A stretch of DNA of 64,000 nucleotides, taken from Oculina patagonica. Taxonomy: Eukaryota. The stretch covers positions 17,980,001 to 18,044,000 of the forward strand of contig NC_135769.1 in assembly GCF_052425735.1 (NCBI RefSeq). Reading direction: 5' to 3'. The notes under the pieces are model-generated. The model was not told the DNA's origin. It did not search any database and saw only the letters and a list, made by a program, of their open reading frames with translations. This document shows, in pieces, positions 1-64,000 of this stretch. Position 1 is the stretch's first letter. Each line of letters opens with the position of its first letter. Position numbers and translations under genes: made by a program.

Positions 1-504
1 GCTGTTCTTGGAATAATTCACGGCGCTACAGAAGTCATAGAACGAAGCACCATGGTTGTTATTGATCACATTTGCCATGTTATTTGGAAAAGAAAATCAG
101 CTCCTTGGGGAAGTTTTCGTACTCCTCGCCGCGAGAGACTAATGGCTGATATCGCTATCATGAGCATGTTGTTTGAATCAACTGCTATAGTGTCTGTTAA
201 CGGATTTTTGTACTTGCACCAATTTATTTACTTACAAAACGATTCCCCTTTAAAGCTATTGCAGTCCTTTGCCATTCATACTTCAGTTTCTCTGGTGATC
301 GAATGGTTCTTCACCAGCGTTTCTCTAGCGATCGAGACTGTCATGGCTGTTTGGCGAAAAAGATGGAAAAGACACATTTTAGTGGCAATCGTAACTGCAG
401 TGTCAATAGCGTTGTGGGCTAGCACAAATCTTTTAGAAATTGTAAAAGAGCGCTTTGACGAGTTTTCAAATCAGCCTTGTAAAATGCCGTTTACTTCAAT
501 TTGA
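1..504 (+). CDS. 3' part of an uncharacterised multi-pass membrane protein family member (copy A), truncated by the window start; carries an in-frame 6-aa deletion (RYQNMA)
   Basis: The frame from base 1 reads AVLGIIHGATEVIERSTMVVIDHI...QPCKMPFTSI*, colinear with the C-terminus of the intact copies. It has AIETVMAV where the others have AIETRYQNMAVMAV. Confidence 0.75.
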   Translation, partial: AVLGIIHGATEVIERSTMVVIDHICHVIWKRKSAPWGSFRTPRRERLMADIAIMSMLFESTAIVSVNGFLYLHQFIYLQNDSPLKLLQSFAIHTSVSLVIEWFFTSVSLAIETVMAVWRKRWKRHILVAIVTAVSIALWASTNLLEIVKERFDEFSNQPCKMPFTSI

Positions 505-752
505 GACTGTAAAGTTTGAGGTGTGATACATCCGCCTTCCCTTTTATTAAACAGTTTGTTTTAAACCAACCAAAAAAAAGGTTTTCAAACAATGCAAAAA
601 TAATATTAATGTTTTAATTGATAAACTGCATGTAAGCTATAAGGTGTAATCCAGAGCAATAAAGAAGAATTGCAAGACAGTTGAAGATGTTTTCTTTCCG
701 GGGGATACTTCCGCTAGTGAGCTATACGGGGAGGCTCCAACCGAAAGGGGTA

Positions 753-1351
753 TAGGCTCTTACCGATAGTGCTCGTATAAAAGCATTAAATGCTTAAAAA
801 AGCAGTGCTTATTTTTTGCAACAAAGTGCTAAAATAATACTGATTTTTTTAAAAAGTGCTCGTGGGTTACATAAAAATGCTCATTTTTTTCCGTTTTTTT
901 TAAACATAGAATATTACATTTTTCAGATTTTCAGTTACATTTTTCAGCAACAAAATGTAACGATCAATGTTTGATGGCAGAGTACGCTCTCGAGCTATCT
1001 CTGCCTTGGATAGCTGACTTCCATTGTTCCTCGATAACAACGTGGATGACGCCATCTTAAAATGAGTGTGATGGACTGGGTTTCTAGGAGGCAACCGCTG
1101 ACCTATCAAACCTATTTCCCAGGCCTCCTCGGCTCCTTTGACTAAAATGATGGCAAAATCCATCTGGGAGGCTTTGGAATCCATAACTTAAGTCAGATTG
1201 TGCTTTTTAACACAAAATTATACAAATAATCAGTCGAAAATCCAAAATAATGCTAGCAGTGCTTTTTGGGATAAAATGTAAAAAAAAAAAAAATGCTCTC
1301 GAAGCCAAATAATGTCAAAAAAAAAGTGCTAGCACTATCGGTAAGAGCCTA
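753..1351. mobile_element. hAT-type non-autonomous element (MITE)
   Basis: TIR TAGGCTCTTACCGATAGTGCT...AGCACTATCGGTAAGAGCCTA with a perfect 8-bp TSD AAGGGGTA (745-752, 1352-1359). Confidence 0.85.
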
Positions 1352-1401
1352 AAGGGGTACCTTGTTCAGACTGGAGCTTCACAATAGTATGGGGTCTCTC
1401 G

Positions 1402-1423
1402 AGTAGTAGTAGTAGTAGTAGTA
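1402..1423 (+). repeat. (GTA)n microsatellite
   Basis: About 7 AGT units. Confidence 0.9.
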
Positions 1424-1826
1424 TAGGAAGGGGCTTCAGAAACTGCCAAGTAGTTTAACCCGGGTCGTCGGTTTACCAAGCGGGAGCCATCCCCACTTGG
1501 CCACCGACGACCGGTAGAAATTTTGGATAGAAATCCTAACCCTATTATAAAGGCTAACCGCAAGCGATCTAACTTGTCATCACTTGTTTCCACTTAGTCT
1601 GAAGCAATGCTTCGCAGTGATTTCCGTAGTTAAAGGGTCGTCAAAGGTTTTCAGATGAGACGTGACTCAAGTGAAAAGTTTAGAAAAGTGAAGCAAGGTG
1701 CTATTTTCTATACAAGGTATAGGGCAATAATGGTATATCTAAATGGGCAAGTATAAAACTTTGCTGGATTAACCCCTCCCGCACTCCCTTTCCGAGCTTT
1801 GTGTAAAAGATTCCGAGCAGCATTAA

Positions 1827-2392
1827 CCCATAACATGCTAAGCCCGAATTATTCCGGGATTTGGAGGAATGGCCATTCTGCCACTTATGACGTCACCAAT
1901 TTACACGTCAGCAGATTTTTGTGATTTGCATCTTATAGAGCTTGGATAGATCTTTCCACAGGACTGTCCATCTTCAATATTGACTGCATTCCGACAGAGC
2001 TAATCGAAAAAAACGCGATCAGTTTTTGGCGTAAAATTGGTGCTAAAACAGGCCAAAATACCCGTACTTGATCATGATCTCCTTTCCAGGGTTTTCCATT
2101 GATTCAGATCAAAAATTTTCATGCCAGTAGAAGAAGTGCACAGAGTAAAAGATAGAGAGAATGAGAAAGCAGAGAAAAACGAAAAGGAAAGGAGCAAGGT
2201 AAAAAAATCGGAACGGTTCAGCAAAAAAAAATATATATTGTACATTTTTACATGGAAATTACATCAAAATCTTCCTTCATTGTCAGAAAGTGCATTTTTA
2301 GCAAATTAAAAGAACTTTTGGACCGTGGAGCCAAGAAAATCGATTAACGGTTAAAAAACGCGTTTTTTGAACTAATTTCAGCATATTAAGGG
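1827..2392. mobile_element. piggyBac-like non-autonomous element
   Basis: TTAA|CCCATAACATGCT ... AGCATATTAAGGG|TTAA: CCC/GGG ends and a TTAA TSD. Confidence 0.65.
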
Positions 2393-2467
2393 TTAAATTT
2401 TACCGGCGATTTTTATCGCACGCTCAACTTGCTTTCAGTTCATCTCCTGTGATACTGTGATGATGTA

Positions 2468-2644
2468 CAGTCAACACTCTCTTAACGGACAACTCTATAG
2501 GACGGACACCTGGTGATGGTCCCGCCCCTGTCGTTTGTCAGTCATTTTACTGTTACCAAACTCCCTATAAGACGGAAACCTCTCTAATACAGACAGTGGG
2601 AGACGGTCCCGACGGTGTCCGTCTTATATAGAGAGAGTTGACTG
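2468..2644. mobile_element. Tc1/mariner (pogo-like) MITE
   Basis: TA|CAGTCAACACTCTC ... GAGAGAGTTGACTG|TA. Confidence 0.75.
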
Positions 2645-3529
2645 TAATCTCAATATAACACAGGTACGGTAAATCAAATTTACCATTACAATTAGAAAAC
2701 ACGTTTGTCGGGTTCATTTCAAAAGTATCTTGTTCGGCCTGCTGTGGTAAATTGCTTTAATAAAATAAAATAAATCCACGATAGCAAAATGCAACTGCCT
2801 CACTTATTGAATACTTTACCGCTAAATTTCTGCTCTTGTCTAGCTTGAATGCCATATAGAGTGGAGCCCTGTAGTAGTCCCGAAAGTATCGTCAGTATAA
2901 TACTGTGAATAAATAATTCAAACCTCTGTTTAGCGGCCACCTTTAATAAGCGATCTTTATTTCACATAAAGATCCTTATGTTAGCGATAATTTTTTCGCC
3001 ATATAAAATACGGACCTAAATATTTGATATTTCATAGTACATGTGACCAACACACTAAAAACCGATAGGCGTCAGCTTTATCGTCTATTTTGCCCTAATT
3101 TGTCAGGTTTTTGTTTCGTGTATTATTGATAAATCGATATTTTGCTTCGAGTTTCGAAGAGTTTCGAAACTATTCAGAGTTTGGTCTAGGAAGTAGAAAA
3201 ATTTGTGACAACTGTATTCCACTCTTCGGTAAGAAACTAAATGAAGGAGAAATTATCGTAAATGCTACTCAATAAAATTCTAATCTCTATACACATTGTT
3301 CTCTATTTGCTAAAAAAATGTTCTAAATGAACGGCTGAAAGTCGCAGCGTCGCGTATTTTTCAGCAGAGTCTATCTGACCATATCAATTCAAACAAAAAC
3401 TCTACATGTAATAGTCAAGAAAGGTAATAATTATATTGAGGATCGACTACATCTAATAACTGAGACCAATCAAAAGCAGGGACGGGAAATTGATAAATTG
3501 TGATGAAACCCCATGGCCATCTAGATCCC

Positions 3530-5152
3530 TTACCTAAATGGCATTTCGCAAGGTTGGTTCAAGGATTCGTTAAAACGCCCATGAACAATTATTAGAAGGA
3601 ATGTACTAGTCCATAACGATACTAACGCCGCGGTTACAATTGCCACTGAAATGTGTCTTTTCCATCTTCTTCGCCAAACAGCCATGACAGCCATATTCTG
3701 GTAGCGAGTCTCGATCGCTAGAGATACGCTGGTGAAAAACCACTCAATCACCAGCTGAACTGAAGTTGTGATGGCAAAAGCTTGTAGTAACTTTAAAAAT
3801 GAATCGTTTTGTAAGTAAATAAATTGATATAAGTACAAAAAGCCGTTAACAGACACTATAGCAGTTGACTCGAACAACATGCTCATGATAGCGATATCAG
3901 CCATAAGTCTCTCACGGCGAGGAGTACGAAAACTTCCCCAAGGAGCTGATGTTCTTTTCCAGATCAGATGACAAATGTGGTCAATGACAACCATGGTGCT
4001 TCTTTCTAAGACTTCTGTAGCGCCGTGAATTATTCCAAGAATAACGATCGATTGTAAACTATCAAGATCTGCCTGTAAAACTCGAAACATAACCGCTGCT
4101 GTGCAATACAATGGCGCTAACAAGACATACGAATATCCCGGATGGGTAATGTTCCATAACCGCTGAACACATATTCGCGAGATGACTTTGAGCACGACTC
4201 CAATGAGAGGAGCGAAGAGTGCGATTACCAGGCGCATTTTGCCTTCCTTGCTTTGTTTGTTATACGCTGGGTAAATTATTTCAGCCACAGGAATGGCAAG
4301 AACTGCAACGGCGAAGGCAGGAACTTTTATTTTGAAGAAAAACTTCACCTGCCGTCTCATCGACAGTCGCTTGCAAAAGTGTTTTGTTATAAGATACACT
4401 TGGCAACATGTACTAAAAACGCTATTAACGTTAAGTGGAATTTTTTGCAATGTAGTAAGTTTGGAATGAGATATTCCTAGGGCTTGAAGAATCACTCGAT
4501 AAAGTGCATCTAAAACATATCCAAGAGAAAAAACTAGCATCAGTTTTCTTTTCACCCCCATTAACTGATATGGACGGAAAAGAAATAGCATAACCACGAA
4601 CGTCGAAGTGTGTAAAAAAGCAACGCAGATCATATCAGAGATAGATCTCAACCATTGCACTTTTACTGGAATGAACTCCTTTGGGTGGAATTGGCAGTTG
4701 TTTATAGTCTTATAACATAGATAGGAGATCAGCATGTATACTGAACCTATGATGGTAGCGGTTAGTAGTGAAATCAATGCTCCAATGTTCATTGATTTAC
4801 AAACTGTACGGAGGGCGGATGGTCTGAGTCGCTTCCAAGCCATTGCTTTATCTTCATCTTGCTGATCTCCCTGTGTTTCTTCGTTTACTTCTGTTGAGAA
4901 GGCATTTATAACTTGTATACTAAGATTGTTAGCCACAGGATAGTCCAGGTTTGTGATTTCTCTGTAGCTGTATTCTTGATAAATAAGCTCATCGACAGGA
5001 AGATAATTCCATTCTCGACCTGTGCTTTGTAGAGGATCGTAGCCAAAAGACTCTGCCGTGAATTCAGGTTCTTCTGGGTTTAAATGCTCTGTCACGCCTC
5101 GTGTAAAACTGAACACAATATGACCAACGACTTCTATCAGTGTACTGCTCAT
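3530..5152 (-). CDS. Uncharacterised intronless ~11-TM membrane protein, copy B (540 aa, divergent TM2-TM5 subtype)
   Basis: Uninterrupted 540-aa ORF, highly similar to 5 other intact ORFs in the window, with many hydrophobic segments. Confidence 0.9.
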   Translation of the reverse strand: MSSTLIEVVGHIVFSFTRGVTEHLNPEEPEFTAESFGYDPLQSTGREWNYLPVDELIYQEYSYREITNLDYPVANNLSIQVINAFSTEVNEETQGDQQDEDKAMAWKRLRPSALRTVCKSMNIGALISLLTATIIGSVYMLISYLCYKTINNCQFHPKEFIPVKVQWLRSISDMICVAFLHTSTFVVMLFLFRPYQLMGVKRKLMLVFSLGYVLDALYRVILQALGISHSKLTTLQKIPLNVNSVFSTCCQVYLITKHFCKRLSMRRQVKFFFKIKVPAFAVAVLAIPVAEIIYPAYNKQSKEGKMRLVIALFAPLIGVVLKVISRICVQRLWNITHPGYSYVLLAPLYCTAAVMFRVLQADLDSLQSIVILGIIHGATEVLERSTMVVIDHICHLIWKRTSAPWGSFRTPRRERLMADIAIMSMLFESTAIVSVNGFLYLYQFIYLQNDSFLKLLQAFAITTSVQLVIEWFFTSVSLAIETRYQNMAVMAVWRRRWKRHISVAIVTAALVSLWTSTFLLIIVHGRFNESLNQPCEMPFR

Positions 5153-5774
5153 CTTTGCTGCTTGGAGAACTAAAAAAGGCTTATATCCAACAAATCCGTG
5201 ATTGTTTTAAGTTACGTTTCCTTGATTGGTAAAGCCTGGAACTGTTAACTCCACGATAATGATCAGCAGCTCAGTGATAGCTAAGAATTTGAACTTCGTG
5301 TTTTTTGGCATTTTCTGCAGTACAAGCGCCTTTTTATATGTTTTTCACACGGAAATGTAGATTTCTTCGTTCGAACGAACATTGTAACCTCTTTTTCGGG
5401 AACATTTTAAAATAGAAAAATTCGCACTGAAACGAATTCCTTGCTCGACTGGTTAAGGGCAAGTCCCGAATATCTTATGAAAACTTTTGCTCTTTAATTT
5501 TCAACGGATCATCTCTTGTCTTTTCGTATACGGAGGCAAACTGATGATAAAACATACTAGCTGAGCAATAAAAATTCGCTTTCGAAAGCTATGCCACCTA
5601 GATTTTGAGTAAATAACTTTTGGTCACTTCTGCTCACTTTGGATCCACTTGGGGGTTACTTCGATAAGGTCCGGAACAAGCGACTCTTGGCTGAAATTCT
5701 TCTAACAATCTTCGGTTTCTCTATTCAGAAATTTCACCGATTTGTTTTCAGATTTATAACTGCTTAGTTAGTTC

Positions 5775-7150
5775 AAATTCTCTCGAACCTTTGTTGTTAT
5801 AGTTAGTACAGGAGAGAGATTCAACGAAAATAAGTCACGCCAGTGATAAGTGGAATCAGGTGATGATGTATAACCTACTGAATACTAATTATCTTATTGC
5901 TTTCGAAACATTGTTGTCGAAGTTTGTAGAAGGGAGTTTAATCACGCCAGTGATATAATAATGATAATAAAACCTTTATTTAAGTGTCAACTGAAATAGC
6001 AGTATATGACAACCGCTTAATGGGGACACTATAAAAGCTAAAATTCTAAAACATACTACAAATAAGGATTAGTTAAATCAGGCGATTAGCTATCTGATCG
6101 CTTTCGAAACTTTGTTGTGGAAGTTAGCAGAGGTTCAACGGAGTTAAATCACGCCAGTAATAAATTGAATCAGGTGATAATGTATGCTTTCCTGAACACT
6201 AATTAGTAGATCGTTTGCTTTCGAAACTTTGTTGTGGAAGTTTAACGGAGTTAAGTCACGCCAGTAATAAATTGAATCAGGTGATAATGTATGACTTCTT
6301 GAATACTAATTATCTGATTGCTTTCGATACATTGTTGTGGAAGTTAGTGGAGGTTCAACGGAGCTAAGTCAGGCTAGTAATGAATTGAATCAGGTGATAA
6401 TGAATGCTTTCCTGAATACTAATTATCAGATTGTTTGCTTTCGAAACTTTGTTGTCGCAGTAAGTAGAGGTTCAACTAAATAAAATCACGCCAGTAATAA
6501 ATTGAATCAGGTGATAATGTATGACTTCCTGAATACTAATTAGTAGATTGTTTGCTTTCTAAACTTTGTTGTCGAAGTTAGTAGAAGGGATTCACCGGAG
6601 TTTAATCACGTCAGTAATATAATAATAAAAATAAAACGTTTATTTCAGTGTCAACTGAAATAGCAGCATATGACAACCGCTAAATGGGGACACTATAAAA
6701 ATTTTAAAAAATTCTAAAACATACTAAAAATGAATTAGTTATATCAGGTGTTTAAGTATGACTTCCCGAATACTAATTATCTGATTGTTTGCTTTCGAAA
6801 CTTTGTTGTCGCAGTAAGCAGAGGTTCAACTAAGTTAAATCACGTCAGTAATAAATCGAATCAGGTGATAATGTATCGATAATGTATGGCTTCCTGAATA
6901 CTTATTAGTAGATTGACTGCTTTCGAAACTTTGTTGTCGAAGTTTAGTAGTCAAGGTTCAATGGAGTCAAGTCACGCCAGTAGTGAATTGAATCAGATGA
7001 TTAGGTATGAGTTCCTGATCGAATACTAATTATCTGATTGCTTTCGAAACTTGCCGTTGAAGTTAGCAATAGAGTTTCAGCGGAAGTTAGCTAGATCAGC
7101 ATATCAGGTGATCCAGTGATCAGTATGACTTCTTGCCCGCAGTAATGAAG
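5775..7150 (+). repeat. ~110-125 bp tandem satellite (TTCGAAACTTTGTTGT...CACGCCAGTAATAAATTGAATCAGGTGAT...CTGAATACTAATT)
   Basis: About 10 diverged units. Two units carry the same ~100-bp insert (5957-6060, 6620-6730), which looks like a reverse retroelement tail. Confidence 0.85.
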
Positions 7151-7994
7151 GGACGACCCCATACCTAATGAACTTGCTTATCGATATTAGTTCCTGTTTA
7201 TTTATTAAGTTTCGTTTTTTTAATTTCCCGCAAACTAGTTATTGATAATTATCTAATTAGGTGAAGGGAATACAATGGGACAATAGACTTACCCAGAGCA
7301 CAATAAATGATATGTAGTTAGTTTTTAACCCATAGTAAAGTATATTTTCCTGCAGATGTTGCGGTCGTAAATTTAACCGTGTGTTTATTCTCACAGCTAA
7401 GAACACACACATATACGAAATATAATATATAATAGAGAAAGAAGAAAAAGGAAGCCAAAAATCACATCAGTAAACTATTAGTAAACTATTAGAAGTAGGC
7501 CACTCAGTTAGCACATGATTGAAATCTGTGCAAGCGTATGTACGCGTACTGGAGTAATCTTTATTCATCCATAAACTACTATAAATTCAAAACAATATAA
7601 AAAAGCTATTACATAAACGATTTAGGCAGTCTTAAAGGATTGCAACGAAGGAGAGTTCTTTATTTTATTGGGTAATCCATTCCATAATGTAGCCCCACCA
7701 CACCCACCTTGCACTACTTACGCCGTAATGAGTGGATTTAGAACACGTAGTGTACATTTCAGTTCGATATTCAGGACACCTTTGTGAACGCTGTGCATTA
7801 TGTCGGTTACGTGCTTTTGTCGTCTAGTTTGGAGGTCCTCCCAATTTAGCACGCAACAAAGGGTCTGAGACCATACATTGTACGAAGTTCTGGTGATGAC
7901 CATGGCAGCCCTATTTTGTAATCTCAGTAGCCAGAGTAGCTTATCAGACAGCGTTTTTCCGACATTCTCCCACACTGGGCTGCAGTAGTCAAAA

Positions 7995-8394
7995 TGGAAT
8001 CAGCTCCCTCCTTACATCAACACTTGCCCAACTTGAGAGACTTTCGAAAGAACTTGGAGACATTTGACTTTTTTAACTTAGTGTCATTATTGTATATCAT
8101 GTAGATTTTAGCGACATGTTTTTAGTATAATTATTATATTTTAAGATTTTAATCAAGCGTGTAAGAATAAGTTTTAGTGTGGGTGGGTTAAAGTATCTGT
8201 ACATTTTTATATTTTTACTCATAATTATCGTAATTTTCTTTGTAATATTTAATTAGTTATTACTTATATTAGTTCCCTTTGTTTTTATACTTTATTTCAA
8301 TTACTGTCATGCGCTTTATACATGAGCCTCTGACTTGGATAGGGAAGGCAACTTCATGCTGCGTTATTATTGTGATAAATTGATTGATTGATTG
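7995..8394 (+). mobile_element. LINE 3' tail inserted in the opposite orientation
   Basis: Starts WNQLPPYI and ends in ATAAATT(GATT)n. An inverted copy is at ~26592-27148. Confidence 0.5.
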
Positions 8395-8420
8395 GTACTG
8401 CACCAAAGACTTATATACTG

Positions 8421-8924
8421 TTATAAAATAACTCAGATACTACGCGCGCTCTGATTGGTCAAACTGGTCAAAAAAACCTATGTACTATTGTACCGGTAAA
8501 CTCCCGCTTCTCGACATGGCCGTACCGCTACGCTCGACCATGCAGAAGCTAGGACGAAGAATTAAAAACGTAGTTTAATGTCGTCTTTTGCTCTAGGTGA
8601 TGGTTAAAACAGAGGATATGGTTCTCGTAAATGATCATTATGATAATTTTAATACTGAGGATGGATCACATAATTAAATTTTCCCGCCCACCACAGTTGG
8701 AGCGAAGAAACTACATAAAAACGAAAACGCAGAGACTAACATAACCTTATGAGAAGGAACAGAATGAACAGGTCCGAAAAGCTTGTAAAAAATGAACAGG
8801 TCGAAAAGCTTGTAAATCACTCGCATAACGGTTCGTGATTTACAAGCTTTTCTCGTGTTCTCCCAACATCCTGCGTGGTTTTATTACGCCAGTAAATCCC
8901 TAGAAAGTGCGATCTATTGCTTAA
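8421..8924. mobile_element. Unclassified ~500-bp insertion with a subterminal hairpin
   Basis: Absent from the paralogous site at ~26560-26580. Contains the hairpin AAAAGCTTGTAAATCAC...GTGATTTACAAGCTTTT (8804-8851). Confidence 0.6.
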
Positions 8925-9229
8925 TGATTAAATTATCGTCACTAACGTAGGGTCACACCCTCTTAATCATTCCTATCCCGGAAGGCATTTTCTTACAGAT
9001 TTCTTCCATGTGATTTGACCAGCATTTAGCATTTGATACAATTTCCCAGTTGGGAACCACCAATCTGTACCATTGGCATCATGTTAGGATCTTAGTGACA
9101 TTGACCGTTTGTAATTATAATCAACATGTATTCACTTTTCATAGAAAATCTCTACAGTGCTTAGTCATCAGTATGTCATTTTTCGGGGCAGTTTACAAAG
9201 TGCAGTCCTTGAGATCCCTCGATGTAATG

Positions 9230-10849
9230 TTATGTAAACGGCATTTTACAAGGTTGATTTAAGGGCTCTTTAAATTGCTCGTGTACCATAACTAAAAGAT
9301 TTACGCTAGTCCATATGCCTACTGACACAACAGTTACAATTGCCACTACAATGTGTCTTTTCCATCGTCTTCGCCAAACAGCCATATTCTGATAGTGAGT
9401 CTCGATCGCAAGAGAGACGCTGGTGAAAAACCACTCAATCACAAGCTGAACTGAAGTTGTGATGGCGAAAGCAGACTGTAATAGCTTTAAAAGGGAATCG
9501 TTTTGTAAGTAAATAAATTGATATAAGTACAAAAAGCCGTTAACAGACACTATAGCAGTTGATTCCGACAACATGCTCAAGATAGCGATATAAGCCATTA
9601 GTCTCTCACGGCGAGGGGTACAAAAACCTCCCCAAGGAGCTGAAGTTCTTTTCCAAATCACGTGACAAATGTGATCAATAACAACCATGGTGCTTCGTTC
9701 TAAGACTTCTGTAGCGCCGTGAATTATTCCAAGAATAGCGATGGATTGCAAACTGTCAAGATCCGCCTGTAAAACTCGAAAAATGAAAGCTGAAGCACAA
9801 TACAGCGGTGCTAATAGGATATAGGAATATCCCGGATGAGTAATGTTCCATAACCGCTGGACACAAATTCGCGAGATGACTTTAAGCACGACTCCAATGA
9901 GAGGAGCGAAGATTGCAATTACCAGGCGCATTTTGCTTTCCTTACTTTGCTCGTTATACGCTGGGTAAATCCAAGCGGCCGCAGAAATGGCAAGAATTAT
10001 AACAAATAAGATAGGAATTGTCATTTCCAAGAACAAAGTCACCTTCAGTCTCCTTGTCCGTCCCATACGGAAGTGATTCGTTAGAAAATAGGCTTGCCAA
10101 CATATAGCCATTACAAATAAAGCGTTGAGGGGAATCTTTTGCAAACCAGAAAGCTTGGAATGAGATATTCCCAGGGCTTGTAGAGCGACACGATAACATG
10201 TGTCCAAGAAATATACAAGGCAAGCAGCCAGGACCAGTTTTCTTTTCATTCCCATTATCTGATAAGGACGAAATAGAAGTAAAGTACATGTGAAGAACCA
10301 AGTGTAAAGAAAAGCACAAGAGATCACATCAAAAATTGATCTCGTCCATTGCACGTTTTCTGGAATGGACTTCTTAGGGTGAAATTCACAGTTGGTTATA
10401 GTCTTAAAAGACAGGTTGGAGATCGTCATGAATATTGAACCTATGATGGTAGCAGTTAGTAGTGAAATCAAAGATCCAATGTACATTGATTTACAGACTG
10501 TACGGAGAGCGGATGGTCTGAGTCGCTTTCAAGCCATTGCTCTATCTTCATCTTGCTTGTCTTCCTGTGTTTCTTCGTTTTCCTCTGGCGAACACGCGTC
10601 TATAACCCTTATATCAAGACGGCTAGACGCTAAATAATCCCAGCTTGTGACTTCCCTGTGGCTGTATTCTTGATAAATAAGCTCATCAACAGGGAGATAA
10701 TTCCATTCTCGACCTGTGCTTTCCAATGGATTGTAGCCGAAAGACTCTGTCGTGTATTCAGGTTCTTCTGGGTTGTAGCGCTCTGCCACGCCTCGTGTAA
10801 AACTGAACACGATCGGACCAAACACCTCTAACAGTGTAATTCCACTCAT
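9230..10849 (-). pseudogene. Family copy C with an in-frame nonsense codon (Trp107 TGG->TGA)
   Basis: ORFs 10529-10849 and 9230-10486 are in the same frame and together cover the full protein. It also has a 3-aa deletion (MAV) and a 1-aa insertion. Confidence 0.85.
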
Positions 10850-12600
10850 TGAGACCTGAACAAACGCTTACAGGTAACCGTAATTTCGGTGGTCATCTGC
10901 TCCTTATATTCTATTTTCACGCGGAAGTTTGAGTTTAGTTCTTTCTGCTCACTTCGGAACGTTAAAACACTCATTTCCGCTCGTTTCTAACCGCCCCTAA
11001 CGGCTACATTTAAGCCCTGTAAAAATGTACCAAAATAGACCAAAATTTCTAAAATGGGCCAAAATAACTGTTTAAAATGGGCTTAACCAATATCAATAGT
11101 CATTTTAATCATTCTTCCCATTTAGTCGAAATTGTCAACAAATAAAAAAAGTTAAATTAACCTTGTGTAATATGTGGTTTTAACCATTGATATCAGTCGC
11201 GATAACTCAAACTATTTAGATAAGCTTAAAAATTAAACGACTTAACTCATTAGCTATTGCAAGCATTTCAGATAGTTCAGAAACAAATGCAGTTTCTTCA
11301 TAATTTGAAGGTGAATCGAGGGCTGCCCAAAGGGCCTTTGATTTCTGTTTGTAATCGAGTTAGATAAGCTACCTAACTTAGTTCAACCGACAACAAGGTT
11401 GTGCAACAAAACAAAAGAAAACGCCGGTAAAAATGTGATCATTTTGCGATGTATAGTAGCTCGATTGATGACGAAAATAAACAATCTTTATTTTTTCAAC
11501 TGATGACGATTACACGTTCCAAACTGAAATATTTATAATAATTGTTAATAGCTGATATAACTATTTGAGTAAGTTCATTCAACTAGCATTGTAAGTACCG
11601 TGAAGTAGTTAAAATGACAGTTTTAAAAGTCATTATAACTACGACAGACCATAACAAAAAAAATTCCCAAATATACAAGCCAACATGCTTTACAATCCTT
11701 TAACCTTTTGCCAATAACTAAGAAGTCGACTGATACAAGATAAGAAACTTGAGATCATGCCCTCCCTCCCAACTTATCACTCCGTTCTTTTTTTCCCGCC
11801 CAATCGCAGGTTACAAGATACTATCGATACTCACGCTGGCAACACTTCTGTTCGGAAATACTGTCACGTATGAAATATCTCGGTAACTGAAACATGAGGG
11901 TCAAGTGAATAAAAATTTACTTTTTTGATGCACCAAGATTGAAAAATACAACAGTTGTCCAAATAATTATTTTTTGACAACTGTTTTCTTTATAAAATTT
12001 CCTCTATCCATGTAAATTGCAATGTAAAATAGAACTGGTTTCTTACCTTTGTCAGTTTAGCAAACAAATAATAATACGGGAGAAAATAAGACCCGTCTTA
12101 TCTAAGATGCGAGTAAATAAGTCGCGAGCTGATCGTATAAAAAGTACAAAATAAGCGTTCGTGTCTTAGTTTAGGCGCAACTTATCTAAGAACAAGGGTT
12201 TCGGCTGTTCTTATTTTTTCCGCGTCTTGAAAAACTGGCGTGAACTTCCTCGTATAAGTGCTTTCGCGTCCTACATAAGACGTGCACTATCAGTGCGCAT
12301 GCGTAACACAACATCAATGTGCAAATGTTTCTATTTTAAAATGTTCCTAAAAAAGAGGTTATAATTACATTGTTCGTTCGTACGAAGAAAATCTACACTT
12401 TCGAGTGAAAAACATATCAAAAGGCGCTTGTACTGCAGAAAATGCCAAAAAAAACCACGAGGTTCAAATTCTTACCTCTTCCTGAGCTTCTGATCATTAA
12501 CGTGGAGTTTACAGTTCCGGGTTTCTGTCATTAAGGAAAACTAACCTGAAACAATTAAGGATTTGTTGGTAAGCATTTTTTAGTTCTTTAAGCAGCAAAG

Positions 12601-14083
12601 GTGAGCAGTACAATGATAGAAGTCTTTAGTCATATCGTGTTCAGTTTTACACGAGGCGTGACAGAGCACTACAACCCAGAAAAACCTGAATTCACGGTGG
12701 AGTCTTTTGGCTACGATCCTCTACAAAGCACAGGTCGAGAATGGAATAACCATTCTGTTGATAAGCTTTTTTATCAAGAATACAGTGACAGAGAAGTCAC
12801 AAACCTGGACTATTATGTGGCTAACAATCTCAGTATACAAGTTATAAATGCCTTCTCAACAGAAGAAAACGAAGAAACACAGGAAGCAAGATGGAGACAG
12901 AGCAATGGCTTGGAAGCAGCTCAGACCATCCGCTCTCCGTACAGTTTGTAAATCAATGTACATTGCAGCTTTGATTTCACTACTCACTGCTACCATCATA
13001 GGTTCAGTATACATGCTGATCTCCTATCTATGTTATAAGACTATAAACAACTGCCAATTCCACCCAAAGGAGTCCATTCCAGTAAAAGTGCAATGGTTGA
13101 GATCTATCTCTGATATGATCTGCGTTGCCGATTTTGTTACACACTTCGACGTTCGTGGTTGTGCTTTTTCTTTTCCGTCCATATCAGTTAATGGGGGTAA
13201 AAAGAAAACTGATCGGTGCTAGTTTAGATGCACTTTATCGAGTGATTCTACAAACCCTAGGAATATCTCATTCCAAACTTACTACATTGCAAAAAATTTC
13301 ACTTTACGTTAGTAGCGTTTTTAGTAGATGTTGCCAAGTGTAGCTTGTAACGAAACAGTTTTGCATACGACAGTCGATAAGACGGCAGGTGAAGTTTTTC
13401 TTCAAAATGACAGTATCTGCCTTTTCTTTTCAATTCCTGTGGCCGAAATAATCTACCCAGCGTACAACAAACATAGTAAGGAAGGCAAAATGCGCCTGGT
13501 AATCGCACTCTTCGCTCCTCTCATTGGAGTCGTACTCAAAGTAATCTCGCGAATTTGTGTCCAGCGGTTATGGAACATTACCCATCCGGGATATTCGTAT
13601 GTCTTATTAGCGCCGTTGTATTGCACAGCAGTGGTTTTTTCCGTGTTTTACAAGCGGATCTTAATAGTTTACAATCCATCGCTATTCTTGGAATGATTCA
13701 TGGTGTCACAGAAGTCATAGAAAGAAGTGCTATGGTTGTGATCGATCACATTTGTCACGTGATGTGGAAAAAACAACAGCTCCTTGGGGAAGTTTTCGTA
13801 CTTGTCGCCTTGAGAGACTAATGGCTGATATCACTATCATGAGTACGTTGTTTATATCAACTGCTGTAGTATCTGTTAATGGTTTTTTGTACTTGTGTCA
13901 ATTTATTTACTTACAAAACGATTTCTTTTCAAAGTTACTACAAGCTTTTGCCATCACAACTTCAGTTCAGCTGGTGATTGAGTGGTTTTTTCACCAGCGT
14001 ATCTCTTGCGATCGAGACTCGCTACCAGAATATGGCTGTCATGGCTGTTTGGCGAAGAAGATGGAGAAGACACATTTCAGTGG
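12601..14083 (+). pseudogene. Family copy D: frameshifted inverted paralogue of copy B, running into the assembly gap
   Basis: The start codon is GTG. Successive frameshifted ORFs (12601, 12848, 13125, 13328, 13555, 13752, 13978) tile the copy-B protein, and there is also an internal TAG. Confidence 0.9.
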
Positions 14084-14583
14084 NNNNNNNNNNNNNNNNN
14101 NNNNNNNNNNNNNNNNNNNNNNNNNNNNNNNNNNNNNNNNNNNNNNNNNNNNNNNNNNNNNNNNNNNNNNNNNNNNNNNNNNNNNNNNNNNNNNNNNNNN
14201 NNNNNNNNNNNNNNNNNNNNNNNNNNNNNNNNNNNNNNNNNNNNNNNNNNNNNNNNNNNNNNNNNNNNNNNNNNNNNNNNNNNNNNNNNNNNNNNNNNNN
14301 NNNNNNNNNNNNNNNNNNNNNNNNNNNNNNNNNNNNNNNNNNNNNNNNNNNNNNNNNNNNNNNNNNNNNNNNNNNNNNNNNNNNNNNNNNNNNNNNNNNN
14401 NNNNNNNNNNNNNNNNNNNNNNNNNNNNNNNNNNNNNNNNNNNNNNNNNNNNNNNNNNNNNNNNNNNNNNNNNNNNNNNNNNNNNNNNNNNNNNNNNNNN
14501 NNNNNNNNNNNNNNNNNNNNNNNNNNNNNNNNNNNNNNNNNNNNNNNNNNNNNNNNNNNNNNNNNNNNNNNNNNNNNNNNNNN
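14084..14583. other. Assembly gap (500 N)
   Basis: Run of N. Confidence 1.
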
Positions 14584-14717
14584 GAGAGGTGGGGTTTAAA
14601 GATGATGGCCTCGATAGAGCTTTTACGGTAATTTGCATTTCTACCTCTTTATTCAGAATCAAGCAACATTATTACAACCAGAGACATTCCAAATATTTTT
14701 GAGATCTGCGTCTAATC

Positions 14718-16343
14718 TTAAGTAAACGGTATTTTACATGGTTGATACGAGGGCTCTTTAAAACGCTCGTGTAACATTAATACAAGGTTTCCGCTAGTCC
14801 ATACACCAACTGAAAAAACAGTTATAATTGCTACTAAAATGTGTCTTTTCCATCTTTTTCGCCAAACAGCCATGACAGGCATATTCTGATAGCGAGTCTC
14901 AATCGCTAGAGATACGCTGGTGAAAAACCACTCAATCACCAGCTGAACTGAAGTTGAGATTGCGAAAGACGGCACTAACTTTAAATGAGAACTGTTTTGT
15001 AAGTAAATAAATTGATACAAGAATAAAAATCCGTTAACAGACACTATGGCAGTTGATTCAGACAACATGCTCATAATAGCGATATCAGCCATAAGTCTCT
15101 CACGGCGAGGAGTACGAAAACTTCCCCAAGGAGCTAATGTCTTTTTACAAATGACATGACAGATGTGATCAATGACAACCATGGTGCTTCGTTCCATGAC
15201 CTCTGCAGCGCCGTGGATTATTCCAAGAATAGCGATGTATTCCAAACAGTCAAGATCCGCTTGTAAAACTCGAAACATAACTGCTGAAGCACAATGCAAC
15301 GGCGCTAGTAAGACAAATGAATATCCCGGATGAGTGATGTTCCATAACCGCTGGACACAAATTCGCGAGATTACTTTGAGTACGACTCCCATGAGAGGAG
15401 CGAAGAGTGCGATTACCAGGCGCATTTTCCCTTCCTCATTTTGTTCGTTGTACAGTGGGTAAATTATAGAGGCCACAGAAATTGCAAGAATTATAACAGA
15501 ACAGAGGGGAACTGTGATTTGCAAGAACAAAGTCAGTTGCTGTCTCCTTGTCCGTCCCATACGGAAGTGATTCGTTAGAAAATAGGCTTGCCAACATATA
15601 CCCATTACAAACAAAGCATTTAGGGGACTCTTTTGCAAAGCAGAAAGCTTGGAATAAGAAATTCCCAGGGCTTGTAGAGCGACACGATAACATGTGTCCA
15701 AGAAATATACAAGGCAAGCAGCTAGAACCAGTTTTCTTTTCACCCCCATTAACTGATAAGGGCGAAATAGAAGTAAGGTACATGTAAAGAACCAAGTGTA
15801 AAGAAAAGCACAAGAGATCACATCAGAAATTGATCTCATCCATTGCACGTTTTCTGGAATGGACTTCTTAGGGTAAAATTCACAGTTGTTTGCAGTTTTA
15901 AAAGTTAGGTAGGAGATCGACATGTATACTGAACCTATGATGGTAGAAGTAAGTAGCGAAATCAAAGCTCCGATGTACATTGACTTACAAACTGTACGGA
16001 GCGCGGATGGTCTGAGTCGTTTCCAAGCCATTGCTTTATCTTCATCTTTTTGATCTTCATGTGTTTCTTCGTTTTCCTCCGGCGAACACGCGTCTATAAC
16101 CCTTACATCAAGGCGGCTGGACACTAGATAGTCCCAGCTTGTGACTTCTTTGTCGCTATATTCTTGATAAATAAGCTCATCAACAGGACGATAAAACCAT
16201 TCTCGACCTGTGCTTTCTAGAGGATTGTAGCCAAAAGACTCTGCAGTGAATTCAGGTTCTTCTGGGTTGTAGTGCTCTGTCACGCCTCGTGTAAAGCTGA
16301 ACACGATATGACCAAACACCTCTATCAGTGTACTGCTACTCAT
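14718..16343 (-). CDS. Uncharacterised intronless ~11-TM membrane protein, copy E (541 aa)
   Basis: Intact ORF. The conserved ATG (MSSSTLIEVF) is at 16343; the track's longer start is a non-ATG extension. Confidence 0.9.
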   Translation of the reverse strand: MSSSTLIEVFGHIVFSFTRGVTEHYNPEEPEFTAESFGYNPLESTGREWFYRPVDELIYQEYSDKEVTSWDYLVSSRLDVRVIDACSPEENEETHEDQKDEDKAMAWKRLRPSALRTVCKSMYIGALISLLTSTIIGSVYMSISYLTFKTANNCEFYPKKSIPENVQWMRSISDVISCAFLYTWFFTCTLLLFRPYQLMGVKRKLVLAACLVYFLDTCYRVALQALGISYSKLSALQKSPLNALFVMGICWQAYFLTNHFRMGRTRRQQLTLFLQITVPLCSVIILAISVASIIYPLYNEQNEEGKMRLVIALFAPLMGVVLKVISRICVQRLWNITHPGYSFVLLAPLHCASAVMFRVLQADLDCLEYIAILGIIHGAAEVMERSTMVVIDHICHVICKKTLAPWGSFRTPRRERLMADIAIMSMLSESTAIVSVNGFLFLYQFIYLQNSSHLKLVPSFAISTSVQLVIEWFFTSVSLAIETRYQNMPVMAVWRKRWKRHILVAIITVFSVGVWTSGNLVLMLHERFKEPSYQPCKIPFT

Positions 16344-17699
16344 TGTTGCTGGACACCCGAATAAATGCTTACATTCCACCAAGTTTGTTAGTTTGCGTTG
16401 ATGGTTTTAGGTTTCTCGAGGAAGTAAACCTAACTGTTATATCCAAGATGATCTGCAGCTAGAATTTAAGAGCTTGTCCTGTCTTCTCGATCTGTGGCAT
16501 TTGCTGCTGTACAGCCGCCTTTTTATTTGTTGTTTCACACGGAAGTCTAGATGTGTTTGATATGGAACTTTGAATTACTTATGTCCTTTAGTTTCTAACC
16601 AAATACAAGGTTTGAAAAATAGATCGAGCTGAAACTATTGTTATCATTCAGCAATTGAAGTTGTAGAACAGTTTCTTGTGATTCGCCTCAGTAAACCCAA
16701 GATCAGTTCATGAAAAAGCCGAATACCCACTCAAATGGCCAGAAAATAATTTTACTTGAAGAGAACACCAGGTGGCTTCTAGGGCAATATAGAACGAATA
16801 AACACCTATTACACAAGCAAACCATTTCAGAAGACCATTCAGAAGTAGCTTTCAGTAGTTCGAATCATACGGTTCGGAAGCAAGCCTTGCGTCAGGGAAG
16901 GAAAGAGACCTGTAGAGCTAGAAAGTTATTGAGAAACCTCCTGTCGAGTTGGTTAATTAATTTTTAACGCTTCTTTTCAAAACAATGAGAGAAAATTCTC
17001 GAGAATTGGTTGATTATACATTCAATACTTGAACTTGAAGTGAGCAATTTATTTATAAGTACTTGTGATTTCTGGTTCAGTTTGAATTTTTTATAATTTG
17101 CGATGTTAAAATTGTTGCAAATTCACTTTCCAATATGTCTTTCACTGCCACAAAATAAGAATTAAAATTGACAATAGCAATAAGCATCTCATTTCTCCCT
17201 ACATTATGAGGATCGAAGCTTAGGCCTTTACAGACTGTTCGCTGCAGCTTCTCTTTTCTTCGACACAAAAGATTGCGTGAGAAACAGCGAGCGCAAAGCA
17301 CGAGGACCGAGGTCTCCTGTCTTTGCGCTGCGTCCAACTCTTGTACTTCAGTTTTCTGCGATCAACGATCGAAGAAAAATACAAGAAAATAGAGAGCTGT
17401 GAACAGTCTTAGATTAAAGTTTGTAAGCAACTTGTTCAAAGGCACTAATACACGGAGGAACATGTTGCAGGGACATGACGCGACGTCATGTAGAGGGGGC
17501 CAAAACATGTAACACAAGAAAATGAATCTAATCTGAGCCGTACCGATGGTTTATAACATGAAATGACATTTATTTTAATCCATTTTGTCAGCTTTTTACC
17601 AAATGGTAATGAGGTGTAGTGATCATTCTTGAAGTGACGTGTTTCCCTCACTCGACCACTCGCTCATTCCATTCTGATATTAAACCGCAATTAATTCAT

Positions 17700-18780
17700 G
17701 CATTTAACGGTGAACATGCTGACAGAAAGGTTCTATAAAAACGCCATTCAATGCATGTATAAACAAATTATTCTCCAACCTCGTTCCCAGGGTCTCTCTT
17801 TCAGGGAACTGAATTGAATTTTCACAAAACAAATCGAAAGAGGATCAGTTACACTTCTCCTCTTGTGATAAAAGAGAATAGAATCCGCTCTACGAAGCCT
17901 AAGAGCATAGGCTATCAATGACCCATTCACGTAAGAAAACATTAAAAGACGCGTTTTAGAAAACACAACATTCATGCACGTTTTTGTTTCGCGTCACATC
18001 ATCTTCGTGTCCCGCCATCCGTTCTTCATCTTTTTTAGTCGTGCAGAAACGCGCATCTTTCTCTCAAATTTTAACGCTAAAAAGGATCAAAGGTTACACT
18101 TAAATATTTTTGTGATGAAATAGAATTCGCGCGACGAAGCCTGAGGGCACGAACCATCATGACGCAATTCACATGGAAAAATAAAACATTCACAGGGAAA
18201 TAAAGTGAGATTGTGTTACATTATTGAACGCTTATTTAAAGAAAAAACTATCAATGAATCTATCAATGACCCATTCACGCAAGAAAAAAATTAAAGGCAA
18301 ATCAAGTGAGATTGTGACATTACTGAAAGTAGCTATGAACTACATATAGTTACGCTTAAATTGTTATAAAAAATTATTACGCTCGCCATGCGACGTGTTT
18401 TAGTTAGCACCACATCAACGGCACGTTTTTGTTTCGCGTCACGCCACCTCGTGTCACATCATCCGTTTTTCATCTTTTTGAGTCAAGCAGATACACGAAG
18501 TGCTCGGGCGTATCTTTTCTCTCAAATTTTATCCGCTGCTCAAAAATAACGCTATACATGCTGACAGAAAAGTAAACATATTGACAAAACAAATTCACTT
18601 AATGCTTAAAAGGATCAAAGATAATACACTGACCGGTAAATATTTTGGTTGTGAAAACTGAATAGCGCTACGACGCCTGAGAGCACGAGCCATCAATGAC
18701 GCAACTCACGTGGAAAAATAAAGCAAAGTGAGAATGCTTTACTTTATTGGACACTTATTTAGAAAAAAATACGGAGGTCG
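17700..18780 (+). repeat. Diverged direct repeats
   Basis: Recurring CGAAGCCT..GAGCA..CCATCAATGAC..ATTCAC blocks (~17890, 18135, 18670) and GCACGTTTTTGTTTCGCGTCAC blocks (17976, 18421). Confidence 0.6.
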
Positions 18781-19084
18781 GCACTTCATTCATCGAATTA
18801 CCATGAGGTTGCTCGAAGAGCCTTTGATTTTGTATATGTTTTAAGATAAAAAGGATATCTTAAACCAACTAAATATAGCAGAGATTTGGAAATACTTGCG
18901 CATTTTTCCAATCAAAGAAACTTACGTTTCGCTTTCTTTAGAGGTATTTAATGCTCATAAAGAGTTTAAGAAAACAAAACCAAAAAAATATCCCTTGATA
19001 CAAGGTTGCTTTTTGCCGCCAAATTTCGACTAAAATCACACTCTATGACAGTGAATCTTGTGGTCTTCTCATGCAGAGTCGCTA

Positions 19085-19711
19085 GAGGGGCCTGAAAGGG
19101 TAAAATGGGAACTGGGATTTTGGCAAATTTTTACCGGCTTTGAAAATTGAGATTTGGGTCACTGGGACGGGGAATCACAAACAAATAAACAATACAACTG
19201 GGACTGGGATTTGGAAAATCAGGAAAAAGATAGGCTGGGAATGGGATTTGGGCAAAATTTGGGCTGGGAAATGAGATTTTAAGGTCGGCCGGACGCACTA
19301 GGCGACACGTCGCTGCAACACGTCGCGGCGACATGTTGCTGCGACCTGTCGCCTCGTGTGACATGGTGCATTCTTGCGACAAACCAGTCGCTGCGACAAA
19401 ATTTTGTCGCTTCGATGTGTCGCACGATATTTAAACTGGTTTGAATTCGTGCGACACATCGCAGCGACAAAATGAGCGATAGCAGCGTTGTCGCAGCGTG
19501 TGTATACGTCTGCGACAAATCGCTGCGACAAATTATAAATTAAACAATGAGAGAGCGTCATTTATTTTTCTGTTTTGCCGTATTGAATTGGAAAACTAGT
19601 TCACATTCCCACTCTTCCAAATTCGCTGTTTGTGCACCGAACAAACACCTTGTCGCAGCAACTTGTTTTTACGCAGTACACACGGAGCAGTATACCCCCT
19701 TCAGGACCCTC
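19085..19711. mobile_element. TIR element (GAGGG.CCTGAA ends, GGGATTT subterminal repeats) with a nested GCGACA-rich element at ~19279-19690
   Basis: Ends GAGGGGCCTGAAAGGGTA / TACCCCCTTCAGGACCCTC. Degenerate 6-bp TSD TCGCTA/TTGGTA (TCGGTA in the paralogue at 44362 and at the empty site ~40232). Confidence 0.6.
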
Positions 19712-19869
19712 TTGGTAGGCCACTTAGTCACAACATGACTAAAATCTGTCCAAGCGTATCGTGATGCAAGATTACTGTAGTACTAATCTTTATTTAACCA
19801 CGGTAATACAAATTCAGCAAAGGTTGCCTTTCAAATTATAGCTGTGACCTACAAAATAACATTAAAAAA

Positions 19870-20235
19870 CTATCGATCAAGTTAGTAATAGCCGCCAAAG
19901 GCAGTCAAAGAAGAAAAGGTCTTATTTGATTGTTTAATCAGTTCCACAATTTAGCCACACCCTACCCCAACCCCCTTGCACTTCTTACGCCGTAATGAGT
20001 GGCTTCAGGACACAGTGAGCATTTCAGTTCGATATTCAGGACACCTTTGTGGACCTTGTACATCATGTTAGCTACGTGCTTTTGTCGTCTAGTTTGGAGG
20101 TCTTCCAAATTTAGTACCCAACAAAGGGACTGAGACCGTACATCGTACGAGGACCTTGTGATGACCATGGCAGCCCTATTGTGTAATCTCAGTAGCTTAT
20201 CAGACAACTTTTTTCCGACATTATCCCCCACTGGG
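19870..20235 (-). mobile_element. LINE RT C-terminal fragment (co-duplicated with the gene)
   Basis: ORF 19962-20231 reads DNVGKKLSDKLLRLHNRAAMVIT...RRQKH..MYKV; it is the same element as at 7.6-8.0 kb. Confidence 0.7.
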
Positions 20236-20246
20236 TAGGTATGGAA

Positions 20247-20605
20247 TGTTCACAAGGAACATTTATTGACCACACGTCGTCTAACTGGCACACTCGATTA
20301 AGTTACTGTAATGACGACCGACTCTTAACAAAAATAAACTTCGACTACACGTCCTATGTCCACGAAAACTTCGTAAAGTGTCCAACTAACTTGTTTCGTC
20401 CAACGTTGAAAACCGAATGAATAAAGAAATCTACTTGACAATACTTGAAACGAAAACGAAACCTAAATTTACATAAAAAATTAATGCAAAAGGAACGAAC
20501 GAAACTAGGCCGGTAGAAAAAATACAAAAGAAACAAAAGATATTACGATACTATTCTCACGCAACATGACGATTAAACCTAATGATTTCAATTCTCTCGT
20601 GTCCA
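20247..20605. mobile_element. Probable solo LTR
   Basis: TG...CA ends, a 5-bp TSD TGGAA, and absence at the paralogous site 44871-44885. Confidence 0.65.
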
Positions 20606-20610
20606 TGGAA

Positions 20611-20886
20611 GGTTAAGTCTGCTTTCGAGCCTATTGCCCCACCAGGCCGGAGCTTATCCCATTTTCAGTAACATGAAGCGACTAAAAATATTTATTCTCC
20701 CCCCTGGGTGAGATGTTAGTCCATCGAACTGGTTTACCCCATAGCATTAAATTCACTGGTACTCATTCATAAACCCGGGTGAAGAGAGAGTCTTTCCCAA
20801 AAACACAACAAAAGACCCCAGCCAGGACTAGAACCCGGACAGCTCGATCTGGAGTCCAGCCCACTAACCTTTTGGCCACCGCGCCT
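20611..20886 (-). mobile_element. tRNA-derived SINE
   Basis: The minus-strand head AGGCGCGGTGGCCAAAAGGTTAG...GGGTTCTAGTCC has A- and B-box motifs. A second copy is at 44881-45163. Confidence 0.7.
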
Positions 20887-21028
20887 ACCACAATTTAACC
20901 CCACACTAACCTACAGTAGTCAAAATGGTACTGCACCAAAGACTTACATTCTGTCAGTGATTAAATTCTTGACACTTTCGTAGGTCTCTTACCCTCTTAA
21001 TCAGTCTTTGAGATCTCTCCATGTAATC

Positions 21029-22654
21029 TTAAGTAAATGGCATTTTACAAGGTTGATTTAAGGGCTCTTTAAAGTGCTCGTGTACCATTACTAAAAGGTT
21101 CTCGCTAGTCCATGTACCTACTGACACGGCAGTTACAATTGCCACTAAAATGTGTCTTTTCCATCTTCTTCGCCAAACAGCCATGACAGCCATATTCTGA
21201 TAGCGAGTCTCGATCGCTAGAGAAACACTGGTGAAAAACCACTCAATCACCAGCTGAACTGAAGTTGTGATGGCGAAAGACTGTAATAGCTTTAAAAGCG
21301 AATCGTTTTGTAAGTAAATAAATTGATACAAGTACAAAAATCCGTTAACGGACACTATAGCAGTTGATTCCGACAACATGCTCATGATAGCGATATCAGC
21401 CATTAGTCTCTCACGGCGAGGAGTACGAAAACTTCCCCAAGGAGCTGATGTTTTTTTGCAAATCACATGACAAATGTGATCAATAACAACCATGGTGCTT
21501 CGTTCTATGACTTCTGCAGCGCCGTGAACTATTCCAAGAATAGCGATGGATTGTAAACTGTCAAGATCCGCTTGTAAAACTCGAAACATAACCGCTGATG
21601 CACAATACAACGGCGCTAATAAGACATACGAATATCCCGGATGTGTGGTATTCCATAACCGTTGGACACAAATTCGCGAGATTACTTTTAGCACGACTCC
21701 AATGAGAGGAGCGAAGAGTGCTATTACCAGGCGCATTTTGCTCTTCTTGCTTTTCTCGTTATACGCCGGGTAAATTATAGAAGCCGCAGAAATGGCAAGA
21801 ACTATAACAGATAAGATAGGAACTGTCATTTGCAAGAACAAAGTCGCCTTTTGTCTCCTTGTGCATCCCATACGAAAGTGTTTCGTTAGAAGATAGGCTT
21901 GCCAAAATATACTCATAAAAGCGAAAGCATTGAGTGGGATCTTTTGCAAACCAGAAAGCTTGGAATGAGATATTCTCAGAGCTTGTAGAGCGACACGATA
22001 ACATGTGTCCAAGAAATATGCGAGGCAACTAACCAGGACCAGTTTTCTTTTCACTCCCATTAATTGATAAGGGCGAAATAGGAAAAAGGTGCATGTAAAG
22101 AACCAAGTGTAAAGAAAAGCGCAAGAGATCACAGCAGAAATTAATCTCGTCCACTGCACTTTTACTGGAATGGACTTCTTTGGGTAAAATTCACAGTTGT
22201 TTATAGTTTTAAAACACAGATAGATGATCAGCATGTATACTGAACCTATGATGGTAGCAGTTAGTAGTGAAATCAAAGCTCCAATGTACATTGATTTACA
22301 AACTGTACGGAGAGTGGATGGTCTGAGCCGCTTCCAAGCCATTGCTTTATCTTCATCTTGTTGATCGTCTTGTGTTTCTTCGTTTTCCTCTGGTGAACAC
22401 GCGTTTATAACCCTTATATCGAGACTGCTAGACGCTAGATAGTCCAAGCTTGTGACTTCTTTGTCGCTGTATTCTTGATAAATAAGCTCATCAACAGGAT
22501 GATAATACCATTCTCGACCTGTGCTTTGTAGTGGATCGTAACCTAAAGACTCCGCCGTGAATTCGGGTTCTTCTGGGTTGAAGTGCTCTGTCACACCTCG
22601 TGTAAAACTAAACACGATATGACCAAACACCTCTAGTAGTGTACTGCTACTCAT
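21029..22654 (-). CDS. Uncharacterised intronless ~11-TM membrane protein, copy F (541 aa)
   Basis: Intact ORF, colinear with its paralogues. Confidence 0.92.
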   Translation of the reverse strand: MSSSTLLEVFGHIVFSFTRGVTEHFNPEEPEFTAESLGYDPLQSTGREWYYHPVDELIYQEYSDKEVTSLDYLASSSLDIRVINACSPEENEETQDDQQDEDKAMAWKRLRPSTLRTVCKSMYIGALISLLTATIIGSVYMLIIYLCFKTINNCEFYPKKSIPVKVQWTRLISAVISCAFLYTWFFTCTFFLFRPYQLMGVKRKLVLVSCLAYFLDTCYRVALQALRISHSKLSGLQKIPLNAFAFMSIFWQAYLLTKHFRMGCTRRQKATLFLQMTVPILSVIVLAISAASIIYPAYNEKSKKSKMRLVIALFAPLIGVVLKVISRICVQRLWNTTHPGYSYVLLAPLYCASAVMFRVLQADLDSLQSIAILGIVHGAAEVIERSTMVVIDHICHVICKKTSAPWGSFRTPRRERLMADIAIMSMLSESTAIVSVNGFLYLYQFIYLQNDSLLKLLQSFAITTSVQLVIEWFFTSVSLAIETRYQNMAVMAVWRRRWKRHILVAIVTAVSVGTWTSENLLVMVHEHFKEPLNQPCKMPFT

Positions 22655-23699
22655 TGTTATTTCGAAGACGCAGTAGTTTATCAGTTAGTGACGGTGTTAG
22701 AGCTTACGCAAGGAAACAACTGAGACTTGAACACAATCTTCAGTTTATAAACTGAATCTTCCTGTGTCGCTTTGATGTATAAATCCACTTCCTTGAGGGG
22801 TTTCACCGTTTTCAGTTTCGACCGGAAGTGTCATTATCTCATCTATTGGGAATCGATATGTTTATAATAGCTTTAAGTGGTTTCAGTTTCTGCGCCAAAA
22901 ATTTGTCCCAGCTTTATGTATTTCCAAAAAAATTACATCGTTATATGGTTTCAAAGTTGATGTTTCACGGTTAATTGTAAATGTTTTTGTACTTTGCTTT
23001 ATTTAGGATGGCCACAGGTTCATTACTTCGTTTCAGTTTTGATTATTTAAAAAGTCATAACTTACTAAGTTTGATTAATTGATTGATTGATTGATCGATT
23101 GATGTTGTTAGTAAGTTAAAATCAAGTCCAATTCACTGTTTCACGGTCTCGATCATCCTATTTTCTTCTCCCAATCTTTGGTTTGTCTATACGAAAATTC
23201 TGAAGGCATGTTTGTGCTGTAAACAGGATACTTTAAATTTATAACTGCTTATTTAGCTACTGCTTTTAAAACTTTGTCATCGAAAATAGAAGTAGAGATT
23301 CATCGGACTAGTTAATTGCGCCAACGATTTGTCTCTCTATACTTTCGTAATATACTGTTTCGAATTCACTTCTTACATTTTACAGAAGCAGAGGTATCAC
23401 TCTTTCCCTGACGCAAAAACCGGCGAAAGGAACATTACGCTCTTGACGGCGCTTGCTTATTCAGTATAATTACCTTCGGTTGTCCAACACACATTCCATC
23501 ACACATTGAACATTCCAGCAAGCATTCATTCATCGTAACTACAGAGTCTTCCGCCACTTTTTTAATTAACTTTTTGCATCGTGGAAGCAGAGATACAACG
23601 CTTTCGATACAACGAAATATAGTGTGTTAATTATCAACAGATAATCACTTTCGCTCACGTGATTATCTTTCGCTAATTTAAATCATGAATTGTTTTTTT

Positions 23700-24200
23700 G
23701 ACTGTGTGTAAACACCTTCGACAGCCTTGTAGAAGCGGTGATTTATTTCTTGTCGCGACGCTTCTCAAACATCGAAGAGAAAATCACGCTTGTTGGCGCT
23801 TGTTAATCTTTTAACGTTTTAGAGAATTTTAAATCATATATTTTTTTTCTTTGAGTACAGAGTTTTTTTACTGTTACAAACAGTTTCGTAATCCTTGTAG
23901 AAGCGGGGATTTAATTCTTGTCGCGACGCTCCTGAAACATCGGAAAATAAAATCACGCTTGTCGGCGCGTGTTTATTCACGAGATTAAACAAAAACTTTC
24001 GCTCGCAAAAACATCGCAAGCATAATCGGCGCATCGATTTAGTCTAAATCGTGAATTGTTTCATTAACTACAGAGGTTTTTTGCTGTTTTAAACACCTTC
24101 GTAAGCTTATAGAAGTGGAGATTTAAATAATTTTTGTGAATGTCGGACGCTCCTAAACAACGGGAGAAAAAAACACGCTTGTTGGCGCGTACAACAGACA
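23700..24200 (+). repeat. Three diverged tandem units (~170-210 bp)
   Basis: TAGAAGCGG..ATTTA..TCTTGTCGCGACGC...AATCACGCTTGTTGGCGC at ~23730, 23898 and 24109. Confidence 0.65.
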
Positions 24201-24429
24201 AAAGCTTGTTTCGCAAAAAAAAAAATGCCTAAAAGTTCGAAGTTCGTGCATATGTAATGAATTACACATTCTGTCCGTCTCGAAGTTGTTTCTCCAAAGT
24301 TTAAAAGTTTTCCAGACCTGTTGACTGTTCAATTCAGTTTCCACTGTTTTATCCACCTTCACCAGCACTAACTTTCAGTAATGAAATTCCTAGTTTTCTA
24401 AAATTGAATACAAATGTTTACTTTTGGGA

Positions 24430-25047
24430 AAATAAGTTAAGAAGAATAAGAACCAACGAGATAAACTAATGATAAAGCCAGGATTCGAGCCAGGATCCGA
24501 GCCAGGATTCGAGCCAGGATTCGAGCTAGGATCTGAGCTAGAATCAGAGCTAGGAGCCACCCTTTTTTTCAGATAGAAATCCTAACCCTATTATAAAAGC
24601 TAACCGCAAGCAACCCAAGCTAAAGTAGGCTAACCGTAGTGCTATTTAGGCTAACCAGAGTGCTAGTTAGGCTAACCGAACGCTATTTAGGCTAACCAGA
24701 GTGCTAGTTAGGCTAACCGAACGCTATTTAGGCTAACTGGAGTGCCATTCAGGCTAACCGGAGCGCTTAATAGTTAGTCCCATTCTTAATTATCCTTGCT
24801 CAGATCCTAGCTCGGATCCTAGCTCGAATCCTGGCTCGAATCCTGGTTCGGATCCTGGCTCGAATCCTGGCTCCGATCCTGACTCGAATCCTAGCTCGGA
24901 TCCTGGCTCGAATCCTGGCTCGGATCCTGGCTCGAATCCTAGCTCGGATCCTGGCTCGAATCCAGGCTCGGATCCTAGCTCGGATACTGGCTCGAAGTTT
25001 AGGTATCCTCAGAACCAACTGGCGTTAATTTGTCTTAACTGCTTTTT
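24430..25047. repeat. Fold-back element: inverted 12-bp arrays (GGATTCGAGCCA at 24476-24556; GGCTCGAATCCT at 24798-24995) flanking ~20-bp TAGGCTAACC repeats
   Basis: The arrays are directly visible. The core GATAGAAATCCTAACCCTATTATAAA..CTAACCGCAAGC is also present at 1526-1565. Confidence 0.75.
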
Positions 25048-25518
25048 ATGTAAGAACCTGTTTAGGTCAAACTGGAAAAAACTAAGGTTCTTACTCGCGG
25101 GTTTTGACTGTACACCAACAGTGGCATCCCAGTCTTATGTCTCTAAACTCTTCAAATCGTAAATTACCTCAGATTATAAAAACGGTGCATGTGTGGTCGG
25201 TCGGTCATCCATTTCTACCATGTTTTAGCTAATTTTTTAGCCTTGTAAATATTTATTTTAATACCAAAAAGCCAATATTTTCAACAGTAACTAACTAAAT
25301 ATTCAAGAACTGATATGAATATTACATTAGATATGGGACAATCCCCTGATTCAGCTAATCCCTGGCGTGATTTATTTTCATTGAATCTTTAATACTGACG
25401 TTTACTGCAAAGTTTCGAAAGAAATTTCAATAAAATAAGCAGTTTTAAATGTAAACGATTCTGTCTACAGAGCAAACATTCCTATCGCTATCGGTGGAAT
25501 TTCCGTATAGACAAACCG

Positions 25519-26289
25519 ATGACACTTCCGGTTGAAACTGTAATTTACCCACTGTATAACGAGCAAAGTAAGGAAGGGGAAATGCGCCTGGTAATTGCAC
25601 TCTTCGCTCCTCTCATTGGAGTCGTGCTAATAGTAATTTCGCGAATTTGTGTTCAGCGGTTATGGAACATTACTCATCCGGGATATTCCTATATCCTATT
25701 AGCACCACTGTATTGTGCTTCAGCTTTCATATTTCGAGTTTTACAAGCGGATCTTGACAGTTTGCAATCCATCGCTATTCTTGGAATAATTCACGGCGCT
25801 ACAGAAGTCATAGAACGAAGCACTATGGTTGTGATCGATCACATTTGTCATGTGATTTGGAAAAGAACATCAGCTCCTTGGGGAAGTTTTCGTACTCCTC
25901 GTCGTGAGAGACTAATGGCTGATATCGCCGTCTTGAGCATGTTGTCGGAATCAACTGCTATAGTGTCTGTTAACGGCTTTTTGTACCTTTTTCAATTTAT
26001 TTACTTACAAAACGATCCCCTTTTAAAGCTATTACAGTCTTTCGCCATCAAAACTTCAGTTCAGCTGGTGATTGAGTTGTTTTTCACCAGCGTGTCTCTT
26101 GCGATCGAGACTCACTATCAGAATATGGCTGTCATGGCTGTTTGGCGAAGAAGGTGGAAAAGACACATTGTAGTGTCAATTGTAACTGTTGTGTCAGTAG
26201 GCATATGGACTAGCGGAAATCTTTTAGTTATGGTACAAGAGCAATTTAAGGAGCCCTTAAATCAATCTTGTAAAATGCCGTTTACATAA
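25519..26289 (+). pseudogene. Family copy G: 5'-deleted copy encoding only the C-terminal half (256-aa open ORF)
   Basis: Family homology starts at ~25542 (IYPLYNEQ). The first codons (MTLPVET) derive from upstream flank sequence seen at 22812-22834 (minus strand) and 58224. Confidence 0.75.
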
Positions 26290-26591
26290 CATTACATCGA
26301 GAGATCTCAAGGACTGCGCTTTGTAAACTGCCCCGAAAAATGACATACTGATGACTAAGCGCTATGGAGATTTTCTATGAAAAGAGAATACATGTTGATT
26401 ATAATTACAAACGGTCAATGTCACAAAGATCCTAACATGATGCCAATAGTACAGATTGGTGGTTCCCAACTGGCAAATGTATCTAATGCTAAAGCTGGTC
26501 AAATCACATGGAAAAAATCAGTAAGAAAATGCCTTCCGGGATACGTTAGTGACGATAATTTAATCACAGTATATAAGTCTTTGGTGCAATA

Positions 26592-26656
26592 CCAATCAAT
26601 CAATTAATCAATCAATCTATCAATCTATCAATCAATCAATCAATCAATCAATCAAT
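26592..26656 (+). repeat. (CAAT)n microsatellite (LINE tail)
   Basis: Tandem CAAT/CTAT units. Confidence 0.9.
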
Positions 26657-27149
26657 TTACTAGAGTCATAACGCAGTATGAAGTTGCCTTCCCTATCCGA
26701 GCCAGAGGCTCATGTATAAAGCACATGACAGTAATTGAAATCACTGAGTATAAAAACAAAGGGCACTAATGTATGCTATTTGCAAGGCTAAAAGGTTAAA
26801 AATTGTAAAATTAAAATGTTGAAACCAAACATTTTCGGCTGTTTGCCTGCATCAGGGTTAAAAATAAAATAAGCAATAACTAAACTAAGTAATAACTAAT
26901 TAAATATTAGATAGTAAATTACGATAATTATGAGTAAAAATATAAAAAATGTATAAATACTTTAACCTACTCACACTAAAACTTATTCTTACACCCTTGA
27001 TTAAAATCTCAAAATATAATAATTATACTAAAAATATGTCGCTAAAGTCTATATGATATACAATAATGACACTTGCAGCTTGTCTTTAAGTTAAACAAGT
27101 CAAATGTCTCCAAGTTCTTTCGAAAGTGTCTCAAGTTGGTCGAGCGTTG

Positions 27150-27495
27150 ATGAAACGCTGTCTGATAAGCCACTGAGATTACAAAATAGGGCTGCCAGGG
27201 TCATCACCAGATCCTCCGCGTACGATGTACGGTCTCAGTCCCTTCGTCGGGCACTTGATTGGGACGACCTGCAAATTAGACGACAAAGGCACGTAACCAA
27301 AATAATGTACAAGGTCCACCATAGATTTGTCCTGAATATCGAACTGAAATGCTCACTTCGTGTTCTGAATCCACTCATTATGGCGTAAGAAGTGCAAGGT
27401 GGGTGTGGTGTGGCTAAATTATGGAATGGATTACCCAATAAAATAAAGAACTCTCCTTCCTTGCAATCCTTTAAGACTGTCTTAAGCAGCTATTT
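27150..27495 (+). mobile_element. LINE RT C-terminal fragment (inverted duplicate of 7.6-8.0 kb)
   Basis: Translates as TLSDKPLRLQNRAARVITRS...LDWDDLQIRRQRH..MYKV. Confidence 0.7.
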
Positions 27496-28287
27496 GTAAC
27501 TTTATTTGATCGATTATGTAGATATTAGGTAAATATTTTGTCTATAATCGGAAGAAGTTTTTTATATTGTGTTGACAGGGAGGAAGGTGACTCTATTGTT
27601 TCCAGTTGTTTATTCGTGACCAACTCATCACTGCCAGTATGACGTCACATGGCAACGCGCGAATGATTCCCCCGGTTTGGTCAGATAAGCAGGATTAATC
27701 GTGAGTACGCCACAAATGAGGTACAGAAAGGCTTAACTTTAGTGCCTATATCGCTATTGTTCGCCAATTCCTTCCCAGTGGTTACGGTTTGATGTCTTAA
27801 CTGTCTGTGTGTATGATCTGTTTCTGTTTTTTGCGCCCGTAATACTGTATTTTGGTTATTTTTTTTAATTCTTGAACGGGACAGAAGACGGGACCGCCAT
27901 TTTGCTTTCGGGTCAAGCGAAGTCCATCAAAAACATCCACCTTTTCACCCAAATATTGCCAAATCCGCTTCATAATAGGAGGTTTTACTCCTTGATTATT
28001 AACGTTTAATGTCTGTGTCGTTCTGTGTCGCTTGAATTAGCCAAACTTCATATCTTTCCGTTTGAGTGCAAAGGTATTATTTTTATGCAGAATATGTCAA
28101 CAACTCCGATCGCTGCTTCGCGATCTCATGTAGAAATTCTTTCCACATCTTTTTTATTCGCTTTCATTGGCTATTATAATATTCTTTTGTTGGTATCTGT
28201 GCAGTTCTGTTGTATTTTGTGGCTTTCCTCGCCGTGTTGACTCTTAAATTTCATTGATTGCATACCTCCTAAAAAAACATGAAAACG

Positions 28288-28373
28288 AAAAGCTTACAAC
28301 AAGGGGTGTTTCGAGTCGGGCACCCATCCAATTCAAGTGTTAATCCCGCCCGGGAAGCCTTAACTTCGGCCAG
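28288..28373 (-). pseudogene. 5S rRNA-like fragment (3' two-thirds, degenerate)
   Basis: The minus strand reads CGAAGTTAAG..CGGGCGGGATTAACACTT..GGATGGGTGCCCG..ACACCCCTTGTTGTAAGCTTTT, paralleling the 5S A box, C box, 3' end and T-run. No 5' end is recognisable. Confidence 0.55.
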
Positions 28374-29819
28374 CTTGAATTGAGCAAGCGCTTACATTGT
28401 GGTTTGAGCGAGAAAAAACGTGTTGTTTGAAATAGGCATGAGTTCAAATTCGTTGACGGGACAGTTTACACCTTTCAATGTAACAGTGTTGCAACTGAAG
28501 ACAAGTAGTAAAAATATTACCGATTCAAAAGACTAGAGTAAAGATATTCTGTTGTTTTTCAATAATACCCAATGAAAGCGCAGGCTCCATCCCACCTGGC
28601 CGAAGTTAAGCCCTGTCGGGCGGGGTTATAGGTGGTCGTCACGCTGGGACACATGAGAAGAACAGGGGACGCACTCGCCAGTCTCAGGTGAACGTACCGA
28701 CTCGAGACCGTCAAAAGCACGAGAGAGACAGGGAGGGAGCCAACGGGGCCGGCGGGGAGACAAAACATCTGGCATCACGCACAAAAGGGTAGATCACATG
28801 AACAAGAACCGCTCACGGGGAACACAGAAAGCGATACGGACAGCTTGGCGGCCATCGATCTCGTGTGGCGTCACTCGAAAAATGCCAGAAGACGGCGAAG
28901 AGCAAACAAGAAATGAAGGACGACAAGAGGAGGATGAACTAGGGTCGGATTGGATTATAATTTTGATGACGTCACGTGAAAACCAAGAATACATGGGGTT
29001 AATACATGGATGGGTGAACAACTGGAAATTACCCGTGCAGCGCCTTTTTCCTCTTGATTGCTCCGATTTTCAACTATAAGGGGAAAGATATGAAGATCCA
29101 CAAATGCTGAAAGTCTGATACTGCACGTACCGTCAAGAACCGTATATCCTGTGCCAAACCTCCTATTTCTGTTACAATAAAAATTAAATTCGCTGTGCAG
29201 TGACTCTCGAAAACTTGACCTGTTTACAGATTTCATCGATCATTCTACCCTTTGCGAAGGTGTTTCAGTTGATTAAAAAGATGAATATAACGTCTTGTTC
29301 TACCAAAAAATACCAGAAGAGTGACGGTTGTATTCGCTATAGAATTTTTTCCCTGAGCTTTACGAGTTCTAACCAGCTCTAAAGAGAACGGAACTTAAGT
29401 TTGCTGAGTGGAAAAGTGCCTCAGAATTTCGAAATCTCTTCTACATTTAGTTGGTATCTGGTTTCCTTTTAATTTAAAATATACCAAAAACAAAAAAGCT
29501 GACAAAGTGGATAAAAATAAATGTCATTTCATGTTATATCCCTTCGGTAACTCAGATCAGATTAGATTAGATTGACTTTATTAGATTGTTCAGTGCAATA
29601 TCACGTACTAGCCAGCGGGCAGCCGTGTCTTATTTCCTCGCGCGGAAAAGGGAAATAGGAGACGGCTGCACGCAGACTATCATGTACCAGCTTTTTTTGG
29701 AATTCGAAATAATACTGCGGGATATTTGCTGTTATCTTTGACGTTTCATTCCTCAGTGTGAAGTTTTCTAAGCTTTATAAAGGACAGTAAAAGTTTGTGA
29801 CTGATTATATCGTGTCAGA

Positions 29820-30275
29820 AAAATTACCCTGATACAATCACAAGAAAGGGATCTATCGGAGTCACAGTTTGGCTACAATCCTCTACAAAAGACAAGTCTA
29901 GAATGGTATAAGAGCAATTTTCGATTGAGTGTCGAAAGAAATCCAGACTGAATTGTTTAGTTTTTTTTCCACTTCGTTCTGTGATTGGTTTGAAAATTTC
30001 CCGCCCCAATACTCGACCAATCAGACGCAAAGCCATAACCAATCGCGACTTTGTTACGTGACGCGTTTTCCCGCGCTCGGCGCCGCTGACTTGTATTTGC
30101 TTCAGTTTGTCATTGGTTCATTGTTTGCTTAGTCATTGAAATTGCTTTGGTTTTAGTTTTACGACACTCACATGAAAACTGTTCTATCGTCCGGTTGATC
30201 AGCTTTTTTTATCAGAAACACAGCCACAAAGAACTGAACGCAAAAGCTTCTACTATCTAGCGTCTAAACGTCTCA
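29820..30275 (+). pseudogene. Highly decayed N-terminal relic of the membrane-protein family, split by a MITE
   Basis: TTTGGCTACAATCCTCTACAAA..GAATGGTA|MITE|TCGTCCGGTTGATCAGCTT..ATCAG..TATCTAGCGTCT matches FGYNPLQ..EWY.RPVD.L.YQ..YLAS. Confidence 0.6.
29910..30186. mobile_element. MITE with AGAGCA.TTTTC..TTGAGTGTCG TIRs
   Basis: AGAGCAATTTTCGATTGAGTGTCGAAA ... TTTACGACACTCACATGAAAACTGTTCT; it interrupts the gene relic. Confidence 0.7.
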
Positions 30276-30646
30276 TTGATAATAGGCTTATCGTTAAAGT
30301 TAGTAGTAGAGATTTAACAGAAGTTAGTTGAATCAGGTGATCGGGTGACTACTATGACTTCTTGAATACTAATGAAGGGAATGTCCCTTTACTAACGAGA
30401 TTGCTTATCGATATCAGTTCCTGTGTATTAATTAAGTTTTATTATTCAACTTAGTTGTTCATGTTACGACGCATGGCTTTTACTTCAGTTTTATCAACAA
30501 AATACTCTTTTGTGTTGTTTACTGTTCAGAAGAATATTTAAGGAGCTAATGTAACTGATAAACATAATACACACAAAGATATTCTTCGAAAAATATTTTT
30601 ATTTGGAAAAACTCAAATCATAAAACAGAACACAACATATTCTTAA

Positions 30647-31235
30647 CCCTATTCATACCGGGCTTTTTTGGACCTTCTCTGACCGGGGGGGAGGGGGGGG
30701 GGGCGCTTCGGAAGCGCCCCCTATGTAACTTCCAGAATATTTAAGCAATCACAATGAAACTTACAGGATGTATAGTATGTCCAAATATCGTTCTTTTGGT
30801 ATACGACACGTGGGATGATGACGTCACATCACGTGACAATTACATCATGATGTTAAAACAGCCGCCATTTTGGATTTCAAAATTTTTCTAAAATGCCAGA
30901 AAACCACCCAAAATTACTGCAAAGTACACAAAAACAATAAAACTGTGCTTAAAAACCGTAAAAAGGTAAAAATTAATTGCATTTAAGTCAATTTTCATTA
31001 ATAGAAACACGAAAATTACAAATTTTGGAAAACATACCTATCAAAATGCCGTTGCCATGGTGATATCAAGTTTCGGACACAACATCCTATCCCACCAAAT
31101 TATTCCCAGATAAATTGTAGATAAACTCACAAAATTTGGCAGAGTTTAATTGAATCGTGAAAAAGTTATAAGCGTTCAAAGCCAGCGCGGGCCTCAAAAG
31201 CCCTCTCCCCCCCACTCCCGACGGTCTGAATAGAG
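30647..31235. mobile_element. piggyBac-like MITE (right end degenerate)
   Basis: TTAA|CCCTATTCATACCG ... CGGTCTGAATAGAG. Confidence 0.55.
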
Positions 31236-32419
31236 TCATGTAGACGGCATTTTACAAACCTGATTTGGGGACTCTTTGAAGCGCCCATGTACAATTGCCC
31301 AAAGAGGTCCACTTCAATAGTGAGTACCGTGCTGGGTTTTTTGAGCATTACAACTCTCGAGACGTTTTCATCTTAAAATTTGCCATCTTCATTAGTTATT
31401 TTTGTTTCCTTAGAAGTCCATTTTTGGTTGGGTCAAATTAAAGGAAGGCGGATGTATCACAACTTAAGTTTCTCAAATATTGCAATTCCTTGGGTGTTTT
31501 TAACAAACCAATTATTTCACTCGCACTTGTTGGATGAGATAGTGTTCTGAAACAAGTTTCAGCAGTTCGAACTCGTCAACACTCTCGGACCCTACATTCA
31601 GATCATGGATCGAAACTTGATTTTTCGATTCTTTACTTCTAGATCTGTCCATCACGCCTCCGTTATGTAAAACTGAACTCAATGTTATACAAACAGCATC
31701 CATAGTATCCATATCTGACTTGATATATAAACTATTAAAAATGGTTGAAATCCAAGACCTAGCTAGAAACTGTATTAACTGTCTTTTTCTAGAAACTTTT
31801 TAAAAATTTTACCAACCTATGTTAAAACTCGGTTTAAAACCGTATCTCTGTCGGTTTTTTGGGAGGTCGAACAAGCTAATTTTTTTAGCCGCCAAACGCT
31901 TGCAACTTCCTTTGCTCCAAAATCATGTAAGCAGATTTCAGATTTTTTTTTTTCAGATTTAAGCATTTGTTTAGCGCTGAGATAATGAATTCTCAAACAG
32001 TATCAAACCTGTACAGATCGAATAATATTTTGAGTCCACGAAAAAAAAACATGTTTTCTTGTATACGGAGTTACGGCTAGCTTGGCTGGACATTAATGTT
32101 TTAGTGCTGTTCGATACACATTTTTACAAAATAGCAACAATCTATGTACCCTGGGTTCCAGAGGGTTTTTTTTTTACAATCTATGGGAAAATAACTTTAA
32201 AAGTGTAAAGTTGCCTTATTTCTTCTTTTTTTTCTTTATCAGTTGTGATAATTTACCATCTACGAAAGGGGTAGGGTTAGATGGAAAGGTGGGGGACTTA
32301 TAAAAAAAGTTGAGCTTTAATACGGTGGAAGGGGGGCTTTTCGAAGGGAGCGCTTAATAGAGCATTTACTTAAATTATAATTTGTGTTTCTACCTCTTCG
32401 TTACGCGTTTATAAGCCTT

Positions 32420-32876
32420 TCCTTAGACATCAGTAGAAGCTTGTGCCTTCAGTCCTTTGTGGCTGTGTTTCTGATAAAAAAAAAGGTTCATCAACCGAAT
32501 GATAGCAGAACTAAAACCAAAGTAATTACAACGACCAATCACATGAAAGAAAAACAATGAAACAATGAGAACTCGAAGCAAATACAAGTAACGGGCGCCA
32601 AGCGCGGGAAAATCCGTCACGTGACGAAGACGCAAATGGTTATGGCTTTGCGTCTGATAGGTTGAGTACGAAGCGCGAGTTTTTTTAAAATAATCACAGA
32701 ACGCAGTGAAGCAAAACCAAACAATTCCGGTTTTCATTCCACACTCAATCAAAAATTGCTTTAATCAGGAGCCCTTTTGTAAAGGATTGTAGCCAATCCA
32801 TCCTGTAAGATACCTTCTTGTGATTGTATCAGGGTAATATTTTAGCACGATAATCATTCACAAAAAAAAACTGTCC
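32420..32876 (-). pseudogene. Inverted duplicate of the 29.8-30.3 kb relic, including the same MITE
   Basis: Reverse-complement match to 29780-30255 (TTACCCTGATACAATCACAAGAA; ATCAGAAACACAGCCACAAAG). Confidence 0.6.
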
Positions 32877-32880
32877 TTAA

Positions 32881-33350
32881 GGTGATTCCTTAGTATTGCA
32901 TTGCGCATCCTTACTGCGCAGAATTTTACGTGCAAAACAATGTCTTGAAGCCAACCGTATAGGACAGCGGATTCAGTCAGAGTGAGAGTCTGTTCAAATT
33001 TCGAGCGCCACCAGCACGTATCCCATAAAGCTTTAGATACAGTGCAGACGAGTACGGTGACTTATCTTTTTTTCCTCTTAGTTTGAGTTTAGCAATCAAA
33101 TTCTTTCTACATAATGAAAAAAGATCCATTTCTATGGCAGAAAAATAAATTATCACCGGAAACGTGTACTCTGCCAGTACTCGCAAAGGAATTAGTGAAG
33201 AATTATGTGGTATATACAAGGTCTTCCTGCTCCTAAACGAATACGGTGACCCCCTTTTTTATTCCACAATTTAGGTTCCCCTTAGGTAAACAACCAACAG
33301 GCAAAGTTTGATTGAAGGTCTATGAGCAGTTCTATTTCCCAGGAATTACC
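32881..33350. mobile_element. Kolobok-like non-autonomous element
   Basis: TTAA|GGTGATTCCT ... AGGAATTACC|TTAA; absent at the paralogous site ~29775. Confidence 0.65.
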
Positions 33351-33636
33351 TTAAAGTACTAATTCAGAAAACTTTACACTGAGAAAAAATAGCCGAGCCC
33401 TAAAATTAAGTTATAAGGCAAAACTATATAAAAAATTCCTACTACCGCTAAAGTAAAATAACCTACAATATCTTTATAATCGATCAAGTTAAGTTAAAAA
33501 TAGCTGCTTAAGGCAGTCAAAGGTTGCAAATAAAGCTAAATAAGGAAAGTTCTTTATTTTCATACAGTCACACCCCACGCACCCCCCCCCCCCTCCTCCC
33601 TCCAAAGTCGTCTTTGAGATTTCTCCATGGAATCTT

Positions 33637-35262
33637 TTAACTAAACGGCATTTTACAAGTTTGATTTAAGGGCTCTTTAAAGCGCTCGTGAACCAATATT
33701 AAAAGGTTTTCGCTACTCCATAAACCTAATGTCAGGGCAGTAGAAATTACGACTGAAATGTGTCTTTTCCATCGCCTTTGCCAAACAGCCATGACAGCCA
33801 TATTCTGATAGCGAGTCTCGATCGCTTGAGATACGCTTGTGAAAAACCACTCAATCACCAACTGAACTAAAGCTGTGATGGCAAATGACTGCAGCAAATT
33901 TAAAAGGGACTCATTTTGTAAGAAAATAAATTGATACAAGTACAAAAATCCATTTACGGCCACTATAGCAGTTGATTCAGACAACATGCTCATGATAGCG
34001 ATATCAGCCATTAGTCTCTCACGGCGAGGAGTACGAAAACTTCCCCAAGGAGCTGATGTTCTTTTCCAAATCACGTGACAAATGTGATCGATTACAACCA
34101 TGGTGCTTCGTTCTATGACTTCTGTAGCGCCGTGAATTATTCCTAGAATAGCGATGGATTGCAAACTGTCGAGATCTGCTTGTAAAACTCGAAAAATAAC
34201 TGCTGAGGCACAATACAACGGCGCCAATAAGGCAAAGGAATATCCTGGATGTGTAATATTCCATAACCGCTGAACAAAAATTCGCGAGATAACTTTTAGT
34301 ACGACTCCAATGAGAGGAGCGAAGAGTGCAATTACCAGGCGCATTTTCCCTTCCTTACTTTGCTCGTTATACGCTGGGTAAATTATAGAGGCCGCAGAAA
34401 TGGCAAGAATTATAATAGAGCAGAAGGGAACTGTCATTTGCAAGAACAAAGTTACCTTCTGTCTCCTTGTCCGTCCCATAAGGAAGTGATTCGTTAGAAG
34501 ATAGGCTTGCCAAAATATGTTTATTAAAGATAAAGCATTAAGAGGAATCTCTTGCAAAGAAGAGATCTTTGAATGAGATATTCCCAGGGCTTGCAGAGCA
34601 ACACGATAACATGTGTCTAAGAAATATACAAGGCAAACAACCAGGAACAATTTCTCTTTCACTCCTATTAACTGATAAGGGCGAAATAAGAACAAGATAT
34701 ATGTAAAGAAAGACGTGCGAAAAAAACCGTCAGAGATCACACTAGAAACTGTTCTCGTCCACTGCACTTTCACTGGAATGGACTTTTTTGGGTAAAATTC
34801 ACAATTGCTTTTAGTTTTTAAACATAGATAGGTGATCAGCATGTAAACTGAACCTATGATGGTAGCAGATAGTAGTGAAATCAAAGCTCCAATGTACATT
34901 GATTTACAAACTGTACGGAAAGCGGAAGGTCTGAGTCGCTTCCAAGCCATTGCTCTATCTTCATCTTGCTGATCTTCCTGTGTTTCTTCGTCTTTTTCTG
35001 GCGAACACGCGTCTATAACCCTTACATTAAGACGGCTGGACACAAGAGAGTCCCAGCTTGTGACTTCTCTATCGCTGTATTCTTGATAAATAAGCTCGTC
35101 AACAGGATGATAATACCATTCTCGACCCGTGCTTTGAAAGTGATCGTAGCCAAAAGACTCTGCAGTGAATTCAGGTTCTTCTGGGTTGCAGTGCTCTGTC
35201 ACGCCTCGTGTAAAACTAAACGCGATATGACCAAACACCTCTAACAGTGTGCTGCTACTCAT
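33637..35262 (-). CDS. Uncharacterised intronless ~11-TM membrane protein, copy H (541 aa)
   Basis: Intact ORF. Confidence 0.92.
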   Translation of the reverse strand: MSSSTLLEVFGHIAFSFTRGVTEHCNPEEPEFTAESFGYDHFQSTGREWYYHPVDELIYQEYSDREVTSWDSLVSSRLNVRVIDACSPEKDEETQEDQQDEDRAMAWKRLRPSAFRTVCKSMYIGALISLLSATIIGSVYMLITYLCLKTKSNCEFYPKKSIPVKVQWTRTVSSVISDGFFRTSFFTYILFLFRPYQLIGVKEKLFLVVCLVYFLDTCYRVALQALGISHSKISSLQEIPLNALSLINIFWQAYLLTNHFLMGRTRRQKVTLFLQMTVPFCSIIILAISAASIIYPAYNEQSKEGKMRLVIALFAPLIGVVLKVISRIFVQRLWNITHPGYSFALLAPLYCASAVIFRVLQADLDSLQSIAILGIIHGATEVIERSTMVVIDHICHVIWKRTSAPWGSFRTPRRERLMADIAIMSMLSESTAIVAVNGFLYLYQFIFLQNESLLNLLQSFAITALVQLVIEWFFTSVSQAIETRYQNMAVMAVWQRRWKRHISVVISTALTLGLWSSENLLILVHERFKEPLNQTCKMPFS

Positions 35263-37199
35263 TGTTACTTGGAGACCCGAATAAATGTTTACATTCCACC
35301 AAGTTTTCTAGTTTACGTTGATGGTTTTAGGTTTTCTCGAGCTCGAGGAAGTAAACCTAACTGTAATCTCCACGATGATCTGCAGCTAGAATTTAAGAGC
35401 TTGTCCTGTGTTCTCGATCTGTGGCATTTGCTGCTGTAAAAGCGCCTTTATATTTGTTGTTTCACACGGAAGTCTAGATCTGTTTGTTACGGAACCTTGA
35501 ATTATTAATTTCCTTTTGTTTCTAACCAAATACAAGGTTTAAAAAATAGATCGAGCTAGACTATTGTTATCATTCAGAAACTGAATAGCTTCTTGTGATT
35601 CGCCTCAGTAAACCCAAGCTGATCAGTTCATGAATAAGCCACATACCAACTCAAATGGCCAGAAAATAATTTTATTTGTAGAGCTGACGAGATGGCTTCT
35701 AGGGCAATGTAGAACGAATAAACACCTATTACACAAGCAAATCATTTTAGAAGAGCATACAGAAGTAGCTTTCAGTAGTTCGAATCCTACGGTTCGGAAG
35801 CAAACATTGCGTCATAGAAGGAAAGAGACCTGTAGATCTAGAAAGTTATTTAGAAACCTCCTGACGAGTTCGTTAATTAATTTTATTCGCTTTCTTTAAA
35901 ACAATTAAAGAAAATTCCCGAAAATTGGTTGATTATACATTCAATACTTAAACTGGAAGTGAGCAATTTGTTTATAGGTACTTGCCATTTCTGGTTTGGT
36001 TTGACTCGTTTTATTTGCGATGTTAAAGGCAAATTCATGTTCTAACAGTCTTTCACTGCCGCGAAATATAAATAATAAGAATTTTCTGTCTACAATATCA
36101 ATATCAAGGCTTGGATTTTTAGTGACTGTTGGCAGCTTCTCTTTCTTCAACGCAAAAAACGCGAGTGAAACATGCAGCGAACGCAAAGCACGAGGAGGTC
36201 TCCCGTTTTACGCTGGCGTCCAGCTCTCGCAGTTCAGTTTTCCTGTGTTCAAAGATCGAAAAAAACATGCGAGAAAATAAAGGGCTGTGAACAGTCTTAG
36301 ACGTTCATAGTTCGTAAGCAACTTGTTTAAAGGCGGTAACACACGAAGAAACAACTTGCATGGACATGTCGCGGCGATATGTAGCTGGGGCCAAACCAAC
36401 ATGTACACACGCATGAAAATGTAGCGAGGAGATGTCGAAGCGACACGTTCCCCAATGGCACAGTGGAGGTACGCGTGATCGAGACTTCGAACAAAACAAC
36501 ATTTTTATTTTTTGGTCAATCATTTACAGCTTTCCGGTTGCTGTCATGCCATTTCCTAAGTTATAAAACTTCAGGATAAATTGTGCTCTCTGATTGGCTG
36601 TTACTCGGTTGGGATTTTTACGTACCCACTACTGACATAGTAATCGTCGGTACTCATTCAAGTCTGTTGGCTCATAGGGCTGGAGATAAATGGTTATCTA
36701 GACAGATCATAAAATTTATTAGCGACGTCACATCATATGATCTCCTTTAAAATTGTTTGGGTATTTTTGGAAGTAAATTGAAATTGATCAAAATTGATCG
36801 CAAATATTCAGAAAAAGTTTGCAAAATCTTCGAAAGTCTTCGAAAATATTCGGTAAATGTTGAAAATCTTTGGCTGATCCTGGATGGAACCCCCCATTGC
36901 GACAATATGAATTTGTTCTCCCAAAAATATTTTAGATTTTAACTTGTTTTTCCCTAGCATTTTACTAGTTTTTCCCTCAATAAATGAAACCTTTTTCAAT
37001 TTCTCTTGAAGGTTCGAGTGATCATGATCGGGATTCAACTGTATCTATTCAAATCACCAAGAAATAATTTTCTTTGCCGACATACTGATGACATAGCGCC
37101 GGGTACAACCTCGAATAAATATATTCATCCGTGAGCATTTCGTTGAAAAGCGTTCTCATAGTAGTTTGAACTTCGCTGTATTTTTAGTAGCTAGATAAA

Positions 37200-37455
37200 C
37201 TCGTCAATCCTCTAGGCACGTGCATTCATGGATCGAAACTCGGTTCACGCTTCTAGATCTGTCCATAATGCCTCCGTTGTATAAACAAGAACATGATAAC
37301 ATGATGGTAATACCATTCTCGACCTGTGCTTTGTAGAGGATCGTAACCAAAAGACTCTGACGCTCTGTCGTGAATTCAGGCTCTTCTGGGTTGTACTGCT
37401 CCGTCAGGCCTCGTGTTAAATTGAACACGATACGACCAAACACAGCAACTCATTG
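37200..37455 (-). pseudogene. Short N-terminal relic of the family, separated from its upstream region by a transposon
   Basis: Reads FGRIVFNLTRGLTEQYNPEEPEFTTE, then an 8-nt insertion frameshift and loss of homology. Confidence 0.75.
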
Positions 37456-39368
37456 CACAGGGTCCCCAGGCTCACGCTCTGACAACTCGGTCAAAATGGC
37501 GGCGTCAAAGTTATAAGGATTTGTATAAAACTTTAGAGGAAAACAAATTATCGAGCTAAAATATAATAAACCGCCAGTAAAGTTCACAGTTTACATCATA
37601 TGTTGTCTGCGTGACGTTTCTTGACTGTTCTAAAGCATTTAAGCCCTATTTAACCGACATTTTTAATTTTAGTTTACTCTTACCTAAATATATGCAAGGG
37701 TGCACACTTCCGATGCTTGATAAACAACACTGTTCGACAAAAATGAGCCAAAAATTGCTTTTAATTTGATGCACTCACTCCAAAACCTCGCATGGACATA
37801 GTTTGAAGACCATTCTTTTACTGCAGCAAATTTTTGATTTGCCTGCTTCTCTCCGCGATTTAAGAATACGGGAAAAATAACCATGGACTGCAAACTTTTA
37901 GCTTTCTCCAACACCTTGAACCAGAGAGAGTGGACGCATTTTTAATTAGCCTTGCCTTTCACGTGCAGCCTCTCGCTATGATTGGGCGATAGTTGTCAGG
38001 GCGACGATACTTTTTGCTCGTAGGGGAGGGAGGCAAACGAAACCGTCGAGGGTACTCTGCCTTACTCATGTACACTGGCCTGAGCTCCCAAAGGGTGATT
38101 TTGCCTCACATAAAATTCTAGACTCACAGGTGTACCGAGAGGGAATTTTGCAAATCCCTTGCGAATTAAATTCGTCGCACTTTACAAAACAACAAGCGAC
38201 TACAGAAACATCATCAACAATGTAACAAAGCAAAGGGCAATAGCTCTGAGCGTCCGTTCAAAGTGGCTTCGCTAAACATAATTAAACATTTTTCGTAAAT
38301 GTTTCAATGAAATATTTTAAAAATTGAACATAGACTACAGTATTGGTGTACGTGTTTTCATTTCAATGCAAATGCGATTACTTTTGTTCTGATCCCATAT
38401 ATTGAGGAGAATGAATTCAGAATGTAGTCGACACGTGCGTCACCGGGGTTTTTAATCTTGCTACATTTCTTGTCTGTTCCCGGCTGAACAACGACGTGCA
38501 CGGTACTAGCATTAGCTATTATATCCGAAGGCTCTCCGCAAAACCTTTTGTAGCAAGGTTTTGACAGCATTTTTGCTTTGTCGCGTTCCCGTGCTTTGAA
38601 TCTGTGTGCGGTCATGACATTAATATGCAGGGTTTTTCAAAATTTCGGCATGGTCACGGTACATCAGTGGGTCTAGATTCGTACGTGAGGCAAAATCACC
38701 CTGTGGGAGCTCAGGCCAGTGTTCATGAGAAAGGTAGAGTAACTTCGACGGTTTCGGTTTCGAATCAAAAATTTGCTGCAGTAAAAGAATGGTCTTCGAA
38801 CTATGTCCATGCGAGGTTTTGGAGTGAGTGGATCAAATTAAATGCAATTTTCGGCTCATTTTTGTCGAACAGTAGTGTTTATCTAGCGTCGGAAGTGTTC
38901 ACCCTTGCATTTATTTAGGTAAGAGACGGACCATTATTTTCTTGGAGGGGGGGGGGGGGATGAAAAATTTTCCTCTGCAAACTTTTTTTTTTTGTTTATG
39001 CACCTCTGCAAACATTTTTTTTCGAAATTCTTACTATTTTTTGTTATACATATCGTGTTTGCAAACAATTTATTTTGTCTTGTCAGGCCCTGCAAACAAC
39101 TTTTTTCAATATTTTTCATCCCCCCCCCCCCCTCAAAAAAAAAAATGGTCAGTCCCTAAGAGTAAACTTAAATTAAAAACATTAAGTGCTTTAGAACAGT
39201 CAAGAAACGTCACATGGACAACATATGATGTAAAATGTGAACTTTACTAGCGGTTTATTATATTTAAGTTCGATAATTTGTTTTCCTCTAAAGTTTCATA
39301 CAAATCCTTATAATTTTGACGCCGCCATTTTGACCGAGTTGTCAGAGCGTGAGCCTGGGCGCCCTGTG
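37456..39368. mobile_element. Non-autonomous P-superfamily-like element with very long TIRs
   Basis: CACAGGG...CCCTGTG ends and a 7-bp TSD CTCATTG (37449-37455, 39369-39375). The inverted arms are 37456-38110 versus 38685-39368. Confidence 0.8.
38923..39156. mobile_element. PIF/Harbinger-like MITE nested in the right arm of the P-like element
   Basis: TAA|GAGACGGACCATT ... AATGGTCAGTCCC|TAA; absent from the left arm. Confidence 0.75.
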
Positions 39369-40429
39369 CTCATTGCTGCTTGGATCTCGCGGCCTGTACA
39401 AATGTTTATGGCTAAAGTACTTTGATAGTGTTAAGTTTATTTCGACGATGAAGATCTTCCGCTAGAAAGTTAGATCTTCTTGTGTTGCTTGGCGTTTTCT
39501 GCTGTAAATGAACTCTTTTCTTCTTTTTCACGCGGAAGTCTAGTTCTTTCTGCTCACGAACATTAAAAGATAAAATTCCGCTCGTTTCTAACCGCTTCTT
39601 CCAAATTACCGCATTTTCTCGATTAAACGCCGGGTCTGCCAGGTGGAGTTGAAAATAGGCCCCCCAGGTATTTATTTGAGGTATAATAAGCTGTAGGTAT
39701 GTTACTCAGATACGTGTTTGTCAAAAATAATGAATTAAAACGGTTTCTTAATTATATGACTGCAGGAGTCAAATAAACGGTGGATACACAAAATTTTCAC
39801 TGACGAATGAAACGTCAATAATAAAAGCAAAGAAACCCAAAATGTTATCTTGTTAAGAATTACAAGAAAAACTGCTACCTGAGTTGCACGCTACAATCGA
39901 TTAATAATTTTAAAACAGGGCGATCTATTGTAAGTTATAAATCTAATCTAATCTGAGTCACCGATGGGTAATATTATAACATAAAATGACATTTATGTTA
40001 ATCAACTTTTTCAGATTTTTCTGTTTGGTATATTTTAAATGAAATAACACGGATAGCAGTCGAATTTCTTAGGCACTTTTCCACTCAAACAAACTTAAAA
40101 TTTCGTTTGCTTTAAAGCCGGATAGAGTTCGTAATGCTAAGGGAAAACAAAACCAAACAAAGCCAAAATTCGACTAAACTACAAAATCACATCTATGACG
40201 GTCGTTAATCTCGTTGTCTTGTTAAGCAGAGTCGGTAGCTAGGCAACTCAGTCAACACATGGAATCTATGCAAGCGTGTGTTAGTGTACTGGAGTAATCT
40301 TTATTTAACCATGGTAATACAAATTTAGCCGAGACATAAAAACAAGCTATTCAATACCGGGAAAAAAATATAATAAACAACCGCTAAGATAAAATAACCT
40401 ATAATCATTATCTACATATATAGTTAATC

Positions 40430-40880
40430 AAATAAAGGTAAAAATAGCCGCTTAAGGCAGTCTAAAAGAATTGCAAAGAAGCCATTGGGTAATCAGTTGT
40501 TAATTTAGCCACACCCCACCCATCCCCCTCACCCTCTGCACTCAGTAGGAAAAAAATAACATGAATTAGAACACTTAGTGCACATTTCCGTAAGTTAGAT
40601 ATTTAAAAAAGTTAGGACCTTGTAGATTAAGCCAACATGTTTTTCGTCTAGTTATGGTTTGGTTTTAGTTCAATTTATCATTCACGCACAAATAACACCA
40701 ATCATTCACTATAAAAGGTCATCGTTAATATTTTACTCGATTTCAGCAGCATTGATTCCTGGTACACATATAATAGTGTCATCAGCACACATACCGTAGA
40801 ATTCTTATAACCGGAATTTTACGGAATACACCTAGAATAGTGTTAAATCACTCATATCATTAATATAGATTAAAGACATT
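40430..40880 (-). mobile_element. Decayed LINE RT fragments
   Basis: A YADD-like motif (MCADDTII) at ~40770-40793, plus a degenerate match to the LINE 3' end seen at 7.6 and 19.9 kb. Confidence 0.45.
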
Positions 40881-41413
40881 AAATAGAGTTAAAGCTCCCA
40901 TTTACAACAACTATACCATAATTTAAACGCTAGCTATGGTTGAGTGTATATTTTATATATTCGATTTTTTTATACATTAACAAGGAAAATTTACCGGCGA
41001 AATTACGTGGAAAATCCGCAAAGTTGCGCGTGTGTGTGACAGCGATCTTTTTCCACTCGAATATGTGGGAAATTTCGCTCCTAAGGTTCTAGTTGACATT
41101 ACACAACTTGCGGTATTTTTGGATTTTGAAAAGTGGCGACAATTTTACAAGTTTTTCGAAATTTGCCTTACGTTGCGTTACTGTCTCAGTCCCTCATTTT
41201 ATTGGTCTAAACTCTCATCAACCGTAACTCTCGGCTAATGAGCGCGCAAGAATTCCCTCAGTTATTGTGAAGAACTCTGTTCAGCGTCAAGCAATACCCG
41301 GCGATACTCTCGCATCTCTGTAGAGCTAATTGTATGTCATCAGTATCTCATTTATCGGCTCGACTAGCTTACAGAGGACAGTCTTTGAGATCTTCTGATC
41401 TTTCCGTGTAATC

Positions 41414-43039
41414 TTAAGTAAACGGCATTTTACAAGGTTGATTTAAGGGCTCTTTAAAGTGCTCGTGTACGATCGCCAAAAGGTTTCCGCTTGTCCATAT
41501 ACCTAATGACACAACAGTTACAATTGCCACTAACATGTGTCTTTTCCATCGTCTTCGCCAAACAGCCATGACAGCCATATTCTGATAGTGAGTCTCGATC
41601 GCTAGAGACACGCTGGTGAAAAACGACTCAATCACCAGCTGAACTGAAGTATGAATGGCGAAAGATTGTAACAACTTTAAAAGGGAATCGTTTTGTAAGT
41701 AAACAAATTGATACAAGTACAGAAAACCGTTAACAGATACTATAGCAGTTGATTCCGACAACATGCTCATGATAGCGATATCAGCCATTAGTCTCTCACG
41801 GCGAGGAGTACGAAAACTTCCCCAAGGAGCTGATTTTCTTTTCCAAATCACGTGACAAATGCGATCGATCACAACCATGATGCTTCGTTCTATGACTTCT
41901 GCAGCGCCGTGAATTATTCCAAGAATAGCGATGGTTTGCAAACTGTCAAGGTCTGCTTGTAAAACTCGAAACATAACCGCTGAGGCACAATACAACGGCG
42001 CTAGTAAAACATACGAATATCGCGGATGAGTAATGTTCCATAACCGCTGGACACAAACTCGCGAGATTACTTTGAGTACGACTCCAATAAGAGGAGCGAA
42101 AATTGCGATTACCAGGCGCATTTTGCTCTCCTTGCTTTGCTTGTTATACAGTGGGTAAATTATAGCGGCCGCAGAAATGGCAAGAATTATTACAGAACAG
42201 ATAGGAACTGTGATTTGCAAGAACAAAGTCACCTTTTGTCTCCTTGTCCGTCCCATACGGAATTGACTCGTTACAAGATAGGCTTGCCAACATAAACAAA
42301 TTACAAGTAAAGCGTTGAGTGGAATCTTTTTAAAAACAGAAAGCTTGGAACGAGATATTCCCAGGGCTTGCAGAGCAACACGATAACACGTGTCCAAGAA
42401 ATATGTGAGGCACGAAACCAGTACCAGTTTTCTCTTCACCCCCTTTAACTGATAAGGGCGAAATAAGAATAAGGTACAGTAAAAGTACCAAGCGTAAAGG
42501 AAAGCGCAAGAGATCACATCGGAAATTGATCTCGTCCATTGCACGTTTTCTGGAATGGACCTCTTTGGGTGAAATTCACAGTTACTGATAGTTTTAAAAG
42601 ATAGGTAGGAGATCGACATGAATACTGAACCTATGATGGTAGCAGTTAGTAGTGAAATCAAAGCTCCGATGTACATTGATTTACAAACTGTACGGAGAGC
42701 GGATGGTCTGAACCGCTTCCAAGCCATTGCTCTATCTTCATCTTGCTGATAGTCCTCTATTTCTTCATTTTCCTCTGGTGAACACGCGTTTATAACCCTT
42801 ACATTAAGACTGCTAGACGCTAGATAGTCCCAGCTTGTGACTTCTCTGTCCCGGTATTCTTGATAAATAAGCTCATCAACAGGAAGATAATTCCATTCTC
42901 TACCTGTGCTTTGTAGAGGATCGAAGCCAAAAGACTCTGTCGTGAATTCAGGTTCTTCTGGGTTGTAGTGCTCTGTTACGCCTCGTGTAAAACTAAACAC
43001 GATATGACCAAACACCTCTATCAGTGTACTGCTACTCAT
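41414..43039 (-). CDS. Uncharacterised intronless ~11-TM membrane protein, copy I (541 aa)
   Basis: Intact ORF with the conserved ATG at 43039. Confidence 0.92.
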   Translation of the reverse strand: MSSSTLIEVFGHIVFSFTRGVTEHYNPEEPEFTTESFGFDPLQSTGREWNYLPVDELIYQEYRDREVTSWDYLASSSLNVRVINACSPEENEEIEDYQQDEDRAMAWKRFRPSALRTVCKSMYIGALISLLTATIIGSVFMSISYLSFKTISNCEFHPKRSIPENVQWTRSISDVISCAFLYAWYFYCTLFLFRPYQLKGVKRKLVLVSCLTYFLDTCYRVALQALGISRSKLSVFKKIPLNALLVICLCWQAYLVTSQFRMGRTRRQKVTLFLQITVPICSVIILAISAAAIIYPLYNKQSKESKMRLVIAIFAPLIGVVLKVISRVCVQRLWNITHPRYSYVLLAPLYCASAVMFRVLQADLDSLQTIAILGIIHGAAEVIERSIMVVIDRICHVIWKRKSAPWGSFRTPRRERLMADIAIMSMLSESTAIVSVNGFLYLYQFVYLQNDSLLKLLQSFAIHTSVQLVIESFFTSVSLAIETHYQNMAVMAVWRRRWKRHMLVAIVTVVSLGIWTSGNLLAIVHEHFKEPLNQPCKMPFT

Positions 43040-44509
43040 TGTTAATCGCCCCCGGTGGAACAAATGGTTAAAACACAGCAGTTTAGTAAGTTAATGACGG
43101 ACTTGAGGACGCAACTAAGTGACGATCTGCAGATGACAAACTGACTTTTTCTGTGCTGTTTGCCAGATTTCCGCACAACTTCCGTTTGATATGTGGGTTT
43201 TTACCCCTATATGGGGTTTAACCCTTCTTTTGTCAGTCAGGCGTCTGTTGACGTTACATGCTATTTGGGAAACAATTGTAGCTTATCCTATTCAGACTCC
43301 AGAGGTGATCTTTGTTGTTATTCATCGCAACACTTTTCTCATCAGTATGTTGTTTGTTTTGTCGTTTTTCTTAAACAAATCAAACGCGAACGACAGCCGG
43401 TTTCATCGCATTTTGAAACACTAAAAGAGACTTGGGAATTTTTGACGAAAAGGGGGGTGTTTGAAAAGGTGAGGGAACAGGGTTTGATTTTCGTGATTTC
43501 TCAACTGGAACGGAAAAATAAAATCATAATAGTCTATGCTAATTTAGACCCAATCAACTGTCATGGTAATGATTTCCTTTGTTTTAAACAATTGAGACCG
43601 AGAAAACTTTCTAGTAACTTCTTTCGTTGTATGACTGTTGACGAGTTCTAAATCTTCTTGCTTAGGAAGATGGAAAACGAAATAGTTCTGTTTCGTTTTT
43701 AAGTAAATACGATCAAGATCGCAGTTTTCTGTGCTTCTTGCTTTTGGTCATATCTTGTGTAAAATGAAGAGCAGGGAATATATGAGTAGACCCCTCTATC
43801 AATGTTCTCCAACTTCAGGGGGTGGGGATGGGAGACGGCAACCTCGTTCCCAGGGCTTTTCCCGATGTGCGCCGCCAAAGGGTATGATTTTTGACCCATT
43901 TTGGTCTAGAATAGGGTATCTATTTTGATCATTTTGGTCTTAAATAGGATATGGTTTGTGCATTCTGGTCAGCAATCAGTGGTGAGGTAAAATTCTTCGA
44001 AGAAACTATTTTCAATCTTGTTTTTACTCATCTTTTGAGTAGTGCGATTTTATTAACGTCGTGAATTTAAAGTCTTTCTCAAATGTTCACGCAAACCGAA
44101 GCATTTTTTGAGTTAGGTCTGGTCCGAAAAAGGGTGTTGAGTCTTGGATCAGGTCTGATATAGGCGACAGGGAAATTTGACTTTGGCCTGAAATAGGGCA
44201 AGGGTTTCAGGAAGTGCACCGCACACCCCACTCCTCCCCCCCCCCCCTCCACCCGCAACTGCTACTCGTTTGACGTGATCTATAAACTGACAAAAATGGT
44301 CGAGGGTGTCAATAGTACTTTGGGCCGAGAAATGGCATTTTATACCTCCTTCAGGACCCTCTCGGTAGGCCACTCAGTCAAGAGAACTGTAGTAATAATC
44401 TTTATTTAACCACGGTAATACAAATTCAGCAAAGGTTGCTTTTCTTTTCAAAGTATAGCTGTGACCCTAAAAAAGCTTTAAATACAAAATAACATTTAAA
44501 AAACTATTG

Positions 44510-44870
44510 ATCAAGTTAGTAATAGCCGCCAAAGGCAGTCAAAGAAAGAGAGTTCTTTATTTGATAGTTTAACCAATTCCATAATTTAACCACACCCTAC
44601 CCCAACCCCTTGAACTTCTTACGCCATAATGAGGGGCTTCAGGACACAGTGAGCATTTCAGTTCGATATTCAGGACACCTTTGTGGACCTTTTACATTAT
44701 GTTAGCTACGTGCTTTTGTCGTCTAGTTTGGAGGTCCTCCCAATTTAGTACCGGACAAAGGGTCTGAGACCGTACATCGTACGAGGATTTGGTGATGACC
44801 CTGGCAGCCCTATTTTGTAATCTCAGCAGCTTATCAGACAACTTTTTCTGACATTATCCCACACTGGGTA
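44510..44870 (-). mobile_element. LINE RT C-terminal fragment (duplicate of 19.9-20.2 kb)
   Basis: Direct match to 19870-20235. Confidence 0.7.
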
Positions 44871-44880
44871 GGTATGGAAG

Positions 44881-45163
44881 GTAAAGTCTGCTTTCGAGCC
44901 TAGTGGCCAATCAGACCGGAGCTCATCCCAGTTTCAGTAACATGAAGCGACTAGGAGTATTTCTACTTCCTTCTGGGTGGATGCTAGTCCATCGCAGAGT
45001 TACCCCTTAGCATTAACGACACCGGTAATTAGTCATATATCTGCGTGGAGAGAGGCTCGTGAATTATCTTGCCCAAGAACCCAACAAAATGGCCCCCTCC
45101 AGTGCTAGAACCCGGACAGCTCGATCCGGAGACCAGCCCACTAACCTTTAGGCCACCGCGCCT
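44881..45163 (-). mobile_element. tRNA-derived SINE (duplicate of 20611-20886)
   Basis: Same sequence and same insertion point. Confidence 0.7.
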
Positions 45164-45303
45164 CCCACAATTTAACCCCACACTGAGCTACAGTAGTCAA
45201 AATGGTACTGCACCAAAAACTTATATACTATCAGTGATTAAATTGTCGACACTGACGTAGGTCTCTCACCCTCGTAATCAGTCTTTGAGATCTCCATGTA
45301 ATC

Positions 45304-46929
45304 TTAAGTAAACGGCATTTTACAAGGTTGATTTAAGGGCTCTTTAAAGTTTCCGTGTAACATTTGTAAAAGGTTCTTGCTAGTCCATGCACCTACTGAC
45401 ACGGCAGTTACAATTGCCACTAAAATGTGTCTTTTCCATCTTCTTCGCCAAACAGCCATGACAGCCATATTCTGATAGCGAGTCTCGATTGCTAGAGACA
45501 CGCTGGTGAAAAACCACTCAATCACCAGCTGAACTGAAGTTGTGATGGCAAAAGACTGTAACAGCTTTAAAAGCGAATCGTTTTGTAAGTAAATAAATTG
45601 ATACAAGTACAAAAAACCGTTAACAGACACTATGGCAGTTGATTCCGACAACATGCTCATGATAGCGATATCAGCCATTAGTCTCTCGCGGCGAGGAGTA
45701 CGAAAACTTCCCCAAGGAGCTGATGTTCTTTTCCAAATCACGTGACAAATATGATCAATAACAACCATGGTGCTTCGTTCTATGACTTCTGCAGCGCCGT
45801 GAATTATTCCAAGAATAGCGATGGATTTCAAACTGTCAAGATCCGCTTGTAAAATTCGAAACATAACTGCTGAGGCGCAATACAACGGCGCTAATAGGAC
45901 ATAGGAATATCCCGGATGAATAATGTTCCATAACCGCTGCACAAAAATTCGTGAAATTACTTTGAATAGGACTCCAATGAGAGGAGCGAACAGTGCGATT
46001 ACTAGGCGCATTTTCCCTTCCTCGTTTTGATCGTTGTACAGTGGGTAAATTAAAGAGGCCGCAGAAATTGCAAGAACTATAACAGAACAGAGGGGAACTG
46101 TCATTTGCAAGAACAAAGTCACTTGCTGTCTCCTTGTCCGTCCCATACGGAAGTGATTCGTTAGAAGATAGGCTTGCCAAAATATACTAATTAAAAACAA
46201 AGCATTGAGTGGAATCTTTTGCAAAACAGAAAAACTGGAATGAGATATTCCCAGGGCTTGCAGAGCGACACGATAACACGTGTCCAAGAAATATACAAGG
46301 CAAGCAGCCAGGACCAGTTTTCTCTTCACTCCCATTAATTGATAAGGGCGAAATAGGAAAAAGGTACATGTAAAGAACCAAGTGTACAGAAAAGCACAAG
46401 AGATCACATCAGAAATTGATCTCATCCATTGCACGTTTTTTGGAATGGACCTCTTAGGGTAAAATTCACAGTTGCTTACAGTTTTAAAAGTTAGGTAGGA
46501 GATCGGCATGTATACTGAACCTATGATGGTAGCAGTTAGTAGTGAAATCAAAGCTCCAATGTACATTGACTTACAAACTGTACGGAGAGCGGATGGTCTG
46601 AGTCGCTTCCAAGCCATTGCTTCATTTTCATCTTGTTGATTGTCCTGTGTTTCTTCGTTTTCTTCTGGCGAAAACGCGTCTATAATCCTCACATTAAGAC
46701 TGTTGGCCACTGGATAGTTTAAACTTGTGATTTCTCTGTCACTATATTCTTGATAAATAAGCTCGTCAACAGGAAGATAATTCCATTCTCGACCTGTGCT
46801 TTGTAGAGGATCGTAGCCAAAAGACTCTGCCGTGAATTCAGGTTCTTCTGGGTTGTAGTGCTCTGTCACGTCTCGTGTAAAGCTGAACACGATATGACCA
46901 AACACCTCTATCAGTGTACTGCTACTCAT
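45304..46929 (-). CDS. Uncharacterised intronless ~11-TM membrane protein, copy J (541 aa)
   Basis: Intact ORF. Confidence 0.92.
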   Translation of the reverse strand: MSSSTLIEVFGHIVFSFTRDVTEHYNPEEPEFTAESFGYDPLQSTGREWNYLPVDELIYQEYSDREITSLNYPVANSLNVRIIDAFSPEENEETQDNQQDENEAMAWKRLRPSALRTVCKSMYIGALISLLTATIIGSVYMPISYLTFKTVSNCEFYPKRSIPKNVQWMRSISDVISCAFLYTWFFTCTFFLFRPYQLMGVKRKLVLAACLVYFLDTCYRVALQALGISHSSFSVLQKIPLNALFLISIFWQAYLLTNHFRMGRTRRQQVTLFLQMTVPLCSVIVLAISAASLIYPLYNDQNEEGKMRLVIALFAPLIGVLFKVISRIFVQRLWNIIHPGYSYVLLAPLYCASAVMFRILQADLDSLKSIAILGIIHGAAEVIERSTMVVIDHICHVIWKRTSAPWGSFRTPRRERLMADIAIMSMLSESTAIVSVNGFLYLYQFIYLQNDSLLKLLQSFAITTSVQLVIEWFFTSVSLAIETRYQNMAVMAVWRRRWKRHILVAIVTAVSVGAWTSKNLLQMLHGNFKEPLNQPCKMPFT

Positions 46930-49218
46930 TGTTGCTGGAGACCCGAATAAAATGCTTACATTCCACCAAGTTTGTTAGTTTACGTTGATGGTTTTAGGTT
47001 TCCTCGAGGAAATAAACCTTACTCTTATCTCCACGATGATCAGCAGCTAGAATTTAAGAGCTTGTCCTGCGTTCTCGATCTGTGGCCAGTGTTGTGTGGC
47101 AATTGCTGCCGTAAAAGCGTCTTTTTATTTGTTCTTTCACACGGAAGTCTAGATGTGTTTGGTAGGGAACTTTGAATTATTTATTTCCTTTCGTTTCTAA
47201 CCAAATACAAAGTTTAAAAAATAGATCGAGGTAAAATATTGTTATCATTCAGGAACTGAATAGCTTCTTGTTATTCGCCTCACTAAACCCAAGCTGAGCT
47301 CATGACTGAACCCTGACTGCTGCGTACCCACTCAAATGGCCAGAAAATAATTTTATTTGCAGAGCTGACGAGATGGCTTCTAGGGCAATGTAGAACGAAT
47401 AAACACTAATTACACAAGCAAATCATTTCAGAAGAACATTCTGGAGTATATTTCAGTAGTTCGAATCATACGGTTCGGAAGCAAACATTGCGTCATGGAA
47501 GGAAAGAGACCTGTAGAGCTAGAAAGCTATTGAGAAACCTCCTGTCGAGTTCGTTAATTAATTTTTAACGCTTCCTTTAAAACAATTAGAGAAAATTCCA
47601 GAGAATTGGTTGATTATACATTCAATACTTGAACTTGAAGTGAGCAATTTATTTATAAGTACTTGCCATTTCTGGTTTGGTTTGACTCGTTTTATTTGCG
47701 ATGTTAAAGGCAAATTCATGTTCTAACAGTCTTTCACTGCCGCGAAATATAAAAAAATAAGAATTTTCTGTCTACAATATAAATATCAAGGCTTGGATTT
47801 TTAATGACTGTTCGCAGCTTCTCTTTCTTGAACGCAAAAAACGCGAGTGAAACATGCAGCGAACGCAAAGCACGAGGAGGTCTCCCGTTTTACGCTGGCG
47901 TCCAGCCCTCGCAGTTCAGTTTTCCTGTGTTCAAAGATCGAAAAAAACATGCGAGAAAATAAAGGGCTTTGAACAGTCTAAGACGTTCATAGTTCGTAAG
48001 CAACTTGTTAAAAGGCGGTAACAGACGAAGAAACATGTTGCATAGACATGTCGCGGCGATATGTAGCAGGGGCCAAAACAACATGTACACACGCATGAAA
48101 ATGTAGCGAGGAGATGTCGCAGCGACACGTAACTCATGGCACCGTGGGATGTGTCGCTGCAACATGCCCTTCTAAGTGGTACGCGTGATCGAGACTTCCA
48201 ATTAACAAAACAACATTTTTATTTTTTGGTCAATCGTTTACAGCTTTCCGGTTGCTGTCAGTGCTATTTCCTAATTTATAAAACTTCAGGATAAATTGTG
48301 CTCTCTGATTGGCTGTTACTCAGTTGGGGTTTTGGGTTTGAGTGATCATGATCACTCAAACCCAAAACCCAAATTGTGCCTGTGATTGGCTGTTACTCAG
48401 TTGGGGTTTTGGGTTTGAGTGATCATGATCGGGATTCGACTGTACCTATATATTCAAATCACAAGAAATACTTTTTTTTGCCGACATACTGACGACATGG
48501 CGCCGGGAACAACCTCGAATAAATATTCATCCGCGAGCATTTCGTTTAAAAGCGTTCTCGCAGTAGTTTGAACTTCGCTGTATTTTTAGTGAATAGATAA
48601 ACTCGTTAATCCGCTAGGCACGTGCATTCATGGATCGAAACTTGTTTTTTCTTTCTGGACTGATCTGTCTATAACGCCTCCGTTGTATAAACAAGAACAT
48701 ACATCAACAGGATGGTAATACCATTCTCGATCTGTGCTTTGTAGAGGATCGTAACCAAAAGACTCTGACGCTCTGTCGTGAATTCACGTTCTTCTGGGTT
48801 GCAGTGCTCCGTCAGTCCTCGTGTTAAATTAAATAGGATACGACCAAACACCTCTATCGGTGCATTGCTGCTTGGATCTCGTGGCCTGTACAAATGTTTA
48901 TGGCTAGCGTACTTTTATAGTATTAAGTTTCCTCGGAAACCCAAACTGTTATTTCGACGATGATGATCTGCTGCTAGAAATTTAGATCTTCTTGTGTTGC
49001 TTGGCGTTTTCTGCTGTAAATGAGCTCTTTTCTTCTTTTTCACGCGGAAGTCTAGTTCTTTCTGCTCACACCCATTAAAAGATAAGTTTCCGCTCGTTTC
49101 TAACCGCTTTTTCCAAATTACCGCATTTTCTCGATTAAACGCCGGGTCTGCCAGGTGGAGTTGAAAATAGGCCCCTCAGGTATTATTTATTTGAGGTATA
49201 ATAAGCTGTAGGTATGTT
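46930..49218. repeat. Segmental duplication of the upstream region of copy H (35263-39706 minus insertions) and partly copy E (16344-17470)
   Basis: Long colinear nucleotide matches. Confidence 0.85.
48600..48865 (-). pseudogene. Short N-terminal relic (duplicate of the 37.2-37.45 kb relic, without the P-like insertion)
   Basis: Reads IEVFGRILFNLTRGLTEHCNPEEREFTTE with the same frameshifting insertion. Confidence 0.75.
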
Positions 49219-51493
49219 AGCCAAATCATTTGTCTCCAGCTCCAGAGCCGGCCACTGTTCCTCGTACCCAGGCTCTGCCGCCTAAGAGAGACAAGCGGCT
49301 CTGGGGACGAGAATGGCAACTGAAGTGTGTCTCACTTATTTCATATCTCGATCTGTATACAATTATAGCATACATATTTCTTCTGTTCAATGTTAACTCG
49401 TTCCGTGTGGAAACCAAATCGTGCAACCCTCTGGCACATACATGGAAGATTAGTTTTAGTTCATGCTGTTCGATTCGTTGGTGCATTTGTAATTGGAAAG
49501 TTTGTAGAACCTCTCACGCACACCAAAGGCGCTAGGCCATGTGCGCGCGAGAAAACTTGGTAAACCCATCAAGATGAAAATATAAACATTCTTTAGGTTT
49601 GTACTTTTGGTTTTTCAAATAGTTCCGGGTTACTCGTCAATGTCAGAAATACATTCTCTTCTTTTATCGTAATAGTTAAATTTTTTTGGCACGTTGATAA
49701 CTCGCATCTCTGTGATTTTTTAGGATCTTACTGACTGAGTCACTGCGAAGGCCCAATGACCAAGCGTATGACGACCTACTTCAGTCAATAAGTGTTTTTA
49801 TTGAGCGTCTTTTCGTTTGAGAGTTTCAATAAAATTGTATTGGAAAATGTTCTAAATTGTGCGTGCTAAACGAATTGCTTATGCGGACGGCTTTTTCTTG
49901 ACTGGTTCGCGTCAAGCTGTCCAGTTCAGTTTGCGGTATTATTTTCTAAAGGATTGCGTCAGCAGGGCCGTAAGGTAAGTGACTGGGTTTGATTAACAAT
50001 CTTAGTGAACTGTCATAAAAACAAAACAAGGACGAGATGAAAGCGGCGTTTGACCTTGCTTTCATAAATATGCCGCCTAGTTACCTGCGACATAGCCTGC
50101 GGCACTGCCTGGGATACTGCTCAAAATTTGTAAAATTATCATAGAAGGCATAAAACACCGACCCAAAACGCTATCCTAAAATTTAATTTTTCTTGACCAG
50201 ATTCTCCACATGTTTGTGAAAGCATCTCGGGTCCAGATCCCACATTTGAAGGCTCCTTGTCACTTAAACCACGTGGTATAGTCTCTTGATCTGGGGTTAT
50301 CCATACGCAGATACTCAACAAGAAGGTTTATGGATGGTTTATGGATAATTTAATGGCTTGGAAACCAAAATAAGTAAATTGAACAGTTATGAGTAGAAAA
50401 GTCTTCGTTATTGTGGTTTGAAATAAATCCGATCAGGCATGATGAGGAAGAGTTGGGTTAGGTGGGAATTTGGGCGTAAGGCTACTACAAACTTTAAACC
50501 CTTATAAAAGTGTGACGATAGGTTTTTCCGCACTGGGACACAATTTACAGGTAAACGGAGACTTCGGAACTTTAGCGGGAATGCTCTGGAAACACTCTGA
50601 ATATCGGGGGGGGGGGGGATTAGCTTTTTTAAGCAACTCACTTGGCTTCTGGGAACGTCAAGATTTCATAGTACATGGGAATCTACTCCAATGATCTTCT
50701 TACAGACGTCAAGGATGAGACAAAACTTGGGTCCAACAGAAGTTTATTGCTCCAAGGTTCTAATCGAAAAACGTTACAAGATCGCTTGCTTATATATGAT
50801 TTTCTAGGTACAAAGTACAATAAAACAACTTAAATATTCTTTTCAAAGTCAGCAATTCTTAATGATTGACAGGCACGGAGGACCTACCCTTGAAAGGAGC
50901 TGATGCAATATATATACCGGATATCAAACAAAGGACTACATTTAAACAATGTACGTGTACAAGTACAATGTTCATCATGACTAAACAAAAAGCGCAGTTG
51001 TACGAGTACAAAGTTCAAGTTGAATAAAATTTGAATAATACAAAAAAGCTCTATCTTTGTTTAAAGGCAATGGAACTACTGTCGGTTTTTAAAACGTTTT
51101 AAAATGCTAAATGAAGATACACACAGAAACGACTGAAATGCGGACAATTTTCTCGTAACAAAAAATAAGATTTTAGTGCCGCTTGTTTTGCATTGAACGT
51201 TGCTCAGAGGCCTGTGATGCTCATTTGTTTTCTGTTTCATATCTGATTTAGGGGTTTAATTTAGTAAGTATTTTTCTTCGCCTATAGCCAGTATAAACAC
51301 GTCATCTTGCAGTAATCCACACGCACGTAAAAATCTTTCAAAATGTAAATATTAAATACTGGCACAAACGTTTTGATATCTTTTTTTTTTCATGTTTACG
51401 GGGTGTTTGTCTCAATTTAGAAATCATTTCACCTAACCACTTTTCAAATTTTCAGTTCTTCTAATGTAGCCCGTCACACTATTGCACATTTGC

Positions 51494-52417
51494 CAGGGGC
51501 GTAGCTAGCCTATAGGCCCGTAGGCCCGGGCCTACAAATTTTTTAACCCGCTCAAATTTTCATGTATAATAGAGAGCAATTCAGGCTGAAGCACTTTCAA
51601 GATAAAATCGAAAGGAATGTGCATTGTAGGTATCGCAAATAACCTTTCGCGATTGGTCAAGTCTCAAGCAAGTAGAAACTCGGAAGACTTCTAGAAGCTT
51701 CTAGAGTAGCCAAGTGATAGGGTATGTGTCGTTAAAGACAAGTGCGTTTATATATTTGGCAATGACTGAAAGTTGGCCTATTCTCTGTAGTAAAGTGGAA
51801 TCTCAATATAACGATCCTTGATATAACGATATTCCTGATATAACGATGAATATTCTATGTCCCGGCAAAAGTTACAGTACAATGTATGGGTCTGAACCCC
51901 GATATAACGATCTTCGATCTTCCCGATTTAACGATGAGAATTTAGCGGACCGAAAGTAAAATCTTTCCCGATATAACGATATAATCAGTATACACATTCA
52001 CAATTTGAGCAAAACATCGAATTTAATGCAATAACATAACAGTAATCGAGTAATCTTTAACGTTTCTGTTAATAGTTTTGTACGACGATATACGAAAATG
52101 ATACTATGTTCAAAGGCTCTTTATCAACTTTATCCTCTTTATCCTCATTTCTTAAGGTTACCCCGATATAACGATATTTTCGGTTATTTTACGGTCATAT
52201 CGTTATATATCTTATATCGGGAGTTTCGATATAACGATTCTTCGATATAACGATATAATTTTACTGCTCCTTTGGCATATCGTTATATCGGGGTTCCACT
52301 ATAAAATGTAAATATTTAGCTAGTGCTGTGAAATTGCAATTTTGAGGGTCCCCACCTGCATCCCCTACCAAGAAGCGGCCAGGACTACAACTCTTCAGAA
52401 AGCTGGCTACGACCCTG
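51494..52417. mobile_element. CAGGG-ended (hAT-like) element with a 5-bp TSD
   Basis: TTTGC|CAGGGGCGTAGCTAGC ... GCTGGCTACGACCCTG|TTTGC. Confidence 0.65.
51793..52301. mobile_element. Nested Tc1/pogo-like MITE with GATATAACGA repeats
   Basis: TA|AAGTGGAATCTCAATATAACGA ... TCGTTATATCGGGGTTCCACTA|TA. Confidence 0.7.
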
Positions 52418-52545
52418 TTTGCATTTATTCGCAAAATCACGCAACTATAAGACATTCGGCTGCTTCAAGGTTGGCTATGTCTACAAACGTTACTTGACTT
52501 GAGTCAGTAGAAGTGTTTCTTCTGTTGTTAGTTTGAAAGAAAGTC

Positions 52546-53274
52546 ATGAGTAAGCAAAGTCTTGGGGGAAAAGATCAGCTACGAAACCAAGGCCTGGCGG
52601 ACGCAGAAAATAAAATCAAAGAAGCGTGCGAGTTCTTTCAACAAGAAGCAGCAAGACTTCGGCAGGAGCAGGAAGCCTTCGACCCCATGTCGAAGAAACT
52701 GGATCATGTTCACTTTTCCTCGACCGTAAATCTCAATGTTGGTGGCTATCACTCCACAACAAGCGTTCAAACGCTGACCAAAGATCCAAACTCGATGCTG
52801 GCGGCCATGTTTACCGGACGATTTGAGATGAAACCTTCTGAAGATGGCTCGTTCTTTATCGATCGAGATGGAACTCACTTCCGGTTTATACTCAATTTTC
52901 TCCGCACTGGAAAGTTAACTTTGCCAGAAGGAGCAACATTTCTCAAGGAACTTGAAGAAGAAGCTAAGTTTTATCAGATCCAAGGAATCATTGACGAGTT
53001 GAGGCCTGCTGAACCGAGTACAATTCAAGCAAGTAAACCTATCGAGGCATTTGAAGTGTCGGTGATCCTGACAATGATGAGCATCGAAGTGTGTTGAAAT
53101 GTTGGCTTCCACGTGAGGACGGCAAATGGCGTCTTCTGTTCCGAGCTACTCGTGATGGCTTTGCAGCTGCAACCTTTCACTCCATATGTGATAACAAAGG
53201 ACCCACGGTCACCATTGTGAAAAGTGGAAACAATATTTTTGGAGGCTTCACAGAGGTGTCGTGGACGAGCCCGG
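52546..53274 (+). pseudogene. BTB/POZ (KCTD/T1-type) plus TLDc-domain protein, first exon, frameshifted
   Basis: VNLNVGG..TTSVQTLTKDPNSMLAAMF..FFIDRDGTHFRFILNFLRTG is a KCTD BTB motif. After a 1-nt loss at ~53073, WRLLFRATRDGF....FH..CDNKGPTVTIVK.....FGGFT..SW is the start of a TLDc domain. A splice donor GTAAGT follows at 53275. Confidence 0.8.
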
Positions 53275-53301
53275 GTAAGTAAAAGGTTCCCAAGCTTTGA
53301 T

Positions 53302-54307
53302 CAGGGTCTGGAAGGGTATTTTCGGGATCCGGGATTTGACCAAAATGCGGTGCGGGATTCGGGAAAACGCAAAATAGTTTGACGGGATTCGGGATTTGAC
53401 TGCTCTCCGGAAAGTGGGATTCACCAAAATTTGGACACGGGATGCGGGATTTTTTGCCTGTCTGCCGAGAATTCGGGAAATCGTCACGACCCAAATAGAC
53501 GTTCTAGCAGCGAAAGCGAACCAACCAGGCGAACGCTAAGTGGTCAGTGTCTCGCGTCAAACCAAACTATACATAAGACGCGGTTGAGGCTGTTCCTGTA
53601 ATCTTTCTATCAAGGACAGTGCACACGATTACAGGACCAACCTTTTCCCCAGGGCGCTTTTCCTCCCGCTCTGAAGGGAACAGCGCCTGGAGACGAGGTT
53701 GTTACAGGACGACCCATCACGCCGGTCCTACACGCTGTCATATCGTGCTCTTTTGTCATACTGAGGTATGAAAATATATTTCAGTCGAGAGGGCAAATCT
53801 ACACCTTACATTTGTCAGCTTTTGGAGAAATACTTATAATGATAAACAGCACTTTGTTGGTTTACGATGGGCGGTTTCTGTTCCTTCACTTGTGTCTTTG
53901 ATCTTACGGCTGGTGTAAACAGGACAGATCTCGGTGTTTATCTTTCGGCTGAAATCACTTAGTTGTCTGCGTACTGAGTAAGTGTGATCTGTGTGATGCA
54001 GGTTACGTCGGCTATTCTTGTCGACACGTGCACCGGCGCATCGCAGAACACAAAGGATCGGCTATCGGACGTCACGTAAAAGAACAACATTGAAATGAGC
54101 CAGACGACATCGAGAAGAATTTTAAGATTTTAAGGAAGTGCCAAAGCAAGCTTGACTATTTGATTTTTGGAGAAATAAGTATTTTTAATGTATTTTGGGG
54201 GAAAGCAAAAACGGGATTCGCGATAGCGATTAAAATAGTGCGGGATTCGGAATTTTCGTTAAAACGGAGCCGGAATGCGGGATCAACACCTCCCCTTCCA
54301 GACCCTG
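53302..54307. mobile_element. CAGGG-ended TIR element with CGGGATT subterminal repeats and a 6-bp TSD
   Basis: TTTGAT|CAGGGTCTGGAAGGG ... CCCTTCCAGACCCTG|TTTGAT. Confidence 0.75.
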
Positions 54308-54390
54308 TTTGATCAGTGAGAAGAAACTTGATCAAACTTTGCCCCGGAACCAAAACCAAACTCAGCGATCGAATGATAAAACTGTAACAA

Positions 54391-55176
54391 TTATTCCTCG
54401 CGAAGCGAGGCCGAAGGCCGAGCGTAGCGGGGTGTATAATTTTGTCCCTCAAATGGCTCAGGCAGGATGAAATCTCGTGTGGAGTTTACGGTCATATATA
54501 TTTGTGAGCTTGGTGTGTGGCGGAAATGACGTCACACGGCCGCGCGCTGGTGGCCTAATAGGTGTGAGGCGTCGAACTTGAAATCAGATCTTCGGGATTG
54601 AGGGCGGGGGTTCGAATCCGGCTAGGGTTTTTATTTTTTTTTATTTATTTATTTTATTTATTATTTTTTTTTGTGGGTTCGAATCCTGAGCCTTTCATTT
54701 TTATCGTTTTTCTTTTCGGATTAAAATAACACTGATTTATACATAATACTCCCTCAACGCCTATTCAGGCTATAAACCTTTCATCGCCATCAGGGGCGCG
54801 CGGGCGGAGGGTTCGAATCCTCCTGCCGTTCGTTCTTCTTTTTTTTAATGCCCTCGAATAAATGTCCAAAATGCGACTATCCAATAATTTGTCGATGATT
54901 TTGAAAATAGCCTGCGCTTCCCAAATCCCAACGCTTTATACCTCTTTACGAACAAGAAAGAGGCGCCATCTTCAAAGCGGAGTAGACCCTGGGAACGAGG
55001 GTGTCGCGGCCATGCCCGTTGCTAATTTCTAACAAATATATCTTCCTGCCTACTGTGGAAAATTGAATATGTACAATGTTCAACTTCAAATAATCCACTC
55101 CTTATTTATAACACCCCCCCCCCCCCTCTCCCCAACCCAAAGCTTCGCGAGGCCCTGCGAGTCACGTATTACTAGT
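54391..55176 (+). mobile_element. Helentron/HINE-like non-autonomous element
   Basis: 5' TTATTCCTCGCGAAGC, a subterminal inverted copy GCTTCGCGAGG (55142-55152), and a CTAGT 3' end in TT context. Confidence 0.45.
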
Positions 55177-55369
55177 TGAACTCAGTTGTTGCAAAATATC
55201 GTGATTTGCCAGGGTCTCGCAGGCATGTTTTTAACAAGCCTGCAAGTCAAGACATCATTCGCGGAAAATCTGTGAAATGCGTTTGTCTCAACTGGTTTTG
55301 TCCGAGATTGAAGCTTCTTAGGTATGGGACAATCCCATCATTGACTTCATTGGACAGGTACTGATCATC

Positions 55370-55700
55370 TGATTGTTGATTCAGCTAACCTCCGTCGAAA
55401 CTCTACGACAAATTTCAGTTTCGAAAGCTATCAAAGCTAATCTTAACTAATGTGATAACTAAGTATTCAGGAAGTCATACCTACAGTAATTACATGATTC
55501 AACTGACTGGTGTGATTTAATTCCGTTGAACCTCTACTACTGACTTTGACAACAAAGTTTCGAAAGCAGTCAGCTATAATCGGAGTAAAGGTATTCAGAA
55601 AGTCATACCTAAAGACTTGATTCAACTTATCCCTGGTGCAATTTAGTCCTGGATGAATCTCTTCTTCTATTTTTTATGACAAAGTTTTAAAAGCGGTAAC
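55370..55700 (-). repeat. Reverse-strand units of the ~115-bp satellite
   Basis: Reverse complement of the 5.8-7.1 kb units. Confidence 0.7.
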
Positions 55701-55886
55701 TAAATAAGCAGTTTAAAATTTTAAGTATCCTGTCTACAGCACAAGCATTCCCATTGCTATTTCAAAACAAATCGGCAGAATTTCCGTATATACATGGTTG
55801 AGACTGTGAAACAGTGAATTGGAATTAATTTTAACCCACTTACAACAACAATCAATCAATCAATATATTGATTGATCGATCGATCG

Positions 55887-56365
55887 GTACATTATGCTAG
55901 CATTTTTTCGAGCATTTTAGTGAGACAAAAGCATTGAGCATTATTCGAGCATTTTAGTGACATTTTCCCGGAAAATTGATTTTTCCCGAGAAAATAAAAA
56001 CGAAAGAAATTTTTTTTAGAGAAAATGAAGACTTAAACTCAAAATTCAACTACAAATAGCTTTCTAGAGATAGTCAACTACTTTCTGTACTTCGCCTCAT
56101 AGATGATTTTGAGGATTATGATTTTTTGGCTGTATTTATGAACTTGTACACGTTGTTGTTGTTACTTGCAACACTTGTACATTTTTGTAAGTGTTAACAT
56201 TTAACACCATGTTAAAAACTTTGAAATTAATTTTAAAAAACCGTTTGTATAATGAGCATTATCCAAGCATTTTAGTGACTTTTTTGGGGGAGACCGAGCA
56301 TTTTAGTGGGAAAACTGGAGCATTAAGGTGGAGCATTTTAGTGGGGAAACAAAAGCATAATGTAC
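55887..56365. mobile_element. MITE with GAGCATTTTAGTG internal repeats
   Basis: GTACATTATGCT ... AGCATAATGTAC inverted ends. Confidence 0.6.
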
Positions 56366-56887
56366 AAAAGCCTAGCCGGGACCAATTCTTGGCCATCAAA
56401 ACACTACGCTCATATTCGCAGAAACTGAAACCACTTAAAGCTACTTTAACATTTCCATTCCCAATGGATGAGATAATGACAGTTTCAGTCGAAACTGAAA
56501 ACGGTGAAACCCCTCATGTGTCACGGCTGAAATTAGTTTATTTTATTAAGTTTTGCCAAATACTCGCTATGAAACTTAATTTTTGCAAAGGAATTACTAC
56601 CATGACAAAACCATAGCTTCATTGCAACCAAATCTGTCTCCCAGGCGTTATAATTTGAAGTTACAAACAAACAAGATTAATTTTGAAAACTCTTCAGCCC
56701 AGCAATATTTCAAAAACCCATATCGCAATCCGTTTTAATCTTCGGCGCTTTCGGACATCCGTTTGCCTTCTTTTGTAACGGTGTCATTGAAATGTTCCTT
56801 CACTGTTTTAAGAGGTTATTATTTATTTTTCAACGAATTTGATCCCATGACTAAATTTAGCTAAAATCTGCGACACAGTCTTTTTAA

Positions 56888-57411
56888 GGGCCTGTTTACA
56901 AGCAGGCGGGTAACCCTAGCACATAGGGTTACCCTAGCACCTAGGGTTACCCTAGCGCTCCCACATTTATTCTTTTTTTCATCGACGTGTTTACAAGGCG
57001 CTAAACCCTAGCTGAGTGCTAGGGTTACCCTAGCTGCTAGGGTAACCCTAGCGCCTTGTAAACGCTCTGCTAGGGATAACTCGCCTACCCGGGACAACTT
57101 TATTTTGGCTCCAAAAAGATAAATTAAATATGTTTAAAAATACCGACAAAAACAGCGAATTGTGACCAAGAAACATCGTGTTCATTCACAATTTGTCGTA
57201 TTTTTGCACTGGAACGGAATTATTTTCGAATAACAGTTTCTAACGACAAAATTTTACAAGGTTAACTGAAGCGTAACCGGTGTAAGTTGACCCGGGCAAG
57301 TAGGGTTACCCTACCTGCGAATTTTTGCTTGTAAACCCGGACTATCTTCTAACCCTCTTGCTAGGGTAACCCTAGCACCTAGGGTTACCCTACCTGCTTG
57401 TAAACAGGCCC
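56888..57411. mobile_element. PIF/Harbinger-type MITE (TAGGGTTACCCTA repeats)
   Basis: TAA|GGGCCTGTTTACAAGCAGG ... CCTGCTTGTAAACAGGCCC|TAA. Confidence 0.85.
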
Positions 57412-57418
57412 TAAATGA

Positions 57419-57912
57419 GGGTCTGTTTACATAATTCCGGAATGACTTTCATCCCGGAACAAAACTCCTTCCGGAATGAAGTTCGTTCTGCCTTCGCAGT
57501 GATAAAGTCGACCGACTCAACCAAAGGCGTTTTCACGTGCGTGGTTTTCGCGAGATCAAAACAAGGATATTGTCCTTATGTATGGCCATTTCTGCAGTTT
57601 TAACGAGCAATTTGACCGTAGGTCTACTTATTTGAGATAAATAGGAAATACTATTACGCTTTTTCGCTCTGAGTTCAATCTGTGGCCTCAGTTTCATCTC
57701 GGAACGAAATTCGTTTTGTGTTTTTATGATACCGGAATGAGTTGTCTTTCCAGAACGAAAGTTTCATCCCGGAAAATGAACTCATGCTTTCATGACTTGT
57801 GCTGAAGCGAAACTTCGTCTCGATATCATGTAAAAAGAGACAGAGAAATATATTGGGATAGAATGAACTCGTTCCGGAATGAAAGTCATTCCGGAATCAT
57901 GTAAACAGGCCT
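57419..57912. mobile_element. Second PIF/Harbinger-type MITE (CCGGAATGA repeats)
   Basis: GGGTCTGTTTACATAATTCCGGAATGACTTTCAT ... ATGAAAGTCATTCCGGAATCATGTAAACAGGCCT. Confidence 0.75.
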
Positions 57913-58058
57913 TTAGAAAGGTTGACGCTTAATAGTTGTAACGGAAATTAATCAATTAACCGTGAAACATCAACCTTAAAACCCCATAAAGATGTATTTT
58001 TTGGGGGAAATAACATAGTCGGAACACATTCTTGGCCATCGAATCGCGAAACAATACG

Positions 58059-58093
<35 letters not shown>

Positions 58094-58125
58094 ATCAATC
58101 AATCAATCAATCAATTAATCAATCA
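58059..58125 (+). repeat. (TCAA)n microsatellite
   Basis: About 16 units. Confidence 0.9.
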
Positions 58126-58394
58126 TTTGCTCTTTAATGTGGCCCTTTTACGTAAGTTCTTACTCGCTCATATTCGCAGAAACTGAAACCACTTAAATAT
58201 TTTCATTCCCAATAGATAAGATAATGACACCTCCGATCGAAACTGAAAACGGGGAAGCCCCTCATGTGAAGTGGATTTTATACATCAAAACGACACAGGA
58301 ATATTCAGTTTATAATCTGAAGATTGCGTTCAAGTTACAGTTGTTTCCTTGCGTACCGTCAGTAACTTTTAAACCATTGCGTCTTCGATTAACA

Positions 58395-60009
58395 ATGAGT
58401 AGCAGTACATTGATAGAGGTGTTTGGTCATATCGTGTTCAGTTTTACACGAGGCGTGACAGAGCACTACAACCCAGAAGAACCTGAATTCACGGCAGAGT
58501 CTTTTGGCTACGATCCTCTACAAAGCACAGGTCGAGAATGGTATTATCTTCCTGTTGATGAGCTTATTTATCAAGAATACAGCGATAGAGAAGTCACAAA
58601 CTTGGACTACCTTGCGTCTAACAGGCTTGATGTAAGGGTTATAAACGCGTGTTCGCCAGAGGAAAACGAAGAAACACACGATGATAAACAAGATGAAGAT
58701 ATGGCAATGGCCTGGAAGCGACTCAGACCATCCGCTCTCCGTACAGTTTGTAAATCAATGTACATTGGAGCTTTAATTTCACTACTAACTGCTACCATCA
58801 TAGGTTCAGTATACATGCTGATCATCTATCTGTGTTTAAAAACTATAAGCAACTGTGAATTTTACCCAAAATCCATTCCAGAAAATGTGCAGTGGATGAG
58901 ATCAATTTCTAATGTCATCTCATGTGCTTTTATGTACTCTTGTTTCTTTACATGTACGTTACTTCTATTTCGCCCTTATCAGCTACTGGGAGTGAAAAGA
59001 AAACTGGTCCTGGCTGCTAGTCTTGTTTACTTCTTGGATACATGTTATCGTATTGCTCTGCAATTTCTGGGAATATCTTATTCTAAGATTTCTATTTACC
59101 AAAAACTCCCACTCAATGCTTTAGCTATAATGAGTATATTTTGGCAAGCCTATTTTCTAACGAACCACTTCCGTATGGGACGGACAAGGAGACAGAAGGT
59201 GACTTTGTTCTTGCAATTCACAGTTCCGTTTTGTTCTATTATAATTCTTGGCGTTTCTGCGGCCGCTATTATTTACCCAGTGTATAACGAACAAAGCAAG
59301 GAGAGCAAAATGCGCCTGGTAATCGCAGTCTTCGCTCCTCTTATGTGAGTCGTACTTAAAGTAATCTCGCGAATTTGTGTGCAGCGGTTATGGAATATTA
59401 CGCATCCGGGATATTCGTATGTCTTATTAGCGCCGTTGTATTGTGCCTCAGCGGTTATGTTTCGAGTTTTACAAGCGGATCTTGACGGTTTGCCATACAT
59501 CGCTATTCTTGGAATAATTCACGGCGTTACAGAAGTCATAGAACGAAGCGCCATGGTTGTGATCGATCACATTTGTCACGTGATTTGGAAAAGAAAATCG
59601 GCTCCTTGGGGGAGTTTTCGTACTCCTCGCCGTGAGAGACTAATGGCTGATATCGCTATCATGAGCATGTTGTCGGAATCAACTGCTATAGTGTCTGTTA
59701 ACGGATTTTTGTACTTGTATCAATTTATTTACTTACAAAACGAATCCCTCCTTAAGTTACTGCAGTCTTTCGCTATTCATACTTCAGTTCAGCTGGTGAT
59801 TGAGTGGTTTTTCACCAGCGTCATCATAGACTCGCTATCAGAATATGGCTGTCATGGCTGTTTGGCGAAGAAGATGGAAGAGACATATTTTAGTGGCAAT
59901 TGTACTTGTTGTGTCAGTAGGCATATGGACAAGTGGAAACCTTTTGGCAATGGTACACAAACGTTTTGAAAAGCCCTTAAATCAACATTGTAAAATGCCG
60001 TTTACTTAA
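58395..60009 (+). pseudogene. Family copy K: full length, with an in-frame nonsense codon (GGA->TGA, 59346-59348) and a frameshift at ~59822
   Basis: ORFs 58224-59348 and 59379-59969 tile the protein. The normal C-terminus (..NQHCKMPFT*) continues in another frame to TAA at 60007-60009. Confidence 0.9.
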
Positions 60010-60666
60010 AATCGAGAGACTGTTTGTGCATTAACTCTTTGAGAAGCTCAAGTTGTAATGCATTCGCCTTCCTTTAATTTAATTTGACCCAACCAAAAAA
60101 GTTTTCTAACGATACAAAAATACTCTATTATTGTTGTAATTGGCTGTGCATAAACTGTAAGGTTTAATCTACAAGTAATAAAGATGAGTTCATGACAGTT
60201 GGAGATCTTTCAGTGTAGTTGCCAAATGCAAGAAAGACAGTAGAATAACGACTGGGTGCCTTTATTTTGTAAATAAGAATGTTTAAATTTCAACTCTGTT
60301 TGTTGTTTTAACGCAAATCAAACAAAAATGGACGATTTTGCAACATACAGATGACAAGCAAGCAAATTTCAGATGTTCCCTTAAAGTGTCTATACAGCCT
60401 ACAGGTTTTTTGTGGTTTTCGTATCTCTATAATGCATAAACAAGTATTCCAAAAGAAATTTTTGGATTCCGCCACTTTTTCGCTGCGAAATCGAGCTTTA
60501 AAGTTCCCGCTTTGGCCACGCCCAAAGAAGTTGACCGGGAGTCGAGACAAGAAAGAATCTGGGTTCCAGGACGGGCTGTGACGTCAAGTCAGGAACCGCG
60601 AAATCTTCCCGCCAGTTGAGGTCAGCATTAGTTCTGTAATCTCGAGGAGATATTGACAGTAGAAAT

Positions 60667-61014
60667 ATGCCAGATAGATGCGTTGTCGCCGAATGCTCGA
60701 ATACTCCAAACGCAGAAAAGGGTATTGCGTTGCACAAGATTCCATATTGGGGCGATGTGAGAACGGAAGCGAAAGCTAGACGGAAAAAGTGGACGGACTT
60801 CGTCAGGTTAAAACGTGCGAAGTGGAATCCGAGTGCATCGTCCGCCGTCTGCTCTTGCCACTTCGCTCCCTGGGATTTTACGAGAAGACATTCCTTTGGA
60901 AATCTAAAATGCCAACGGTCGCTAATCAAAGATGACATTGGCATTGTTCCTGTGCCACGATTTCAACGAAATACGTTCGAAGAAGAAGAGTTGTCCAGTC
61001 GAAGTCGTCGTCAG
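60667..61014 (+). CDS. THAP zinc-finger domain exon, probably from a truncated DNA transposon (Kolobok/Harbinger/P type)
   Basis: MPDRCVVAEC...LHKIP...W...VCSCHF...F...L......VP fits the C2CH THAP signature. There is a donor CAG|GT at 61015 and a possible TTAA|AG element start at ~60381. Confidence 0.7.
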
Positions 61015-61389
61015 GTATTCATTGTTTTGATCATATGAGATACCGGCTAATTCGAAATGCAACTCTTGATTTTATGCTTTGAAAACGTTTTCTTTTATTT
61101 TTGTCTTCGTAAGTTACACTGTACTTTCTACTTTGTTTCCACGTCATCACTTAAATATGGCGACTGGTAGGTTGAAAGAATTTGTACGTTTTTATACCGT
61201 GTTTAAATAAAGTTTTCCCATTGTCTATTTTGGAAGCAAATTTTAATCGCTCGTTAATAAAACAGTGCAAATATTGATCAAGTCGAAAACAAAGACAGGT
61301 GTGTTATATCAAACCGTCGAGACTTTCCTAATCAGTCAAGCAAGGTTTTTAATTTATTCATTTCGGTTCGGTATGGGGTAATCCCTTCA

Positions 61390-61990
61390 TTAGTATTCAG
61401 GAAGTCATACTGATGGCATCATCATCTGATTGCTGATTCAGCTAATATTGCTAACTTCAACGGCAAGTTTCGAAAGCAATCAGATAATTTGCTTTCCGGA
61501 CCGAAAGTTATACCTTATCGCCTTATTCTACTAATCACTGAAATGATTTAATTCCGTTAAACCTCTAACACCCACGTCGACGACAAAGTTCGAGAAGGCA
61601 GCGTGTTCGTGTGTTTAAAGCGCTGGACTCGAAATCACGGGTTCGAATCCCGTTCTGACCGCTGGAGCGTTTCGAAAGCAGTAAGATAATTAGTATTCAG
61701 AGAAAAAAACCAAACAGGATCACCTGATTCAATTTATTACTGGCGTGACTTTTAAAACTCCACTGAGCCTCTACTAACTACGAAAACAATGTTTAGATAA
61801 TTAGTATTCAGGAAGTCTTACATGTATTATCATCACCTGATTCAACTAATCGCTAGCGTGATTTAACTTATAATTAGTTGAACCTGTACTAAATTCGACA
61901 TACAAGGTTTCGAAAGCAAAACAGATAATTAGTATTCAGGAAGTCATACATTATCACCTGATTCAACTAATCGCTGGCGTGATTTAACTA
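61390..61990 (-). repeat. Reverse-strand ~115-bp satellite units with an inserted tRNA-SINE head (~61598-61667)
   Basis: Reverse complement of the 5.8-7.1 kb units; B box GGTTCGAATCCC at 61640. Confidence 0.75.
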
Positions 61991-63224
61991 CTTGATTTAA
62001 CCTTGACTGTGCGGAAACAGAATGTTTTCCAGTTTAGCCGTAACATATTAGTTTGGAAGCAAATCTTGCGTCAGAAACGCAAATGTTTTTGAAATTGTTT
62101 AGAGACACCTGGAGACACTTCCTGAATCAAACAACTACAGCCAACTACTGGGAGTCAGCAATGAATTATGGGATTATGGGGTTCTAGTCATTTGCCAAAA
62201 GCAACACTCCATGTATACACCTACACTACACAACAAGCTAACAATTATTTCAATTTCTGCATTTTACTAAGTCACTTTTTGCGTTTTTTTAAATAACCTT
62301 CGAAGTGGAAGGAAGAAAAGCATCAACGAAAACTGTGGAAGGTAGAGGCAATGACGAGCAATGTACCTGAGAATCTCAGCCTGAATGATAAATCAGCATT
62401 GTTAATTTTAAGCTCAGTAGTGTAATGAGAAAGATGTAATCTTCATCATGTAACCAGCAAGTCACAAAAAAATGTGAGTCCTTGTCGGGAATGGAGCCCA
62501 TGACCTCCCAAACACTGAAGAGCTCTATCCAGGGTTCTATCCACTGAGCTTTGGAGAGACTTATAGTGAGTAAGGCCATTTACTAAGTTCCTATGTGACA
62601 CGCGTCCTGCATACTGCTAGGATTAGCAATTTTGATAGCTTACTGTATAATGATAAATTAGAAAGATGGTAAATAAAAAGCTTGGTAGTGAAATGTGAAA
62701 GATGTGATTTCCGGCTGAATGTTTCAAGATTCGCCATCGTGGCGTAGCTCTTTTAAAAGATTTGAGTACGTGGGAATGTTGTGGCCAAAAATCGTCATTT
62801 TCAGTGGCTCGTGTAGTACTTTCTTATTCGATTTTTTTGGACCTGGAGTGAAAACTAGTACGAATCCACGTGATGGCGATTTTGCAAACAGACCTAAACT
62901 ATTCTCACTGCATAATTAATTAGCTCATAGCAGAAGTTTTAATTATATGCTCGAATTCCTTCGTTTTGGCGCATGCTTGTTGCAGTGTTGATGCTTTGCG
63001 GTCTAAGGGTATAAATCCTGTCACTTCGTTTGAAACGTGGTCATTTTAACGGTACTCCGGCACGACGGCCAACTCAGTTTCGCGACCCACCCACCTCCCC
63101 TGGTGGCCGTTGACAGAATTGCACGTTTTATCCTCGTTGCATGCCTATATGCCTCAGCAGTCGCGAACTCTTTCCATAACTTAATCTTATGCGATGAGGT
63201 AATGAGTATGCAGTGAGGATTTTA

Positions 63225-64000
63225 TACTGTTCATTTTAAGTCTCAAAGTAGCCGTTTCTACTGGATCTGCAGTGAAAATAAGATTAAATCTACGTGGTGG
63301 TATTTTTACACAAGGGCCCAAAATCGTCATTTTCAGTGCCGGCTCATGTAGTACTTTCTTATTCGATTCTTTTGGACCTGTAGTGAAAATGAAGATGAAT
63401 CCACGTGATAGTTATTTTCAAAAATGACCCAGACTGTACATTTGAAGTCTTAAACTGGCCAATTTGGCTGGATCTGGAGTCAAAATAAGCTTTAATCTAC
63501 GTGGTGGAATTTTAACGGCGGGGCTCAAAGTGGCCATTTTCAGTGGCTCATGTAGCACTTCCTTATTCCATTCTTTTAAGACCTGGAGTGAAAATTAGTA
63601 TGAATTGACGTGATGGCGGTTTTCCAAAGAAACCCAAACTGTTCATTTCAAGTCTCAAATTGGCCGGTTCTGCTGGATCTGGAGTGAAAATAAGCTTTAA
63701 TCTACGTGGTGGTATTTTAACACAAGGGCCCAAAATCGTCATTTACAGCGGCTCATGTAGCATTTTCTTATTCGATTGTTTTGGATCTAGATTGAAATAA
63801 AAAAAAAGGATAAATCTACGTAATGTATGTTTTCCAAAAAGACCCAAACTGTAAATTTCAAGTCTCAAACTGGTCGGTTATGCTGGATCTGGAGTAAAAA
63901 TAAGCTTTAATCTACGTGGTGGTATTTCAACAGAAGGGCCAAAAATCGTCATTTTCAATTACTCGTGCAGCATTTTCTTCTTCGATTTTTTTGGACCTGG
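63225..64000 (+). repeat. ~207-bp tandem satellite (partial unit also at 62783-62900)
   Basis: CTGGATCTG.AGT.AAAATAAG..TTAATCTACGTGGTGG recurs at 63261, 63467, 63673 and 63883. Confidence 0.85.

Follow-up and report, generated by a model that had tools for sequence, protein, structure and literature searches.

The 541-residue open reading frame on the minus strand of the Oculina patagonica window (the whole 64-kb stretch of DNA that was analysed) is a real gene maintained by selection; taken jointly with this, an 11-helix membrane topology with a cytosolic N-terminus and an external C-terminus is very probable. The frame (P0001, positions 21029-22654) comprises 541 codons plus a stop in one exon, unbroken and without introns, and is a copy of a tandem family. 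The explanation that best accounts for the results overall, namely a selected 11-helix protein that would act as a polar conduit and whose architecture resembles that of TMEM16, OSCA and TMC proteins, is one that we rate just short of evenly balanced.

Intact copies within the window showed a dN/dS of 0.29 at a dS of 0.36, so that a chance origin of the frame is not credible. The window holds 11 family copies or fragments and two short 5' pieces, and in most copies the sequence likeness stops at the ORF boundaries or within about 30 bp of them. At least 82 single-exon family loci were scored among 202 candidates in O. patagonica; they were mostly full-length and free of stops, about 20% carrying stops, and the family loci are grouped, mostly in tandem, at 17.1-19.1 Mb of contig C12. 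The family size in this coral is put, roughly, at 100 to 200 single-exon paralogues. Large tandem arrays, a single coding exon and pseudogenes together correspond to the pattern of chemoreceptor-type arrays. In one DNA run, conserved words of the ORF were covered as deeply as about 3,400x, vs 23-32x over the flanks. Two other sequencing runs, which are probably low-coverage DNA, gave short contigs on multi-copy words only, one of them also over a flank, and a poly-A run from another species yielded no matching reads.

More than 1,200 close homologues of the protein were found, reduced to 667 cluster representatives at 50% identity, and all named matches are 'uncharacterized' or 'hypothetical'. 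The family occurs across stony corals and sea anemones, with named members in Oculina, Montipora, Orbicella, Desmophyllum, Actinia and Nematostella. In a literature search no paper was found that mentions the RefSeq locus names of its members, and the 11-helix family is not named in the available portions of papers on tandem duplication and dark genes in corals.

The placement of the N-terminus inside and the C-terminus outside is supported by an 11-helix model of high confidence, the distribution of basic residues and the positions of sequons in distant relatives, and it agrees with the orientation proposed in the sequence-only reading. That reading counted about 11 hydrophobic segments; hydropathy gave nine clear and two weaker ones, and 11 long helices are present in both AlphaFold models, the model of residues 100-541 having a pLDDT of 93.1 and a pTM of 0.92. 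Between the two models the pLDDT of the loop containing C154 and of the C-terminal tail rose from below 50 to 81-90 after the alignment was deepened. Conservation was studied in 104 sequences, 25 close relatives and 79 distant ones with 22-36% identity. The close relatives carry on average 26.3 K+R on the six predicted inside segments vs 9.1 on the six predicted outside segments, and the distant relatives 25.3 vs 9.3. The proposal that basic clusters fall on alternate loops was thus borne out by the overall count (26 vs 9), although in this subfamily loops 1-2 and 5-6 are richer in basic residues than it implied. All the motifs quoted in that reading are present, but FRMGCTRRQ and ICKK..FRTPRRER depart at one or two residues from the cited sister copies.

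In the distant relatives N-x-S/T sequons occur on the predicted outside segments, that is loop 1-2 (31 of 79), loop 5-6 (18 of 79), loop 9-10 (15 of 79, and 18 of the 25 close sequences) and the C-terminal tail (63 of 79), and they are rare on the inside loops (1, 8, 0, 6 and 2 of 79). In the full-length sequences of distant subfamilies the tail sequon surrounds the position of C536 as N-C-[ST]. The sequon N450-D-S (21299-21307) is indeed present in the short, predicted external loop 9-10, where it had been placed as QNDS, but it is conserved in the close subfamily only, and a second sequon, N335-T-T, which lies on a predicted cytosolic loop, had been overlooked.

All features described below are on the minus strand. 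Residues 1-104 (22343-22654) form an acidic, mostly disordered N-terminus, predicted to be cytosolic, with 24 D/E vs 5 K/R and a pI of 4.05, as compared with a pI of 9.9 for the body (residues 105-541); the acidic character noticed earlier was therefore correct. Within this interval the model shows a short helix at residues 4-23, and the motif D-x-I-[YF]-x-E-[YF] is conserved, E61 being invariant in a set of 19 sequences. The basic stretch ahead of helix 1, MAWKRLRPSTLRTVCKS (residues 105-121, 22292-22342), is predicted to be cytosolic and includes W107, found in every sequence that covers this position. Hydropathy and the model place helix 1, running from inside to outside, at residues 122-147 (22214-22291), followed by the external loop 1-2 (residues 148-166, 22157-22213) with the invariant C154 (codon 22193-22195). 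Helices 2-5 (residues 167-296, 21767-22156) constitute the faster-evolving half; D216 and R220, both conserved, belong to helix 3. Conservation and dN/dS define helices 6-10 (residues 308-481, 21212-21733) as the conserved core, which carries K323, R327, H338-P339-G340, R358, Q361, H377, E384, R385, D392, D420, E429 and E471. Two predicted cytosolic loops contain invariant residues: loop 8-9 (..FRTPRRER; residues 393-416, 21407-21478) has R413 and R416, and loop 10-11, TRYQNMAVMAVWRRRWKRH (residues 482-501, 21152-21211), has N487 and W494. According to the model, helix 11 (residues 502-524, 21083-21151), of variable sequence as judged by entropy, takes the C-terminus outside, where the tail ..NQPCKMPFT (residues 525-541, 21032-21082) contains C536 (codon 21047-21049).

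The two halves of the protein evolve differently, with a dN/dS of 0.41 in helices 1-5 vs 0.21 in helices 6-11 (residues 301-527), both below 1; the value in the variable half indicates relaxed constraint, not positive selection. Per-segment entropy peaks in helices 2, 4 and 5. Helices 2, 4, 5 and 11 differ among paralogues, and helices 6-10 and the cytosolic loops are strongly conserved, loop 10-11 being the least variable segment (0.21 bits) and loop 8-9 among the least variable (0.35 bits).

Twelve residues are invariant in the 104 sequences: C154, R327, H338, P339, R358, Q361, D392, R413, R416, D420, N487 and W494. D216, R220, K323, H377, E384, R385 and E429 show at least 90% conservation, and position 471 is E or D in all sequences. 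The view that polar residues are conserved inside the membrane consequently held as regards their conservation in distant homologues, but many of the invariant ones lie at cytosolic helix ends and in cytosolic loops instead of mid-membrane. Such residues may mark an ion or solute pathway or a catalytic site. The position of many of them at the cytosolic face fits a gate and a binding or catalytic site equally well.

The two cysteines singled out by the sequence-only reading lie on the same external side in the predicted topology, C154 being present in 104 of 104 sequences and C536 in 102 of 104. Whether they form a disulfide appears to us evenly balanced; if so, they would staple the C-terminal tail onto loop 1-2. 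In a coevolution analysis (mutual information with APC, 288 sequences, Neff 72) the top pair between this loop and the tail ranked 567 of 94,830, in a signal dominated by subfamily structure, and is uninformative about contact between them. The prediction of a complex of two copies of residues 100-541 scored 0.00, which counts neither for nor against a homodimer. An internal 5+5 inverted repeat was sought by aligning the N-terminal and C-terminal halves with hhalign and, as this gave a probability of 0.7%, no repeat is detectable at the sequence level.

Searches for a characterised relative were negative by sequence: with 32 close and 19 diverse members as queries, Pfam gave nothing credible at E values up to 10 and no Anoctamin, RSN1_7TM or TMC match, and a profile search of PDB sequences gave no match at E up to 10. 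By structure, Foldseek found no match in the PDB below E 0.02, a viral fold library held no relative, and the ESM Atlas shape search reached a TM of at most 0.29 (PMT_2 0.28, Acyl_transf_3 0.29). In three VIA-align searches with two models, the only solved membrane proteins that aligned over the whole body were TMEM16A/F, OSCA1.1/TMEM63A and TMC-1/2 (Z 6.8-9.0, 215-256 residues, rmsd 5.4-7.1 Å), the best rows being TMEM16F (Z 9.0 over 237 residues), OSCA1.1 (Z 7.2 over 251), TMEM63A (Z 7.2-8.0) and TMC-2 (Z 7.0 over 255); a Z of 7-9 for an all-helical model is under the confidence range of the tool and may reflect a shared helix arrangement alone. Other polytopic proteins with long alignments had Z of 5.8 or less.

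These alignments weakly suggest that the closest architecture to the model would be the 10-helix core of the TMEM16/OSCA-TMEM63/TMC superfamily plus one C-terminal helix. Most members of these families are homodimers; helices 3-7 line a polar groove or pore, and TMEM16 proteins have Ca2+-binding acidic residues on helices 6-8. The coral protein shares with them an all-helical polytopic body, with conserved charged residues inside helices, and with TMEM16 and TMC a cytosolic N-terminus. It departs from them in lacking any sequence or profile likeness and, unlike OSCA, whose extra helix is N-terminal, its additional helix is C-terminal. The superfamily has a conserved 10-helix architectural core (PMC11534332), and proteins of its families measure 700-1,000 aa and include large cytosolic or extracellular soluble domains (PMC5868767, Table 1), whereas the coral protein has 541 aa, a membrane body of about 440 aa, short loops and no large soluble domain. 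True evolutionary kinship with TMEM16, OSCA and TMC seems to us rather unlikely.

Proteins with the same predicted fold were found among the AlphaFold DB clusters with Foldseek (E 8e-8 to 1e-2, TM 0.50-0.66, probability 1.00, about 400-480 residues, 10-15% identity). All are uncharacterised, among others E1ZNQ6, A0A0G4EJ83, V9EDK3, K3WDT4, A0A812NTG1 and A0A4P9ZL49, which we take to be algal, chromerid, oomycete, dinoflagellate and fungal. They probably correspond to the Pfam 38.1 family PF28488 'SPCC553_12c', a domain carried by 13-14% of the members of the two nearest cnidarian Atlas clusters; the fission-yeast namesake is listed merely as 'transmembrane transporter (predicted)' (PMC5990653). 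Automatic UniProt naming makes some Pocillopora relatives rhodopsin-like GPCRs. We rejected this assignment, given 11 helices oriented N-in/C-out and not seven oriented N-out/C-in, no 7tm Pfam match and GPCR fold rows of about 95 residues, and the names 'GPCR family 1' and 'TMEM145' given to relatives look wrong. GPCR, MBOAT, GT-C, MFS and LeuT-type folds were all dropped, as none gave a whole-body structural match.

In the function that we tentatively favour, while holding it to be somewhat less than an even case, the protein body would serve as a polar conduit across the bilayer, be it an ion channel, a lipid scramblase or a small-solute transporter. Acidic and basic residues are conserved on helices 3, 6, 7, 8, 9 and 10, and on this view they would line the path or act as its gate. 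For scramblases, a membrane-spanning groove lined with charged residues has been given as one criterion (PMC11534332).

A different reading, to which we assign a low probability, is that the family constitutes a repertoire of chemo- or mechanosensors, gated by a stimulus or ligand and diversified by birth-and-death evolution, in which specificity would reside in the variable helices 2, 4, 5 and 11 together with loop 1-2, and the common output would be provided by helices 6-10 and their cytosolic loops. The large tandem arrays of intron-free genes with their share of broken copies, the confinement of most variation to one half of the protein next to nearly invariant cytosolic loops, and the N-in/C-out topology would all fit such a repertoire. 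By analogy only, vertebrate odorant receptors and insect OR/GR proteins also combine intron-free exons, tandem arrays with pseudogenes, and variable and conserved halves, and the insect OR/GR orientation is N-in/C-out, as predicted for the coral protein. According to one study (PMC10236652), transmembrane receptors make up most of the gene families that are amplified in corals. However, the variable half is under relaxed constraint and not positive selection, its helices could merely face lipid, and neither Foldseek nor VIA-align matched the fold to any receptor class; the protein differs from animal chemoreceptors in having 11 helices vs seven and in sharing no fold or sequence likeness with them.

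We also consider it improbable that the protein is an integral membrane enzyme, such as a transferase or hydrolase that modifies lipids or glycans, with an active site made of H338, D392, R413, R416, D420 and N487 at the cytosolic membrane face. This reading draws on the gathering of invariant residues in cytosolic loops 6-7, 8-9 and 10-11, which are the least variable parts of the protein, and where helices 6, 8 and 9 end on the cytosolic side, and on the precedent of several polytopic transferase families with 11-13 helices and an invariant His and Asp. Nevertheless, the fold matched neither MBOAT, GT-C and PMT proteins nor other membrane enzymes, for which there were weak partial rows only (ArnT, Z 6.6 over 94 residues, besides the PMT_2 and Acyl_transf_3 rows cited above), and hundreds of paralogues per genome would be unusual for a housekeeping enzyme.

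That the frame is non-functional or selfish, either spread by a mobile element or part of a decaying array without cellular role, is extremely improbable: the many copies, dispersed fragments, several copies with stops, inter-copy likeness that ends near the ORF boundaries and lack of transcript support from the sequencing runs searched would accord with it, but it is largely refuted by purifying selection and by the retention of the same residues both in subfamilies that share 22-36% identity and across corals and anemones. Moreover, the copies have no consistent linkage to a transposase, reverse transcriptase or viral gene, and no viral fold relative was found.

Numerous 'dark' gene families exist in coral genomes, and a good many of these are associated with membranes (PMC13044578). 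The 11-helix family is one of the large ones, with about 100-200 copies per genome; it occurs in reef corals and anemones, is under selection and has no characterised relative, and a confident three-dimensional model and a computationally tested topology are now available for it. As a more speculative proposal, which we regard as distinctly unlikely in its full form, corals and sea anemones might possess a repertoire, specific to their lineage, of compact 11-helix channels of TMEM16/OSCA/TMC type, hundreds in number, serving as environmental or symbiosis sensors, chemically or mechanically gated, which would represent a new class of receptor-channels with odorant-receptor-like birth and death. 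The family may go back to an intron-free gene that non-animal eukaryotes with the same fold either share or passed on to this lineage. If the architecture is not TMEM16/OSCA/TMC-like, the family would represent a fold without a solved representative, present too in poorly characterised non-cnidarian proteins. If the protein is instead a channel or scramblase of that architecture, it would constitute a compact new branch of the superfamily and provide a candidate sensor or transport repertoire for coral biology; and since Nematostella has members, the family is open to genetics.

The ORF at window positions 21029-22654 (minus strand) is uninterrupted over its 541 residues and represents a real gene, encoding an intact protein of 11 helices with a cytosolic N-terminus and an external C-terminus, in which conserved cysteines lie outside and a conserved charged core is accompanied by a variable periphery. 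The sequence-only observation is confirmed, and every motif it quoted was found in the sequence. Its acidic N-terminus corresponds to residues 1-104, with 24 acidic vs. 5 basic residues (pI 4.05); the rest of the protein has a pI of 9.9. Of the approximately 11 hydrophobic segments it had proposed, hydropathy revealed nine clear and two weaker ones, and modeling gave 11 long helices. A first AlphaFold model, with 32 close homologues as input, was mediocre (pLDDT 62.5) and left residues 1-122 disordered; a second model of residues 100-541, using 104 sequences that included subfamilies of 22-36% identity, was confident (pLDDT 93.1, pTM 0.92). Within the disordered acidic N-terminus two elements (window about 22466-22645) are kept across subfamilies: residues 4-23, a partly hydrophobic helix with a mean Kyte-Doolittle value of ~1.0, and residues 53-63, D-x-I-[YF]-x-E-[YF], whose E61 was invariant in a 19-sequence set and which is possibly a sorting or docking signal.

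The topology was assessed by counting K+R per loop over the alignment, assuming 11 spans and taking as inside the segment preceding helix 1 and loops 2-3, 4-5, 6-7, 8-9 and 10-11. The mean was 26.3 inside vs. 9.1 outside for the 25 close relatives, and 25.3 vs. 9.3 for the 79 distant ones. Independently, N-x-S/T sequons of the distant relatives were found on predicted outside segments (loop 1-2 in 31 of 79, loop 5-6 in 18, loop 9-10 in 15 and the C-tail in 63), as opposed to 1, 8, 0, 6 and 2 of 79 on the five predicted inside loops. Together, this charge bias and the sequon distribution led us to support the N-in/C-out arrangement originally proposed. The QNDS sequon, which the sequence-only reading placed outside, is present, but is subfamily-specific. 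An oddity is a second sequon in loop 6-7, on the predicted cytosolic side (N335-T-T in this ORF, window 21650-21652 region; N-I-T in most close copies), shared by 19 of the 25 close relatives and none of the 79 distant ones; it either goes unused or cautions against taking the topology of this loop for granted.

Given the N-in/C-out topology, C154 (loop 1-2) and C536 (C-tail) are both predicted to be external, as had been suggested. C154 is invariant (104/104 sequences), and C536 is present in 102/104. In the distant full-length members inspected (e.g. P0190, P0209, P0220 and P0237 in alignment A2) the tail cysteine is itself part of a glycosylation sequon, within the motif N-C-[ST]-x-P-F, where the close coral subfamily has Q-P-C-K-M-P-F. 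The deeper alignment raised the pLDDT of the C154 loop and the C-tail from <50 to 81-90, which fits a defined packing of these segments.

Conservation of polar residues in the helices was also borne out. R327, H338, P339, R358, Q361, D392, R413, R416, D420, N487 and W494 are invariant; D216, R220, K323, G340, H377, E384, R385, T387 and E429 are conserved at ≥90%, and position 471 is E or D in every sequence. Many of the conserved polar residues belong to cytosolic loops or to the ends of helices 6, 8 and 9 that face the cytosol. Variability is lowest in loops 8-9 (entropy 0.35 bits) and 10-11 (0.21 bits), and highest in helices 2, 4, 5 and 11.

Searches for known relatives yielded no credible Pfam match (E up to 10; 32 close and 19 diverse members), no match among PDB sequences (E up to 10, including the 104-sequence profile) and no significant Foldseek match against the PDB or a viral library. 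Against AlphaFold DB clusters, coral relatives ranked first, followed by uncharacterised entries at 10-15% identity (E 8e-8 to 1e-2, TM 0.50-0.66, probability 1.00), whose accession numbers suggest green algal, chromerid, oomycete, dinoflagellate and early-branching fungal origins. In the two nearest cnidarian ESM Atlas clusters, 13-14% of members carried PF28488 (SPCC553_12c; Pfam 38.1), whose fission-yeast namesake is described only as a 'predicted transmembrane transporter' (PMC5990653). Of the matches from exhaustive structural alignment to 48,161 PDB representatives, most were partial and involved soluble helical bundles; in the searches with both models, the only whole-body alignments to membrane proteins were to TMEM63A (Z 8.0 and 7.2), TMEM16F (7.5), TMEM16A (7.3), TMC-2 (7.0) and TMC-1 (6.8). 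When the top 1,000 PDB chains from Foldseek were re-aligned, TMEM16F was first (Z 9.0, 237 residues, rmsd 5.5 Å), OSCA1.1 reached Z 7.0-7.2 over 251-253 residues, and other polytopic proteins with long alignments scored ≤5.8. TMEM16, OSCA/TMEM63 and TMC make up a superfamily of channels and scramblases that share a conserved core of 10 helices (PMC11534332). However, Z values of 6.8-9.0 are under the tool's proof level for helical proteins, and those families are much larger (PMC5868767) and contain Pfam domains that the coral protein lacks; therefore, we regard this resemblance between models and structures as a weak, though repeated, lead and do not claim membership.

The proposed function is that of a TMEM16/OSCA/TMC-style polar conduit, built from helices 1-10 and passing ions, lipids or a small solute; a groove lined by charged residues is a criterion for scramblases in the literature (PMC11534332). 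Helix 11 would carry the C-tail to the external side, with C536 perhaps linked to C154, and the near-invariant cytosolic loops 8-9 and 10-11, with the HPG loop, could constitute a gate or a partner-binding face. As rival functions, the family could be a sensor or receptor repertoire, or a membrane enzyme with its active site at the cytosolic face, where many conserved polar residues are placed. Like these, the conduit is inferential.

The window (C12:17,980,001-18,044,000, within a 529-Mb assembly), assigned to the stony coral Oculina patagonica by RefSeq names of proteins that match its own identically or nearly so, sits inside a ~2-Mb super-cluster of the family on this contig. Besides the ORF under study it harbors five other intact copies (3530-5152, 14718-16343, 33637-35262, 41414-43039 and 45304-46929, all minus strand), making six; five broken or partial copies (1-504, 9203-10851, 12604-14083 adjoining an N gap, 25538-26316 and 58175-60012), whose defects are stops, one truncation and the gap; and two short 5' fragments (37281-37443 and 48702-48872), with both strands represented. 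In most copies the similarity stops at the ORF boundaries or within ~30 bp of them. A dispersed repeat of 330-500 bp (7643-7979, 19906-20235, 27153-27463 on the minus strand and 44379-44882), possibly a transposon remnant, adjoins several family copies; its 89-aa ORF (19962-20231, minus strand) had no Pfam match. The array also contains a 183-aa BTB_2 ORF (potassium-channel tetramerisation/KCTD-type; 52546-53097, plus strand; Pfam E 8e-22).

Genome-wide, at least 82 loci were scored among 202 candidates, concentrated at 17.1-19.1 Mb of the same contig; they are mostly full-length without stops, and about one fifth carry one or more. In a DNA run under the same species label, depth was 23-32x on the flanks vs. 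up to ~3,400x on conserved ORF words, consistent with a copy number of about a hundred or higher. The six intact window copies gave dN 0.106, dS 0.360 and dN/dS 0.29 (0.41 for helices 1-5, 0.21 for helices 6-11). A selfish or decaying ORF is thus largely excluded: the family is functional and evolves by tandem birth and death.

The close family has >1,200 database members, and an exhaustive profile search gave 667 cluster representatives at 50% identity; the named members are from Oculina, Montipora, Orbicella, Desmophyllum, Actinia and Nematostella, all of them stony corals or sea anemones. All named matches of the close family are 'uncharacterized' or 'hypothetical', and the literature searched contained no description of it. 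Coral relatives in AlphaFold DB (A0A3M6V0C4, A0A3M6UMW2 and A0A2B4RPR5) have been labelled automatically as 'G-protein coupled receptors family 1 profile domain-containing protein' or 'Transmembrane protein 145', for which neither Pfam nor the fold gives support. This 11-helix family might therefore be among those counted as expanded and 'GPCR-like' in some published surveys of corals.
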